Source of the DNA: Arenicellales bacterium
GTDB taxonomy: Bacteria; Pseudomonadota; Gammaproteobacteria; Arenicellales; JAJDZL01
Length of the DNA stretch: 64,000 bases
Reading direction: 5' to 3'
Assembly (NCBI GenBank): GCA_965200425.1
Contig: CBDAUA010000002.1
Location: 65,392-129,391 of the forward strand
A model generated the notes under the pieces. The model was not told where the DNA came from. It was given only the letters and a program-made list of their open reading frames with translations, and made no database searches. Below, in pieces: positions 1 through 64,000 of the stretch (the stretch's first letter is position 1; every line of letters starts with the position of its first letter). The position numbers were made by a program, and so were the translations under genes.

Positions 1-447
1 ATGGTCCTGAAATATAACCTTTTGTTTTGGTTGCAACTTAAAATTCTGAGAAGGGAGTTCTTTTTTTGGTGAATAACAGTCGCCAAGATTACTTGATATT
101 TTTGAAAGTTCGGATTCGAGTTGATAATTTGAAGTATTGATTACCTCAATTCCAAACTGGATTGCCTTCGTTGTGCCATCACCAGATTTAATTGCCCTTG
201 TTATCCGACTAAAAGTAATCTTGTCTCTAATTAGTCTTTTTTGCTTGTAGTCAAAATAACTATTGAGCATCAGCATTGTGCAAGCACCTACAATGAATGC
301 TCCAACATATATATGAAAGATCGGCACTTCCTTGACATATCCTATGACTAAAGTCGATATAACTGACAATAGGCTAAGTCCGTAATTGTCAAAAACCCAA
401 CGACAAGTTTCTTTAAATACATTTTTCGCAACGTCTTTGTAGTTCAT
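1..447 (-). CDS. hypothetical membrane protein, partial (3' end runs off the window start)
   Basis: Absent from the ORF track because it has no in-window stop. I checked manually that the reverse frame is open for all 149 codons from ATG (447-445) to position 1. It begins MNYKDVAKNVFKETCRWVFDNYGLSLLSVISTLVIGYV...IYVGAFIVGACTMLMLN: two hydrophobic helices followed by a polar domain. No family recognised. Confidence 0.45.
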   Translation of the reverse strand, partial: MNYKDVAKNVFKETCRWVFDNYGLSLLSVISTLVIGYVKEVPIFHIYVGAFIVGACTMLMLNSYFDYKQKRLIRDKITFSRITRAIKSGDGTTKAIQFGIEVINTSNYQLESELSKISSNLGDCYSPKKELPSQNFKLQPKQKVIFQDH

Positions 448-552
448 AGTTTCATCTAATAAACCTTCCTTGTATGTTGTATCAAGGGGATAATTACTTT
501 GAGTAAAATAGCAATATTTTAAGATTAGCTACTTGCATAAGGGATTCTGACA

Positions 553-1071
553 TTGAATTCAACCATATTAAAAATCTTTCAGCCAAGCTTTCGGATCACG
601 ACGATGGGGATTGCTTTGGTTTGCACAGTAATGGTTGGGATTGCTTTATATTTCCAATATGTCCTCTACTTAGATCCTTGTCCTCTTTGCATGGTTCAAA
701 GGTATGACATGATCATTATTGGAGTGTTAGGGCTTGCGGCATTTATTCATCATCCAAGTAACCGCGGACGTCTCGTTTACTTGATTTTTATACTGTTTTT
801 TTCTTTGGTGGGGACTGCTGTCGCCGGTCGTCACGTTTATTTGCAAAATCTACCAAAAAACGAAATTCCTGAGTGTTTCCCGGGAATTGAATTCATTGTT
901 AGCAATTTTCCAATCATGGATGCATTAAGGATCATATTCACCGGAACAGGCGAGTGTGCAGAAACGTTGTGGACTTTCCTTGGAATCAGTATTCCAGGTT
1001 GGACGCTAATCGCGTTTGCCGCATTTACAGTCGCTTCGTTCGTCCAAATTCGAAAACTGAAAAGAGTTTGA
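553..1071 (+). CDS. dsbB: disulfide bond formation protein B
   Basis: 172 aa with four hydrophobic segments. The first loop has the CxxC in the DsbB context LDPCPLCMVQRY, and a second Cys pair follows (PECFPG ... GECAE). TTG start at 553; alternative ATG at 604. Confidence 0.85.
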   Translation: MNSTILKIFQPSFRITTMGIALVCTVMVGIALYFQYVLYLDPCPLCMVQRYDMIIIGVLGLAAFIHHPSNRGRLVYLIFILFFSLVGTAVAGRHVYLQNLPKNEIPECFPGIEFIVSNFPIMDALRIIFTGTGECAETLWTFLGISIPGWTLIAFAAFTVASFVQIRKLKRV

Positions 1072-1091
1072 CGAGTTTCAAGGATTCTTTG

Positions 1092-2873
1092 CTAAAGAAG
1101 TTCGCTTTCAGGCCACAGATTTTCCAAAGTGTTCTCTGATTTTCGCCAGAGATAGAATTTTTGTTTCCGTCTCGACTTTTGGTTCGCTCGAGTCCAAGCT
1201 CGCTGAAATGAAAGCCAGAGCGACTCCCCATCCCAGGTTTCAAGTTGATTGGAATAGCGAATCTGATCCAATGACCTCAACTGCGTTGTCAATGATTCAC
1301 TTTGTAAACGCCTACCGATTTCAGGCAAATTTCTGGGTGGGCTGTGTGTCCACTGCTGTTGCGCCCAATCCAAAAGTACCGCACTAGCAGTTTCTGCGCT
1401 GCAGTCTTTACAAGCGAGACGCAATTCTCGCAAGAGTTTTTTCTTCCTCTGCGTCCTACGTTCCCGATCAGCGGATTCAAACTGATTTTGTGCATTGACA
1501 CGTCCTCGGTTGTAATACCAAATTAATATTGTCAACAACCACAAAATCAAGAGTCCGAAACTCAACCATTTCCAAATTTGTTGACTACCACTTTCAACAA
1601 ATTGATTCAAATTTTGCTGACTTAAAGGTTCGTCTTCCGTACCGAAAACCCCATCGTCTAAAGATAAACTTGGAATTCCTAAACTTGAAATTGAAGGTAA
1701 ACTTGCTACTTTTTCGCGGTCTTCATCGACATCCCACCAAACAATTTTGAACTCGGGAACTACAACATTGTCAGCCCTTTGGGGCATAACTACATACTCC
1801 TCCAATCGCTCCCCCAAAATCCATGCCGAGGACTGTTTCGTTTTCAATTCCGGAGCGTTTCTATAGATTCGAGTAGATGAGTTTTCTTCGAATGTCAATG
1901 AAGGTAGCTGCAATGCTCTCAATCCCTCTGCTTGAATTGAAATTTTTCTAGTTTCAGGCGTGTTTAATTGGAAATTTGGTAAATTGTTTTCCCATGAGTC
2001 TTTAAGCTCTAAGTTTCGAGCGGGAAGCCAGGTGGTACCACTAAATGTGATTGGCTTCGGGCGAACTGAAAATTCAGTTGGATTTGAACTAATCCGTTCT
2101 CTTGTATACTTCATTCCGTCTTTACCGTTTCTGCCGACAACACCATTAAATTCAACCGCAGAAATCTCCATATCTCCACTATGTTCTGGAAAGATAGCAA
2201 ATCGTTTTTCAATTACCCGATAATCGAGATTGGCGAGCTGCATACCATACCTTCGATCCTGTCCAATCTTCTCAATTTGACTATGTTCAAGCGTAGGATC
2301 GGAGACTGATCCTTCTGGAACTGCTACATCATTCGAAATATACAAACGAACAGTAAAAGTTACTTGCGACTGCACGTATGGATTCTCGGGTTCTATTTGT
2401 GTTTCAAGATAGATTTCGTCTCCCACCGTTAACACATTGCCCGAGAAATGCTTAACTTCTAGATCAATCGGTAGCGTCCTTTTGCTTTGAATTGATATTG
2501 CTGGAATATGAGTAATACCGAGTTGTAGGGGTTTGATTTCGATAATCCAACTGTGTCTAAACTGGTGAACGCCGTTAGTAACAAAGATACTAGTCTGGGA
2601 GGTTTGACCAAGAATCTCAAAGTTCTTTCTAAGGGAAGTCAAGTCAGGCGCGTCATCAACTGGAACCGTACCTGTCGCGGTGATAATCAAATTTACAGAT
2701 TCGTCAAAAAAAATAGGAGTTCGGTCAAGTTCCGCAGTTACCTCGAAATCCTTCATCATCTCAAATTTGGTGCGAGAATCTATGCCAGGAGACCACGCAT
2801 TGGATATGGCCCAGCTTGTCGGCGAATAAGCCGAAAACACCCATACAAAGAGCAAAATTATCCGATTTATCAT
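1092..2873 (-). CDS. BatD-like (oxygen-tolerance family) envelope protein
   Basis: 593 aa. Signal peptide MINRIILLFVWVFSAYS, a long beta-rich region, one C-terminal TM (WKWLSFGLLILWLLTILIWYY) and a basic tail. Last gene of the MoxR-vWA operon, 18 nt after the BatB-like gene. Confidence 0.65.
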   Translation of the reverse strand: MINRIILLFVWVFSAYSPTSWAISNAWSPGIDSRTKFEMMKDFEVTAELDRTPIFFDESVNLIITATGTVPVDDAPDLTSLRKNFEILGQTSQTSIFVTNGVHQFRHSWIIEIKPLQLGITHIPAISIQSKRTLPIDLEVKHFSGNVLTVGDEIYLETQIEPENPYVQSQVTFTVRLYISNDVAVPEGSVSDPTLEHSQIEKIGQDRRYGMQLANLDYRVIEKRFAIFPEHSGDMEISAVEFNGVVGRNGKDGMKYTRERISSNPTEFSVRPKPITFSGTTWLPARNLELKDSWENNLPNFQLNTPETRKISIQAEGLRALQLPSLTFEENSSTRIYRNAPELKTKQSSAWILGERLEEYVVMPQRADNVVVPEFKIVWWDVDEDREKVASLPSISSLGIPSLSLDDGVFGTEDEPLSQQNLNQFVESGSQQIWKWLSFGLLILWLLTILIWYYNRGRVNAQNQFESADRERRTQRKKKLLRELRLACKDCSAETASAVLLDWAQQQWTHSPPRNLPEIGRRLQSESLTTQLRSLDQIRYSNQLETWDGESLWLSFQRAWTRANQKSRRKQKFYLWRKSENTLENLWPESELL

Positions 2874-2891
2874 TAGAATTCTAACTTAGGC

Positions 2892-4634
2892 TTACCACTG
2901 TTGTGAAGGTGGTAGTCGCTGCATTCGTTCTGAAAATTCGTAATGGAATTTTCGACGTAAGAGACCACCGGGATCGTCGGGAATTTGACGCATCCATTGT
3001 TCCATGACTTGAGACAGCTCTTCATCTATTTCTGACTGAATCTTTGTTTTATCCTCAGAACTTGCCTGGGCTAGCTTAAAGTTTTCATCTTTCGAACGTT
3101 CATTTCCCATCCTTTGCTGCCCTGAACTTGAATTGACATCTCCTTCTTTCTGAAGACCCTGCTTTTCCTTTTCACCAACGTTCGGAGGCATTCCTTCTAG
3201 CGCGTCATTCAGACTCTGGTCATTGCGAGGTGCACCTTGGTCCTTTCCTTCATCTTGTCCTTGTTCACCTTTACTTTGTCGATTCTCAAGAATGCGTTTG
3301 ATCAAGTCTAAATTAAATAAGGCATCTTCAAATTCGGAATCAATCTCAATCGCTTCTTCGTATTTTTCTATCGCACCCTCTAAATTCCCCAGCTTGGCAA
3401 GGGTATTTCCAAAGTTATATAAACTGACCTTATCATCGTGTTTACGAAATTCTAAACCAGCTTCATCATACCTTTCTTGACGATAATTTGCGATCCCATT
3501 CCACTGCGAATTTTCGAGCAATGATGGATCATCAAATTCTTCGTTCACTACTGCATACTGTGCTCTTTGGTCTGATCTTTGCCATAATTTCCCCCATTCA
3601 ATCGCTTCCGATTGATTTGGAGTGCCAATTAACAAGAAGCCGAATCCAAACAACCAACCGCGACGAAACAGCAATGCAACCATTGGCACCAAGATCAATA
3701 AAAATATCGGACCGCGATCTTTCCAGTTCACTGTTGTAGCCTGAACATTTTCATCCAATTTAAATTTATCGCGACCTAAATTTTTTATCAAACCCTTTTG
3801 CTCAGAATCCTGCATTGAGATCAAAAAAAACTTACCACCACCTGCTGTTGCTACATCAGTGAGAGAGCCCTGGTCTACGTGCACCAAAATAATCTCTCCG
3901 TCATTATCTTTGAGAAACTCTCCAGCCTCAACCTCAATAGGCCCACCACTTGTAGTACCTACTCCAATGACCGATACACGGTAGCCCATATTCTTGATAC
4001 GTTCAGCCTCGGAAGCTGCGGCACGATCTACACCATCTGTGATCAGCACGATTGACCCAGTCTTGTACCCAGAGTTTTGCAACAAATTAACAGCGCGACT
4101 CAATCCTTCACTCGCTAGACTTCCTTGAATCGGCATCATGCTCACCTGAAGTGATTGCAGCAAATGAGTCACAGTTGCAATATCGTCGGAAACTGGTGTT
4201 ACATCAAACGCACTACCCGCAAAAACAACCAATCCTATCGCTCGGTCATCGTTTTGCTCGATGATTTCGATGGCTTTGTATCGAGCTTGTTCTAGGCGGT
4301 TTGGCTTCAAATCGATCGACTGCATGGACAAAGACAAATCAAACACGAAAACGGCTGCTTCTAGACTTTCGTAAAGACTAGTTTCTTCCTTGTCCCAGGC
4401 TGGACCAGCCAGTGCTACAACTGCGCATGTCCAACCAAACGCTGCTAAAAACCGGCTGAAAATTGATGAAGAAGTTGAGCGACCTACCATCAAGTGGGGC
4501 AGTAATGATGCGTCGCAAATTTGTGACCAACTCTCACTATTTCCGCGAGTCGTGATATATGCCATAAACAATCCCAATGGAAGTAACAGCAACCACCACG
4601 GTCGCAGAAATACAATGTCAGGTAGTTCTAGCAT
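2892..4634 (-). CDS. vWA-domain protein BatB-like with fused TPR (BatC-like) C-terminus
   Basis: 580 aa. N-terminal TMs, MIDAS DxSxS (FDLSLSM), LITDGVD, an internal TM, then TPR-like repeats (ANYRQERYDEAGLEF, LGNLEGAIEKYEEAIEIDSEF) and an acidic low-complexity tail. Confidence 0.8.
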   Translation of the reverse strand: MLELPDIVFLRPWWLLLLPLGLFMAYITTRGNSESWSQICDASLLPHLMVGRSTSSSIFSRFLAAFGWTCAVVALAGPAWDKEETSLYESLEAAVFVFDLSLSMQSIDLKPNRLEQARYKAIEIIEQNDDRAIGLVVFAGSAFDVTPVSDDIATVTHLLQSLQVSMMPIQGSLASEGLSRAVNLLQNSGYKTGSIVLITDGVDRAAASEAERIKNMGYRVSVIGVGTTSGGPIEVEAGEFLKDNDGEIILVHVDQGSLTDVATAGGGKFFLISMQDSEQKGLIKNLGRDKFKLDENVQATTVNWKDRGPIFLLILVPMVALLFRRGWLFGFGFLLIGTPNQSEAIEWGKLWQRSDQRAQYAVVNEEFDDPSLLENSQWNGIANYRQERYDEAGLEFRKHDDKVSLYNFGNTLAKLGNLEGAIEKYEEAIEIDSEFEDALFNLDLIKRILENRQSKGEQGQDEGKDQGAPRNDQSLNDALEGMPPNVGEKEKQGLQKEGDVNSSSGQQRMGNERSKDENFKLAQASSEDKTKIQSEIDEELSQVMEQWMRQIPDDPGGLLRRKFHYEFSERMQRLPPSQQW

Positions 4635-5655
4635 TATTTCTGAAATTTGGCACCGAAATGGAATTCAACGAAGGCAGATTACTACGCAAAATAAGAGCTG
4701 TAAGTAGAAGCATCGAAAAACCAAGTAGCCATGGATAAAGCTCGCTCACTGAAGTTCTAGTCGTTTCATCACCTTCAATCGGTTCATATTGATCGATTTT
4801 ATGGTACACCTCTTCTAGCATTTGAGGATTGGATGCATGAAAGAAGAGTCCTCCCGTCAATTCAGCGATTTGCTCTAAATCATGACGAGAGCGCGAAGCC
4901 GACTGTTCAGCTGAAGAAAGTCCATAGCTTGGTCCTATTCCGATGACGAAAATTCGAATCCCGTGCTGTAACGCTAACTGCAGTGCTTGCAGCGGTTCAA
5001 GTGATCCTGCTGAATTTTCACCATCCGTCAACAAGATTAAAATGCGATTTTCGGCGGGTCTCTCCCGTAGAACCTTTACGGCAAAACCAATCGTGTCCCC
5101 AATGGCTGTACGCTGACCAGCGAAACCGACTTTCGACCCTTTTAAGAATTCCACCAAAGTCTCAACATCAAAAGTAAGTGGAGCATACAAATACGGCTTG
5201 CTTCCGAAAAGAATCAGCCCAACTCGATCTCCTGCTCTACGCTTCAAGAAATTACCTGCGATGTATCGAACTGCTTCAAATCTAGATACATTTGAGACGG
5301 AAAAATCCATTTGTCGCATGCTTCCCGATATATCGAGTGCGACTAAGAGGTCACGTCCTGTAACTGGTACGTTTACTGTTTCATCAATCCACTGTGGTCT
5401 CGCGGCCGCGAGAATCAGTGCAATCCAAGCCAAAATCGCGAATCCGATCCAGACAATTGATTTGGTTTGAGCTTTTAAAAATTGGTGAGAAACCTCTTGA
5501 AAAAATGGAACTTTCATAGAGGCTTCCTTTTGGGTGTATTTTGGAAGAGCGAATCTGACGATTAACGGCAGTGGAAAAGCAAGCAGCATCCATATCCAAG
5601 CAAAACGAAGCATTTGATGAATCCCTACAAAACTTTCTTGACCCATGCTCGACAT
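4618..5655 (-). CDS. vWA-domain membrane protein BatA-like
   Basis: MIDAS LDISGSM and LLTDGENS, with N- and C-terminal TM segments. The likely true start is the internal ATG at 5613 (MLRFAWIWMLLAFPLPL), which removes the 31-nt overlap with the upstream gene. Confidence 0.8.
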   Translation of the reverse strand: MSSMGQESFVGIHQMLRFAWIWMLLAFPLPLIVRFALPKYTQKEASMKVPFFQEVSHQFLKAQTKSIVWIGFAILAWIALILAAARPQWIDETVNVPVTGRDLLVALDISGSMRQMDFSVSNVSRFEAVRYIAGNFLKRRAGDRVGLILFGSKPYLYAPLTFDVETLVEFLKGSKVGFAGQRTAIGDTIGFAVKVLRERPAENRILILLTDGENSAGSLEPLQALQLALQHGIRIFVIGIGPSYGLSSAEQSASRSRHDLEQIAELTGGLFFHASNPQMLEEVYHKIDQYEPIEGDETTRTSVSELYPWLLGFSMLLLTALILRSNLPSLNSISVPNFRNNARTT

Positions 5656-6083
5656 AGATCAATTAAAGGTTGAACATCTTCCACTTTTTGTCTCGCGTAT
5701 GGTGCAGTCACAAGAAGTTGGCCTGGTCCTTGGGTAAATTGATCGGTTTCTCCACTTTGATCTAGAAATTCCAACCACTTTTTCCCTGTCAAGCCAGCCA
5801 CTTGGGCGCGAGGAAATTTTGTGAGCGCGACTCTCCGAAGCAAAATCGACAATTCAGCCACTGCGGTTTGTGAGTCTTTATTTTGTAGATCTGTCACTAT
5901 CTGTACAACGGAATTGCGAGCGAATCGTGTATAGAGGCGTCGGAAACTATAGATTAAAAGTACTACCGAAAGAATTATCAATAGTGTTAATACCCACCAC
6001 CCAAATGCGGGTGGCCAGAACGATGGATCCGGTGGCAAAATAATGTCCCGAAGTTCGGCGAGCGGGTCAATACCTGGATTCAT
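5625..6083 (-). CDS. DUF4381-type membrane protein
   Basis: 152 aa. LRDIILPPDPSFWPPAFGWWVL followed by a single TM. It sits between DUF58 and BatA, as in other MoxR/Bat operons. Confidence 0.7.
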   Translation of the reverse strand: MNPGIDPLAELRDIILPPDPSFWPPAFGWWVLTLLIILSVVLLIYSFRRLYTRFARNSVVQIVTDLQNKDSQTAVAELSILLRRVALTKFPRAQVAGLTGKKWLEFLDQSGETDQFTQGPGQLLVTAPYARQKVEDVQPLIDLCRAWVKKVL

Positions 6084-6116
6084 AACTAGTGTGGGACATG
6101 TAGATACAGAAGGATG

Positions 6117-7070
6117 CTATCTAGTGCGTTGATGTAGACGTTGATGACGGGACATTCGCAGTTTCCACCCAGATTTACTGTGAAAGGCTTGAAAAATTTT
6201 TTGCACTACATCGTCGCCTGGCTCTAATTCGATTATTGATGCTCTTAGTTTGCGTAGTGCACTTTTAGTATTCTGATTGCGCGTATCAAGTAAGCTCTGT
6301 AAATTGTTCCTGTTTCCCTTGGTAAACAAATGCAGTACAGAAAATCGAATACTATCCGTAACCGGGTAAAATCCCCGAGGTAGGGCTTCGCGTTCAATTC
6401 GGTCCAATATCCAACAAGTAGTTAAAAATTTCCGGCGACTTAACAACTCTAAGCTGTGCAAAGCTTGTTCCGACAATGATGCAAAATCACTGATTAAAAC
6501 AATGAGATCACCTGATCGTACTTTTTTCTTAATCGCGCCACATGCATCACTTAAACTTAGGGTTTCTTGACTTTCTTCAGCGGACTCGCGACTGAGTTCG
6601 CTTAGCATGGAAAAATGTCGTAACAAACCTCTGGAACTTGAAGTCGATGGCGCTTGCTTCAAATTGGAATCGTTGTAACAAACGGTATAGACTAAATCAC
6701 CTTGCTGAATGGCTGTCCATGCGAAAAGTGCAGCCGTTTGTGCTGCGATAACAGATTTAAATGCCACGCGAGTTCCGAAACGCATCGTTGACGATAGATC
6801 GACAATGAGATAGACGGTGCGTTGTTTGTCTTCTCGAAATACTTTGGTGTAAGCAACTCCAGTACGTGCAGTCACGCGCCAGTCGATCATCCGCGCGTCA
6901 TCACCAGTCGCATATTTTCGAGACTCCTCATATTCCATACCTCGGCCCAAAATCGCAGAACGAGTTTTACCGGCAAAGTAGAAGGATTGATTTTGTGGCA
7001 AACGTAATCCGTGAATCTTGCCACGCAATCGCAGCAAATTCTCAATTGATACGCTCGTGCCTTCTAGCAT
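6117..7070 (-). CDS. DUF58 family (vWA-like, MoxR-associated) protein
   Basis: 317 aa with the DUF58 core YATGDDARMIDWRVTAR. Lies immediately downstream of the MoxR ATPase. Confidence 0.8.
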   Translation of the reverse strand: MLEGTSVSIENLLRLRGKIHGLRLPQNQSFYFAGKTRSAILGRGMEYEESRKYATGDDARMIDWRVTARTGVAYTKVFREDKQRTVYLIVDLSSTMRFGTRVAFKSVIAAQTAALFAWTAIQQGDLVYTVCYNDSNLKQAPSTSSSRGLLRHFSMLSELSRESAEESQETLSLSDACGAIKKKVRSGDLIVLISDFASLSEQALHSLELLSRRKFLTTCWILDRIEREALPRGFYPVTDSIRFSVLHLFTKGNRNNLQSLLDTRNQNTKSALRKLRASIIELEPGDDVVQKIFQAFHSKSGWKLRMSRHQRLHQRTR

Positions 7071-7084
7071 GAGTATAGGAAGAC

Positions 7085-8104
7085 TTAAGGAACTGAAACG
7101 ATGGAAATAATTTCCCGAATGATGTCATCGACATCGATGCCATCCGCGTCTGCTTCGTAAGAAAGCAATAGTCGATGTCGAAGTACGTCAAAAGCCACAT
7201 TCTGAATATCAGCGGGTGACACATAATCTCGTTCGTCCAACCAAGCATGTGCACGTGAACAAACGTCCAACGCAATAGTCCCACGTGGGCTCGCACCTAT
7301 CTCTATCCATTTTTCAAGCTGGGAGCTATAGCGACCACTGTTTCGGGATGCATCGATCAACTCGAGAAGATATTGCTCAACAGTATGCTCCATGTGAACA
7401 GCATAGACTTCTTTTCGAGCCGCAAGAATGGATTCGTATGAAACTTTCCCATAATCGGGAAATAGTGGCTTTTCGCCTCCTATCGCTTCTGCTCTCGCGA
7501 TATTGAGAATCTTTAGTTCCTGAGATTTTTCAGGATAAAGTACACGCACCAACATCAAAAACCGGTCTCTTTGCGCTTCCGGCAATGGGTAAGTTCCCTC
7601 ATGTTCAATGGGGTTTTGAGTAGCCATAACCAGAAATAAAGAAGGCAATGGATAGGTCTGGCTACCAACAGTTATTTGCCGTTCTTCCATTGCTTCCAAA
7701 AGAGCCGACTGAACCTTGGCTGGAGCTCGATTGATCTCGTCTGCTAGTATGACTTCGTGAAAAAGCGGGCCTTTTCGAAACTCGAAATTACCGGATTCTG
7801 GTCGATAGACATCTGTACCGGTTAGATCTGCCGGCAGCAAATCTGGTGTAAATTGAATTCGATGAAATTCACCATCGATGTAGTTTGCCAAATGTTTTAC
7901 AGAACGAGTTTTCGCAAGACCAGGAAATCCTTCGAGAAGCAAGTGTCCACCACACAATACCGCGATCACCAACCGATTGATAAGATGCTTCTGCCCGACA
8001 ATCTCCTTAGAGAGAAAATCCGGGATTTTACGAATTTCAGATGATGAAATCTCCTTGGTCTTAGCTTTCCAAATTACATCTTCTGAACTAGCTGGCACTG
8101 CCAC
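7085..8104 (-). CDS. MoxR-family AAA+ ATPase
   Basis: 339 aa. GFPGLAKT Walker A, ILADEINRA Walker B, ATQNPIEHEGTYPLPEAQRDRF. GTG start. Confidence 0.9.
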   Translation of the reverse strand: MAVPASSEDVIWKAKTKEISSSEIRKIPDFLSKEIVGQKHLINRLVIAVLCGGHLLLEGFPGLAKTRSVKHLANYIDGEFHRIQFTPDLLPADLTGTDVYRPESGNFEFRKGPLFHEVILADEINRAPAKVQSALLEAMEERQITVGSQTYPLPSLFLVMATQNPIEHEGTYPLPEAQRDRFLMLVRVLYPEKSQELKILNIARAEAIGGEKPLFPDYGKVSYESILAARKEVYAVHMEHTVEQYLLELIDASRNSGRYSSQLEKWIEIGASPRGTIALDVCSRAHAWLDERDYVSPADIQNVAFDVLRHRLLLSYEADADGIDVDDIIREIISIVSVP

Positions 8105-8125
8105 ACCCTCACAATGTCGAAAAAA

Positions 8126-8884
8126 TCAACTCAGGTGCTGATGAAAGAAATCTAATGTTCGAGACCAAGCCAGTTTAGCATCTTCTGAATCATGCTGATT
8201 TGAGGTAGGATTCGCAAATGCATGGTCTGCGATATACCAATGATTCTCGTACGATTTACCTGCTTGATCCATAGACTTTTCAAAGCCATTTACCATTTCT
8301 TCATTGATCCACTGATCTCGTGTCGCAAAATGACCTTGTACAGGTCCTTTAAGGCCGCTTACTTCCTCGGCACTTTTCGCACAACGACCATAGTAAATTA
8401 CTGTCGCATCTACTGGCGTTGCAATCGATGTATTGAGCGACCATCCACCACCAAAACACCAACCAATCGTTCCGACTTTACCATTGCTATTTGGATGATT
8501 TCGCAAATACTGAACCCAATTCACGAGTGTTTCTGTGGCTGTATCCAGGTGAACCGAATTCATAAGATTTCTAGCCAGATCAGGTGAGTCTGCCACTTTT
8601 CCACCATACAAATCTACGGCGAGAGCGAGATACCCCAATTCTGCCAATTGCAAAGCCACTTCCTTGATTTGACGATTCAACCCCCACCATTCATGAATCA
8701 ACAATACAGCACCCGTTGGAGAATTTTCAGGTTCGACAAAATATGCAGATACCTTTTCATCGGCTGACCAAATTTCTGCCTCGACCATACTTTCCTTTAG
8801 ATTCGCGAATGCGTTCTTGGAATTGACAGCAGTCATTACCAAGGGTACAGCTCCAATCTTTTTTATTGCGGTTCGACGATCCAT
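8126..8884 (-). CDS. dienelactone hydrolase family protein, probably exported
   Basis: 252 aa. Tat-like N-terminus MDRRTAIKKIGAVPLVMTAV..AFA. Alpha/beta-hydrolase with a GWCFGG nucleophile elbow and a C-terminal ADHAF motif. Confidence 0.75.
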   Translation of the reverse strand: MDRRTAIKKIGAVPLVMTAVNSKNAFANLKESMVEAEIWSADEKVSAYFVEPENSPTGAVLLIHEWWGLNRQIKEVALQLAELGYLALAVDLYGGKVADSPDLARNLMNSVHLDTATETLVNWVQYLRNHPNSNGKVGTIGWCFGGGWSLNTSIATPVDATVIYYGRCAKSAEEVSGLKGPVQGHFATRDQWINEEMVNGFEKSMDQAGKSYENHWYIADHAFANPTSNQHDSEDAKLAWSRTLDFFHQHLS

Positions 8885-9022
8885 TTCATTTCTCCCTTAA
8901 AACATTCCTGCATAAGTCAAAAAAATTTATTTTAGCAAATTCAAATGGTTATTCTCGAACGACTAAAGTGCAGCCAAGCCTTTATTCTTAAACGAAGTGT
9001 TTGATTGAAATTTTATAGAAGT

Positions 9023-9769
9023 CTACCCTTTCGCGGAACTCTGATTCTCCACTTCCAACGCAGCTTTAGCTAGTTCTTCGTCATCTGCCAAATAAAAATT
9101 TCTGATGGGTTTTAGATCATTATTTAGTTGATAAACCAACGGAATACCTGTTGGGATATTCAAGGATGTGATTTCATCCTCAGACAAATTGTCCAGATAC
9201 TTTACGAGTGCTCTTAGGCTATTACCGTGTGCCACAATGAACAGTCGTTTGCCTGAAGAAATTTCCGCCGCGATTACATTTTCCCAGTATCGAACTACTC
9301 TTAGGTAGGTGTCTTCGAGTGATTCCGCCGCTGGCACGGCGATTACATTTGCATATTGCAGATTGTCCTGTAGCTCACTGGTTTGTTCCTTTGACATCGC
9401 GGGAGGGCGCGTCGAATAACTTCGCCGCCAAATGTGCACTTGTTCCTCACCGTGTATTTTTGACATTTCACGTTTATTCAGTCCCTGAAGTGCGCCGTAG
9501 TGTCGTTCATTGAGTTCCCAATTGGTGCGTACCGGTAGCCACATTTGGTCTAGCTCATCCAATGCAAGCCATAAAGTACGAATCGAACGTTTGAGCAGAG
9601 AGGTTAAGGCCAGGTCGAAAACGTAACCGTTTTCCTTCAACAGTTTACCGGCATTTCTTGCTTCTTCGATCCCTCGCGGAGACAAGTCAACATCAACCCA
9701 GCCGGTAAAGCGGTTTTGTAAATTCCACTCACTTTGGCCATGGCGGAGCAACACCAATTCAATTGTCAT
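9023..9769 (-). CDS. gpmA: 2,3-bisphosphoglycerate-dependent phosphoglycerate mutase
   Basis: LVLLRHGQSEWN phosphohistidine motif and AHGNSLRAL. 248 aa. Confidence 0.9.
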   Translation of the reverse strand: MTIELVLLRHGQSEWNLQNRFTGWVDVDLSPRGIEEARNAGKLLKENGYVFDLALTSLLKRSIRTLWLALDELDQMWLPVRTNWELNERHYGALQGLNKREMSKIHGEEQVHIWRRSYSTRPPAMSKEQTSELQDNLQYANVIAVPAAESLEDTYLRVVRYWENVIAAEISSGKRLFIVAHGNSLRALVKYLDNLSEDEITSLNIPTGIPLVYQLNNDLKPIRNFYLADDEELAKAALEVENQSSAKG

Positions 9770-10373
9770 TTCGATTCACCATTTCAGTAAGCTGTTGAAC
9801 CAAACCTCGCAAGGCTTGGCCGCGATGACTAATCTCGTTTTTCTGTGCAGTGTCCAACTCTGCCAAAGTACAGTTTCTAGTTGGAAGCCAAACGATGGGA
9901 TCGTAGCCAAAACCAAAATATCCCTGTGGTTGATGATGAACAGTCCCATACAAAGTGCCTTCTGAAATGACGGGGGAAGGGTCCTTTGCATTTCGTAAAA
10001 ACACCATTACGCAGCGAAACCTACAACTGCGATCTTCCGCTCCTTCTAGCTTTCCAAGCAATTTTCGAATGTTTCTTTCGTCGTTGGCTCCTGGGTCGGA
10101 GTAACGAGAAGAAGTTACACCGGGCTCGCCATTTATCGCATCTACGACCAATCCTGAGTCATCTGCAATTGCTGGTAATCCAGTATGAAGGCTCGCATGA
10201 CGCGCTTTGATCAGTGCATTTTCTACGAACGTGGGCTGATCTTCTACAGCTTCCGAGACATTGAACTGTGATTGGGCAATCACCTGGATAGACGTCGGCT
10301 CCAACATCCGACCAATTTCCATGATCTTGCCAGGATTACCTGTCGCCAACACAATTTTCGAGAGATCTTTCAT
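9759..10373 (-). CDS. rdgB: non-canonical purine NTP pyrophosphatase (RdgB/HAM1)
   Basis: [13 protein letters not shown]-terminus, FGFGYDPI and SHRGQAL. 4-nt overlap with rph. Confidence 0.85.
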
Positions 10374-11089
10374 GAAGAAAACGCCGCGTCCTGAAGATCG
10401 ATCAATTCCAAAATGCCGGCTTGAGCCATGGAAGTCATTACCATGAGTTGATCGATCGTAAACGTATCTCCTTCCGCTGTTCCTTGAATTTCGATGAATT
10501 TGCCCGATTCATTCATCACCACATTCATGTCCGTTTCTGCGCTCGAATCTTGAACGTAGTTCAAATCGAGCACAGGTTTACCGTCCACAATTCCAACTGA
10601 TATTGCAGCGACTTTCGAGTGAATTGGATTGTCCTCAATAACTTTGTTTCTCAACAAAGAACGAATAGCATCGACGAGAGCGACATAGCCACCCGTTATC
10701 GAAGCACATCTCGTGCCTCCGTCGGCTTGTAGTACATCACAATCAACCACAATTGATCGCTCACCCAATTTCTTGAGGTCGATACATGCGCGCAGACTTC
10801 GGCCAATCAGACGTTGGATTTCAAGGGTACGACCACCTTGTCTACCTCGAGCAGCTTCACGAGAACTACGAACTTTCGTTGAACCCGGTAGCATACTGTA
10901 TTCAGCCGTTACCCAACCCTCATTGGTGCCTCTTTTATGAAATGGAACTCTTCTGTCGATACTAGCTGTACACAAAACATGTGTTCTTCCTGCTTGTATT
11001 AGCACAGAACCAGCTGGATTCTCAGTAAATGAGCGGATTATCCGATGAGTCCGTATTTGATCGGATCTGCGTTGATTCGAACGCTTCAT
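10370..11089 (-). CDS. rph: ribonuclease PH
   Basis: 239 aa. [46 protein letters not shown]. Confidence 0.92.
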
Positions 11090-11286
11090 TGTAAAAAACT
11101 TATCGAAATAGGTGTTGGTTCTGAAATCGCTCGGCTCACTATCGAAACCGACGGATCAAAACAAAGAATCGTAACAGATGTCAATACATTATAAGTGAGC
11201 AAAAGTTTTCTAAGTGTTAAGAAAAAAGTGATCCAAGCTACTTTGAGCGCGCTGAAAGAATTGGGTCGAAGAGATTTTCCAAATTT

Positions 11287-12055
11287 TTGACCGAAGCACA
11301 CGAAGGTGAATCTGAAGTCGAGTTTGCAGAACGATTGGAAAATCAACTAGAACAACTTATTGTTGCGAATGACCCAGAATCGATCGCTACATTTATTGCT
11401 GAGCCTGTAATGGGGGTCGGTGGAGTGATTCTTCCTCTAAAAACCTATTTTGTAAATGTTCAATCCATCTTAAGACAAGTACGATAATTTGTTTATTGCG
11501 GATGAAATTATTTGTGGCTTTGGTCGCACTGGAGAAATTTTTGGTTCTACTACCTATGACCTAAAACCTGATATTTTGACTGTCGCAAAAGGGATTTCAT
11601 CAGCGTACTTTCCTATCTCTGCAACTTTTGTGACGGATTCCATCTATCGCGCATTGGTCGAATCCAGTGTAGAAGCTGGTGTTTTTAGTCACGGATTTAC
11701 ATATTCTGGTTACCCTGTCGGAGCAGCCGTTGCACTTGAGACCTTAGCAATTTTGCAAGAACGAAGCATTGTTTCTCATGTTCGACGAGTTAGCAAGAAA
11801 TTTCTAAAAGTGATTCATCAATTAAACAACTTCGATATTGTCAAGAATACGAGCGGCGTTGGACTTATGGCTGGATTCGATTTGATTCAGGATAAGAAGC
11901 ATCAAACTAAATTTCCAGTCGAACTAGGAGTCGGTACTATTTCGATGAATTTGGCAGAAGAACATGGTTTGTTTGTGAGAGCACTTGGCGACTCGGTAGT
12001 GCTAGCGCCACCTTTAATCATTGTCGAAAAGGAGATCGACGAACTATTTGAGTGA
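11287..12055 (+). pseudogene. class III (omega) aminotransferase remnant, 5'-truncated and frameshifted
   Basis: Two adjacent ORFs in different frames. 11287-11487 ends ...IATFIAEPVMGVGGVILPLKTYF..ILRQVR*. 11489-12055 carries FIADEIICGFGRTGEIFG..PDILTVAKGISSAYFPISA. Reading one base over at about 11476 restores KYDNLFIADE, so there is a 1-nt frameshift. Only about 40 codons lie upstream of FIAEP, where intact enzymes have roughly 200 or more. Confidence 0.7.
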
Positions 12056-12163
12056 TCGCAATTTTCCATAAAGAATACTAAGAAACTGCTCTCACACTAA
12101 GTTCCCAGTAGCAATCGTTTCGTTGACTCCTGAATCAACAGTAGCTTTGTCAAATCTTCCAGT

Positions 12164-13069
12164 TCAACATTTAGATTGATTGAAATGGATGGCCTCTAAA
12201 CCCAATCTAGGGTGTGGATAGAGCAAATCAACACCTAATTCTAGTCGTATTCGCCGATTGTCAATTCGCTTTGAGGATCGGAGAAACGACCACATCATAC
12301 TACTGATATGTTCTAAATCTCTGGGTTTAGATGATTCAACGATTGCCGGCAATCCCCAAATTTCAGCAACAAGCTTGTAGTAATCATTCATTCGCATTGG
12401 GGTGCCATCGGCAGCATTGAATAAACCACATGCTTCATAACGCGCGGCTGCCAAACAAACTTGGACTAAATCATCGACGTGGATTCTATTTGTATAACCC
12501 ACATCTTCTTTGGGTGGGAGCACAAAACCTTGCTTTATTCGTTGAACAGGAATTCTTTGGGGTCCGTAAATTCCTGCCACTCGAATAATCGTTAGTTCAA
12601 CTCCTAAGCTCTCTGCCCATTTCTGAGCAAATCGTTCACTATTTAGTCGTCTAATGGCGCGACTGGAATCTGGATTTACACGGGTCGACTCATCGATCCA
12701 ATTTCCGCTACAGTTCCCATAGACACCGGTTGTACTGATTAAAACGAGTCGTCTAGGCAATCCTAATATGACTCTGTCTAAAAAATTTCGAATTCTAGTG
12801 TCAATCGATCCTTGATTTGGTGGAGGAACTAAGTAGAAAATTAGAGACTTTTTTCCGATTGACAAGCAGCTAGTTGCCACTTGATCCAGATTTATTCGAA
12901 CTGATTTTACGCCTTGAATATGAATTTTGGATTGATTTGTAACTGCTGTTACTTTTTCAATCTTGGGTCGAATGGATTGAGCTAAGCTTTTCCCAGTGTA
13001 ACCACAGCCAACAATAAAAGTCTCTGAATAACGACCATTGATAGGCTTTTTCATCTTCAATTTTTTCAC
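12164..13069 (-). CDS. NAD(P)-dependent epimerase/dehydratase-family (SDR) protein
   Basis: 301 aa. N-terminal Rossmann IVGCGYTGKSL and extended-SDR-like length. Specific substrate not inferable. Confidence 0.65.
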   Translation of the reverse strand: MKKLKMKKPINGRYSETFIVGCGYTGKSLAQSIRPKIEKVTAVTNQSKIHIQGVKSVRINLDQVATSCLSIGKKSLIFYLVPPPNQGSIDTRIRNFLDRVILGLPRRLVLISTTGVYGNCSGNWIDESTRVNPDSSRAIRRLNSERFAQKWAESLGVELTIIRVAGIYGPQRIPVQRIKQGFVLPPKEDVGYTNRIHVDDLVQVCLAAARYEACGLFNAADGTPMRMNDYYKLVAEIWGLPAIVESSKPRDLEHISSMMWSFLRSSKRIDNRRIRLELGVDLLYPHPRLGLEAIHFNQSKC

Positions 13070-13373
13070 TTCAACTTCGCTTTGAGCAAATCAAAGGCAG
13101 GGAACAATATTTTCTGCCGAGTATTCAAAAAATTCTTAAGCGGGATTCTTTCTGCAATCGTTTAGTATTGAATGTATCGCTGATTCCAATTTTCTTGTGC
13201 TCTTCGACCTTAGCCGCGTAATACACTTAGAATGCGAGCGGTACACCAGTAACAAGTCTGCCACACGCCTTTCTAAGTTAGCAATAGAAACAATTATGAT
13301 CTTCGATGCAGATTCGTTATTTGAAAAACCCAGTCAAATTGTTTTCCCAGAATCCTTAACATCATCGAACTGA

Positions 13374-14534
13374 TTAGTCTCTTCGTAGCTTATCCGATAC
13401 CGCGACAGGTGTCGGATAACGGAACACGATAAGATAGGAAGAACCAATCAAAGTCAAAACCGTTGAAATCAACAAAAAGTTCAGGGCCATACTTCCAATA
13501 ATCTTTGATTCAATTGCTAAAAATACAAGCAGAATGGAAAATTCACTCAGCTGCCCGAGTCGAATTCCGGTTTCCCAACCGGTTTTAGACTTTTCACCAA
13601 AAGCTACAAGCAAAGACTTATACGTGAACGGTTTGACAACTAATACCAATACTGTCAAAATTGTCGCAGCCAAAAATACTGCTGGGAAAGCAATCGGATC
13701 GAAATAGGCACCGACAGTGACAAAAAATAGCACCAGAAAAAAGTCACGCAATGGTCGTAAATGTTCGGCCATATACCTCGCAATCGGGGAAGCTGCCATC
13801 GAAACACCCGCGACGAAGGCACCTACTTCACTGACCAACCCGAAAACATGGGCCAGTTGCCCCATACCGAGACACCATGCGATCGCGACCAAGAAAATGT
13901 ACTCCTGAATGGTTTGGAACTTTGTGATCACCTTTCTAATCACAAAATATTCAAGCAAAAAAGCAATCGCGACAAAGATGGGTAAGCTAATTATCGGTAG
14001 CAAAGCGGAAACACCAAACTCGGCACCACCCATTTGAGCAACTACGACCAAAGCGATAATCGCGAGCAGATCTTGCATCAACAATAATCCAATGACGAGT
14101 TCACCGATATGCTTGTGATGTAGTGCCGTGGTAGGTAGAAGTTTGATGCCAATTATCGTACTGGAAAATGCGGTGGCAATACCGGTGACAATTGCTTCGA
14201 CTTTTGTAAATCCAAAAACAAAAGCAATTCCAAAACCCAATGAAAAAAAGATTGTGGACGCGATCACTGTAATCCAAGTTACAGATTGGAATAATTTGAT
14301 TAACTTTTGCGGATACAGGTCTAAGCCAAGCAGAAAAAGTAAAAAAACGATGCCGATGTGAGACAGTCCTTCTATTAACTCCAAATCGGGTAAGAGATTT
14401 ACACCTGCAGGTCCGAATATAGCTCCCAGAATGATATAAACCACGGGTAGAACCTGACGCGCATAAAGAGCCAAGGTAGCTAATAATGCGGCTCCAACAT
14501 AGATCGCAAAAATGTAGAAATTGATTTCTTCCAT
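13374..14534 (-). CDS. cation:proton antiporter (CPA2/Kef-like membrane domain, no KTN domain)
   Basis: 386 aa and about 11-12 hydrophobic helices. Typical N-terminus with LPVVYIILGAIFGPAGVNLL and GLDL motifs. Confidence 0.75.
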   Translation of the reverse strand: MEEINFYIFAIYVGAALLATLALYARQVLPVVYIILGAIFGPAGVNLLPDLELIEGLSHIGIVFLLFLLGLDLYPQKLIKLFQSVTWITVIASTIFFSLGFGIAFVFGFTKVEAIVTGIATAFSSTIIGIKLLPTTALHHKHIGELVIGLLLMQDLLAIIALVVVAQMGGAEFGVSALLPIISLPIFVAIAFLLEYFVIRKVITKFQTIQEYIFLVAIAWCLGMGQLAHVFGLVSEVGAFVAGVSMAASPIARYMAEHLRPLRDFFLVLFFVTVGAYFDPIAFPAVFLAATILTVLVLVVKPFTYKSLLVAFGEKSKTGWETGIRLGQLSEFSILLVFLAIESKIIGSMALNFLLISTVLTLIGSSYLIVFRYPTPVAVSDKLRRD

Positions 14535-14621
14535 ATTGATAGATTAGCAGTGCCGCCCGATTCGCGACTAAATCGGCTGTAGGTGGTAAAACGCGTTATA
14601 GAAATTTTCGTGTTTTATGAA

Positions 14622-15194
14622 CTACGAAATATTTTTCCACTTGATATTACAACCAAAGCTAGGTCGCTGGTTTTGTGAAATTTGAATTCCCGCTAGCAGC
14701 GCTTCTGCTGCCTTTCGAAGATCTGAACCTGTTGGAGTAATACCGTTACTAGGTCGGCTGTTATCGAATTGACCACGATATACAAGTGTTTGTTGGGAAT
14801 CGAAAAAATAAAAATCAGGAGTACATGCCGCTTCGTAAGCCTTTGCGACACTTTGAGATTCATCGTATAGATAAGGAAAGGAGTATCCGAATCGGACCGC
14901 GTCCTTCGCCATCATTGCAGGGCTGTCAGCGGGGTAAGTTGAGACATCATTCGCGCTAATCGCGATTGTTGTTATTCCTTTGCTTTGATACTCATCCGCG
15001 AATTCGGTAAATGCAACTTTGATATTAGCCACGAAAGGACAATGGTTGCAGATAAAAGCAATCACAATGCCTTCAGAGCCACTAAACTCTGACAAAGAAA
15101 CTTGAGGCGCCGGAAAACCCGGATTGGTATTTGGAAGGGAAAAATCAGGTGCGACTGTTCCCAGCTTTAACATGTTCGATTTGGTCGCTACCAT
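14622..15194 (-). CDS. thioredoxin-fold (AhpC/TSA/TlpA-like) redox protein
   Basis: 190 aa. APDFSLPN followed by VIAFICNHCPFV (CxxC-type motif). Confidence 0.7.
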   Translation of the reverse strand: MVATKSNMLKLGTVAPDFSLPNTNPGFPAPQVSLSEFSGSEGIVIAFICNHCPFVANIKVAFTEFADEYQSKGITTIAISANDVSTYPADSPAMMAKDAVRFGYSFPYLYDESQSVAKAYEAACTPDFYFFDSQQTLVYRGQFDNSRPSNGITPTGSDLRKAAEALLAGIQISQNQRPSFGCNIKWKNIS

Positions 15195-15230
15195 TAGTCT
15201 TTCTCAATCGGATATCAATAATTTTAACTG

Positions 15231-15989
15231 TCAAACCTTTGATTTGATTGTACTGCAAACCGGACAGTGCTTGTCTTTCGGAACTCGGATTTGCTGCCAT
15301 TCGGATCGTGCAGCATCGTACAGAACTAACATTCCATACTGATTATCGTCAATATCTGTAAGAATTTTGATGACTTCAGTTGCCTGCATTGAACCTATCG
15401 TACCACAAAGTGAACCCAGCACACCAGTTTCACTACATCGTTCCTCAGGTTCATCTTCCGGACGATATAAGCAACGAAAGCAAGGGCTATCCTCTTTTTC
15501 TGGACGATAAACGATCATCTGCCCTTCCATCCGTATCGCGGCACCAGAAACTAGCGGTGTCTTCATTTTTACACAGGCTTGATTAAGTGCAAAGCGAATA
15601 TCAAAATTGTCAGTCGCATCCACGACTACATCAGCCTTTTTCACTACTTCTGCTATTTCAGAATCTTTCAAGACTTTGTTGATGGTGGTAACACGAACCT
15701 CAGGATTCAACGCGTTTAGCGTGCGCTCGGCTGCGAATACTTTTGATTCATCAACCTCTTCGCTCTTAAACAAAATCTGCCTCTGAAGATTAGATAAATC
15801 CACCAGATCAAAATCGTTCAAAATTAAGTGACCAACTCCGCTCGCTGCAAGATACATGGCAATTGGTGAGCCTAGACCTCCCATACCAACGATTGCAACC
15901 GTAGAATCAATAATTTTTTGCTGACCGGTGATGTCGATTTCCGACATCATAATTTGCCGGTTGTATCTCAGTAGAAGTGAGTCATCCAT
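15231..15989 (-). CDS. moeB: molybdopterin-synthase adenylyltransferase (ThiF/MoeB family)
   Basis: RYNRQI, the nucleotide loop GMGGLGSP, and two CxxC pairs (CFRC, CPVC). 252 aa, no rhodanese domain. Confidence 0.8.
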   Translation of the reverse strand: MDDSLLLRYNRQIMMSEIDITGQQKIIDSTVAIVGMGGLGSPIAMYLAASGVGHLILNDFDLVDLSNLQRQILFKSEEVDESKVFAAERTLNALNPEVRVTTINKVLKDSEIAEVVKKADVVVDATDNFDIRFALNQACVKMKTPLVSGAAIRMEGQMIVYRPEKEDSPCFRCLYRPEDEPEERCSETGVLGSLCGTIGSMQATEVIKILTDIDDNQYGMLVLYDAARSEWQQIRVPKDKHCPVCSTIKSKV

Positions 15990-16155
15990 AAAGACATCTA
16001 TTCAAATGGGTGCAACAATACGATAAATTTGTCGTTTACCCAGTTCAATCGCTCGAAAATCCACTCGATCTCTTGTTGTTCATAGCTTAAATCTCAAATT
16101 TACAGTCGCTAGACAAACCGAAGCTCAAAGACAAAGTCAAAACTGAAGAATCTAG

Positions 16156-16554
16156 TTATTCTTCCTGTTTCAGGAAGAACAGATTTTCTTGCAAGCGATC
16201 GCGAAATGGCTCAAAAATATCATAAATCAAGCGCCATTCTCCAAACATCTCAAGTTCGATGTCAAACTCATACTGACCAACAGTGTCTGCATTCTCCACA
16301 GCTTCAACTGGCCGAATATTGTGAGCTAACGGCATGGTTGGCATGTCCGCACCTGCGAGGAATCGAGCACCACTGACAGGTTTGCCGTCTTGACTCAATT
16401 GAACATCACACTTGTACACCAATTGCACCGCAGTTTTAGCACATGTCGTCGAAGTTTCAACTATCTGCCCAACCGCTTTGCTAATAGATAATGCACTAAG
16501 AATTACTGCAAATATTGACATTAGAATTTGCATGCATTTATTCGACATTGGCAA
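16156..16554 (-). CDS. small secreted hypothetical protein (tail gene of the Liv-type operon)
   Basis: 132 aa. Signal-like N-terminus MQILMSIFAVILSALSISKAVG and a Met/His patch GADMPTMPLAHN. It overlaps the preceding ATPase gene by 17 nt, or starts 4 nt after that gene's stop codon if the ATG at 16533 is used. Confidence 0.5.
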   Translation of the reverse strand: MPMSNKCMQILMSIFAVILSALSISKAVGQIVETSTTCAKTAVQLVYKCDVQLSQDGKPVSGARFLAGADMPTMPLAHNIRPVEAVENADTVGQYEFDIELEMFGEWRLIYDIFEPFRDRLQENLFFLKQEE

Positions 16555-17185
16555 CTTCTCTCAAAATACGTCCGTTTTCTAGCTCAATGTAATGGTTAGC
16601 CACTGTAGGGTCAGGCACATTGTGCTGTCCTGTCATAAGAATTCCAACGCCTTCGTCACGAAGAGAACTAATTGTTTCCCAAACTCTATGAGAAGGCCCT
16701 TTTGCCAAACCGAGCAAGGGCTCGTCAAGTAGCAATAATTCCGGTTTTGACATCAATCCACGCGCAAACGATAACATTTGTGCTTGTCCTCCACTTAGAG
16801 AATAGGCAGGTTTTGACATCATACACGACAATTCAGGAAACAAGCTTAGAGCTCGGTCCAAATCTAGCCTCTGCCCAGCAACCGAAGCACCAAACTCCAA
16901 ATTTTCACGAGTTGTCATCCCAGAAAACAAATTTCTTCCTTCAGGTACCAACACAATCCCTTCTTTCAACATAGATGCCGGTGTCCGACGGCGCAGATCA
17001 GTTTCTCGTAACGATAGACTCCCGGTACTGGGTACAGCACCGATTATGGCTTTTAGAAAACTCGATTTTCCAGCACCATGATGACCGTCAATTACGACTA
17101 GTTCGCCAGGTGAAAGGTTCAAACTCACTTCGATTACTGCAAGGACGGCTTGGTAACGAACCGATATTCTTTTGATTTTAAGCAA
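16538..17185 (-). CDS. ABC transporter ATP-binding protein, LivF-like (second set)
   Basis: 215 aa. Walker A GHHGAGKSS, signature LSGGQAQ, Walker B LLLLDEP. Confidence 0.8.
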   Translation of the reverse strand: MLKIKRISVRYQAVLAVIEVSLNLSPGELVVIDGHHGAGKSSFLKAIIGAVPSTGSLSLRETDLRRRTPASMLKEGIVLVPEGRNLFSGMTTRENLEFGASVAGQRLDLDRALSLFPELSCMMSKPAYSLSGGQAQMLSFARGLMSKPELLLLDEPLLGLAKGPSHRVWETISSLRDEGVGILMTGQHNVPDPTVANHYIELENGRILREVANVE

Positions 17186-17813
17186 ATTCTTCTCGTAAAA
17201 ATAACTGTTGGTTTTCTAAGCAGTAAACTACTAGTACAAGCTTCATCATCAGGTCAATGCGGTGTTCTACAATCACCAAAGCAGTTCTGTCGTCTACGAA
17301 TCGATGCAAAAATTCGGCAAATTGATTTAGCTCAGATTGCGATAAACCAGCTGAAGGTTCATCAAGAAACAAAACTTTCGGTGAGCTGATGAGCGCTCGA
17401 ATAACCTCTGCTTTTCGCAAAGCAGGTAAAGGAATTTCCGAAGGAAACTTACTCAAATACTGAGTCAATTTGCTTGCTTCAAGCATCTTGGTTAGGTTTG
17501 CCGGTTTTCTACCGGCACCCATGAACTGCTCACGCAGTGGAACCGAAGGTTGCATTCGGGACGTCTGAAAACTTCTTCGAATTCCTTTTCGAGCAAATTT
17601 CCAGGCCGGTTCTGTATCTATCCGCTTCCCATCCAGTTTGATATGCCCGGAAGTAGGTCTCAAGAAACCCGTAGCAATGTTGACCAAAGTTGATTTACCT
17701 GTTCCATTACCACCGGTCAATCCGATTCTAGCACCGGACTCCAATGTCAAAGATATATCTCTCAGAACTTGAATGCCACCAAAGGACATGGAAATATTCA
17801 ACATTTCAAGCAT
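17178..17813 (-). CDS. ABC transporter ATP-binding protein, LivG-like, short, with degenerate signature motif (second set)
   Basis: 211 aa. Walker A GGNGTGKST, Q-loop SFQT, Walker B VLFLDEPSAG, H-loop VEHR. The LSGGQ position reads IPLPALRKAEV. Confidence 0.75.
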   Translation of the reverse strand: MLEMLNISMSFGGIQVLRDISLTLESGARIGLTGGNGTGKSTLVNIATGFLRPTSGHIKLDGKRIDTEPAWKFARKGIRRSFQTSRMQPSVPLREQFMGAGRKPANLTKMLEASKLTQYLSKFPSEIPLPALRKAEVIRALISSPKVLFLDEPSAGLSQSELNQFAEFLHRFVDDRTALVIVEHRIDLMMKLVLVVYCLENQQLFLREEFA

Positions 17814-18708
17814 TTGGCCGTGTCAATCGTGCCTTGATTCGTGCTGCGGTACGGGGACCAATAAGACCTTCTGGAAAAACAATGAGCAAAACAGCGACTA
17901 AGCCACCAAACACGATCATCCGGTAAGAAGACAAAGCACGAATACTTTCCAAAAGACCAATGTCGATCGCCACACCTATAAGAGGTCCAATTGGAGTTCC
18001 AAGTCCACCAATTATCGAATATGCAAGTGCATGAACGCCTAGCATCACGCCGAACATGGAAGGTTCGATATACGTGCTGAACAATGCAAACAACGCACCT
18101 CCGAAAGCAGCAACCATACCTGAAAGACCGATAAAAGTGATGCGATAAACTGTCGGACAAATTCCTAAGGATTGCGCAAGAATGCTATCTTTCCCTACAA
18201 GACGGGCATGACGCATTGGTCGGGTCCGTTCGGCCAATAACAGCAAACACAATAGAATGAAAACAAATACTACGGTTAGGAGCAGAAAATCCGTTACTTC
18301 GTAATTGTTTTCAAACATCCAGCGAATATTCCTAAACCCTTCGGGGCCGTCTGGTCCCGTAATACGACCTTCAACTTCTATTGGTGCCCGTACGCGCAAC
18401 ATCACCAACCGAAACAATTCTGCAAACGCCAATGATGCGATGGCAAAGTAAAGCCCGGACAATCGAACTGTCAGCACAGCAAGAATTAAAGCTGCTATAC
18501 CCCCAGCGACAACGCTCAGTATGAGTGCTATCACGATATTCATTTCGAGTAAGGTAGTCGCAGTAGCGATTACGTACGCTCCGATGCCAAAAAATGCTTG
18601 TTGACCAAATGAAATCTCCCCAACGATCAACACCAGATACGCTGACAAAGCTAGGAAGGTAATCAGCATCATGTTGGTCAGAATTGACGCATAGTAGATG
18701 CTCATCAT
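17806..18708 (-). CDS. branched-chain amino acid-type ABC permease, LivM-like (second set)
   Basis: 300 aa polytopic protein with LivM-like sequence (SFGQQAFFGIGAYV). Confidence 0.8.
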   Translation of the reverse strand: MMSIYYASILTNMMLITFLALSAYLVLIVGEISFGQQAFFGIGAYVIATATTLLEMNIVIALILSVVAGGIAALILAVLTVRLSGLYFAIASLAFAELFRLVMLRVRAPIEVEGRITGPDGPEGFRNIRWMFENNYEVTDFLLLTVVFVFILLCLLLLAERTRPMRHARLVGKDSILAQSLGICPTVYRITFIGLSGMVAAFGGALFALFSTYIEPSMFGVMLGVHALAYSIIGGLGTPIGPLIGVAIDIGLLESIRALSSYRMIVFGGLVAVLLIVFPEGLIGPRTAARIKARLTRPNA

Positions 18709-19614
18709 TTAAATCCGTTCTTCAGACATCCGTCCAATGCGATACAGACGAACTCCCATTAATCCCCCTGGTCTCAGAATGAGAATTAGAAACAGTAAAC
18801 CAAAGGTGGAGATATCGCGATACTCGGCCCCAAGACTGTAGGTAACGAATGCTTCGACGAGCCCCAATAACAAGCCGCCCAAAACAGCACCTGGCAACGA
18901 TCCTACGCCTCCTAGCATCATTGCGACTAATCCCTTGAAGGTGCTCCACAAACCGAACAATGGCGTGACTTGACTATCTCCGGATAAAATCAGAAACGCT
19001 GCTGTACCACCCAGCAGACCAGCCAATGCGAAAGTGGCGACACCGATCAACCCAACTCGCGCTCCGAGCAAATATGCTGCTGTCGGATTATCAGATGCGG
19101 CGCGTAGCAACAAACCGATACGTGTTTTTTTCAAGAATAGGTAAAGCAATCCCATGGCGGCAAATGCAATCACTAGATGGAGCAGATGATCACTTCGAAT
19201 GAAAAGGTCGAACATTTCAACTGAGCCCATTTCGAGACCCGGGTAATCGTGGGTCCGTTGGGGTAGCAGTTGTGAAGAAATTTCGTCCAACTGCATCCAG
19301 ATTGCGAAACTAGCGATCATTGAAGCAATCGCACCAGTTCGACCAGAGTGTGGTGCAAAACACAATCGCTCCACGTAGACTCCGGCAAGACCACTACCCA
19401 GTGCTGTTATCAGAAATAGACCAACAGCGCCCCATCCGAGTATCGGCTCTAACCAAACTGCAAGAGCTGCACCAATCAGCAAACTTGAACCATAGGCCAG
19501 GTTGATTCGCCGCATGATTCCGAAAATTAGCGAAAATCCTAGTGCAAGCAATCCGTAGGCTGAACCAAACAACAAACCATCGATTGTGGTCTGCAACACA
19601 TCCATAGGATGCAT
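18709..19614 (-). CDS. branched-chain amino acid-type ABC permease, LivH-like (second set)
   Basis: 301 aa polytopic protein with a LivH-like N-terminus (TIDGLLFGSAYGLLALGFSLIFGIMRRINLAYG). Confidence 0.8.
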   Translation of the reverse strand: MHPMDVLQTTIDGLLFGSAYGLLALGFSLIFGIMRRINLAYGSSLLIGAALAVWLEPILGWGAVGLFLITALGSGLAGVYVERLCFAPHSGRTGAIASMIASFAIWMQLDEISSQLLPQRTHDYPGLEMGSVEMFDLFIRSDHLLHLVIAFAAMGLLYLFLKKTRIGLLLRAASDNPTAAYLLGARVGLIGVATFALAGLLGGTAAFLILSGDSQVTPLFGLWSTFKGLVAMMLGGVGSLPGAVLGGLLLGLVEAFVTYSLGAEYRDISTFGLLFLILILRPGGLMGVRLYRIGRMSEERI

Positions 19615-19623
19615 ACTTCTAAC

Positions 19624-20343
19624 TTACGCGGATTTCCCGCCCAGATAGGCGCGTTTGATTACGTCGTCATTTTCCATTTCGCCGGGTGTACCATCGAATG
19701 CAACTTTTCCTTGGTCTAGCAGATAGAAGTGATCTGCAACTTCCAGGGCTTTAACAGCATTTTGCTCTACCAAAACAATTGGCATACCTTCTTGATTTAC
19801 TTCGCGAATGATTGCGAAGATTTCATCAACAATTTTTGGCGCGAGACCGACAGACGGTTCATCCATCAACAGCATCTTGGGCTTAGAGATTAGCGCGCGT
19901 GCAACCGCTAGCATCTGTTGTTCGCCACCGGATAAAGTGCCCGCATTTTGACTATCTCTTTGCTCGAGTAACGGAAAGCGTTTATACATCGCCTCAATGT
20001 CTTGCATTACTTGGCCTTGCTCTGATTTGTGTCGAGAATAAGCTCCTGCCAATAAATTCTCTCGAACAGTCAATTCTGGGAAAACAAGCCGATTTTCAGG
20101 GATGAGTGCAAGACCACTTCTTAGTACTTTAGGTGCACCGACTCCAGCTAGTTCGTTACCTTGCAACTGCACCGATCCGCTGTCAGGATTAAGTATGCCT
20201 GCAATCGTGAACATCAAAGTAGTTTTACCGGCTCCGTTTGGACCCAATATACAGGTCACACGTCCATCTTCAGCTTCAAGTGAAACTGACTTTAGGGCTT
20301 TTATCAAACCGTAAGAAGTAGTTAAATCGCGTACGACTAACAT
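19624..20343 (-). CDS. livF: ABC transporter ATP-binding protein LivF-like (first set)
   Basis: 239 aa. GPNGAGKTT, LSGGEQQMLAVARAL, LLMDEPS. Confidence 0.85.
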   Translation of the reverse strand: MLVVRDLTTSYGLIKALKSVSLEAEDGRVTCILGPNGAGKTTLMFTIAGILNPDSGSVQLQGNELAGVGAPKVLRSGLALIPENRLVFPELTVRENLLAGAYSRHKSEQGQVMQDIEAMYKRFPLLEQRDSQNAGTLSGGEQQMLAVARALISKPKMLLMDEPSVGLAPKIVDEIFAIIREVNQEGMPIVLVEQNAVKALEVADHFYLLDQGKVAFDGTPGEMENDDVIKRAYLGGKSA

Positions 20344-21101
20344 TATTGAGAACTATCGTCAGTGCTAGATCCGAAGTAAGCTTCCTGCACTAACTTGTTG
20401 TCTTGAATTTCCGCGGGCGTACCCTCTGCAATTTGTTTGCCAAAGTTCAAAACCGCAATTCGGTCAGTAACATTCATCACTAACTCCATCACATGCTCAA
20501 CTAGAACGACCGTCAATCCGTTCTGTTTAAGCGTAAGGATACGTTTTTTTAAATCATCGACTTCTGCTGAACTCATACCTGCTGCTGGTTCATCAAGCAA
20601 AATAAGTTTCGGTTTTGAAGCCATGGCACGTGCCAACTCTAGCCGGCGCTGTTCGCCAAAAGAAAGATTGCTAGCCAAATGGTCTGATTTGTCGCCGAGA
20701 TCGGAAAAATTCAGCAAACTCTGTATTTCCTGTCTTCTTTCAGTTGAACTACCAAACCAATTTGAGATAAATCCTTTTTCTTGACCTGGTGTATCGCGCC
20801 ACGCAACCCAAAGGTTTTGCCAGACTGTTAGTGATCCAAATAAGCGAATGTTTTGAAAAGTACGAGATATACCTGCTTCAATTCTTTGGTGAGGTGCCTT
20901 TCGTCCAAGGTCATCGCCTTCGAATTCAATGGTTCCGGTGGTTTGCGGATAAATTCCACAGATTAGATTTACTGTAGTGCTTTTGCCCGAACCATTCGGA
21001 CCGATTAAACCGAAGACTTCGCCCTTGTCAACTTCAATGTTTAGTCCATCGACGGCGCGTACGCCGCCGAAATGCTTGGCGAGATCCGACAACTTAAGCA
21101 T
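20343..21101 (-). CDS. livG: ABC transporter ATP-binding protein LivG-like (first set)
   Basis: 252 aa. GPNGSGKST, LSFGEQRRLELARAM, ILLDEPAAG. Confidence 0.85.
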   Translation of the reverse strand: MLKLSDLAKHFGGVRAVDGLNIEVDKGEVFGLIGPNGSGKSTTVNLICGIYPQTTGTIEFEGDDLGRKAPHQRIEAGISRTFQNIRLFGSLTVWQNLWVAWRDTPGQEKGFISNWFGSSTERRQEIQSLLNFSDLGDKSDHLASNLSFGEQRRLELARAMASKPKLILLDEPAAGMSSAEVDDLKKRILTLKQNGLTVVLVEHVMELVMNVTDRIAVLNFGKQIAEGTPAEIQDNKLVQEAYFGSSTDDSSQ

Positions 21102-22011
21102 CGGCTCGCGTACCTCGCTCCCGAATACCTAGCAGTTTTCGCATATCAGAAAGAAAGTTACCATCAACCAAACCTTGTGGTCGAAGATTCATAGCCAAGA
21201 TAATCAAAAGGCCAAAAAGAATATTTCGGTAATCACCCATAAATCGAAGTCCTTCAATAATAACTCCTTGAATGAAAATTACCGCCAAAAGTGTACCAAA
21301 AACGTTCTTCACTCCACCGAGAATAGGGTAAGCCACCGCAAATGTGGCAAGTAAAATAGTAAAGGTGTGATGATCTACATAGGTCGTCGAATGCCCAAAG
21401 AGGCCACCTGCTACTCCGGCAATTACACCACCTCCAGTCATTGCCGCCACCTTGACTGTTGTCAAATTAACCCCCGAACTCTGCGCCGCTAATTCGTCTT
21501 CACCAACTGCTCGCAAAACGGCTCCCGTTCTCACGCGGTCCAACCACCAAAGCCCCAACATGACGATTACAACAACGAACCAAATTAACAAAACAACGTG
21601 ATATTGCTCCCAACCGTTTGCCGCGAAATATCGAATCTCCCGAAAGCCTTGCGTGCTGTCTGGACCGACTTCAAGCCCGTTGACTTGAACTCGCCAGTTC
21701 AAATTAAAGAAGAAGAGGCGTACGATCTCGGAAAATGCAATTGTGGCAACAACAAGCATCAAACCCTTTACGCGCAACGCCGGAAATCCGACAACGAATG
21801 CAAAGAACCCAGCGACGAGTGCACCAATTACCAAAGCTGGAAGTATATGCATCGAAAAAATTACTGTAAGTATCCCCGATGTATAGGCGCCGATAGCGAA
21901 AAAACCAACCTGTGCGAGGCTTAGTTGCCCTGTCAGCAACAGCAGATAGGCTGACAGACCCAAAAGTGTATGAACTCCAATTGTCTGAAGGATACTTAAA
22001 TAGTAGGCCAT
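21094..22011 (-). CDS. livM: ABC permease LivM-like (first set)
   Basis: 305 aa polytopic protein (SLAQVGFFAIGAYT). Confidence 0.82.
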   Translation of the reverse strand: MAYYLSILQTIGVHTLLGLSAYLLLLTGQLSLAQVGFFAIGAYTSGILTVIFSMHILPALVIGALVAGFFAFVVGFPALRVKGLMLVVATIAFSEIVRLFFFNLNWRVQVNGLEVGPDSTQGFREIRYFAANGWEQYHVVLLIWFVVVIVMLGLWWLDRVRTGAVLRAVGEDELAAQSSGVNLTTVKVAAMTGGGVIAGVAGGLFGHSTTYVDHHTFTILLATFAVAYPILGGVKNVFGTLLAVIFIQGVIIEGLRFMGDYRNILFGLLIILAMNLRPQGLVDGNFLSDMRKLLGIRERGTRADA

Positions 22012-22017
22012 CCGAGA

Positions 22018-22905
22018 TCAATCTCTATCGATTTTTGTTCCGAATAATCCATTGGGACGAAAAACAAGGAACAGAAACAGCAGCAAAAATACATAAATGT
22101 CACGTTCATTCACACCACGTACAAGTAGAAAAATGTTCTCTAAGGCACCAATCATAAAGCCTGCCAAAATCGCGCCACGAATGCTTCCAAGTCCGCCAAT
22201 GACTGTTACGATCAATCCTTTGACCGTTAGTGGCAAAGTCAAAAGTGGTGAAATCACACCAACTGCCGATACTGCTAGACAGCCGGCAAAACCACCCAAT
22301 ACGCCCGCAAGAATGAAAGTAATCGAATTGGTTCGATGAGTGGCGATCCCGCAAAGTAACGCCGCGACGGGTTGTTGCGAGGTCGCGCGCGCCGCGAGAC
22401 CTAGCTTTGTGCGATAGAGGAGGTAAATTATGACTCCCATTAGCACTATGCTAATAAACATCACGAACAACAAATCTCCGCGAATACCGAATTCGCCAAG
22501 ACTGAAATATGTGTCTGGCAAAGCGGTTGGAAACGAAATTGGAGATCCCGCTGTTTCGTGTATGATTATTTCATCAATAAAAAACAGAGCCCCGATCGAA
22601 GCCATCAATGGCGCTAAGTGATTTCCCCTAGGCATGAACCGAAAACATGTAATGTAGATGATCAATCCCAAAATGCCTGCTACGGCCGGGCCGATGATGA
22701 ATGCCGTAACGATCGGTACAGCAACAAGCGTAATACCAGCGAGCCCTGCGTAGGCACCAGCGATTGCAGATGCAGCGTAGGCTAGGTTTAACTTTTCCAT
22801 GGCCCCAAAAATCAAAGTAAAACCGAGACCAATCAAGGCGTAGGTTGAGCCGTATAAAACCCCGTCAATCAACGACTGGACTATATCGATGTGGTCAAAA
22901 TTCAT
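22018..22905 (-). CDS. livH: ABC permease LivH-like (first set)
   Basis: 295 aa polytopic protein (LIDGVLYGSTYALIGLGFTLIFGAMEKLNLAYA). Confidence 0.82.
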   Translation of the reverse strand: MNFDHIDIVQSLIDGVLYGSTYALIGLGFTLIFGAMEKLNLAYAASAIAGAYAGLAGITLVAVPIVTAFIIGPAVAGILGLIIYITCFRFMPRGNHLAPLMASIGALFFIDEIIIHETAGSPISFPTALPDTYFSLGEFGIRGDLLFVMFISIVLMGVIIYLLYRTKLGLAARATSQQPVAALLCGIATHRTNSITFILAGVLGGFAGCLAVSAVGVISPLLTLPLTVKGLIVTVIGGLGSIRGAILAGFMIGALENIFLLVRGVNERDIYVFLLLFLFLVFRPNGLFGTKIDRD

Positions 22906-22997
22906 GGCGGGAAAGCTTTACAGAATTGTCAATGGTGAGGTCTAGTTGATATGTTTCATCGTAACTTTTGAATATCACTCGTCTTGTTTGAGTCATC

Positions 22998-23036
22998 GTT
23001 TACAGCGACTAGGCTTATAACTAAATCGCTGTAAAC
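22998..23036 (-). promoter_or_regulatory. intercistronic stem-loop between the binding-protein gene and the first permease gene
   Basis: Perfect 11-bp inverted repeat GTTTACAGCGA (22998-23008) / TCGCTGTAAAC (23026-23036) with a 17-nt loop, in the only sizeable (153 nt) gap of the operon. No U-tract follows, so it is not a canonical intrinsic terminator. Confidence 0.4.
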
Positions 23037-23058
23037 TGTCATTTCAATGAATTCTCAC

Positions 23059-24318
23059 TTAGCGCGGATCGTGTATGACGGCCCATTGACCTTGTTGTGC
23101 CTGTACGAAGACGTAGGGTTTAAGCGCTTCGCCTTCGTCCTGTACTCGAGTCACCTTACCAATTAGACCTTCGGTTGTCATCAATGCTTGCAAGCCGTCT
23201 CGAATTTTCGCACGATCAACGTCAACCATCGCCGGATCACCACTGACACCAACCGATTCGATGACTTGTTTGATGATCATCACGTTTTCCCAGGCAGCAG
23301 CTGAATGAAGATCGGCATCGCCACCGTTCTCATTCGCTAACATTGCCACTTCTTTTGCCGCTTCGGTTATCGGTGCAAAACTAGTGGGGATAATCATACC
23401 TTCAGCTTCTTCGGCACATCCTTTCATAACTTCTTGCGAGGATGATGAAGTTAGGCCAATAATCAATTTTGGCTCTGCTCGCTGCCTACTCAGTTCCTTA
23501 AGCATGCCGCAGGTTGTAAAGGGGTGCGACGAAATGATGTAGATATCCGCTCCAGACCGTTTGAATGCACGTGCTTGTACGGAGAAATTTGTGTCCGCTT
23601 GTAGCCAATTGGAAGAAGCATCTCGAACTGCTTCAAAACCGCTACCGAGATCGCCGGTTAAACCCTCGATTTCACCTGCAGACCAAGTGAATCCATGTCG
23701 AGTTGCAGCTTGAACAATTACTTTTGAATAAGTCCCGTTTGAATGACCTTGATCCGTTTCGGTACCACCAAAAATTGTTTTCAAATCTGGGTAATTTGCA
23801 GCAACCCAGGCCCAGAGCTTGTCATACATGTCCGGCTCATTCGGAGTATTGCGGAAGGTCCATTGTGATATTTTGGCTAAGCCATTGCGAACAGCTGTAT
23901 CAGTTAAAATTGGAAAGCGAAGACCAGTATCTGTATCATCACCGACACTCTTCTGAAAAACTCCAAACATAGCAGCTGCTGCTCCGGAACAGGTTGGTCC
24001 AATTCCAACTAGCACGCTGGGGTCTGACGCTACTTTCCGAGCAACTGCGATTGCCTGTTCTGCATTGCAGGCACTATCATGGTATTGAAAAGCCAGCTTT
24101 GCCGCACTACCGTCGGCAAGCTTTATGCCGCCTGTATCATTCACTCGTTTAACGGCAGCTGTCATTACAGCTTCCGAGTTCACACCGAAAGACCGAAGAG
24201 GACCCGATTTCGCACCCCAACCAGCAATGTTTATCGTGGTTTCAGCTACTGCGGTCCCAATAAGTGTGAAAGAAAGCACACAAACGAAAGCCGAAACTTT
24301 AAATATGCGTAAATTCAT
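23059..24318 (-). CDS. ABC transporter periplasmic substrate-binding protein (type 1 PBP, LivK/amide-like)
   Basis: 419 aa. Signal peptide ...LIGTAVA|ETT, IAGWGAKSGP and GPTCSGAA motifs of Leu/Ile/Val-binding-family proteins. First gene of the operon. Confidence 0.85.
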   Translation of the reverse strand: MNLRIFKVSAFVCVLSFTLIGTAVAETTINIAGWGAKSGPLRSFGVNSEAVMTAAVKRVNDTGGIKLADGSAAKLAFQYHDSACNAEQAIAVARKVASDPSVLVGIGPTCSGAAAAMFGVFQKSVGDDTDTGLRFPILTDTAVRNGLAKISQWTFRNTPNEPDMYDKLWAWVAANYPDLKTIFGGTETDQGHSNGTYSKVIVQAATRHGFTWSAGEIEGLTGDLGSGFEAVRDASSNWLQADTNFSVQARAFKRSGADIYIISSHPFTTCGMLKELSRQRAEPKLIIGLTSSSSQEVMKGCAEEAEGMIIPTSFAPITEAAKEVAMLANENGGDADLHSAAAWENVMIIKQVIESVGVSGDPAMVDVDRAKIRDGLQALMTTEGLIGKVTRVQDEGEALKPYVFVQAQQGQWAVIHDPR

Positions 24319-25297
24319 AAATTATTCTCCGTTAACTTCTTTAGGCTACAAATTAAAAACAATTTTTATTCTTATAACATAATCGCAATCAATCAAGAAC
24401 CTTGGAGAGCCGTTAATACTGAGAGTTGAACAAAGTTAAACTTACATTCAGAACTTTTTACTAAGTTAATTTCTGTCGATCTTACAAAATCATAGGGGAA
24501 TGGTCTTATCACGACCACAAAAGAAGAATAGCAAAAAAGGTCTGATTCATTAATTTATAGACACTCCTTTTTGGAAAACATCGAGTGGCTGAATCGACTC
24601 TGTCCTATCTACGACGCACCTAAACGTACCAAAAACTCTAAATTCAACGAAATTCTCCCAAGTCTTGTATGCACTGACAAGACAACTCATTGTCAGTGAA
24701 ATTCGAATCTCTTCCAGCAACTAGTGTTCTGACTGGTTCATTTTCAGCACGTTTTGCGATGGTAGAAAAATTGAACTGAAAATCCCTGACAGAGATATAT
24801 CAATTAAGGTGACTTAATGGGCATACTGACCAAACGGGTGGTGGACATTGAGCGGAGCCTAAAGCGGTTGTCATCGCCACCTTTTCGACAATTGAATAAA
24901 ACCGTAAATCGATCAAGAAAATTGATGTGAGGCCTCGGTATTATGAAAACGTAGCTACTTCACTCTTGCGTTGTCCGCCCAAGGATAAATGGAACTTTAC
25001 TTTTGGAGACTTGTTTTTAGTCGCAAGCAACAAATTTAAACAGTACCTAATTTGCTTGTTCAGGTCAATTGGTAGTAACTAGGTTTATGCGGTACAAAAA
25101 GTGTGGTACTTTCGTGCACATTTCTGAACAGAAATTAAAGTATCTTTATAATGTATACAGGCTTAATTTCTGTGCTTTTGTGAACTTGTCTATTGACCGA
25201 GACTGCAAAACTAGCTCAACATCATCCTTAGTGGTAGACAAGAAATTTTAATATACTTAGTGCTCAGAATGCTTTGTGAGCGAAATAATTTTTATAC

Positions 25298-27355
25298 GTG
25301 AGAATTCCAATGCCTTTATTCCCTTCTGTACCAAACAATTCTTTTTGTTCTCGTTTTGAATTATTCTTGTCAATCAAAAATTTTCTTGAATTTCGACTAA
25401 TTCAGGTAATTTTTCTTGCGTTACTTCTTGTTTTGTTTTCTGCTGCCCTATACGCAGAAGAACATGATGAAAACGCTTTAGATTTTTCGATTGGCACAAC
25501 AATCTCTCACGGCATAAATTTACGTGCTTCGGATCCTGACGAAGACTTACTCGACAATCCAAATGGAGATGATGGGAACCGAAACTACGATAAAGGTCTA
25601 GTTAGCAATACCACCAAACTTACTTCAGATTTTAGTTTCCGGGGTGTTAATAGCGGCTTATTCGCTCGAATAACCGGCTATTTCGATCACTTGAATTTAG
25701 CTGATGATCGTGAACGTACAGTTTTGACAGACAGAGCCAAAGAATTAATTGGTTCGGATGTCAAATTACTCGATTTTTATTACTACAGGGATTTTGAGCA
25801 AGATCAAGTATTCGGTGATATTCGATTGGGTCAACAGGTGTTGAATTGGGGTGAAAGTACCTTCATTCAAAACGGAATAAATGTCGTCAATCCAGTCGAT
25901 GTTAATCGTTTGCGTACACCCGGCTCAGAACTTCGTGAAGCACTTGTTCCAGTTCCATTAGTCGCCGGTTCAATATCTCCAAATGACCGTCTATCTTTTG
26001 AAGCATATGTTCAGACAAAGTGGAAGAAAACTGAGATTGATCCGGTCGGCACTTATTTTTCTGATAACGACTATGTTGGCGAAGGTGGAAGTTTTGCCGA
26101 ACTCGATTTGAGAGAGCAAAATATCGATCTGCCTCCGAATGATCTAGATGATTGGTTGAAAGTGAATCGAGGTCCCGACATAAATCCAAAAGATTCTGGG
26201 CAGTATGGTGTCGCAATGCGATATTTGTCTGAGTCTTTTCACAATACCGAATTCGGTATTTTCTTCTCCAGATACCATAGTCGGCGACCGCTTGTTATCG
26301 CGAATGGGGGTAGCGGATCGGATTTGATGAATGGCGTAGCAGGAGCCGGAGAAATTGCGAAAGTCAAAGAAAGAATTGGTCAAGAAATAGGTAAAAATGA
26401 ACCTCAAGCAATCGTCGAGTTTGTAAATTCATTACCGGATTTAAATGGATTAATTGGACTTTCCCCGACTGAGAAACAACAACTAAGTGGCCAAATGATC
26501 GCTGTAGCTCAAGCCGCCGCAAATGCAGGTGTTTCACCTGAACAGCTGAAGATGAAGTACATTGATCCCTTCTTAGGGGGGTACGGAGCACAGATTGCCA
26601 TAGACCGTTATTCTAAAGGCACTAGTTATCAAGTCATTTATCCCGAGGACATCTCGGTCGTAGGACTTAGTTTTAATACATTGCTGGGTAATTCGGGATG
26701 GGCGCTTCAAGGTGAAGTATCTCACCGTAATAACGCCCCCCTACAAAGAGAAGATGGATCAATTCTTGAAGAAGGATTGGCACCGATCATCGGTGCAATT
26801 GATACCCGCCAGGGATGTCCAAGCCTGGGCGACGACAACCTCGTCACTAACTGCATCAATGGTATCGCCGCAGGCCTAGGTGACGGTACGACAATTGACG
26901 GGTTTGTTCGACGACCAGTATCCCAAGCACAGGTCACCGCGACCAAGCTTTTCGGTCCTGCTTTGGGTTCGGATGGCGGCGTCTTTGTCGTCGAAGCAGC
27001 TACAACTGTGGTACACGATATGCCGGATTCTGATGTGACTCCTCTGGAAGGGCCTCTCGGAACCGAAGCCACCGCTCTTTCTGCTGGACTTCGAGCGGCT
27101 ACAAGACTAGATTTCTATAACGCTATAGGGGCAGTTAATCTTTCTCCTTACCTACAAGTGCAATTAGACTTAGAAGGAATTACCCCAGCACCGATAAACA
27201 ACTTCGTGAAAGGTAGACAAACTTACACGGTTGGGGTGGGAGCCGATTATCTGCAAAATTGGAGCGGAAACATGAGTTATACATACTATTCAGGCGATTT
27301 AAACACCCTACGTGATCGGGATTTTTGGTCGCTAAATGTCAAATACTCCTTCTGA
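25298..27355 (+). CDS. DUF1302-type predicted outer-membrane beta-barrel protein
   Basis: 685 aa. Signal peptide ending LFSAALYA|EE, beta-rich and Gly/Asn/Tyr-rich, with the C-terminal aromatic end ...WSLNVKYSF. Paired with a DUF1329-like gene. The likely true start is the TTG at 25367, giving MSIKNFLEFRLIQVIF.... Confidence 0.65.
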   Translation: MRIPMPLFPSVPNNSFCSRFELFLSIKNFLEFRLIQVIFLALLLVLFSAALYAEEHDENALDFSIGTTISHGINLRASDPDEDLLDNPNGDDGNRNYDKGLVSNTTKLTSDFSFRGVNSGLFARITGYFDHLNLADDRERTVLTDRAKELIGSDVKLLDFYYYRDFEQDQVFGDIRLGQQVLNWGESTFIQNGINVVNPVDVNRLRTPGSELREALVPVPLVAGSISPNDRLSFEAYVQTKWKKTEIDPVGTYFSDNDYVGEGGSFAELDLREQNIDLPPNDLDDWLKVNRGPDINPKDSGQYGVAMRYLSESFHNTEFGIFFSRYHSRRPLVIANGGSGSDLMNGVAGAGEIAKVKERIGQEIGKNEPQAIVEFVNSLPDLNGLIGLSPTEKQQLSGQMIAVAQAAANAGVSPEQLKMKYIDPFLGGYGAQIAIDRYSKGTSYQVIYPEDISVVGLSFNTLLGNSGWALQGEVSHRNNAPLQREDGSILEEGLAPIIGAIDTRQGCPSLGDDNLVTNCINGIAAGLGDGTTIDGFVRRPVSQAQVTATKLFGPALGSDGGVFVVEAATTVVHDMPDSDVTPLEGPLGTEATALSAGLRAATRLDFYNAIGAVNLSPYLQVQLDLEGITPAPINNFVKGRQTYTVGVGADYLQNWSGNMSYTYYSGDLNTLRDRDFWSLNVKYSF

Positions 27356-27363
27356 GGTAATCG

Positions 27364-28731
27364 ATGCAGATTTTAAAAAAACGACTTATCGCAACGGTTT
27401 TATTATCCAGTTTTTTCGCGATTGCAGGCTCGGCTTATGCCGGTGTTAGTGAAGAAGAAGCTTCGCGATTGGGCGCCGATCTTACTCCCTTAGGTGGTGA
27501 GAAAGCTGGCAATGCTGATGGGACGATTCCAGAATGGAATGGCGGTATCACCGAAGCTCCTGCAGGTTATCAACTTGGACAACACCATATCGACCCTTTT
27601 TCGGGAGATAAGCCACTTTTTGTAATATCAGCAGACAATCTCGATCAACATCAAGACAAATTGTCAGTTGGACATCAGAACCTGCTACGTACGTATCCGT
27701 CGTATACGATGCCGATCTATTCAACCAGACGAAGTGCTTCTGCACCGCAGCGAATTTATGATGCAACAAAGCGAAATGCAACAACAGCTGAATTGGTCGA
27801 TGATGGTAACGGGGTTGCAGGCGCAGTTATCGGTACACCATTTCCCATCCCTAAAAATGGACTAGAAGCAATATGGAACCACTTGTTGCGCTTTCGAGGG
27901 ACTTCGTTGAGAAGAACTTTCGGTCAAGCAGCAGTAACGCGAGCTGGGTCATATACCGTTGTCAAGGCGAGAGACGAAGCAATCTTCAATTATGCGTTGC
28001 CAGACATGACGGAAGATAATCTAAACAACATTATGGTGCTTTATAAACAGGAAGCGTTGGCACCACCTAGATTGGCCGGTGGTATTATTTTGGCACATGA
28101 AACTCTAAATCGAGTTGCAGAACCTCGTAGAGCATGGTTTTACAATCCTGGTCAAAGACGTGTACGCAGAGCACCGGACGTAGGGTATGATACCCCGGCA
28201 ACAAGTGCTGACAACTTACGAACTTACGATCAATTTGATATGTTCAATGGTGCAGTCGATCGCTACAACTGGGAGCTAGTAGGAAAAAAAGAGATCTACG
28301 TACCTTATAACAGTTACAGACTACAAAGCGATTCACTGAAATTTAGCGACATTTTGACTCCACTTCATCCCAATCCAGAACATATGCGTTATGAATTACA
28401 CCGTGTATGGGTTGTTGAAGCTACGCTGAAAGAAGGTGCTGAACATGTTTACCAACGTCGAACTTTCTATATTGATGAGGACTCGTGGCAAATTTTGGTT
28501 GTCGACTTATATGACAATCGAAATGAGTTTTGGCGTCTATCAGAGGGGCATCCGATAAATTACTATGAAAATCCTTTAATGTGGACCGTATTACTCGTGC
28601 ATTATGATTTACAAGCTGGCCGCTATGTTGCCAATAACCTTGGTAATGAATATGAAGCAGTTGAGTTTCAGGTAGATCTTTCACCAAATCAATTTACTCC
28701 GGCCGCTTTACGTAGACAAGGTAAAAGATAA
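27364..28731 (+). CDS. DUF1329-type (LolA-like, outer membrane lipoprotein-sorting family) periplasmic protein
   Basis: 455 aa. Signal peptide ...FAIAGSAYA|GV. 8 nt after the DUF1302 gene. Family call is from remembered sequence character and conserved pairing, not from a search. Confidence 0.65.
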   Translation: MQILKKRLIATVLLSSFFAIAGSAYAGVSEEEASRLGADLTPLGGEKAGNADGTIPEWNGGITEAPAGYQLGQHHIDPFSGDKPLFVISADNLDQHQDKLSVGHQNLLRTYPSYTMPIYSTRRSASAPQRIYDATKRNATTAELVDDGNGVAGAVIGTPFPIPKNGLEAIWNHLLRFRGTSLRRTFGQAAVTRAGSYTVVKARDEAIFNYALPDMTEDNLNNIMVLYKQEALAPPRLAGGIILAHETLNRVAEPRRAWFYNPGQRRVRRAPDVGYDTPATSADNLRTYDQFDMFNGAVDRYNWELVGKKEIYVPYNSYRLQSDSLKFSDILTPLHPNPEHMRYELHRVWVVEATLKEGAEHVYQRRTFYIDEDSWQILVVDLYDNRNEFWRLSEGHPINYYENPLMWTVLLVHYDLQAGRYVANNLGNEYEAVEFQVDLSPNQFTPAALRRQGKR

Positions 28732-28763
28732 ATCACAGGCTTTGAATACCCTACACTACCCAA

Positions 28764-29708
28764 ATGGTTTACGTATATCGGTTTGCCTGGGTTCTTTTAG
28801 TTAGCATCATCTACTTGCCCACTAGCTACGCGTGTCCACAGTGGGCAGTGGAATCTCCACTTGCACAAAGCTCTCTGTTGACCGACGGTCAATCAGTCGC
28901 TTCCCGTTCTGTCGCAGTCGGTGAACGTGGACACATTTTGGTGTCTGTTGACAATGCAGAGAGTTGGAAACAGAGTCAGGTTCCAACCTGCAATTTACTT
29001 ACAGCACTGTATATGCTCGATGATCGCTTAGGTTGGGCAGTTGGACATGATGCAATAATCCTCCGCACCGTCGATGGAGGCAACAGCTGGGAAGTAATAC
29101 ACGAAGCTGTAGATGAAGAGCGTCCCCTCCTAGACGTTTACTTTCTAAACAAAAATGAAGGTGTAGCGATTGGTGCTTTTGGCTTCTATCTAGAAACTGA
29201 CGATGGCGGCGACACCTGGTCTGATCGATACATTTCAGAAGAAGATGATTTTCATCTGAATTCAATTACTGTAGCTTCTAGCGATCGTTGGTTCATAGCG
29301 GCAGAAGCAGGTGCAATCTATCGATCTGACGATCGAGGCTTAACTTGGCACTCTCTTGACTCTCCTTATATCGGCTCATGGTTCGCAATCCATGCACTTA
29401 ATGAAGATGTAATATTGATTGGGGGGCTACGAGGCAAGTTGTATCGGACAGAAGATGGTGGCAATAATTGGTCTCAAGTTTCTACCAACTCTCGATCTTT
29501 ATTGACCGATATCATTCAACTTCCCTCCGGTCGATTGCTAATTTCGGGAATGGAAGGTACCATTTTAGTAAGCGACGACCAGGGAAAAAGCGTTGTTGAG
29601 AAAAGCTTGTCGACTCGCTCAGGAATAACAACGATTTTACCGTTAGAAGATGAATCAGTCTTGTTAGTCGGCGAGTTTGGAATTCGTCAGCTTGCGAAGT
29701 TCGAATAG
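28764..29708 (+). CDS. BNR/Asp-box beta-propeller protein (Ycf48/HCF136-like)
   Basis: 314 aa with a signal peptide. Repeated SxDxGxxW boxes: SVDNAESW, TVDGGNSW, TDDGGDTW, SDDRGLTW, TEDGGNNW, SDDQGKS. Confidence 0.7.
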   Translation: MVYVYRFAWVLLVSIIYLPTSYACPQWAVESPLAQSSLLTDGQSVASRSVAVGERGHILVSVDNAESWKQSQVPTCNLLTALYMLDDRLGWAVGHDAIILRTVDGGNSWEVIHEAVDEERPLLDVYFLNKNEGVAIGAFGFYLETDDGGDTWSDRYISEEDDFHLNSITVASSDRWFIAAEAGAIYRSDDRGLTWHSLDSPYIGSWFAIHALNEDVILIGGLRGKLYRTEDGGNNWSQVSTNSRSLLTDIIQLPSGRLLISGMEGTILVSDDQGKSVVEKSLSTRSGITTILPLEDESVLLVGEFGIRQLAKFE

Positions 29709-29753
29709 CTTTGCTCGATACTTCATATTCCAACTAAAGAGAATATTTAGACG

Positions 29754-32060
29754 ATGAATTTAGCTAGCCGCATTGAAAATCTGCTGTTCTCGAATCGAAC
29801 ATTCATTCTCATATCGTTCACCGTGCTAACCTCAGGTTTTGCTTTTTATGCGAGTCAGCTAAGAGTGGATACAAGTTTCACTAAGCTCGTACCCCTGCAG
29901 CACCCCTATATGCAAAATTATTTGAAATATCTGGAAGAGTTCGGGAGTGCAGACCGAATTGCCATTGCCCTTTTAGCAAAGGATGACAATATGTTCACTC
30001 CAGAGTATTTCGCCAAATTACGCCAAGTAACGGATGCGGTATTTTTTCTGCCAGGTGTTGACAGAACACAGGTTTACTCCCTTGTTACTCCCAATACCCG
30101 CTATACCGAAATTGTCGAGGACGGTTTAATCGGTGGTAGTGTTGTTCCAGCTAGTCTTGAGCTGAATTCAGAAGGGTTCGATTTGGTACGTGAGAACGCT
30201 ATCAAGGCAGGAATTGTTGGACGGCTTGTTGCGAATGATTTTAGTGGCACGCTGATCAGTGCGCGTCTTCAGGAATTTCATCCCGATACCCGGGAACGAC
30301 TAGATTATTTTGAAGTTGCAAGTGAACTCGAAAAGATTCGAGCTACTGCAGAGGATGACAACATTGATGTTCACATCATCGGATTTCCGATGGTCGTTGG
30401 AGAAATCAAATCAGGTGCAACTCGAGTAGTTTTATTTTTTGGGATCGCCTTCCTGATTACCGCATTTTTTCTGTTCCTATACACCAATTCTCTTCGTCTA
30501 ACTGTATTTCCCTTATTGTGTTCTATCGTTGCTGTTATCTGGCAATTAGGCGCTACTACTGCACTTGGGTTTGGTATCGATCCAATGTCATTGCTAGTGC
30601 CGTTCCTAATTTTCGCAATTGGAGTTAGCCATGGTGTACAGATGATCGGTACCATGCGATTGGAAGTTTCAGATGGGGCAACTACATTTAATGCCGCCCG
30701 CGGGAGTTTTCGGCGCCTACTGATTCCTGGTGCAGTCGCACTAGTCTCTGACACTATCGGCTTTTTGACGATTGCATTCATTGAAGTTAAGGTTATTCAA
30801 GAGATTGCACTAACCGCAAGCTTAGGTGTTGCATCAATCATACTTACAAATTTGATTTTGCTGCCGGTTTTGCTTTCTTTTCTCGACACCAAATCGATGC
30901 GAACGCAATATGCTAGTCGGTTAGAACGCAGTTTACAACCTTTTTGGGCTATTCTAGCTCGTCTAGCGCATCGTCGACCAGCTGCGATCGTAATAATGGT
31001 AATCACTTTGGTCTTGTTGATATTTGCTTATCCACTTGCTACTCAAGTAAAAATTGGGGATCAACATCAAGGAGTACCCGAATTAAGACCTTCTTCCAAA
31101 TACAATATCGATTCCGCAGAAATCATTAAGCATTTCGATACTGGCATTGATACTTTGTCGGTTTATACAGAAACAAAACCGGATGGTTGTATTGACTGGA
31201 ACATCATGGACACGATGAATCAATTCGAGTGGAAAATACAGAATATAGAAGGTGTTCAATCTGTCAGCGGAATGGCTGGTGTCGCAAGAACTGTTACCGC
31301 TGGACTGAACGAGGGCAACCTCAAGTGGAAAGAACTTTCTAAAAACCAATATGTGCTTGCTCAGTCGGTATCCTTCGTTCCAACAACGAGTGGTTTATTG
31401 AACAGTGATTGTAGCGTCATGCCAGTCATAATTTACACAACCGATCACAAAGCTTCCACCATCGAGCGAATCATTGGCGCTGTCAAAGAATTTCAAAAAA
31501 ATTCTACAACCGGTGAAATCGATTTTTTTCTGGCAGGCGGCAATGTAGGTGTTATGGCAGCAACAAATGAAGAAGTGAAAGAATCACAATTTCAGATTTT
31601 AGGGTATGTATTCCTATCTATCGCTGCTTTGTGTTTTATATCGTTTCGTTCTCTAGCGGCAACTATCTGTATCATTGTTCCACTCAGCATCGTATCTGTG
31701 TTCGCCTACGCTTTGATGTCTCATTTACAAATTGGTTTAAAGATTTCTACCTTGCCGGTTGTAGCGCTCGGTGTAGGAATAGGTGTTGACTACGGAATTT
31801 ATATCTACGGTAGAATACGTTACTTTTTGAAAGAAGGACTGAACTTTGCAGAGGCATTTGAAAAGACTCTCGCTTCGACGGGTACTGGTGTCGCTCTTAC
31901 CGGCCTAACCTTGGGCACCGGTGTTGGTACTTGGATCTTTGCGCCTTTGGCATTTCAAGCAGATATGGGAACGATGCTTACCTTTATGTTCTTAGTCAAT
32001 ATGCTTGGTGCGATCATTCTGTTACCCGCGATGGGTGCATGGTTGATCGCAAAGAAGTAA
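29754..32060 (+). CDS. RND-superfamily (MMPL/COG1033-like) inner-membrane transporter
   Basis: 768 aa. Two blocks of about 6 TM helices, each preceded by a large periplasmic loop. Confidence 0.8.
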   Translation: MNLASRIENLLFSNRTFILISFTVLTSGFAFYASQLRVDTSFTKLVPLQHPYMQNYLKYLEEFGSADRIAIALLAKDDNMFTPEYFAKLRQVTDAVFFLPGVDRTQVYSLVTPNTRYTEIVEDGLIGGSVVPASLELNSEGFDLVRENAIKAGIVGRLVANDFSGTLISARLQEFHPDTRERLDYFEVASELEKIRATAEDDNIDVHIIGFPMVVGEIKSGATRVVLFFGIAFLITAFFLFLYTNSLRLTVFPLLCSIVAVIWQLGATTALGFGIDPMSLLVPFLIFAIGVSHGVQMIGTMRLEVSDGATTFNAARGSFRRLLIPGAVALVSDTIGFLTIAFIEVKVIQEIALTASLGVASIILTNLILLPVLLSFLDTKSMRTQYASRLERSLQPFWAILARLAHRRPAAIVIMVITLVLLIFAYPLATQVKIGDQHQGVPELRPSSKYNIDSAEIIKHFDTGIDTLSVYTETKPDGCIDWNIMDTMNQFEWKIQNIEGVQSVSGMAGVARTVTAGLNEGNLKWKELSKNQYVLAQSVSFVPTTSGLLNSDCSVMPVIIYTTDHKASTIERIIGAVKEFQKNSTTGEIDFFLAGGNVGVMAATNEEVKESQFQILGYVFLSIAALCFISFRSLAATICIIVPLSIVSVFAYALMSHLQIGLKISTLPVVALGVGIGVDYGIYIYGRIRYFLKEGLNFAEAFEKTLASTGTGVALTGLTLGTGVGTWIFAPLAFQADMGTMLTFMFLVNMLGAIILLPAMGAWLIAKK

Positions 32061-32117
32061 GATATATTTAATTTGATTCTTCGGTTTCAAACTAGCTTCT
32101 AGCATTACTTTAGGCAA

Positions 32118-32600
32118 TTGACTGATCTCACACACTTTGACGAGCACGGCGATGCTCGTATGGTTGATGTTGGTGCAAAAGACATCACATCTCGTTGCGC
32201 GGTTGCAGAAGGCTACATCAAAATGTTGCCGACCACTCTTGAAAAGATCATTTCTGGAACAAACAAAAAAGGTGATGTCATCGCAGTTGCTCGTTTAGCA
32301 GGCATCATGGCGGCAAAAAGAACTTCAGATCTCGTTCCCCTTTGTCACCCACTTTCTTTAACCCACGTTTCGTTAGATTTTCAATGTAAACAGCAGTCTT
32401 CTATCGTTATCTGTACTGCAACCGTTGAGACTCGGGACAGAACTGGAGTTGAAATGGAAGCCTTAAACGCAGTCCAAGTCGCCCTACTAACCGTTTACGA
32501 TATGTGTAAAGCCGCAGATCGCAATATGTCTATCGAGTCAGTGCGATTGCTCAAGAAATCTGGTGGGCGATCGGGAGAGTGGATACGTGAACAAGATTAG
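32118..32600 (+). CDS. moaC: cyclic pyranopterin monophosphate synthase
   Basis: 160 aa. [40 protein letters not shown]. Confidence 0.9.
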
Positions 32601-33861
32601 TCTTAGTTCGCCTTCTAGCTGTATGGATCCTTGTGATACAGGGTCTACACCCTATGAACAAGCTCTCGATGAAATTTTGAGTCAAATCAAGCCGGTGGCT
32701 GGCACCGATCGGCTCCCTATTCGAGACGCTTTGTACCGTGTTTCAGCGGAAAACATTTGTGCTGCTCAGAACATTCCCGGGAATCGATGTTCAGCGATGG
32801 ATGGTTATGCATGTCGCTACAAAGACTTAGCACAATCGGGGGAAAAATCTCGCCTTAAAGCTGTCGGGACTTCTTCTGCTGGGCACCCGTTTTTCGGTAA
32901 AGTTAACGAAAAAGAATGTATTCGTATATTTACCGGTAGTGTGGTTCCAGATGAGTTGGATACAGTCATCATGCAGGAAGATTGTGAAACCAAAAACGAC
33001 TGGATCTATACCCAAAATTCACACCGAAAAAATCAACACATTCGAAACGCGGGAGAAGACATCGCGATCGGTGAAATTGCAATACCCAAGGGTCAACTAA
33101 TTGGCACTTCTGAACTCGGTTTGTTGGCATCTGTTGGTCATTCCGAAATCGTTGTTCGAAAAAAACCTACAGTTGCTTTTTTCTCCACCGGTGACGAGCT
33201 GCGGGCAGTTGGGGAAACTTTGGGGCCCGGAGATGTCTATGATAGTAATCGGTATTCGCTTTTCGCATTGCTTGAAGCTTCACATGTAGATTCCATCGAT
33301 TTAGGGGTTGTTCGTGATGATCTAGATCAAACAATCGCTGCTTTAATTACTGGTGCACTGCAAGCGGATGTGGTTGTAAGCTCAGCTGGTGCTTCAGTCG
33401 GTGACGCTGACTTTGTCAAACAAGCGATTGAATCCATCGGTGAATTGAAACTGTGGAAGGTTGCAATGAAGCCGGGACGACCCCTGGCTTTTGGCCACTT
33501 CAAGAACACCTGGTTTTTTGGTCTACCTGGAAATCCAGTTTCTGTGATGGTAACTTTCGATAAGTTCGTCAAACCAGCCCTACAAAAACTGCGCGGTCTG
33601 CAACAACCCAATTCAACGTTACAAATCAAAGCTCAGTGCTCAAAACCAATTTTCAAAAGGCCCGGCCGACTTGAGTTTCAACGTGGTATTCTGTCATTCA
33701 ATGGCGATGGTCAAGCCATTGTCGAATCAACTGGCAACCAAAGCTCAGGTGTCCTTTCTTCAATGAGCCGAGCAAATTGTTACATTGTTTTACCGGTCGA
33801 AACTGCAAATTTGAAAGAGGGTTCAATGGTCATGGTTGAACCGTTTGCCACTTCGATATAA
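32563..33861 (+). CDS. moeA: molybdopterin molybdenumtransferase
   Basis: 432 aa. MDGYA, FSTGDEL and GLPGNPVS motifs. The listed start overlaps moaC by 38 nt. GTG at 32587 or ATG at 32623 are more likely starts. Confidence 0.88.
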
Positions 33862-34440
33862 ATGCCAGCAAAAGAAGCTAGTGACTCAGATCGCTGGAAT
33901 CGCAAATATAAAACGAAAGAGCATGGCAATAGCCTAAACCCTGATCCTCTCTTAGTTGAATACTCCCAGCTATTTTCGACTTCACAAGTCGTCGTTGACT
34001 TAGCCTGTGGCACTGGACGTCATGCGATCTATATGGCGAAATTGGGTTGCTTTGTCGTCGCCATAGATGTCAGTCGAATCGCAATAGAAAAATGTGTAGA
34101 TTTTGCTAAAAAGTCAGACGTGACTGTTTATCCTGTAATCGCCGATCTAAACATGTACCGATTTGCACCGAGTACTTTGGATGCAGTCGTTTGCTTCAAT
34201 TACCTAAATCGAGGTTTTGCAAAGAACATTCACGAGGCACTCAAACCCGGTGGTTTGCTTGTGATGAAAACCTTTAACAAGAACTTTTTGCAGGTAAACC
34301 CCAAATTCAATCGAAATTATGTACTAGCACCTGGCGACTTAGCCGAGATGTTCGGGTCGCTTCGGATGATATCTTTACTCGATGGTGGTAAAAAGAACAT
34401 CACAAAAAGTCACCTCGTAGCCCGCAAACCGATTTCATAA
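33862..34440 (+). CDS. class I SAM-dependent methyltransferase
   Basis: 192 aa. Motif I VVDLACGTGRHAIYMAKLG. The ATG follows the moeA stop codon directly. Confidence 0.75.
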   Translation: MPAKEASDSDRWNRKYKTKEHGNSLNPDPLLVEYSQLFSTSQVVVDLACGTGRHAIYMAKLGCFVVAIDVSRIAIEKCVDFAKKSDVTVYPVIADLNMYRFAPSTLDAVVCFNYLNRGFAKNIHEALKPGGLLVMKTFNKNFLQVNPKFNRNYVLAPGDLAEMFGSLRMISLLDGGKKNITKSHLVARKPIS

Positions 34441-34465
34441 TTTTATGGGAGCTCGAGCTTCATAT

Positions 34466-34771
34466 TTAGTGATGAAGCGATTTTTCTTGTCGAGCTCGAT
34501 AAGCCGCTTTCTGTTCAGCTGTCGCCTCTAGTTGAAATTTATCCTTCCATTCTGAATAAGGCATGCCGTAAACTATTTCTCGACAATCTTCATAACTTAG
34601 TTCATGCCCTCTTTCGTCAGCAGCTGCTCTATACCATTTCGAAAGGCAATTTCGACAAAAATTTGCTAAGTTCATTAAATCAATATTCTGCACTTCTGTG
34701 TGCGTCCGAAAGTGTTCGACCAAACGTCGAAATGCTGCTGCCTCTACTTCCAATTGTGTTTGACTATCCAT
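34466..34771 (-). CDS. DUF1244-family small protein
   Basis: 101 aa. AAAFRRLVEHFR....NIDLMNLANFCRNCLSKWY. Confidence 0.65.
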   Translation of the reverse strand: MDSQTQLEVEAAAFRRLVEHFRTHTEVQNIDLMNLANFCRNCLSKWYRAAADERGHELSYEDCREIVYGMPYSEWKDKFQLEATAEQKAAYRARQEKSLHH

Positions 34772-34782
34772 CTCTCATATCC

Positions 34783-35235
34783 TTAGTTTAATTTTGCCCA
34801 AGGGCCCGCGGTATTGTGTTCTACCCAACGGCTCTGCCCGTCAGTTAGGTACTCTTTTTTCCAGAATGGTGCTTTTGATTTTAGTTCTTCAACTAACTTT
34901 TCACAGACTTCAAAAGCGTCCGCTCGATGCGCTGACCAAACAGCAACAAGAACAATGGCTTCACCAGGATTAATGTCACCAACCCGATGCAACACCAAAA
35001 TCTCATCTACATCGTTTTTACTGGATACTCTCTCGGCAAATGAAGACAAATGCTGTTCAGTCATTCCCGGATAGTGTTCGAGAAGCATTTTGGATACGTT
35101 GTCACCTTCGTTGAAATCACGCATACTTCCAACAAACATCGCGGTTGCACCAAATGAACCTGAAATCAATTGATTTTGATGACTCTTCAATTCAACCCAG
35201 ACATCAAATGGAGTTTCACGAATTTCAATCTTCAT
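34783..35235 (-). CDS. moaE: molybdopterin synthase catalytic subunit
   Basis: 150 aa. GA...FVG.MRDFNEGD, VAVWSAHR, PFWKKE. Confidence 0.85.
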   Translation of the reverse strand: MKIEIRETPFDVWVELKSHQNQLISGSFGATAMFVGSMRDFNEGDNVSKMLLEHYPGMTEQHLSSFAERVSSKNDVDEILVLHRVGDINPGEAIVLVAVWSAHRADAFEVCEKLVEELKSKAPFWKKEYLTDGQSRWVEHNTAGPWAKLN

Positions 35236-35237
35236 GA

Positions 35238-35486
35238 TTAACCTCCAGTTACTGGTGGAAAAAAAGCTATTTCATCACCATCTCCGACGACTGCGTCGAA
35301 TTTTGCATACTGTTGATTAATTGCGACCAGCGCATTATCCGGTGCTGCTTGATTCTGAACGCTTTTAGTCCAGACATCTTGTACTGTATGAATTCCATCG
35401 GAGTCTAGAACTTCATATCGCTTCCCAACATGATCAGCCAAACTCGCAAAAAAACGGACTTGAATACTCATGATTAATCGCGCCAA
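35238..35486 (-). CDS. moaD: molybdopterin synthase sulfur-carrier subunit
   Basis: Ends ...EIAFFPPVTGG (C-terminal Gly-Gly). The likely start is the ATG at 35471 (MSIQVRFFASL). Confidence 0.8.
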   Translation of the reverse strand: MARLIMSIQVRFFASLADHVGKRYEVLDSDGIHTVQDVWTKSVQNQAAPDNALVAINQQYAKFDAVVGDGDEIAFFPPVTGG

Positions 35487-36506
35487 CTAGATCGTTGCTT
35501 CCATACCATCAGTGTATTCTCCCATGGATGCATATGCGTTCACCAAAGCGCGTTCTAATGCAGATCGATGTACTTTTTCTTTATTAGCGTTGTTACCACT
35601 CCATGCACGCATCGGAGCTTGTTGTAAAGCTCGCCCGTAAGAAAATGTCATTCGCCATGGAACTTCAACATTGAGTTGGTTCATCCTGTTTAGATGCACA
35701 GTAGCCTGTTCATCAGTCTGACCACCAGACAAAAATGCTATGCCAGGTACTTCAGGTGGAACAGTCGCCAATAGGCACTCGACCGTTTGTTCGGCCACTT
35801 CATCCACGCTAGCTTGTTGTGGACAGTCTTTTCCAGACAGGACCATATTGGGTTTTAGAACTATACCACTCGGAATTACTTTTTGTTCCTCAAGTTGCTC
35901 AAATACCACAGCAAAAGTTCTTTCAGACACTTCTCTACAAGTTTCGATCGTATGAGTACCATCCATCAAAACTTCAGGCTCAACGATCGGAACCAAACCT
36001 GCTTCTTGACACAGGGCTGCGTAACGAGCAAGACCATGCGCGTTCGCCATGATACAAGCGTTCGTTGGAAAGCCATCACCGATTGTGATAACGGCTCGCC
36101 ATTTGGAAAATTTTGCCCCTAGTTCGACATATTCTGCCAATCGTTCTCGCAATCCATCAAGACCTTCAGTGACTTTCTCGCCAGGATGACCCGCGAGAGG
36201 CTTTGCGCCTTTGTCGACTTTAATACCAGGTACGATACCTCGCTCATTCAGGTAGTCGGCAAATGGAGTCCTCCCATCCACCTTTTGCCGAAGTGTTTCG
36301 TCAAAGAGTATCGCCCCACTGATGTAGTTGGAAATTTTCGGTGTAGTGACGAGTAAACTTCGGTAACTCACTCGCGTTTCAGGTGTTGAATCCACACCTA
36401 AATTCTCAAACCGAGAAGTGCAAGTTCCGGTACTTTCATCCATAGCGAGTATACCTCGCCCCGACGCTACCATCGCTTTGGCAGTTCTTTGAAGCTGGTC
36501 AAGCAT
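35487..36506 (-). CDS. fba: fructose-bisphosphate aldolase, class I
   Basis: 339 aa. GILAMDES, GIKVDKG and KWRAV, characteristic of class I (Schiff-base) aldolases. Confidence 0.9.
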   Translation of the reverse strand: MLDQLQRTAKAMVASGRGILAMDESTGTCTSRFENLGVDSTPETRVSYRSLLVTTPKISNYISGAILFDETLRQKVDGRTPFADYLNERGIVPGIKVDKGAKPLAGHPGEKVTEGLDGLRERLAEYVELGAKFSKWRAVITIGDGFPTNACIMANAHGLARYAALCQEAGLVPIVEPEVLMDGTHTIETCREVSERTFAVVFEQLEEQKVIPSGIVLKPNMVLSGKDCPQQASVDEVAEQTVECLLATVPPEVPGIAFLSGGQTDEQATVHLNRMNQLNVEVPWRMTFSYGRALQQAPMRAWSGNNANKEKVHRSALERALVNAYASMGEYTDGMEATI

Positions 36507-36548
36507 GTCAATATTGCTCCTTAAATTATTGGTTTAATAAACCTTACT

Positions 36549-37973
36549 CTATACTACAAGAATTTTCATCGTATTCGTACCGCCGGGAATCCCAGCTAAC
36601 TCTCCCCGAGTTAAGAGTAATATGTCACCATTTTTGATGATATTACGTTCAAGACAGCCTTTGATCACTTGGAATTCGATTTCTATAGGAGAGTCTTCGT
36701 CATACTGAAATTGAATGGGATGAACTCCTCGATATAGGGCGACTCTGCGTGCGGTGGACGCATGGGGTGTAACCGCATAAACCGGAATTCCAGAAATCGT
36801 ACGTGACAACAACTTTGAAGTGGAGCCAGATTCAGTCAATGCCAAAATTGCTGTAATTTCGTAGTGGCGAGCTGTGTGCATTGTCGCCATAGCGACTGCT
36901 TCTTCGGTACTCGAATATTTTTTGACACCACGCTCCACTCGATTCACTTGTGAATCTGTTGACTCTGACCCTCTACAGATGCGGTCTGCAGTTGCAACTA
37001 CCCGCGCAGGATGCTTTCCAATTGCGGATTCTTGAGACAACATTATGGCGTCAGTACCGTCCAACACCGCATTGGCAACATCCAACACCTCGGCCCGAGT
37101 TGGACTTGGACTTGTGACCATAGAAGTCATCATCTGCGTCGCTGTAATTACTGTTCGATTACGCTCTCTGGCGGCCTTGACCAACATTTTCTGCACTCCC
37201 GGCAGTTGTGCATCACCAATCTCTACTGCTAAATCTCCACGCGCAATCATAATTCCATCGCTAGCATCGACGATTGATTCAATATTTGTCACCGCTTCTA
37301 CGCGTTCTATCTTTGCGATAATGCCACCGTCACAACCTGAAGCTTTCAACAAGGCACGCGCCAACCGTACATCGATTTCGCTACGAACAAAGGAAACGGC
37401 AAGATAGTCGACATCTAATTCTCCTGCAAAGCGAATATCCTGATGATCTTTGGGTGTAAGTGAAGCCGCCGTCAGGCCACCTCCTTGCTGATTGATTCCC
37501 TTCGAATTGGATAATTTGCCACCGACGATCACTTCCGTATGTATGACAGGATCTAAAACTTGGGTAACCTCTAGTACGATATTGCCGTCATCCAAGATTA
37601 GAATGTCACCTAATTTCACATCCCTTGGTAGCTCTTTGTAGGTTACTCCGACGCGCTCCTGAGTACCTTCATCATGATTCATTTCAACATCGAGCTGAAA
37701 CATGTCGCCTTCTTTTAGCGTGACAAAACCATCTCGAAATTTTGTAATTCGAATTTTGGGGCCTTGTAAGTCAGCCAAAATGGCCAAGGGCTTGTTCTGT
37801 AATGCCGCGTGTTTACGCGCTAAGTCGATTCTCTTACGCTGATCTTCAATTGCTCCATGCGAAAAATTAAGTCTTGCTACATCGAGTCCGCATGCAATGA
37901 GTTCCGACATCTCTTTATCAGAATCTGTCGCTGGTCCCAAGGTGGCTACAATTTTTGTTTGGCGATGATCCAT
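36549..37973 (-). CDS. pyk: pyruvate kinase
   Basis: 474 aa. TKIVATLGPA, ARLNFSHG, MIARGDLAVEI, VITATQMM. Confidence 0.92.
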   Translation of the reverse strand: MDHRQTKIVATLGPATDSDKEMSELIACGLDVARLNFSHGAIEDQRKRIDLARKHAALQNKPLAILADLQGPKIRITKFRDGFVTLKEGDMFQLDVEMNHDEGTQERVGVTYKELPRDVKLGDILILDDGNIVLEVTQVLDPVIHTEVIVGGKLSNSKGINQQGGGLTAASLTPKDHQDIRFAGELDVDYLAVSFVRSEIDVRLARALLKASGCDGGIIAKIERVEAVTNIESIVDASDGIMIARGDLAVEIGDAQLPGVQKMLVKAARERNRTVITATQMMTSMVTSPSPTRAEVLDVANAVLDGTDAIMLSQESAIGKHPARVVATADRICRGSESTDSQVNRVERGVKKYSSTEEAVAMATMHTARHYEITAILALTESGSTSKLLSRTISGIPVYAVTPHASTARRVALYRGVHPIQFQYDEDSPIEIEFQVIKGCLERNIIKNGDILLLTRGELAGIPGGTNTMKILVV

Positions 37974-37976
37974 AAC

Positions 37977-39176
37977 TTAACCTGCCCTAAGTTTTTGTCT
38001 CGCGGCTCTTTCTGCGTGGCGCTTCAAAGCTGCAATCGCAGGTAATTCATTGCCTTGAACATATTCCAGGAATGCACCGCCACCAGTGGAAGCATATGAA
38101 ATCTGATCCACCACTCCAAATTGTTCTAAGGCGGCTAAGGTATCACCGCCACCAACCGCTGAAAAGACTGATTGATTCGTGACGCAGTCGGCTAGTGCTC
38201 GCGTGCCAGCTTCAAAATGAGGCACTTCGAATACTCCGACAGGCCCATTCCAGATAATCGTCTTGGACTTTTTGATCATCTCACAATAGAGCTGGCGAGT
38301 AAGCGGCCCTATATCGAATATCATATCGTTTTCAGTTACTTGATCGATTTTCTTGACACAGGAATTCTCTCCATCTGACAAGGACGGTGCAACCACTACA
38401 TCCAATGGCAATGGTATTTCGCAGTTGTTTTGTTGGGCGAAATTGATCACCTCAGCTGCGACCTCTAATAATTCAGGCTCGTATAACGAATTACCTACTT
38501 TAAATCCTTGAGATGCTAGAAATGTATTCGCGATCCCACCGCCTACGATCAAACTACTCGATAACTGAGACAATCGACGTAAAGCCTGTAGTTTTCCATC
38601 AATTTTCGAACCACCCACGATAGCAGTGACAGGTTGAATTGGATTATCCAGTGCCAGTTGTAGCGAATCCAGTTCATACTGGCAAAGAAGACCCAAACAT
38701 GCAGTGTCCACAAAATCGACGACTCTTGTCAGTGATGCATGATCGCGATGGGCTGTGCCGAATGCGTCTAGTACAAATACATCACAAATGTCGGCCATCT
38801 GCCGACTCAAAGATTCACTGCAGCTAGTTTCACCGTTCAAAAATCGGACATTTTCACATACCGCGATTTGCCCCGGAGGAACTTCCGAGTGGCTCAACCA
38901 ATCAGTCAAAAATAAAATCTTGCAGTCTAGCAGTTCTTCAATTCTTCGAGCGATGGGCTCGAGTGAAAATCGTTCTTCAAAACACCCTTCTTTGGGACGT
39001 CCAAAATGCGAAATGACGAGAGCGGCACCATTGGCTTCGCGTACGTATTTTATGGTATCGATGGAAGCTCTTATTCTGTTGTCGGAACGAATATTGCTTG
39101 CTTCGCCCGAAACATTCAAGTCTGCTCGAATAAGAACTCGCTTTTCGTAAAGATCGACCTGCTGAAGCTTGATCAT
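37977..39176 (-). CDS. pgk: phosphoglycerate kinase
   Basis: 399 aa. VLIRADLNV, SHFGRPKEG, GGGDT, STGGGAFLEY. Confidence 0.92.
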   Translation of the reverse strand: MIKLQQVDLYEKRVLIRADLNVSGEASNIRSDNRIRASIDTIKYVREANGAALVISHFGRPKEGCFEERFSLEPIARRIEELLDCKILFLTDWLSHSEVPPGQIAVCENVRFLNGETSCSESLSRQMADICDVFVLDAFGTAHRDHASLTRVVDFVDTACLGLLCQYELDSLQLALDNPIQPVTAIVGGSKIDGKLQALRRLSQLSSSLIVGGGIANTFLASQGFKVGNSLYEPELLEVAAEVINFAQQNNCEIPLPLDVVVAPSLSDGENSCVKKIDQVTENDMIFDIGPLTRQLYCEMIKKSKTIIWNGPVGVFEVPHFEAGTRALADCVTNQSVFSAVGGGDTLAALEQFGVVDQISYASTGGGAFLEYVQGNELPAIAALKRHAERAARQKLRAG

Positions 39177-39194
39177 TTTCGATGCAAAACTACC

Positions 39195-40205
39195 TCATTT
39201 CGCACTCATTAATGCCATGGTCGTATCCAACATACGATTTGAAAACGCCCACTCGTTGTCATACCAACAGCAAACTTTCGCTGTGCGCTGACCTACCACT
39301 CTAGTTGTTGCAGCTTCGAATACCGAAGAAATCGAACAATGATTGAAATCTATCGAAACCAAAGGTGTATCGTTGAAGGCCAAAACGCCTTCCATTTCAC
39401 CATTTGCGGCTTGCTTCACTGCATCATGAATTGCATCAACTGTTACTTCCGATTCGGTATGAACTGTCAAATCTACCAACGAGACATTGGTCGTCGGCAC
39501 TCGAATCGCAAATCCATCCAGTTTGCCCTCAAGTTCCGGTAGAACCAAGCCAATAGCTTTGGCAGCACCAGTGCTTGTTGGAATCATCGATTGAGTGGCA
39601 GAACGAGCACGCCTTAGATCCTTATGAAATACATCGGTTAGAACTTGATCATTGGTGAAGGCATGTACCGTAGTCATCAGTCCTGACTTAATACCAAATG
39701 AGTTGTTCAAAACTTTTGCTATCGGCGCGAGACAATTCGTTGTGCAAGATGCATTGGAAATCACTTGATGGTCAGAACTCAAAACATCATGATTTACACC
39801 GTAAACAATTGTCGCATCCACCCCTTGCCCTGGTGCCGACAACACGACCTTCGATGCACCTGCTTCGAGATGTCCGGACGCCTTTTCTTTGCTCGAAAAA
39901 AATCCGGTACACTCCAGTACCACGTCTACATCTAATTCACCCCAGGGTAAATTCGCTGGCACTCGTTCTGACAGAGTACGTACCAATGCACCATCAACAG
40001 TAAACCCATCTTCGACAACCTTGACATCAGCTGCAAATCTTCCATGTACAGTGTCATACTGCAACAAATGTGCATTGGTATTTCGGTCCGCTAAATCATT
40101 GATAGCAACGAAATTTAAATCATTTCGATATTGTGATTCGTAAAGCGCACGCATGACGTTGCGCCCGATTCGTCCAAATCCGTTAATCGCAACATTAATT
40201 GACAT
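39195..40205 (-). CDS. gap: type I glyceraldehyde-3-phosphate dehydrogenase
   Basis: 336 aa. INGFGRIGR, catalytic [18 protein letters not shown]. Confidence 0.9.
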
Positions 40206-40258
40206 AAATTTTCTGATTCCCTCTTTTGTAAATTTGTGTTAGTCTATGCAAATTTCAG

Positions 40259-42274
40259 CTAAGTGTTGATTTGTTGTAGAACTGCTTGCTCCACCGCCTC
40301 GGCCGTTAAGTTGAATAGTTTATACAATTCGTTACCAGGTGCTGATTCGCCGAATGAATCTACCCCCATAATTTTTCCCAATGGACCTGCATATTTTGCC
40401 CAAAGTGCAGTTACTCCCGCCTCAACCACTACTCTGGCCTGAACATCGGGTGACACAACCGAATCCTGATAATCGGATGGCTGAGATTCAAATACATCCA
40501 CTGATGGCATGGAAACCACTTGTACACGGACGTTCTTTGCTTGAAGTGACTGGGCAGCTGCAACCGCCAATGCAACCTCTGTTCCAGTTGCGATGATCAA
40601 AGCCTGCGGTGGCTCATCACAGTGTATTAACACATAACCACCCTTTGCGATCTGTTCGACTTGACTAGAAGTGCGTGGCTGCGGCGGAACACCCTGTCTC
40701 GAAAACAGTAGACTCGTTGGCCCCGATTTTCTTTCAATCGCTGCTTTCCATGCGACAAGTGACTCTTGAGTATCGCAAGGTCTCCAAACCGACATATTTG
40801 GAATCAAACGAAGGGTTGCAGCTTGCTCAACGGCTTGATGTGTGGGCCCGTCTTCGCCCAATCCGATCGAATCGTGTGTGTAAACAAAAATTGCTTGAAT
40901 TCCCATCAATGCTGCCATCCGAACAGCATTTCTGGCGTATTCGGAGAACATCAAAAAAGTTGCGGCATAGGGGATTAAACCTCCATGCAATGCGATTCCG
41001 TTGGAGATCGCTGTCATGCCGAACTCTCGAACCCCGAAGTACAGATAATTTCCGTTGGCGTCACTACCTGTAATTGCCTTCGAACGATTAAAGTAGGTCA
41101 AGTTAGATCCTGTCAGGTCAGCTGATCCTCCGATCAATTCTGGAAGTTCTGAGCCAAACGAATTTAATGCAACTTTCGATGACTGACGGGTCGCAAGTGG
41201 TTTTGCGTTCTTACCAATCTCATGGATCATCTGAGAACTATGTTCTTCCCAGTTCGAAGGCAGCCGCCCTTCGACCCGACGCATGAATTCCTCTGCCAAT
41301 TCCGGATACTCTAGCCGATACGCTTGAAATCGTTGTTCCCACTCCACTTCCGCTCGAGCACCTTTGGAACTCCCATCGAAAGCATCATAAATGAACTTAG
41401 GAATTTCAAATTTTTCGTATTTCCAACCGAGATTTTCCCGCACTAGTTGAATTTCTGCGAAACCAAGTGGCGTACCGTGTACTGAAGCAGTAGCTTGCTT
41501 GTTTGGAGCCCCCCATCCAATTAATGTCTTACAACAGATCAGACTAGGCTTATTGGATTCGTGTTGTGCAGCTTCTATTGCCTCTCGAATTTGTTGAGGA
41601 TCATGCCCATCTACATCGGGAACGACATGCCAACCGTAGGAAAGAAATCTTTGAGGAATGTCTTCAGTAAACCAGCCCGATACCTCCCCATCTATGGAGA
41701 TGTTATTGTCATCGTAAATCACGATCAATTTATTCAGTTGGTGAGTTCCTGCAAACGAAGCTGCTTCATGGGAGATACCCTCCATCAAACAACCGTCACC
41801 GGTAAATACATAGGTATAGTGATCCACTATCTCGTGCCCAGGTCGATTGAATTGAGCCGCCAAGACCTTTTCTGCAAGCGCAAAACCGACTGCATTTGCT
41901 AAACCTTGAGCCAGCGGCCCTGTCGTAGTCTCAACTCCAGGTGTTACACCGTATTCTGGATGACCAGGCGTTTTAGAGTGTAGTTGTCGAAATTGTCGTA
42001 TTTCATCGAGAGGAAGATCGTATCCTGAAAGATGTAACATGGCATAAATCAGCATCGAACCATGACCGTTTGACAAAACGAATCGGTCTCGATCAATCCA
42101 ATTTGGGTTTTTGGGATTGTGCTTTAAAAAATCATTCCACAACACTTCTGCGATATCGGCCATGCCCATCGGCATTCCGGGATGCCCGGAATTTGCTTCT
42201 TGAACAGCGTCCATCGAAAGTACTCGAATCGCATTTGCTTTTTCTCGTCGAGTAGGCGAGCTTGATTGGTGCAT
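40259..42274 (-). CDS. tkt: transketolase
   Basis: 671 aa. [41 protein letters not shown]. Confidence 0.93.
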
Positions 42275-42386
42275 AGGCTTTATTGGCGCTTAGTTTGATT
42301 CCAAATTAAAATTATTTCAAGAAATTGAAGGATTTATAACAACAAAAACCAGCTCAATGCTGGTCCAAGATTCTTTCGCAAAACTT

Positions 42387-43145
42387 CTACACTTCAAGTA
42401 TATAGTTTACCTGAAAATTTGGGTTTCCATGCCCATTGTTTTGGTATGAATAGCCTCTTGGATTAGAAATTACGCGCGTGGAACCAATCCAGTAATCGAC
42501 GGATTCGTGAGTGTGTCCGTGGATCCAGAGTTTTGCGCCACTTCGTTCAATCAATTCATCCATTGCTGAGGCGTAGGCGGCAGACCACTCGTGTCTGATG
42601 CGTTCATACTTTAAAGAAGCACGAGACGGTGCGTGATGAGTCACCACGATAGTCTTCGTTTTATCCGCCACCGGTTCACTGAATTGCGTTTCAAGGTATG
42701 CGCGCGATTCGAGATGAAAATTGAATGTATCACGCGGTCGCAACTTTTTTTTGTTCCAATAAATCAAACGGTAGTCATTCATCAATCTAGCAAATCGACG
42801 AATAGCGAGATTTGCATCTCCGTTTAGAGCAAAATCGGTCCAAAGTGTTGAACACAAAAAACGCACCTGATTCAATTGAACGGACTGATTTTCACAAAAA
42901 TGAACGTTCGAACCATTTGCTTCGTGTCGAAGACTTTGAAATACGGCCTCGATTTCACCGTGATAAAACTCATGGTTACCGCAAATATAGATAACGGGAA
43001 GCTGAGAAAACACTCTCTTCGCCCATTTGATTCCTTCACATCCGAGGTGAATGTCACCTGCGAGAATAACTGCGTCGTAACCAGTTTTCGGCACCTCAAG
43101 CGCCGAAAATTCAAGGTGTAGATCGGAATAGATAAGTAGCTTCAT
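42387..43145 (-). CDS. metallophosphoesterase (calcineurin-like)
   Basis: 252 aa. YSDLHLE, GDIH, GNHEFY, THHAP, GHTH. Confidence 0.75.
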   Translation of the reverse strand: MKLLIYSDLHLEFSALEVPKTGYDAVILAGDIHLGCEGIKWAKRVFSQLPVIYICGNHEFYHGEIEAVFQSLRHEANGSNVHFCENQSVQLNQVRFLCSTLWTDFALNGDANLAIRRFARLMNDYRLIYWNKKKLRPRDTFNFHLESRAYLETQFSEPVADKTKTIVVTHHAPSRASLKYERIRHEWSAAYASAMDELIERSGAKLWIHGHTHESVDYWIGSTRVISNPRGYSYQNNGHGNPNFQVNYILEV

Positions 43146-43348
43146 TTGCGTTTGCTAGGCACCATTCATCAAGTTTGATGTAAGGAATACCCCTTCATTC
43201 AATTGAGTATAGAGGATTGCATTCTGCAGAGTTCCATCCGAGCGCGATTTATCGATAGATGAGTCGCAGGCTATTCGAGCAAATACAAAAATTTTTTTCA
43301 TCAATATAATTTAAACTGATATCAAACTAAATTTCTGTTTCTCGAAAT

Positions 43349-43903
43349 ATGACTTGGTTAACCAATCAGTTTTTGATCGCAATGCCATTTTTGACCGATT
43401 CTCTGTTTGAAAAAACAGTTGTTTTGGTTTGTCAACACGACGAAGATGGTGCATTGGGGATCGTTGTTAACAAAACAACTGGGCTTTTTCTGGAAGATAT
43501 CTTGACAGAACTGAATTTGCAATACGAATCCGTACCCAGTTTGAGATCTCCTGTGTTTTACGGTGGACCGGTTCAGATGCAAAGAGGATTGATTCTTCAC
43601 GATTCGAAAAGGTCTTGGGCGGCGACCATTCCAATTGGCAATCATTTGGGCTTGACGATGTCAAAAGACGTGCTAGAAGATATTTCTGTCAACAGAGGAC
43701 CGGAATTGTGCTTGCCAGTGCTTGGTTTTTCTGGATGGGGAAGTCAACAACTAGAACAAGAAATGCGCGACAACTACTGGCTTTCAACTCCTGTCGATAA
43801 TTCCATAATATTTGACACTCCGATCAATGAAAGGTGGCAAAAAGCTGCTTCTATCGTCGGAATTGATATCACCTCGATGTCAGGTTTTACAGGGAACGCA
43901 TAG
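43349..43903 (+). CDS. YqgE/AlgH family (UPF0301) protein
   Basis: 184 aa. LIAMPFLTDSLFEKTVVLVCQHDEDGALGIVVNK and GGPV. Conserved position upstream of ruvX. Confidence 0.8.
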   Translation: MTWLTNQFLIAMPFLTDSLFEKTVVLVCQHDEDGALGIVVNKTTGLFLEDILTELNLQYESVPSLRSPVFYGGPVQMQRGLILHDSKRSWAATIPIGNHLGLTMSKDVLEDISVNRGPELCLPVLGFSGWGSQQLEQEMRDNYWLSTPVDNSIIFDTPINERWQKAASIVGIDITSMSGFTGNA

Positions 43904-43942
43904 ATTTGAGATTAGCCCTAGTTTGGCATTGATTAAGTTTGA

Positions 43943-44389
43943 ATGTCTATTCCCAGCCCCAAAGATGAGGAAGTCGTAATTGGCATTGATTATGGACTCC
44001 GCCGCATTGGCATCGCGGTGGGCAATTCATTCTTTAAATCCGCTCAAGGTCTCGGGGTAGTCGAGGCTTTTGATGGCCGTCCCAATGAACACCAGATTGA
44101 GGAGTATGTCGACAGCTGGCAACCCACCAAGTTTGTTGTAGGGATGCCGGTTACAGCGGACATGAATGAAATACTCCTACATCGTAAGATCAAAAATTTC
44201 AGTAGATGGCTAAACAACAAATTTGAAATACCCGTCGAATTCGTCAACGAGAGCTTCAGCTCGATCGAAGCCGACTATCGCATGGCCAGTGCTGACACCA
44301 CAATCAAGAGAAAAGATAAGAAGAACATGCGTAATCAGTTGGCTGCTGAAATAATTTTAGAAACCTATTTTTCTTCCGATTGCGAGTAG
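43943..44389 (+). CDS. ruvX: Holliday junction resolvase-like / pre-16S rRNA nuclease
   Basis: 148 aa. GIDYGLRRIGIAVG and DES.SS.EA. Confidence 0.85.
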   Translation: MSIPSPKDEEVVIGIDYGLRRIGIAVGNSFFKSAQGLGVVEAFDGRPNEHQIEEYVDSWQPTKFVVGMPVTADMNEILLHRKIKNFSRWLNNKFEIPVEFVNESFSSIEADYRMASADTTIKRKDKKNMRNQLAAEIILETYFSSDCE

Positions 44390-44390
44390 G

Positions 44391-44921
44391 ATGAGCGACG
44401 ACAAGGCCCAATGTATTCCTCTGGATACTCCAGAAGTTCTGCCAATCGAAGCTGTTCTGCAAAAGATGACAGAACTCATGCAGCCATTGCTCAAGAAAAA
44501 TCCAATAATGGTTGCAATTCAGACTGGAGGGGTGTGGATTACGGAAAAACTACATGAATCACTCAAGATGGAGGAGCCCTTCGGCACTTTAGATATTTCC
44601 TTTTACCGCGATGATTTCAGCCAAATCGCAGTACATCCACAGGTTCATGGTTCCGTCTTACCGGTTGAAATTGATGATCGCCACATCATTGTCGTCGATG
44701 ATGTTTTACATACTGGCCGAACTGCTCGAGCAGCACTAAATGAATTGTTCGCTTGGGGCAGACCTGCTTCAGTCGGATTGGCTGTCTTGTTGGATCGCGG
44801 GAATCGGCAGTTGCCGCTTTGCGCTGACATTGTCGGTCATCGTATGTCACTTGAAAATGATCGATTCGTGAAAGTTACGGCGAATGGCCAGATTACATAC
44901 TCTAACTTCTCACCGAATTAG
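44391..44921 (+). CDS. pyrR: bifunctional pyr operon regulator / uracil phosphoribosyltransferase
   Basis: 176 aa. PRTase loop [17 protein letters not shown]. Confidence 0.85.
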
Positions 44922-44932
44922 TTCTTGTTCTT

Positions 44933-45913
44933 ATGAGTTCGGACATTCAAATTGATGAGAATGGAAATCTACAACACCTTATCTCGCTAGAACCACTAAC
45001 TCGAAATTTAATCCTCGAACTTCTCGAGGAAGCCGAGTCCTATATTGATTTCGCAACTCGTGACATTCAGAAAGTTCCATTGCTAAGAGGAAAGACGATC
45101 GTTAATTTGTTCTTTGAACCGAGTACAAGAACCCAGACAACATTTGAAATCGCTGCAAAACGGTTATCCGCAGATGTAATCAACATGCGATCTAGCTCGT
45201 TGTCAACGTCGAAGGGCGAAACGATTTTAGACACGGTTAAAACACTGCAAGCAATGCACGTGGACCTGTTCGTCGTACGTCATTCATGCAGTGGAGCGGC
45301 CACGTTACTTGCTCATCACGCACCAAAGCCAATTCATATCGTCAACGCTGGAGATGGTCGGCATTCTCATCCAACGCAAGCTCTTCTAGATATGCTAACC
45401 ATTCGTCAATATAAGAAAGATTTCAGCAGTTTGACCGTGGCCATCGTCGGCGACATGCTGCATTCTCGAGTTGCACGATCAGACATTACTGCCTTACGAA
45501 AATTAGGGGCGAGAGAAATTCGATTAATTTCACCAAAAACATTGATCCCGACCGGGATTGAAACTCTAGGTGTGAAAATTTTCACCGATATGGACAAGGG
45601 GCTGAAAGACGTGGACATCATCATTATGTTACGTCTACAAATCGAAAGAATGGATGGTCAACTCATTCCCAGCCGACGTGAATATTTTCAGTGTTATGGT
45701 TTGACCCCAAAACGCGTTTCTTTAGCCAAATCAGACGTACTAGTCATGCACCCTGGGCCAATGAACCGAGGGCTCGAAATTGCGACATCCGTTGCTGACG
45801 GGAGGCATTCAGTAATTCTGCCGCAGGTATCGAATGGCATAGCTGTGCGAATGGCTGTCATTGCAAGAATCATGGGTAGTCATCGAAAACAACGAAGGGT
45901 GAATCAATCATAA
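44933..45913 (+). CDS. pyrB: aspartate carbamoyltransferase catalytic subunit
   Basis: 326 aa. [29 protein letters not shown]. Confidence 0.92.
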
Positions 45914-47184
45914 CTACAGTAATTCGTGGTGGCAGGGTAATCGACCCCTCGGTTGGCCGAGACGAAGTCACTGATCTTTTCTTTTCTGATAATAAAATAC
46001 TACCTTCAGGAACGGCTGTTGATTTACATGTAACGAAAGAAATTGATGCAACTGGCCTTATCGTTTGCCCAGGATTGATTGATATCAATACGAAAATGGG
46101 TGAACCTAGTTCTGAACAGAAATCTACGATGAAAACCGAGTCGAAAGCTGCGATTGCTGGTGGCGTAACGACAGCCTGCATACAGCCTGACACTGAGCCA
46201 GTTGTCGATACAGCTGCGATGGCACATATGATCCGTAGAAACGCTCAGCAACACAGTGGCATTCGAATTGTTCCAATTGGTGCTTTAACACAGGGCTTGG
46301 CCGGTGATTCACTGACGGATATGGCGGCGCTGAAAGAGGCGGGCTGTGTGGGTGTAAGTAATGCTAGAACAGCGATCAGTAACACACTCTTGATGCGTCG
46401 AGCCATGCAGTACGCAGCGACTTTCGATATCACCGTTTTTATTCAATCCCATGATCCATGGCTAACCGGTAATGGCTGTGTCCACGAAGGTGAGTTAAGC
46501 ACTCGCCTTGGTCTACCAGCCATTCCTGAAGCCGCAGAAACGGTTGCGGTGGCACGCGATTTGGCTTTGGTTGAAACTACTGGTGTCCGTGCTCACTTCA
46601 ATCAGCTGTCTTGTGCACGTTCCGTCGACATGATTAGGGAAATGAGAACTCGAGGCTTGAAGGTGACTGCAGATGTCGCCATACACAATCTTTTACTCAC
46701 TGAATTTGCTGTTGACGATTTTAATGCTTTGTGTCATGTCTTGCCTCCTCTAAGAAGTAAGCTTGACCGGGAAGGACTACGACGAGGTCTCCTAGATCAG
46801 ACCATTTCCGTCATTTGCTCGGACCATTCGCCTTGCGGAATTGACGATAAACTTGCGCCTTTTTCAGAAACTGCAGCGGGAATCTCTGGGCTCGAGACAC
46901 TACTGCCTCTAAGCTTAAAATTGGTCGATGAAGGAGTGCTGGAACTTCCACAAGCGATTGCTTGCCTAACTCGTAATCCAGCACGAGTTTTGCAAGTTAA
47001 TGGCGGGACTCTAAAAGGCGGCTCACCCGCCGACATTTGCATCTTCGATCCGAATCAAAGTTGGAACTTTAGACCAAAAAAAATGCTAAGCGATGGAAAA
47101 AACAATCCTTTCGGTGGTTGGCAATTACGCGGAAAAGTAATGTATACAATTGTTGATGGAGTCATTCATTCTCGTTCAACTTAG
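45910..47184 (+). CDS. pyrC': dihydroorotase-like non-catalytic subunit (PyrC'-type)
   Basis: The track ORF starts at TTG 46075, but the same frame is open from 45880 and encodes a conserved DHOase N-terminus ([12 protein letters not shown]....[11 protein letters not shown]). There is no ATG/GTG/TTG upstream of 46075; ATA 45910 or ATC 45907 overlap the pyrB stop. The zinc-ligand HxH is replaced ([10 protein letters not shown]), and later sites read AIHNLL and SDHSPC. Confidence 0.7.
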
Positions 47185-47697
47185 AGGCTCGGCAAAGTCG
47201 TAAATTCGATCCTCTGCGAGCTTCTGTAAATCGACTCGATTTAATGGAAATAAGGTATTCGGTGTTCCGGCCGCCGCCCAAACCTGATCATGCTTGAAAA
47301 GGTCAGCGTCGAAAATGACTTGTACATCCGAAGCTAATCCAGCAGGTGCAACTCCACCAATCGAAAAGCCAGTTTTTTCTCGTACAAAATTTGCATTTGC
47401 TATGTTGATTTTTTCACCAATAATTTCTGAAACTCGATCGATGCGTACACGATTACTACCACTTGTAACTGCCAAAATTGGACGTTCATTGGCGGTTTTG
47501 AAGACAATTGATTTTGCAATTTGAGACAGCGAACAATCGAGTGTAGCTGCAGCTTGTGCCGATGTCCTTGTTTCGTGATCCAAGAATTTAATGTCACATT
47601 GAATGTCTATCTTCGCTAGTGCAGCAAAGACTCGCATATTTGTTGTTTTCATTTTCATAGTTTGATTCTTTTGAGCATCTACGAATTTACCATTCAA
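47176..47697 (-). CDS. YbaK/EbsC-type aminoacyl-tRNA editing (deacylase) domain protein
   Basis: About 160-173 aa. ...SLSQIAKSIVFK.....PILAVTSGSNRV, GGVAP. Several candidate ATG starts (MKMKTTNMRVF). Its 3' end overlaps the pyrC' 3' end by 9 nt. Confidence 0.65.
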   Translation of the reverse strand: MNGKFVDAQKNQTMKMKTTNMRVFAALAKIDIQCDIKFLDHETRTSAQAAATLDCSLSQIAKSIVFKTANERPILAVTSGSNRVRIDRVSEIIGEKINIANANFVREKTGFSIGGVAPAGLASDVQVIFDADLFKHDQVWAAAGTPNTLFPLNRVDLQKLAEDRIYDFAEPLS

Positions 47698-47753
47698 ACA
47701 AAATTGCTGTTAGAATACACAAAATTTTCGACTTTTGTCATTAAGTTAAAAAA

Positions 47754-48455
47754 ATGAATACAGTTGATTTAAGCGCAAATTACCAAAATGTAATGACACG
47801 AATCCGACAAGCGGAGATCAGCGCAGGACGTAGCCCTGGATCAGTAGAACTCGTTGCCGTTGGCAAACTCCATCCTGCAACTTCCATTCGCTCTCTTGCA
47901 GGACTAGGCCAATTGGCTTTTGCCGAAAATTTCGTACAAGAGGCGATTCAAAAACAAAATAATCTCAATAATTTAGATATCGATTGGCATTTTATAGGAA
48001 GCATTCAAAGCAATAAGTCACGCTTGATTGCCAATAATTTTTCTTGGGTACACAGTGTTGAACGCTACAAAATTGCAAAACGTCTGAGCGATCAGCGGCC
48101 CACACAATTCGATCCACTCAATATTTGTCTTCAAGTTAATTTACAGCAAGAACAAACCAAATCTGGAATTCCAGAGTGCGAAATTTTACCTCTATTAGAG
48201 CAAATTATCGAATTGGCAGGAATCAGGGTTCGCGGACTGATGATTGTGCCAAAGCCAGTAACAAACCCTGAAGATCAGCGTCCTACCTTCGCACGACTTC
48301 GGAATATTTTCGAAGATCTGAATGCACGAGGCTATTCGATGGATACGTTGTCGATGGGTATGACAGATGATATGGGGCCGGCTATCGCCGAGGGTTCGAC
48401 ACATGTTCGAATTGGAACTGCACTTTTTGGGCCAAGACCCAAGAAGAATTTCTAA
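47754..48455 (+). CDS. yggS: YggS-family pyridoxal-phosphate homeostasis protein
   Basis: 233 aa. LVAVGKLHP (PLP lysine), HFIGSIQSNK, LSMGMTDD. Confidence 0.88.
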   Translation: MNTVDLSANYQNVMTRIRQAEISAGRSPGSVELVAVGKLHPATSIRSLAGLGQLAFAENFVQEAIQKQNNLNNLDIDWHFIGSIQSNKSRLIANNFSWVHSVERYKIAKRLSDQRPTQFDPLNICLQVNLQQEQTKSGIPECEILPLLEQIIELAGIRVRGLMIVPKPVTNPEDQRPTFARLRNIFEDLNARGYSMDTLSMGMTDDMGPAIAEGSTHVRIGTALFGPRPKKNF

Positions 48456-48553
48456 TTTTTTTCTAGCTATTTCAATTCATTGCAGAAATTGAGTCGTCAG
48501 ACAAAGTAAAATAGAAAAATTCCAAATCAAAGCTACTTTCTTCCGTTTTACTG

Positions 48554-49393
48554 ATGCCTCCGTCTGACTATATTGATAACTCTTGCGAATCTATTGGATT
48601 CATCGGAGGTGGAAATATGGCGAAGAGCTTAGTCGGAGGCTTGGTTTCGAACGGCTTTTCACCGTCGTCGATACTAGTCTACGACCCACTACACGAAGCG
48701 ACAAACTATATGGTGGATCACTTTGGCGTACAGGTCACCAGTAGCAATGAAGAAACTATCTCCAAGTCAAAAAACGTGGTGCTTGCAGTGAAACCTCAGG
48801 TGATGCGCAAGGTCCTTGAACCCGAAATCGCTGTTCTTCAAGAGTTTCGACCTTTACTTATTTCCATTGCAGCAGGCGTACAAATAAAAGACTTGGATCA
48901 TTGGTCAGGCGGCAATTTGAGCATTATTCGAGTTATGCCGAATACTCCCTCTCTGATACAAAAAGGGGTTTCTGCACTTTATCCAAATTCAATTGTTTCA
49001 AAACAGCAACTACGATTTGCTGAAGATGTATTATCCGCTGTTGGGCAAACTGTGCTAGTTAGTTGCGAATCGGATTTGGATTCAGTCACCGCTTTGTCCG
49101 GAAGCGGTCCAGCTTATGTATTTTACTTTATCGAAGCGATGGAGCAAGCCGCTCAGAAGCTGGGAATCGACAGCAATATCGCCAATGTTCTAGTTACCGA
49201 AACTGCCGTAGGATCGACGTTACTTGCTGCTCAAAGCAGAGAGTCAGCCGCCGAACTTCGGGCGCGCGTTACTTCACCTGGTGGAACAACAGAAGCAGCA
49301 TTACGTGTACTTGAAAATGCGAACGTGAAGCATTATTTGGTAGAAGCGATCATCGCCGCGCAACAACGTTCGGTTGAAATGTCCAAATCATAA
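48554..49393 (+). CDS. proC: pyrroline-5-carboxylate reductase
   Basis: 279 aa. IGFIGGGNMA, AVKPQ, VTSPGGTTEAAL. Confidence 0.88.
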   Translation: MPPSDYIDNSCESIGFIGGGNMAKSLVGGLVSNGFSPSSILVYDPLHEATNYMVDHFGVQVTSSNEETISKSKNVVLAVKPQVMRKVLEPEIAVLQEFRPLLISIAAGVQIKDLDHWSGGNLSIIRVMPNTPSLIQKGVSALYPNSIVSKQQLRFAEDVLSAVGQTVLVSCESDLDSVTALSGSGPAYVFYFIEAMEQAAQKLGIDSNIANVLVTETAVGSTLLAAQSRESAAELRARVTSPGGTTEAALRVLENANVKHYLVEAIIAAQQRSVEMSKS

Positions 49394-49416
49394 GATGCCA
49401 ACAAATACTTTCTAAA

Positions 49417-49992
49417 TTGACAATACCCATTTCCGTGCAATATCTCCACACTATAGTCAAATTATTTGCTGTGCTCGCGGTCGCGCGCGCACTGCTGCAG
49501 TATCTTAATGCAGATTTCAACAATGTTGTTTCACAGTTCATTTTTCGTGTTACTGTTCTTCCCATCAAAGTCTTACGAGTGTTTGTTCCGCGTGTTGGAG
49601 GCAAGGACCTATTGTCACCTCTGGTCTTGGCTCTTTTAATTACGAGCCTTGAGAGATACCTTTATTTCAAGGGAATCGGTACTGACGCTCAAGTGCTCGG
49701 CTTGATCGTGCTAACTTTTTCGAAGGTTATCGAGTATGCACTCGGGCTGATGGTCGTTGCAATTATAGGTGTCGTAATATTTAGTTGGATATCGACTTCA
49801 AGTCGATTCACCGGAATTTATCGGTTAGTGATAACGCTGACACAACCACTTATGGTACCGATCGGCCGCTTTTTCCCAGCCCAGTTTGGAGGGTTGGACT
49901 TCACGCCCATTATTGCTCTTTTGCTACTTGAACTGACGGAATGGATCGCTGTTGGTATATTGGAATCTGTCGGGTATGGTATGATTCTCTGA
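49417..49992 (+). CDS. yggT: YggT-family membrane protein
   Basis: 191 aa with two YggT-like repeats (FGGLDFTPIIALLLL). TTG start. Conserved position after proC. Confidence 0.75.
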   Translation: MTIPISVQYLHTIVKLFAVLAVARALLQYLNADFNNVVSQFIFRVTVLPIKVLRVFVPRVGGKDLLSPLVLALLITSLERYLYFKGIGTDAQVLGLIVLTFSKVIEYALGLMVVAIIGVVIFSWISTSSRFTGIYRLVITLTQPLMVPIGRFFPAQFGGLDFTPIIALLLLELTEWIAVGILESVGYGMIL

Positions 49993-50038
49993 CTACTCCT
50001 GCAATCAAGTCTTCAATCATCGCACAAAACTGATACAG

Positions 50039-51589
50039 ATGTCTTCTGCAACGCAAACTTCAACCAACTCCAGTTGGATTCAATCTTTTAAAGGAATCAC
50101 CAATCCAAGGGCGATATGTATGTTGTTCTTGGGATTTTCAGCAGGATTGCCCTTGTTATTGGTGTTTGGTACCCTATCGGTTTGGTTACGAGAAGCAGGA
50201 ATTGAGCGCGCTACAGTAACCTTCGTTAGTTGGGCTGCTTTGGGCTATTCGTTCAAGTTCGTCTGGGCACCCATTGTTGATAGGCTTCCTGTCCCGTACT
50301 TGACAGGAAGATTTGGACGTCGCCGGGCCTGGCTGTTGGTTTCACAATTTGCCGTCATGTTCGCGTTGATGTGGACATCCTTATTTGATCCACAGACCGA
50401 TTTGCTTACATTGACTGTGGTCGGGGCAATTTTGATTGGTTTTACATCCGCGACACAGGATATTGTCATAGACGCTTATCGCATCGAGTCAGCACCTCCC
50501 GAACTACAAGGCATGCTATCGGCGACCTATATCATAGGTTACCGCATTGGTATGGTTGTCGCCGGTGCCGGAGCACTATGGTTAGCGGAGTTTATCGGTG
50601 GTAACCACTATAGTTATCGTGCGTGGTCTTTGGTCTATCAGCTGATGGCCTGCTTTATGCTGGTCGGTGTGGTAACTACACTACTTAATCCAGAGCCGAA
50701 AACCGAAGAGAATTCTCATAGTTCTTTTTCCACTACATCGGACTACTTACGATTCTTCTTGGTATTTGCGTTAGCAGTCATTGCTTTTGCATCTGGATTT
50801 TTGCTTACCGCCGATATCGCAGCTTCTTTGAAGTCTACGCTAATCAACTACATGGGATTCAACAAAGTTGCTTCGGGCTTTTTTACAGAATCCCTACGAA
50901 CTTTGTGTTCGATTTCACTCGCAGCTTTGGTCGCTTGGGCTTTGGTTTCACTAAAACTAGTGCACGCTGATCACATTCGAGAAACATATGTAAATCCAGT
51001 TGCGGAGTTCTTTGTTCGCTACGGGCGAGTCGCTCTGATTATTCTTCTACTAGTGTGCATTTACCGAATTTCTGATATTGTGCTCGGAATCGTCGCGAAC
51101 GTGTTCTATCTTGATATGGGATTTACGAAATCTCAGATTGCACAGTACTCAAAATTTTGGGGATTAATGGCTTCTATCGCGGGCGGACTACTAGGGGGCG
51201 TACTCGCGCTTCGATACGGCGTTATTCGTGCTCTACTGCTTGGCGCAATTCTCGCTCCTTTATCCAATCTTCTATTTTTAATGTTGGTTGGTAATCCCGT
51301 AACTCAAATGTTGCTCTTTGTCGTGGTTCTAGATAGTTTAAGTGCAGGAGTGGCTTCAGCGGCATTTGTAGCGTATTTATCAAGCCTCACCAACATCCGA
51401 TTTACCGCAATGCAATACGCAATCTTTACATCGATTATGTTGTTGTTTCCGAAACTCATCGCTGGATATTCGGGTACGATCGTTGACGGTTTGGGGTACG
51501 AAATATTCTTCGTGATCACTGCTGCTATCGGTATCCCTGTTATCGCTGTCGTATTTTGGGTGCAACGACTTAGCTTACATGACCAATAA
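50039..51589 (+). CDS. ampG: AmpG-family muropeptide MFS transporter
   Basis: 516 aa, 12-14 TMs. LGFSAGLPLLLVFGTLSVWLREAG, GRRRAWLL. Confidence 0.8.
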   Translation: MSSATQTSTNSSWIQSFKGITNPRAICMLFLGFSAGLPLLLVFGTLSVWLREAGIERATVTFVSWAALGYSFKFVWAPIVDRLPVPYLTGRFGRRRAWLLVSQFAVMFALMWTSLFDPQTDLLTLTVVGAILIGFTSATQDIVIDAYRIESAPPELQGMLSATYIIGYRIGMVVAGAGALWLAEFIGGNHYSYRAWSLVYQLMACFMLVGVVTTLLNPEPKTEENSHSSFSTTSDYLRFFLVFALAVIAFASGFLLTADIAASLKSTLINYMGFNKVASGFFTESLRTLCSISLAALVAWALVSLKLVHADHIRETYVNPVAEFFVRYGRVALIILLLVCIYRISDIVLGIVANVFYLDMGFTKSQIAQYSKFWGLMASIAGGLLGGVLALRYGVIRALLLGAILAPLSNLLFLMLVGNPVTQMLLFVVVLDSLSAGVASAAFVAYLSSLTNIRFTAMQYAIFTSIMLLFPKLIAGYSGTIVDGLGYEIFFVITAAIGIPVIAVVFWVQRLSLHDQ

Positions 51590-51640
51590 ACCGAGCGTCA
51601 CATCACAGCTGGAACATAAAGAAGACAATTACAGCATCTT

Positions 51641-52417
51641 TTAGTGGATTGAATAATCGTATTCAATGATTAGAGGTGCATGATCGGAAAATTTTTCTTC
51701 CCGATAAATTTCCACTGAAGTAATTGTATTTCTTAAATTTTCGGTGACTAGTTGGTAATCTAGACGCCATCCTACATTCCTTTCAAAAGCAGCGGCTCGA
51801 TATGACCACCAGGTGTACTGACCTGGTCGAGTATCCAAAACACGAAAGGCATCAACAAAACCCGCTTTTTCAATCAACCAATCCATCCATTCACGTTCCT
51901 GTGGCAAGAATCCGGATGATTTACGATTGCTTTTCCAATTTCGAAGATCAACCGGCTTGTGTGCGATGTTAATATCACCACAAATGATGTAATCTCGATC
52001 CTCTTCTAAGAACCCCTTCAACACTGGTTTCAATCGCCCCAGAATCATCTCTTTGAAATTTTGACGTTTTTCAGAGCTACTGCCTGACGGAAGATAAACT
52101 GAAATGATTGAAATGTTGTTGAAATCAATCCGAACACACCGCCCTTCTGAATCAAAATCCTCCCAGCCTAGTCCTAAAAAACTTTGCTTCGGCTTATGCC
52201 TTGAATAGATTGCGGTTCCGCTATATCCTTTCTTTTCAGCGAAATGAAAGTATGTTTGAAAATTATCTGGCTCGGTCATTCGCTTTGTCAGCTGGCCAGC
52301 TTGAGCCTTCAGCTCCTGTATACAGACAAAGTCGGCGTCTTTTTGAGATAGCCAGTCATAAAATCCTTTGCGTGCGGCCGCTCGAATCCCATTTGCATTG
52401 AATGTCACTACTTTCAT
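51641..52417 (-). CDS. xthA: exodeoxyribonuclease III
   Basis: 258 aa. MKVVTFNANGIRAA, CIQELK, GDINIAH, SDHAP. Confidence 0.9.
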   Translation of the reverse strand: MKVVTFNANGIRAAARKGFYDWLSQKDADFVCIQELKAQAGQLTKRMTEPDNFQTYFHFAEKKGYSGTAIYSRHKPKQSFLGLGWEDFDSEGRCVRIDFNNISIISVYLPSGSSSEKRQNFKEMILGRLKPVLKGFLEEDRDYIICGDINIAHKPVDLRNWKSNRKSSGFLPQEREWMDWLIEKAGFVDAFRVLDTRPGQYTWWSYRAAAFERNVGWRLDYQLVTENLRNTITSVEIYREEKFSDHAPLIIEYDYSIH

Positions 52418-52451
52418 ATTTCAACAAGAATGATTAATCGGTTCTAGAAAT

Positions 52452-53546
52452 TTGACTCCATCTATGAAGAATAATAAAGACTTAAAACAGAGAATTCATG
52501 ATTTTACTCTCAATCTGCTGAGATGGGATCAAATCGACTCGAGTCGTCAGCTGCCGTGGGTTTTTGAAACGGACCCCTATCGGATTTGGGTTTCAGAAGT
52601 CATGCTACAACAAACACGTGCACAAACCGTCATACCGTACTACCACCGTTTCATTCAGAAGCTACCCGATATCCAAAGTTTGGCTAACGCGTCAGTAGAT
52701 CAGGTACTTTCTTTATGGTCTGGACTCGGATATTACGCTCGAGCCAGAAATCTCCACCGAGCAGCAAAAATGATTCAGCAAGAACATAACGGAATTCTAC
52801 CAACAAATTTCAAAGACATCCATGCTTTACCCGGAATCGGTAAGTCTACTGCTGGCGCTATCTGTGCACTTGCTTATGGTTTGAGAACTCCGATATTAGA
52901 CGGTAACGCAAGTCGCGTATATTGTAGATTTCACTGTATTGATGATCTTTCAGATTCCGCAAGAAAACGTAAACTATGGCAACTCGCGGACCTACACACG
53001 CCGCGCCATGAGTGTAAAAAATACACTCAATCAATTATGGATCTCGGGGCAACCATTTGTTTACCCAAGAATCCAACTTGCAATTTATGTCCAGTCAATT
53101 CAATGTGTTGCGCACGTAGAAAAAAGCTTGTCAAGGTTTTACCGCTGAAAAATAGAAAAATAGTTCGCAATTCAAAAACTATATCGATGTTGATCATATT
53201 GAACGCAAATGGTGAGGTTCTATTAGAACGTCGACCTGAGCAAGGAATTTGGGGAGGACTATGGAGCTTTCCAGAGTACTCGGGCCAGCTCAATGAGCTC
53301 GCAGCTTGGTTAGAAAATAATTTTTCATTTCGTGTAATAAGTCTAGATTCTTGGTCACCCATTCGGCATGCATTGACTCACTTTACAATGGTTATTACCC
53401 CGATTCTTATAAATGTAAGGCAGCTAAATAAGAATTTGGAAGATCAAAACCATGGCCGATTTTTCACTATCGATGAGGCATTGGGTCTAGGACTGCCAGC
53501 ACCAGTGTCTACTCTACTCGGCAAAATAAGAGGTTTAACGAAATAA
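52452..53546 (+). CDS. mutY: A/G-specific adenine DNA glycosylase
   Basis: 364 aa. WVSEVMLQQTRAQTVIPYY, GLGYYARARNLH, the 4Fe-4S cluster CLPKNPTCNLCPVNSMC and a NUDIX-like C-terminus. Confidence 0.9.
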   Translation: MTPSMKNNKDLKQRIHDFTLNLLRWDQIDSSRQLPWVFETDPYRIWVSEVMLQQTRAQTVIPYYHRFIQKLPDIQSLANASVDQVLSLWSGLGYYARARNLHRAAKMIQQEHNGILPTNFKDIHALPGIGKSTAGAICALAYGLRTPILDGNASRVYCRFHCIDDLSDSARKRKLWQLADLHTPRHECKKYTQSIMDLGATICLPKNPTCNLCPVNSMCCARRKKLVKVLPLKNRKIVRNSKTISMLIILNANGEVLLERRPEQGIWGGLWSFPEYSGQLNELAAWLENNFSFRVISLDSWSPIRHALTHFTMVITPILINVRQLNKNLEDQNHGRFFTIDEALGLGLPAPVSTLLGKIRGLTK

Positions 53547-53642
53547 AAAGGCGTATGCTGAGCCTGTCTTTCATTTGTTGCTGACTATGAAGTTGAACAA
53601 TGTAAAATCTCAGAAATTCAGTAACAACATAATTGAAATCTC

Positions 53643-53915
53643 ATGTCAAAAACCGTTCACTGCATTGTTTTAGGCAAGGAATTGCCGGCTTTGCCAATGC
53701 AACCCATTCCAGGTAAACTTGGAGTTAAAATCGTCGAGAATGTATCACTAGAGGCTTGGAAAAATTGGCTAGGACATCAAACGATGTTGATCAACGAGAA
53801 ACGACTAAGTTTAGGGAAAGCAGAAGATAGAAAATATTTAACCGAACAGATGGAAAATTATCTATTTGGCGGTGAGGTTGAACAACCTCAAGGATATACA
53901 CCCCCTAGTTCATGA
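53643..53915 (+). CDS. yggX: Fe(2+)-trafficking / oxidative-damage protection protein
   Basis: 90 aa. WKNWLGHQTMLINEKRL. Conserved mutY-yggX synteny. Confidence 0.88.
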   Translation: MSKTVHCIVLGKELPALPMQPIPGKLGVKIVENVSLEAWKNWLGHQTMLINEKRLSLGKAEDRKYLTEQMENYLFGGEVEQPQGYTPPSS

Positions 53916-54025
53916 TTTATCCAATTTCATTTCCTATCTGTCAAAACAGATACACCAAAAGAAAGTACCCGAGTATCAAAGTTCCTGCCACCACATTTTG
54001 TTGATTCTGCACTCAAAACTCTGAA

Positions 54026-54697
54026 ATGATCGGAATCATCATGCTGGATACAAAGTTTCCTCGGTTTTTCGGGGATATCGGTAATCCTGCATCATTTCGT
54101 GATCCTCCTAAATATCTTTGCGTCTGTGGAGCGACCGTAGATACTATCGTCACCTCAGCCACAGTGGAAGACAGTTTAGTGCAATCGACCATTCAAGCGG
54201 CTCAGCTTTTGCAAGAAGACAATGTCGATGTAATCGGCACGAGCTGTGGATTTTTTTCCTCAATCCAAAAACAAGTTCAGGAGGCCATTTCCGTACCATT
54301 TATTAGCTCTTCTTTGATCTTGATACCATTTCTGAAAACCATATTCGGGACAGATGCCAAGATTGGCGTACTGACTTTCGATGAAAGAAAATTGGGATCT
54401 TCGCACCTTAACAGTGAATCAAGAAGCCAACTTTTTGTTCATGGATTGGATCCAGACGGAGAACTGTTCAACTGTGTGGCGAGCAATCGTATGGAAATGA
54501 ACAAATCACTGGCAGAAAAAGATGCAATAGCTGTTGCTGAGCGTTGTATCCGAGCAAACCCGGATGTTGAAGTCTTGCTTTTGGAGTGTACCAACCTTTC
54601 ACCGTGGAAAAATCGGATGAAAAGTGAATTCAGTTTACCTATTTTTGATTTAGTTGACGCTCTAGAATGGGTGGATCGCGCGTGTACGCTTGACTGA
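54026..54697 (+). CDS. Asp/Glu/hydantoin racemase-family protein (function unknown)
   Basis: 223 aa. IGIIMLDTKFPRFFGDIGN, a GTSCGF region and LLECTNL, consistent with two-Cys racemase-fold proteins. Called from memory only. Confidence 0.5.
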   Translation: MIGIIMLDTKFPRFFGDIGNPASFRDPPKYLCVCGATVDTIVTSATVEDSLVQSTIQAAQLLQEDNVDVIGTSCGFFSSIQKQVQEAISVPFISSSLILIPFLKTIFGTDAKIGVLTFDERKLGSSHLNSESRSQLFVHGLDPDGELFNCVASNRMEMNKSLAEKDAIAVAERCIRANPDVEVLLLECTNLSPWKNRMKSEFSLPIFDLVDALEWVDRACTLD

Positions 54698-54772
54698 TTC
54701 CCCGTTTCGGATCAAAACTCATTGGAGTTTCTTGATTCAATTTAAGTTAACGCAGTTCAGGCTAGAGCGTCT

Positions 54773-56074
54773 CTAGTTTCGCGCTCTCATCACCTCTGGT
54801 AAGTAGGTCGCGATTTCAGGAAATAGTGAAAGAATCACGATCGCCAGAATCATAATGAGAAACATAGGGATCGCAGCACGCGCAATAAATGCCATATCTT
54901 TATCCGTCATGCTCTGCAATACAAAAAGATTGAATCCGACCGGCGGTGTGATTTGTGCCATTTCTACGACAATCATCAAGAATACTCCAAACCAAATCAT
55001 GTCAAAGCCTGCTTGTCTGACCAAAGGTTCAATGACTGCCATCGTCAAAACAACCGATGAAATCCCATCTAAAAAGCAACCAAGAATGATGTAGAAGACC
55101 ATGAGGGCTAAAATCAATATCCAAGGAGTTAGTTCCAAGGTGCCAATCCACTCCGCCAGAGTTCTAGGAAGTCCAGTAAATCCCATGGCTAAAGAAAGAA
55201 AGGTGGAACCAGCCAAAATAAATGCAATCATCGCAGAGGTGCGCGTAGCCCCCAACAATGATTCGCGGAAAGATTCCAAAGTCAGAGAACCTTGAATTCC
55301 AGATATGAGCAATGCCCCAAGAACACCTAGTACAGCGGCTTCAGTCGCGGTTGCGATTCCCATGTATATCGAACCCATAACTCCTGATATTAGAAGTACA
55401 ACAGGGATAAGCTGAAACACATCAGAAATGGTACCAGTCTCTGCGCTGGTACTGCTTTTTTCTCGTTTGCCTTTGACTAGGCCCCAGATCGCAACATAGC
55501 CCATAAATAAACAGGCTAGCATTAGGCCTGGTAAAACACCAGCGACAAACAGTTGGGCGATTGATTCATTGACAGTTATCCCGTAGATAATCAAGGTTAT
55601 AGAAGGTGGAATCAGCAACCCCAAGGTGCCGGCGCCCGCCAAAGTTCCGATAATCATTTTTTCCGGATATTCTCGTTGACGAAGTTGGGGAATCGACATT
55701 TTCCCAACAGTTGCAACTGTAGCTGCGGAAGAACCTGAAATCGCTGCGAAAATAGTACAACCAGCGATATTGACATGCAGTAGACCACCGGGAAATCGAC
55801 GCAAAATTGGCGACAGACCACGAAATAGATTTTCGGACATTTTAGTACGAAATAAAATTTCTCCCATCCATATGAACAACGGCAATGCAGTCAAGGTCCA
55901 GCTGGACGCTGCTCCCCACATCGTCGTTGCCATTGCATCTCCTACCGGTCGAGTGGTAAACAACATCATTCCAATTGCAGCGACACCGATCAAGCTAATG
56001 GCAACCCAAACTCCCGTCCCAAGAAACAAAAACAGAATGAATAAGAAAATAAGAGTTAAAGCAATCTCGTCCAC
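54773..56074 (-). CDS. dctM: TRAP transporter large permease
   Basis: 433 aa polytopic protein with DctM-like sequence (LIPPSITLIIYG, ITPPVGFNLFV). Confidence 0.88.
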   Translation of the reverse strand: MDEIALTLIFLFILFLFLGTGVWVAISLIGVAAIGMMLFTTRPVGDAMATTMWGAASSWTLTALPLFIWMGEILFRTKMSENLFRGLSPILRRFPGGLLHVNIAGCTIFAAISGSSAATVATVGKMSIPQLRQREYPEKMIIGTLAGAGTLGLLIPPSITLIIYGITVNESIAQLFVAGVLPGLMLACLFMGYVAIWGLVKGKREKSSTSAETGTISDVFQLIPVVLLISGVMGSIYMGIATATEAAVLGVLGALLISGIQGSLTLESFRESLLGATRTSAMIAFILAGSTFLSLAMGFTGLPRTLAEWIGTLELTPWILILALMVFYIILGCFLDGISSVVLTMAVIEPLVRQAGFDMIWFGVFLMIVVEMAQITPPVGFNLFVLQSMTDKDMAFIARAAIPMFLIMILAIVILSLFPEIATYLPEVMRARN

Positions 56075-56081
56075 AACAAAA

Positions 56082-56588
56082 TTAGCGAGGTTTGTAGTCT
56101 TTGGTAAGGATGCACTTCAAAAAGTGATGAAATACTGCGATTGCTAGCAAAATGGAGCCAATCAATACTAGTAATTGCGGCTTCCACAGCAAAATAGCAT
56201 CTGCTCCCTCGCTGTACTCCTCGAATTTCCAGGAGAAATAAGTCAGTCTAGCCATATACCAGGCTAGAAAAATTGAAACTATCGTAGCTATACCCAAGCA
56301 CCAATACTCAGCGAACTGACGCGCATTGGGAGCTAATCTACTGATTAGAATTTCAACTCGAATATGTCCACTTTCATGGAAAGTATAAGCAAGAGCTAAA
56401 AAACTTGCGGCAGCCATGCTGTAGCCTGAGTATTCAGCCAAACCTGGCACATACACAGAGGACAGACGAGCAACAATACTAAGGGTTACGAGCACTGCAA
56501 TCAGAATCATGCAAACCGCAGCCGCGTAACCGCAATAACGATAGATTGTGTTAAGTGTTTGGTCTACTCGATGCAAAATATGCGTCAT
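56082..56588 (-). CDS. dctQ: TRAP transporter small permease
   Basis: 168 aa, 4 TMs, located between the dctP-like and dctM-like genes. Confidence 0.75.
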   Translation of the reverse strand: MTHILHRVDQTLNTIYRYCGYAAAVCMILIAVLVTLSIVARLSSVYVPGLAEYSGYSMAAASFLALAYTFHESGHIRVEILISRLAPNARQFAEYWCLGIATIVSIFLAWYMARLTYFSWKFEEYSEGADAILLWKPQLLVLIGSILLAIAVFHHFLKCILTKDYKPR

Positions 56589-56635
56589 AAGAAAAGAAGG
56601 TAGGCAAGATTAGCTTGCGTACCCAAATCTCAGAT

Positions 56636-57607
56636 TTACATCGCGTGATAAGCGTCGATTACAGCTTGACCTTCTGCTCCAGCACGATCTAGCCATTCTT
56701 TCATCATGACTTCACCGATTCTTTTGAAATCAGCAGAGAGTTGTGCACTTGGAAGATCTACGCTCATCCCGTTTGCAGCCAACTGCTCTTTATACCAATT
56801 GGCTAGGCTTTCCGCTTTTGCCCAACCAGCCGCTTCAGCGTTAGCCGCTGCATCCATGACAATTTGTTGGGTCGCGGCATCAAGACTTGCCCAGGATTCG
56901 TTGTTAACAATGACCATATTCTTAGGCAGCCAGGCTTGTACATCGTACCAATAATCTACATACTCCCAAAGTTTTCTGTCATATCCGGTTGAACCCGAAG
57001 AAATCATACTCTCAGCTTGTCCTGTAGCGAAGGCTTGAGACAGTTCGGCGGCTTCAATTTTTGTCGGGATCGCGCCAATCAACTCGGCGAGTCTCGCTGT
57101 TGCTGCATTGTAAGCACGAAACTTAACATCGTTCAAATCGGCAGCGCTGTTGACTGGAGTCTTGTTATATAAACCTTGAGGTGGCCACGGTATAGCATAT
57201 AACAAAGTGACGCCCTTTTGATTTAGGACTTCTTGCATGGCGGGCTTGGAAGCTTGATAGAGCTTCATTGCGTTTTCGAAGCTCGTCGCTAGAAATGGTA
57301 ATGCATCGATCTCGAAAATCGGGTGTTCATTTCCCAATGCAGAAATTAGTCTTTCGCCAATTGGTGCTTGGCCTGTTCGAACCGCTCGAAAGATTTCACC
57401 CCCTTTATAGAGTGAACCACTCGGGTGAGTGACCACTTCTAACGCACCACCAGTCGCTTTCGTAACAGCTTCTGCAAAAGCAGCGGCATTTTCGGAGTGG
57501 TAATTCGTAGCAGAGTAAGCAAGTGGCATGTCCCATTTTTCAGCGTAAGCAGTGTTTGCAACCAAACTTAGTGCCACAACTAAAGACAACATAAACTTTT
57601 TAATCAT
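56636..57607 (-). CDS. dctP: TRAP transporter substrate-binding protein
   Basis: 323 aa. Signal peptide ...LVANTAYA|EK and DctP-family length and character. Confidence 0.85.
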   Translation of the reverse strand: MIKKFMLSLVVALSLVANTAYAEKWDMPLAYSATNYHSENAAAFAEAVTKATGGALEVVTHPSGSLYKGGEIFRAVRTGQAPIGERLISALGNEHPIFEIDALPFLATSFENAMKLYQASKPAMQEVLNQKGVTLLYAIPWPPQGLYNKTPVNSAADLNDVKFRAYNAATARLAELIGAIPTKIEAAELSQAFATGQAESMISSGSTGYDRKLWEYVDYWYDVQAWLPKNMVIVNNESWASLDAATQQIVMDAAANAEAAGWAKAESLANWYKEQLAANGMSVDLPSAQLSADFKRIGEVMMKEWLDRAGAEGQAVIDAYHAM

Positions 57608-57704
57608 TTGTATCCACCATTAAAATTTAGTGTTGAAAAGTTTGAATCATTATCCAACAAAGAACAGATTTCAAATATAAATTTCGCTAACTTTGTGAGT
57701 AATC

Positions 57705-58958
57705 AAGTTAATCTGTGTGATGACAAGTTGAGGTATTAAATCCCAATGCCCGAAGTTCAAGGTCTAACGAACACCAACGAGTTTTATAGTAGTCACTATT
57801 TCTCAGTCATCTTTCCGAATAAGCTGGATGCGACTATTCGAAAGTGGAACAAAGAAGTTGAACAAACAGAGACGGGTGTCAAGGCAACGCAACTGGTTGA
57901 AGAAATTCGAAAGTTAGCGCCAGCTTACCGAAAATTTCTACACAAGTTCATGCAAACTGAACGAAGCCAAACTGAGCGTTGGGCACTGCAGCGTGATTGG
58001 TATTGTGAATTGTTGAGCAAGTTCGGCTATGGATGTTTTCCTCAAACTTTGTCTGTTGACGGTGTTGAAGTTCCTATTTTTCATAAAGAAGTTGACGAAA
58101 ATGGTTATGACCGTTTTTTAATTCTAGCGACCTTCGATACGGACGCCAGTGACGAGGATCCATTGTCCTTGAGACCTCATGAAGTTCAGTTCGAACCAGA
58201 TCCACTATTTGCAGAGGATTTGCTTGATTGGTCCTGGCAGCGCGTGATCGATGAGCATATTTTCTCGCAAGTTCATCCGCCGCGATGGGTGTTACATTTG
58301 TCGTACTCGCAGATGATATTGATTGACCGTACAAAATGGCCGATGCAGCAATATCTGAGATTTGATCTAACTGAAATCTTCGATCGACTAGAACGATACG
58401 CGTTGGCTGCGATGGTGTTAATGTTGCACCCGAAAGGGATTGGTTTGAGACAGGCTTCAAGTGGTTTTCTGGATGGTTTGGAACAAGATAGTCATCGTCA
58501 TGCTTATAGCGTGTCGACCGATTTGAAGTATGCCATGCGCGAGGCAATTGAATTGATTGGCAATGAAGCGATTTGGTATTTGCAACGCGAGGGAAAGCTA
58601 GGTCAACAGGATGATCGGCTCGCCACGGAACTAAGTCGTGAAAGTCTGCGCTACCTGTATCGTTTGTTGTTTTTGCTGTATCTAGAAGCCCGCCCGAACT
58701 TAGGCTATGTGCCGATGAATTCAGAAACTTTTGTCAGTGGGTATAGTTTAGAAAGTTTGCGCGAGTTAGAAATGGTTCAGTTGACCACAGAACGTTCTCG
58801 CAACGGCTATTTTCTACATGAAAGTATCGAGCAATTGTTCCGCTTGGTGCGTGAAGGACTTCAGCCAAGTACTGAGCACCAAGAGGATTTACATGCCGAT
58901 GCAGAATCGTTCCAGATTCGTGCTGTGGATGACAAATTATTTGCTCGTCAGTCCTTAG
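57705..58958 (+). repeat. tandem direct repeat, copy 1 (leader plus first about 1.2 kb of the methyltransferase gene)
   Basis: Collinear with 62747-64000 at a constant offset of 5042 nt. Perfectly identical tracts at 58336-58503 and 58754-58926. Confidence 0.9.
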
Positions 58959-61900
58959 AAATTCTCAGCGAAGTGAAGTTTCGCAATTTCATCTTACAAA
59001 GAGTCATTCGCCTGTTATCGCTGACGCGCCCTGGAAGTAAAGTGCACAAGAAACGAGGTCGCATTTCGTATTCACATTTGGGGATCAACCAGTTGGGGTC
59101 AGTGTATGAAACCTTACTTCCATACCGAGGGTTTTTCGCCAAGGAGCACTTGTATGAAGTGTGCCGAAAAAACGTCAGCCCTGACATCTTAGATGTTGCG
59201 CACTTGGTAAATGTGGATGATTTAAAAGACTATGAGGAAGACGAACGTGTATATGAAGATAAGAAGAAAACAGTTTTACGAAAGTATTCAAAAGGACAAT
59301 TTATCTATCGATTGGCCGGTCGAGAAAGAACCAGTAGTGGTAGTTTTTATACTCCTGAATCACTGGCCCAGTGTGTCGTGAAATATAGCTTGAAAGAAGT
59401 AATTCGCGAGGACATGACGGCTGCGGAAATATTGAAGCTGACGGTATGTGAACCGGCCATGGGTTCTGCGGCGTTTCTCAATGAAGCGGTCAATCAATTG
59501 GCTGAAGCCTATCTTACGCGACGCCAACGCGAACGAAAGCTCAAAATCGAGCGCAAAGACTATGTTGATGAACTACAGAAAGTCAAACGTTACATCACCG
59601 ACCGAAACGTATTTGGAGTCGATTTAAATCCAGTCGCCACCGAGTTAGGTGAGTTATCGATGCGTCTTAATTGTATGTATCAAGATGGACAGTCACCGTG
59701 GTTTGGTTTTCAAGTTTATTGTGGAAATTCCCTGGTAGGGGCGCGTCGGGAGTTTTTTCGAACAACTGAACTTGCAAAGAAGAATTGGTACAACAAGACT
59801 TCATTTCGAGTCGATGCAGGCCGCTCTGAAGCTCTTGAACAAACCGAAGACAGTATCTACCATTTTCTTGTACCCCATCCAGACATGCTGAGCTCTACAG
59901 CAGATAAGAAGTTGAAGCAGTTTTTCGAACCCTCGATCGTACAGTTATTTGCCCAAAGAAAGAAGGAGTTTAAAAGTTCGTGCCCTGGCCATGAGCTGAA
60001 TCAATTGCAACGAATTACATCCATTTTGGATGTGCTGTGGCAACGACAGGCCGCGAAACTGGCGCAAAGTCGGCAAGATACACAAGACCATATGGAAGTT
60101 TGGGGCAGCGAAGTCAAAGGCGACAAATTAACTGAATACTCTGACAAAGAACGCTATCTTGAAAGCTTTAGTCCAACGAAGAAAAACCATCCTGTAACAG
60201 AATACCAAATACTCAAACTGGTGATGGACTACTGGTGTGCAATGTGGTACTGGCCGGCCCAAGCTGAGGTATTGCCACCGACTAGAGCTGAATACATTCA
60301 AGACCTGATGACAGTGGTATCGTTTCGAACTAAGGATGACCGAGATCTTCAATTTGACGATTTATTTCTATTCGAAGAAGGAAAAGAATTAGCTCAGAAA
60401 CTGCGACTTCTCAAAGCGCAGCAGGGCTATGTTTCTTTCAAGGACCTAGTGACAAATATTCCAAGATTGAAGCTGGCGCATAAACTTTCTAGAAAGTATC
60501 GCTTTTTTCATTGGGAGCTAGAATTTGCAGATATTTTTCTAAGCAAAACGAACGATGGTGAGAGCCGAGGAGGCTTTGATCTTGTCATAGGAAATCCACC
60601 CTGGATCAAGTTGAATTTCAAAGAACAAGATGTGTTGGCAGAGTTTGAACCGAAAATCTGGGTTCATAAAATGTCAGCAAGCAATGTCACAGCCTTAAGA
60701 CCGACATTGTTTCAAAAACACCCACAGGCAAAGGATGAATTAATTGAGTACGGAACTTATATGCTGTGTACCCAACAATTTCTAAACTCAGAACAAAACT
60801 ATCCATTCCTCAAAGGCCAGCAAACCAATTTATACAAAGCCTTTATCGCTCAGAGTTGGTGGTTGTCAAGAAGTAAGGGTGCAAGCGGGTTGCTCCATCC
60901 AAAAGATGTTTTTGATACAGTCAAAGGCGACAGCTTTCGGCAACAAGCTTATCCTCGACTACGCTACCAATTTCGATTTCATAATGTTAAGAAACTATTC
61001 CATGACGTTCATACCGCAACTCAATTTGCCGTCAATATTTATTCACAGCTCAATGAGGAGCTAGGTTTTGATCTAATTTCGAATCTTTATCTGCCAAAGA
61101 CGATTGACGCTAGCTATCTTCATAGTGGTAGTGGTGACATCCCAGGTATCAAAGACAAAAACAACCAATACAACACTTCGCCTCATAAAGCACGTGTCAT
61201 CAAGATTGATAAATTGATTCTTGAAGATTTCGCGGCAGTCGTCAATCGAGCCGGACAGGCGCTGCACAAAGTTCCGATATTGGAATTACATTCTACTGCG
61301 CTGCTGTCAGTGATCAAAAAATTCGCACAGCTCCCAAATCGACTCGGAAATTTTTACGAAGACGTTCACGTTTACGAGCATTGGCATGAAACGAATGCCC
61401 AAAAGGACGGCACCATTCGTCGACAAACTCAGTTTGTCACAGAGCCAACAAAGTTCATCTACTCCGGCCCACATTTTTTCGTCGGCAATCCATTTGCAAA
61501 AACACCTCGCGCGGTCTGTCTAGCCAATGGCCACTACGATACTTTGGAGCTATCCATTATTCCCGACAACTATTTGCCACGTACGAACTATGTACCGGCT
61601 TGTAATGCCATCGAGTACGAGACCCGAACTCCAAATTCACCATGGACTGATGACGACGAACTTCCTCTCAAAACGACTCAATTCTATCGCGTGTTGTTTC
61701 GAAAAATGATTAGTCCCGCAAATGAGAGAACTCTCATCTCAAGTTTGGTTCCGAAAGCTGTAGCGAGTATAAACGCGTGTACCACTGTGGTCTTTCGAAG
61801 CTACAAAGCAGCTGTTGAATTTGCTGTACTTTGTAATTCAATTGTGTTGGACTATTTCACCAAATGTTCTGGCGTAACCAACGTAATTAAGAGTACTTTG

Positions 61901-62641
61901 GATCAATTACCCGTATTCGGAATTAAAACGAATGTACAGCTACGTTTGGCCTTAATCGTAAGAGCATTGATTTTGAGCTGTCTTAGCTCGCACTTTCGTG
62001 AATTATGGGAGTCACTATGTCAGCTTAAGGTCGACTTAGTTCGAACGAACACATTAGATTCGGCCAATCGCGTTAGCTATTTGGAGTTTTTCCAGCACGA
62101 CGCATGGACCATTACAGACCCGAAAATTGACGCTGAATTCTTTTCCCAGCTGACACCGCATTGGCAAAGAAATGTCGCGCTACGTTCAGAACGCATGCGC
62201 CGCCAAGCTCTAGTTGAAATCGATGTCCTAGTCGCAATGGCATTTGGCTTTACTTTGGATGAACTACTCGCAATGTATCGAATTCAATTTCCGACATTAC
62301 AAAAATATGAAAACAACACTTGGTATGATTCAAACGGTCGTATTGTTTACACATCTAGATCAGGCTACAAAGCAGCACCATCCAAAGCGGTTAAGAATGA
62401 CAACAATTGGAGCATATGCACAAATGTTCGAACCGAGAACAATATCGCATTAGGCTGGCAAGACATTAAAGATCTTAGGGGGGGGGTGGTTACTCAAAAA
62501 GTGCTCGACAACACTCTTGCAGGCGAGCCAGTAGAGCGCACCATTGAATATCATGCTCCATTTTCGAAATGTGACCGAGAACAAGATTATCGTCAGGCTT
62601 GGGAACAGTTTACTGATCGGTATTCTAGCGAACGAGCCTAG
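57746..62641 (+). CDS. giant (1631 aa) gamma-class N6-adenine DNA methyltransferase, PglX / type IIG (Eco57I-like) family
   Basis: Ordered MTase motifs: SFYTPESLAQ, CEPAMGSAAFLNEA (about 59450-59476), FGVDLNPVATEL, YCGNSLVG, FFHWELEFADIF and FDLVIGNPPWIKL (about 60590-60604). About 560 aa lie N-terminal and about 680 aa C-terminal to the MTase core. By eye I found no Walker A, helicase or clear PD-(D/E)xK motif. Confidence 0.85.
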   Translation: MPEVQGLTNTNEFYSSHYFSVIFPNKLDATIRKWNKEVEQTETGVKATQLVEEIRKLAPAYRKFLHKFMQTERSQTERWALQRDWYCELLSKFGYGCFPQTLSVDGVEVPIFHKEVDENGYDRFLILATFDTDASDEDPLSLRPHEVQFEPDPLFAEDLLDWSWQRVIDEHIFSQVHPPRWVLHLSYSQMILIDRTKWPMQQYLRFDLTEIFDRLERYALAAMVLMLHPKGIGLRQASSGFLDGLEQDSHRHAYSVSTDLKYAMREAIELIGNEAIWYLQREGKLGQQDDRLATELSRESLRYLYRLLFLLYLEARPNLGYVPMNSETFVSGYSLESLRELEMVQLTTERSRNGYFLHESIEQLFRLVREGLQPSTEHQEDLHADAESFQIRAVDDKLFARQSLEILSEVKFRNFILQRVIRLLSLTRPGSKVHKKRGRISYSHLGINQLGSVYETLLPYRGFFAKEHLYEVCRKNVSPDILDVAHLVNVDDLKDYEEDERVYEDKKKTVLRKYSKGQFIYRLAGRERTSSGSFYTPESLAQCVVKYSLKEVIREDMTAAEILKLTVCEPAMGSAAFLNEAVNQLAEAYLTRRQRERKLKIERKDYVDELQKVKRYITDRNVFGVDLNPVATELGELSMRLNCMYQDGQSPWFGFQVYCGNSLVGARREFFRTTELAKKNWYNKTSFRVDAGRSEALEQTEDSIYHFLVPHPDMLSSTADKKLKQFFEPSIVQLFAQRKKEFKSSCPGHELNQLQRITSILDVLWQRQAAKLAQSRQDTQDHMEVWGSEVKGDKLTEYSDKERYLESFSPTKKNHPVTEYQILKLVMDYWCAMWYWPAQAEVLPPTRAEYIQDLMTVVSFRTKDDRDLQFDDLFLFEEGKELAQKLRLLKAQQGYVSFKDLVTNIPRLKLAHKLSRKYRFFHWELEFADIFLSKTNDGESRGGFDLVIGNPPWIKLNFKEQDVLAEFEPKIWVHKMSASNVTALRPTLFQKHPQAKDELIEYGTYMLCTQQFLNSEQNYPFLKGQQTNLYKAFIAQSWWLSRSKGASGLLHPKDVFDTVKGDSFRQQAYPRLRYQFRFHNVKKLFHDVHTATQFAVNIYSQLNEELGFDLISNLYLPKTIDASYLHSGSGDIPGIKDKNNQYNTSPHKARVIKIDKLILEDFAAVVNRAGQALHKVPILELHSTALLSVIKKFAQLPNRLGNFYEDVHVYEHWHETNAQKDGTIRRQTQFVTEPTKFIYSGPHFFVGNPFAKTPRAVCLANGHYDTLELSIIPDNYLPRTNYVPACNAIEYETRTPNSPWTDDDELPLKTTQFYRVLFRKMISPANERTLISSLVPKAVASINACTTVVFRSYKAAVEFAVLCNSIVLDYFTKCSGVTNVIKSTLDQLPVFGIKTNVQLRLALIVRALILSCLSSHFRELWESLCQLKVDLVRTNTLDSANRVSYLEFFQHDAWTITDPKIDAEFFSQLTPHWQRNVALRSERMRRQALVEIDVLVAMAFGFTLDELLAMYRIQFPTLQKYENNTWYDSNGRIVYTSRSGYKAAPSKAVKNDNNWSICTNVRTENNIALGWQDIKDLRGGVVTQKVLDNTLAGEPVERTIEYHAPFSKCDREQDYRQAWEQFTDRYSSERA
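62478..62486 (+). repeat. G9 homopolymeric tract inside the methyltransferase coding sequence
   Basis: The sequence reads gatcttaGGGGGGGGGtggtt, encoding ...DLRGGVV... about 52 codons before the stop. It is the only long G run I noticed in this window. Confidence 0.9.
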
Positions 62642-62746
62642 CTTCTTTAAGGCATGCCTCCTTCTGTTGTCGCTTTTGGGAAATTCTCAGATCACTGAAA
62701 GACTTTATAGCGAGTCTGCATTAGGCCATAAATCAAGGAGCCGACA

Positions 62747-64000
62747 AAGTTAATCTATGTGAAGACAAGTTGAGGTAACAAATCCCAATGCCAGAAGTTC
62801 AAGGTTTAACGAACGCCAACGAATTTTATAGTAATCACTATTTTTCAGTAATCTTTCCGAATAAGCTGGATGCCACTATTCGCGAGTGGAACAAAGAAGT
62901 TGAGCAGACAGGCACAGGTGTCAAGGCAAGGCAGCTGGTTGATGAAATTAGAAAGTTAGCACCACGCTACCGTGAGTTTCTTACCAAGTTCATGCAAACT
63001 GAACGAAGCCAAACTGAGCGTTGGGCACTGCAGCGTGACTGGTATTGTGAATTGTTCAGCAAGTTGGGATATCAATGCATTCCTCGAACTTTGTCTGTTG
63101 ACAGTGTTGAAGTTCCTATTTTTCATAAAGAAGTTGACGAAAATGGTTATGACCGTTTTTTGATTTTAGCAGCCTTCGATACGGACGCCAGTGACGAGGA
63201 TCCATTGTCCTTGAGACCTCATGAAGTTCAGTTCGAACCACGCCCAGTAGTTTTAGAAGATTCAGTTGCTTGGTCGTGGCAGAGTGTGATTGATGATCAT
63301 ATATTTTCGCAAGTTCATCCGCCGCGGTGGGTGTTACATTTGTCGTACTCGCAGATGATATTGATTGACCGCACAAAGTGGCCGATGCAGCAATATCTGA
63401 GATTTGATCTAACTGAAATCTTCGATCGACTAGAACGATACGCGTTGGCTGCGATGGTGTTAATGTTGCACCCGAAAGGGATTGGTTTGAGACAGGCTTC
63501 AAGTGGTTTTCTGGATGGTTTGGAACAAGATAGTCATCGTCATGCCTATAGTGTGTCGACCGATTTGAAGTATGCGATGCGAGAGGCGATTGAATGCATT
63601 GGCAATGAAGCGATTTGGTATTTGCAGCAGAATCGAATGCAAGGCAGACTTGATGACCAGCTCGCCAGGCAATTAAGTCTTGAAAGTTTGCGCTACCTTT
63701 ATCGTTTGTTGTTTTTGCTGTATCTAGAAGCACGCCCGAACTTGGGTTATGTGCCGATGAATTCAGAGACCTTTGTCAGTGGTTATAGCTTGGAGAGTTT
63801 GCGCGAGTTAGAAATGGTTCAGTTGACCACAGAACGTTCTCGCAACGGCTATTTTCTACATGAAAGTATCGAGCAATTGTTCCGCTTGGTGCGTGAAGGA
63901 CTTCAGCCAAGTACTGAGCACCAAGAGGATTTACATGCCGATGCAGAATCGTTCCAGATTCGTGCTGTAGATGACAAATTATTTGCTCGTCAGTCTTTGC
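62747..64000 (+). repeat. tandem direct repeat, copy 2
   Basis: Matches 57705-58958 (offset 5042). Its true end is unknown because it runs off the window. Confidence 0.9.
62788..64000 (+). CDS. second giant methyltransferase paralogue, partial (runs off the window end)
   Basis: Not in the ORF track because there is no stop in-window. My manual translation from ATG 62788 is open for all 404 codons and collinear without indels with residues 1-404 of the first copy (MPEVQGLTNANEFYSNHYFSVIFPNKLDATIREW...). Confidence 0.85.
   Translation, partial: MPEVQGLTNANEFYSNHYFSVIFPNKLDATIREWNKEVEQTGTGVKARQLVDEIRKLAPRYREFLTKFMQTERSQTERWALQRDWYCELFSKLGYQCIPRTLSVDSVEVPIFHKEVDENGYDRFLILAAFDTDASDEDPLSLRPHEVQFEPRPVVLEDSVAWSWQSVIDDHIFSQVHPPRWVLHLSYSQMILIDRTKWPMQQYLRFDLTEIFDRLERYALAAMVLMLHPKGIGLRQASSGFLDGLEQDSHRHAYSVSTDLKYAMREAIECIGNEAIWYLQQNRMQGRLDDQLARQLSLESLRYLYRLLFLLYLEARPNLGYVPMNSETFVSGYSLESLRELEMVQLTTERSRNGYFLHESIEQLFRLVREGLQPSTEHQEDLHADAESFQIRAVDDKLFARQSL

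Follow-up and report, generated by a model that had tools for sequence, protein, structure and literature searches.

The window, by which we mean the whole 64,000-nt stretch of DNA analysed, closes with two large open reading frames lying in tandem on the plus strand, to the right of a divergently oriented transporter gene. The features of the locus are as follows.

56636..57607, minus strand: TRAP transporter substrate-binding protein DctP (NCBIfam NF037995 TRAP_S1, E 1e-27), divergently oriented.
57705..57745, plus strand: 41-nt leader containing a GAGG ribosome-binding site; the first repeat unit begins here (blastn).
57746..62641, plus strand: armB paralogue 1, complete, 1631 aa, identical to database protein P0125.
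57746..58495, plus strand: N-terminal alpha/beta domain of paralogue 1 (aa 1-250), predicted PD-(D/E)xK-like fold.
58496..59305, plus strand: helical region (aa 251-520), poorly modelled but highly conserved in sequence, with many invariant columns.
59306..60625, plus strand: gamma-class N6-adenine methyltransferase core (aa 521-960; Pfam Eco57I and N6_Mtase; motifs including NPPW at 950-953).
60626..62185, plus strand: target-recognition region (aa ~961-1480), delimited by Foldseek matches, allele comparison and dN/dS.
62186..62641, plus strand: C-terminal beta-rich domain (aa 1481-1631 plus stop codon), conserved, with many invariant residues.
62642..62787, plus strand: inter-copy spacer of 146 nt, conserved between genomes.
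62788..64000, plus strand: armB paralogue 2, first 404 codons from the ATG at 62788, open to the window edge.

All of the motifs that a prior sequence-only reading had quoted as a complete gamma-class N6-adenine methyltransferase set were located in paralogue 1 (FYTPE at 534, EPAMGSAAF at 569, GVDLNP at 624, CGNSL at 659 and GNPPW at 949, with FHWELEFADIF immediately N-terminal of the latter), and a long helical insert separates the motifs of the core. Outside the core lie 678 C-terminal residues, in agreement with the earlier estimate of ~680, and ~530 N-terminal residues rather than ~560. The Pfam search returned Eco57I (E 1.6e-14) and N6_Mtase (E 7e-6) only, with no helicase or Walker domain, consistent with the earlier judgement that the protein is not of type ISP. 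The second copy begins, as that reading also had it, 146 nt past the stop of the first on the same strand. Both reading frames are unbroken (1631 codons in paralogue 1 and 404/404 visible codons in paralogue 2), and the copies share 90.8% protein identity and 91.4% DNA identity over 1252 ungapped nt (dN 0.050, dS 0.276, dN/dS 0.18), the DNA showing blocks of 98-100% identity interspersed with blocks of 83-88%.

On sequence grounds, both reading frames are shown to encode members of the ArmB family, the PglX-like N6-adenine DNA methyltransferase of ARMADA type II. Paralogue 1 aligns collinearly from end to end with ArmB of E. coli SMS-3-5 (40% identity, 1164 bits; 1631 and 1640 aa, respectively), which contradicts a likeness confined to the methyltransferase core, and the two also agree in length class, motifs and position of the recognition cassette. 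Residues G573 and N950 are equivalent to G605 and N971 of E. coli ArmB, both of which have been mutated experimentally (bioRxiv 10.1101/2025.09.15.676423). The SMS-3-5 armB locus encodes ArmA WP_001041505.1, an accession also used in the ARMADA paper. ARMADA type II (armA-armB-armC-armD), an anti-phage system defined and tested in 2025-26, is carried by E. coli NCTC 12900, EDL933, ATCC 8739 and SMS-3-5; ArmA is a Snf2/BrxHII-like helicase, ArmC a YprA-like helicase-nuclease whose Vsr-like domain is the predicted ARMADA nuclease, and ArmD a RelE-UvrD helicase, and defence in E. coli requires all four genes, being abolished when ArmB lacks ArmA, ArmC or ArmD (bioRxiv 10.1101/2025.09.15.676423; mBio PMC13463889). 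The type II gene order is described as strict (bioRxiv 10.1101/2025.09.15.676423), and homologues of the window protein lie in the same order in the 81 homologous loci fetched (Snf2 helicase, methyltransferase, DEAD/MZB(DUF1998) helicase, UvrD helicase). The sequence-only reading was thus right to propose a giant PglX-like gamma-class methyltransferase of a methylation-based defence system other than BREX or type ISP, whereas its suggestion that the system might be undescribed does not survive the end-to-end alignment with E. coli ArmB.

That reading had also raised the alternative that the copies are self-contained type IIG or IIL restriction-modification enzymes, in which case the array would be an independent battery with no need of partners. 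The PADLOC family REase_MTase_IIG (PDLC03614), which matches paralogue 1 over its full length (E 8e-248), would favour this by its name, but it scores an ArmB protein in an ARMADA context better still (5.5e-284), and the type IIG label is therefore a putative one for ArmB itself. Structure prediction bears on the same question. The N-terminal domain is modelled confidently by AlphaFold2 (pLDDT mostly 75-92 over aa 20-240) and its best Foldseek match in the PDB is the nuclease domain of the type IIG/IIL enzyme DrdV (7lvv_D, prob 0.99, TM(target) 0.56), but at an E of only 0.099, a weak similarity. Although the predicted fold is PD-(D/E)xK-like, a canonical PD...(D/E)xK triad was not identified in it, as had been noted before; the motif that is invariant across the family is (D/E)RxKW (aa 194-198). 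The helical region has pLDDT <50 over aa 253-465 and the C-terminal domain 75-95, while the recognition region matches M.BseCI, CamA, PglX/BrxX, MmeI, BpuSI and HsdS. The flanks, previously held to be unassignable, can accordingly be divided into alpha/beta, helical, TaqI/PglX/MmeI-like recognition and C-terminal domains.

In this layout ArmB resembles MmeI, DrdV and BpuSI, whose single chain likewise holds an alpha/beta domain at its N-terminus, a methyltransferase of the gamma class and a recognition domain, and the lack of visible partner genes beside the array would suit such an enzyme. However, the fold matches to all three are weak, the window protein is ~600-700 aa larger, and the ArmB family, unlike type IIG/IIL enzymes, is genomically tied to three helicases on which it depends for defence in E. 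coli, where the predicted nuclease resides in ArmC. Since armA directly adjoins armB on its upstream side in 62/62 other loci with visible upstream sequence, we regard the self-contained enzyme as distinctly unlikely.

The window array departs from this arrangement on its left side. The dctP gene, which confirms the reported proximity of a core TRAP transporter, stands where canonical ARMADA type II loci have armA, and beyond it lie a 168-aa ORF, dctM, and then mutY, ampG, pyruvate kinase and transketolase. Searches by tblastn with E. coli and L028 queries gave no match to ArmA, ArmC or ArmD anywhere in the window, no brx or pglZ gene is present among the annotated left-flank genes, no transposase or integrase occurs among the annotated neighbours, and an Rfam scan of all 64,000 nt detected neither tRNA nor any other RNA, in line with the earlier description of a locus devoid of upstream partners, mobility genes and tRNA. 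The base composition of the locus is that of the core genome, and the array is embedded in core genes outside a defence island, unlike ARMADA type II loci. On contig L083, which carries an array start, the left flank holds smpB, so that armA is missing from both array left flanks seen. With the adjacency of armA and armB lost, transcription of the copies is, at the least, no longer coupled to that of armA.

What had been taken for a head-to-tail pair, correctly as to its tandem same-strand arrangement, is the beginning of a longer array. The window shows at least 2 copies, and the related contigs L002 and L084 show at least 5 and 3, respectively. In two sister genomes the array runs to at least 4 copies (606,801-bp contig) and at least 6 (1,524,832-bp contig). 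In the window, as in every related contig, the sequence breaks off before the array is over. Elsewhere armB is single-copy (81/81 other fetched loci and 30/30 plasmids, with a median of 1 per E. coli genome). A tandem armB array without upstream armA was found nowhere else among the 81 loci and 30 plasmids compared and is unique to the window lineage, which bears out the earlier impression of an atypical arrangement.

The 41 nt ahead of each ATG are common to every array copy including paralogue 1 (in a blastn comparison, 57705-57745 has 90% identity with 62747-62787 and 95% with the leaders in L002), and we therefore place the start of the repeat unit at 57705. The unit spans ~5042 nt, made up of the leader, the 4.9-kb ORF and the remainder of the 146-nt spacer, in which neither a consensus for a promoter or terminator nor any unusual fold was seen. 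Strain variants can be misjoined in metagenome-derived contigs, and the pair might then be two variants of one gene placed side by side by assembly or haplotype collapse. To this we give almost no credence: the junction spacer is specific and 91.5% identical to L002 spacers (14591-14736 and 19494-19639), several copies each occur on five independent contigs from two samples and on three genome contigs, the window copies differ by a dS of 0.28, much more than strains do, and paralogue types are common to different genomes.

The array copies are old and subject to purifying selection, with dS of 0.19-0.37 and dN/dS of 0.10-0.30 in all pairs. They group by paralogue type across genomes and not by genome, and sequence comparison shows the array to be older than the split of the sampled genomes. 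The nearest relative of paralogue 1 changes along the gene: several segments of the N-terminal part and methyltransferase core reach 94-100% identity with other copies, and aa 1141-1620 reach at most 84-89% with any other sampled copy. Such mosaicism points to gene conversion. Among the array copies dN/dS is highest in the recognition region (0.34-0.49 vs 0.12-0.27 elsewhere), though still below 1. Two E. coli ArmB alleles are ~100% identical except for a cassette at aa ~930-1470, where identity falls to 25-75%; by comparison the divergence of the array recognition domains (~80-88% identity) is modest, so that the copies might all have the same specificity.

Several copies on related low-coverage contigs look defective, among them truncated copies, one with an internal deletion (L083) and one with an in-frame stop (copy C of L002). 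In the same sample, an IS element interrupts the armA of a canonical ARMADA locus. These observations would fit an ARMADA locus that has lost armA and whose remains are turning into pseudogenes. The names of the contigs with such copies indicate 1-5x coverage, however, so that the defects may be sequencing errors as well as real decay, and the intact frames of both window copies, the low dN/dS in every pair and the intact catalytic motifs in 7/7 full-length copies checked make decay very unlikely.

A further reading makes the copies orphan methyltransferases without any link to ArmA, ArmC or ArmD, serving epigenetic regulation, protection from other restriction systems or dosage. The armA-less left flanks accord with it, as do the absence of mobility genes and the core-like composition expected of a long-resident chromosomal locus, and the top 120 ArmA matches included none encoded on the 196,467-bp contig that contains the window or on the 606,801-bp contig. 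We nonetheless consider it unlikely. All residues that are invariant in the family, also those of the N- and C-terminal domains outside the core, are kept in the four array copies included in alignment A1; a plain methylase would hardly be expected to hold on to ~1100 aa of accessory domains at dN/dS 0.1-0.3; and dosage would predict identical copies rather than paralogue types conserved across genomes. In addition, an ArmA that appears to have co-diverged with the array is encoded on the 1.5-Mb sister contig that also bears array copies: this protein (P0266, 59% identity) is the best database match of the outgroup ArmA, in parallel with array ArmB, which is 52-54% identical to the outgroup vs 45% to the rest. 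ArmA, ArmC and ArmD partners for the array may thus exist.

Several known systems invite comparison. DrmMI of class 1 DISARM is also a PglX-like adenine methyltransferase of large size and has a Snf2 and a DUF1998 helicase as its partners, but its PADLOC models match only the core of paralogue 1 (E 1e-43; aa ~516-668 and two other stretches) where PDLC03614 matches the full length, and ArmB-family loci differ from DISARM in that their ArmC is a DrmA/B-like fusion that includes a nuclease, that they encode a UvrD-like ArmD and that they lack a PLD DrmC. PglX (BrxX) of BREX shares the order of gamma-class methyltransferase and recognition domain, is likewise methylase and specificity factor in one, and is matched in fold by the C-terminal half of paralogue 1 (8q56, 8c45, 9ewz); PglX is absent, however, from the 25 listed of the 27 PADLOC families matching paralogue 1, and a canonical ArmB reaches PADLOC PglX at E 9e-6 only. 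In concept the array is also akin to multi-hsdS type I and phase-variable specificity loci, in which several specificity determinants serve one machine and recombination between copies yields new combinations. There, short hsdS half-genes are shuffled via invertases or inverted repeats, whereas the array consists of whole 4.9-kb methyltransferase genes, complete, co-oriented and each translatable, and no recombinase or inverted repeat was seen at it. Its full-length direct tandem copies differ equally from the known diversification of PglX, which is reported to rely on programmed inversions and partial silent copies (PMC9881135).

ArmB and ARMADA type II are known already; what is new is an armB multiplied head to tail without its usual upstream helicase partner. 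In the window lineage, which is uncultured and gammaproteobacterial, tandem duplication has amplified armB into an array of head-to-tail copies that purifying selection maintains and gene conversion among the copies continually reshuffles. We propose, at roughly even odds (probability about 0.5), that these copies act as ArmB methylase/recognition modules of several specificities. Each copy would be an active m6A methyltransferase with its own recognition domain and, because these domains have diverged, the array probably marks the host chromosome by methylation at several different motifs. E. coli needs all four genes, and an armA-less array might therefore not act in ARMADA-type defence at all. 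Should genes for ArmA, ArmC and ArmD lie downstream or elsewhere in the genome, the array would supply alternative recognition modules for a single helicase-nuclease machine, increasing the number of motifs by which unmethylated incoming DNA could be detected and making phage escape harder.

The window carries the following features of the armB locus and its left flank:

40259-42274 (-), transketolase of the left flank
57705-57745, 41-nt leader ahead of the first armB ATG
57746-62641 (+), copy 1, armB ORF of 1631 aa
58074-58547 (-), antisense ORF of 157 aa within an armB copy
62747-62787, 41-nt leader ahead of the second armB ATG
62788 to the window end (+), copy 2, armB ORF open for 404 codons
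63116-63733 (-), antisense ORF of 205 aa within an armB copy

All of the methyltransferase motifs quoted in the sequence-only reading are found in copy 1, with FYTPE at residue 534, EPAMGSAAF at 569, GVDLNP at 624, CGNSL at 659 and GNPPW at 949. Pfam detects Eco57I (E 1.6e-14) and N6_Mtase in this protein and nothing else, in agreement with the earlier statement that Walker A and helicase motifs are missing, and type ISP is rejected for copy 1 on the same Pfam result. Copy 2 lies where it had been placed, on the same strand, 146 nt past the copy 1 stop and running off the window edge, and shares 90.8% protein identity and 91.4% DNA identity (1252 ungapped nt) with copy 1. The leaders preceding the two ATGs are homologous, thus the repeat unit starts exactly at 57705, the start coordinate of the finding itself. 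Promoter and terminator scans and RNA folding of the inter-copy spacer gave nothing above background. The two antisense ORFs are most likely spurious, since they are contained in strongly conserved coding sequence of the opposite strand.

Upstream of the array the flank consists of divergent TRAP transporter genes (dctP, then a small ORF, then dctM) followed by mutY, ampG, pyruvate kinase and transketolase, and an Rfam scan of the 64-kb window detected no tRNA or any other Rfam RNA, bearing out the description of a locus that abuts a TRAP transporter and has no tRNA. The GC content of the locus (0.42-0.45) is the same as that of the flanks. The closest matches of the window transketolase are 82-84% identical, while its best named relatives (a Xanthomonadaceae MAG, Nitrosococcus, and Thiotrichales and Chromatiales MAGs) reach 65-68%; these low identities indicate that the host belongs to an uncultured, poorly sampled gammaproteobacterial lineage.

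It is firmly established that the window genes belong to the ArmB family and that this family has here been amplified into an ancient, selected and recombining tandem array without the otherwise invariant upstream armA. By BLASTP copy 1 aligns with E. coli SMS-3-5 ArmB (L085:7606-12525) at 40% identity (1164 bits), collinear from residue 6 to at least residue ~1460, and the ArmA of the SMS-3-5 locus is WP_001041505.1, an accession listed in the supplement of the ARMADA paper. ARMADA type II (armA, armB, armC, armD) was not defined until 2025, in work that validated it in E. coli as well (bioRxiv 10.1101/2025.09.15.676423), and has also been examined in EDL933 (mBio PMC13463889). In E. coli anti-phage defence needed all four arm genes and was abolished by the ArmB substitution N971A in the NPPW motif (bioRxiv 10.1101/2025.09.15.676423; mBio PMC13463889), while G605A (SAM-binding GxG) and N971A showed that these motifs matter (bioRxiv 10.1101/2025.09.15.676423). 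The counterparts of G605 and N971 in copy 1 are G573 and N950, and both motifs (SAM-binding EPAMG573SAAF and GN950PPW) are intact in copy 1 and six other full-length array copies. Because ARMADA II has already been described (2025-26), the suggestion of an undescribed methylation-based defence system is superseded.

A search of 5.8 billion proteins returned thousands of relatives of copy 1, forming a large family (1620-1690 aa, ~45% identity) conserved over its whole length. The GTDB genome scan recovered only one locus, from a distant Firmicutes, and a whole-family profile search of PDB sequences gave no match at E up to 1. The single PADLOC model that matches copy 1 over aa 178-1630 is PDLC03614, "REase_MTase_IIG" (E 8e-248). 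ArmB from an ARMADA context matches this model more strongly still (5.5e-284), so that this "type IIG" is no more than an untested designation for the ArmB family, and the PADLOC/REBASE-derived label is misleading for the family. Other candidate classes were rejected: there is no PglX model among 25 of the 27 PADLOC families matched by copy 1, none of the 10 annotated window neighbours is a BREX gene, and the DrmMI models of class 1 DISARM cover the methyltransferase core only (E 1e-43, three partial stretches).

The gene context of the family was defined from 81 fetched loci with ArmB family members, 80 of them metagenomic and one from a genome, whose neighbours were clustered. A same-strand protein of ~950 aa, a Snf2 helicase with DrmD as best PADLOC match, is encoded directly upstream of armB in 69 of the 81 loci; downstream, a ~2110-aa same-strand DEAD/Helicase_C/MZB(DUF1998) helicase (best matches DruE) is present in 45, followed in 23 by a ~700-aa same-strand UvrD helicase (GajB-like). 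Among the other family loci, all of those with ≥1.5 kb of sequence upstream of armB have armA there (62/62), and armC is seen downstream in 39/52. The conserved neighbours are thus ARMADA helicases rather than the brx genes of BREX and, unlike class 1 DISARM, the family loci combine a fused DEAD+MZB helicase with a UvrD helicase and have no PLD. Between armB and armC some ARMADA II loci carry variable cargo, as in locus L033, where positions 10787-12469 encode a 561-aa Schlafen/AlbA_2 + HATPase_c_4 protein; cargo occupies similar positions in 8 other loci, and some loci (L014, L024, L063) have 2-7 extra genes at this point.

To assess the regions flanking the methyltransferase core, AlphaFold2 was run with a 42-sequence alignment. 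The model of aa 1-1000 contains a confident alpha/beta domain at aa ~20-240 but is poor at aa 253-465 and in parts of the methyltransferase core, which left the N-terminal domain as the one part fit for structural comparison. Its top fold match in the PDB is DrdV (7lvv_D, 146 residues modelled; prob 0.99, TM(target) 0.56, with a weak E of 0.099), and the next matches, YaeQ proteins, are far weaker (E ≥1.9, prob ≤0.06). The model hints at a PD-(D/E)xK-like fold; no canonical PD-(D/E)xK catalytic triad was identified in the domain, and its family-invariant motif is (D/E)RxKW (aa 194-198). The predicted structure of aa 941-1631 (pTM 0.73) has its fold matches in the recognition regions of M.BseCI, CamA, PglX/BrxX, MmeI, BpuSI and HsdS, placing methyltransferase (Pfam) and recognition domain (fold matches) on one chain. 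Stand-alone enzymes of type IIG-like character would share this one-chain layout and could use a nuclease fold of the kind hinted at; in contrast to type IIG/IIL enzymes acting alone, ArmB elsewhere in the family follows armA without exception and in E. coli needs all of its partners, and we consider this alternative decidedly unlikely.

The recognition region is also delineated by natural variation. Two E. coli ArmB alleles (SMS-3-5, L085:7606-12528, and 19SZHZ713Rt, L086:8615-13543) are ~100% identical outside one cassette at aa ~930-1470, where identity falls to 25-75%. Since the alleles differ there alone, the cassette is marked as the specificity-determining region, and from the alignment it looks like a swapped recognition domain. 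Such a swap would explain why armB is the sole variable gene of the E. coli island (mBio PMC13463889).

The tandem pair of the sequence-only reading stands as far as the window is concerned, with two head-to-tail copies, but these are the start of a longer array, and related contigs carry more. The window holds at least 2 armB copies and the array contig L002 at least 5, whereas ARMADA II has one armB per system: a single copy was present in all 81 fetched loci, in 30/30 plasmids and, as the median, in each E. coli genome. L002 (24.5 kb) contains array only, with a partial copy, two complete copies, one frameshifted and one partial, all on one strand and separated by spacers of 146 nt or of 864 and 1410 nt. 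The two long spacers (2483-3892, 1410 nt; 8834-9697, 864 nt) are homologous to each other and without ORFs, and a ~56-nt piece of them matches the armB interior in reverse orientation (e.g. window 60351-60406, 84%). Three further contigs (L084, L088, L089) are additional array fragments.

A second left end of the array, directly after smpB, is present in contig L083 (ENA ERZ25068762 ctg106129; 2214-2986). This smpB flank is a chromosomal site other than the dctP flank of the window, and the first array copy beside it lacks an internal segment (aa ~844-1458). Either the array has moved or these genomes hold more than one.

A protein identical to copy 1 (P0125) lies on the 196,467-bp contig to which the window transketolase also maps. 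Closest to copy 1, at 85-91% identity, are paralogues from sister genomes, four on a 606,801-bp contig (P0001, P0002, P0136, P0123) and seven on a 1,524,832-bp contig (P0131, P0004, P0006, P0133, P0127, P0129, P0134). On the 3' side the window and five related contigs all end within armB copies. With array paralogues on several long contigs of different genomes, an assembly artefact is scarcely credible as the source of the repeats.

The array copies have diverged under constraint. Pairwise dS is 0.19-0.37 and dN/dS 0.10-0.30, no methyltransferase motif is damaged in any of the 7 full-length copies checked, and the four copies included in a family-wide protein alignment keep every family-invariant residue. 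An array in decay might be suspected from the frameshifted copy of L002; in view of this conservation a decaying remnant is highly improbable. In neighbour-joining trees the copies form one clade, sister to the outgroup ArmB proteins P0009 and P0010 (52-54% identity), within which copies of one paralogue type from different genomes group together, not the copies of one genome, so the expansion predates the divergence of the sampled genomes.

Tree topology varies along armB. Scanned in 120-aa windows, copy 1 is closest now to one paralogue type and now to another, at least 5 in all, and in DNA comparisons of copies 1 and 2 blocks of 98-100% identity alternate with blocks of 83-88%, together the hallmark of gene conversion between copies. 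Several N-terminal and methyltransferase-core windows of copy 1 have best identities of 94-100%, while aa 1141-1620 has no close match among the sampled copies (best per-window identity 84-89%). The recognition region shows the highest dN/dS of the array copies (0.34-0.49 vs 0.12-0.27 elsewhere), and its sequence differs by 12-20% between copies.

The strict ARMADA II gene order, with armA immediately upstream on the same strand, is not kept in the array, where the divergent dctP of the window takes this position. No homologues of ArmA, ArmC or ArmD were found anywhere in the 64-kb window, L002, L083 or L084. Locus L087 (ENA ERZ25068043 ctg9448; 1546-6212), from the same sample and with the same GC content as L002, is a canonical ARMADA locus in which P0010, at 52% the nearest outgroup of the array copies, is encoded downstream of armA; a DDE transposase (DDE_Tnp_1_4) has inserted into this armA and broken it into two parts. 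With the L087 ArmA as query there was one outstanding match, P0266 (59% identity), all others being ≤48%, and P0266 lies on the 1,524,832-bp sister contig that also bears array copies. Its relation to the outgroup ArmA parallels that of the ArmB proteins, which by sequence comparison suggests that at least one genome with the array has a co-diverged ArmA. None of the best 120 ArmA matches came from the 196,467-bp or 606,801-bp contigs. Orphan methylases, modifying DNA independently of any ARMADA machinery, would fit an array detached from its partners; with P0266 in a genome that also carries the array, this alternative appears rather unlikely.

None of ~110 other loci and plasmids combined tandem armB copies with a missing upstream armA, and no tandem armB or PglX arrays were reported in the literature searched. 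This configuration is what is new, the ARMADA II family being already known. The reading we favor, at a probability of about 0.5, is that the array encodes active m6A methyltransferase/specificity modules whose recognition domains are diverging, so that together they would place several methylation marks. Should ArmA, ArmC and ArmD work in trans or be encoded downstream, the copies would equip a single helicase-nuclease machine with several recognition modules. More tentatively, the array may be a germline repertoire whose units are complete ArmB specificity/methylase genes, continually reshuffled by gene conversion and reading many DNA motifs at once, either for a single ARMADA-type helicase-nuclease machine or through ArmB proteins working without ArmA. 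Such a repertoire, if true, would be a previously unseen diversification of the self/non-self code in DISARM/BREX-like epigenetic defence, different from allelic cassette replacement and from invertible partial copies.

A lineage with at least 5 selected, recombining, full-length armB paralogues apart from armA is a natural experiment on how a DISARM-like system evolves its specificity subunit, and the armA-detached array is a test case for whether ArmB can work outside the strict four-gene operon. Interest in the array grows if its copies differ in specificity or act without ArmA. Recognition-domain residues have reportedly been mapped to DNA specificity for MmeI; if the m6A motif differs from one array copy to the next, a single organism would offer a panel of related enzymes with which to connect recognition-domain residues to DNA specificity in the ArmB family.
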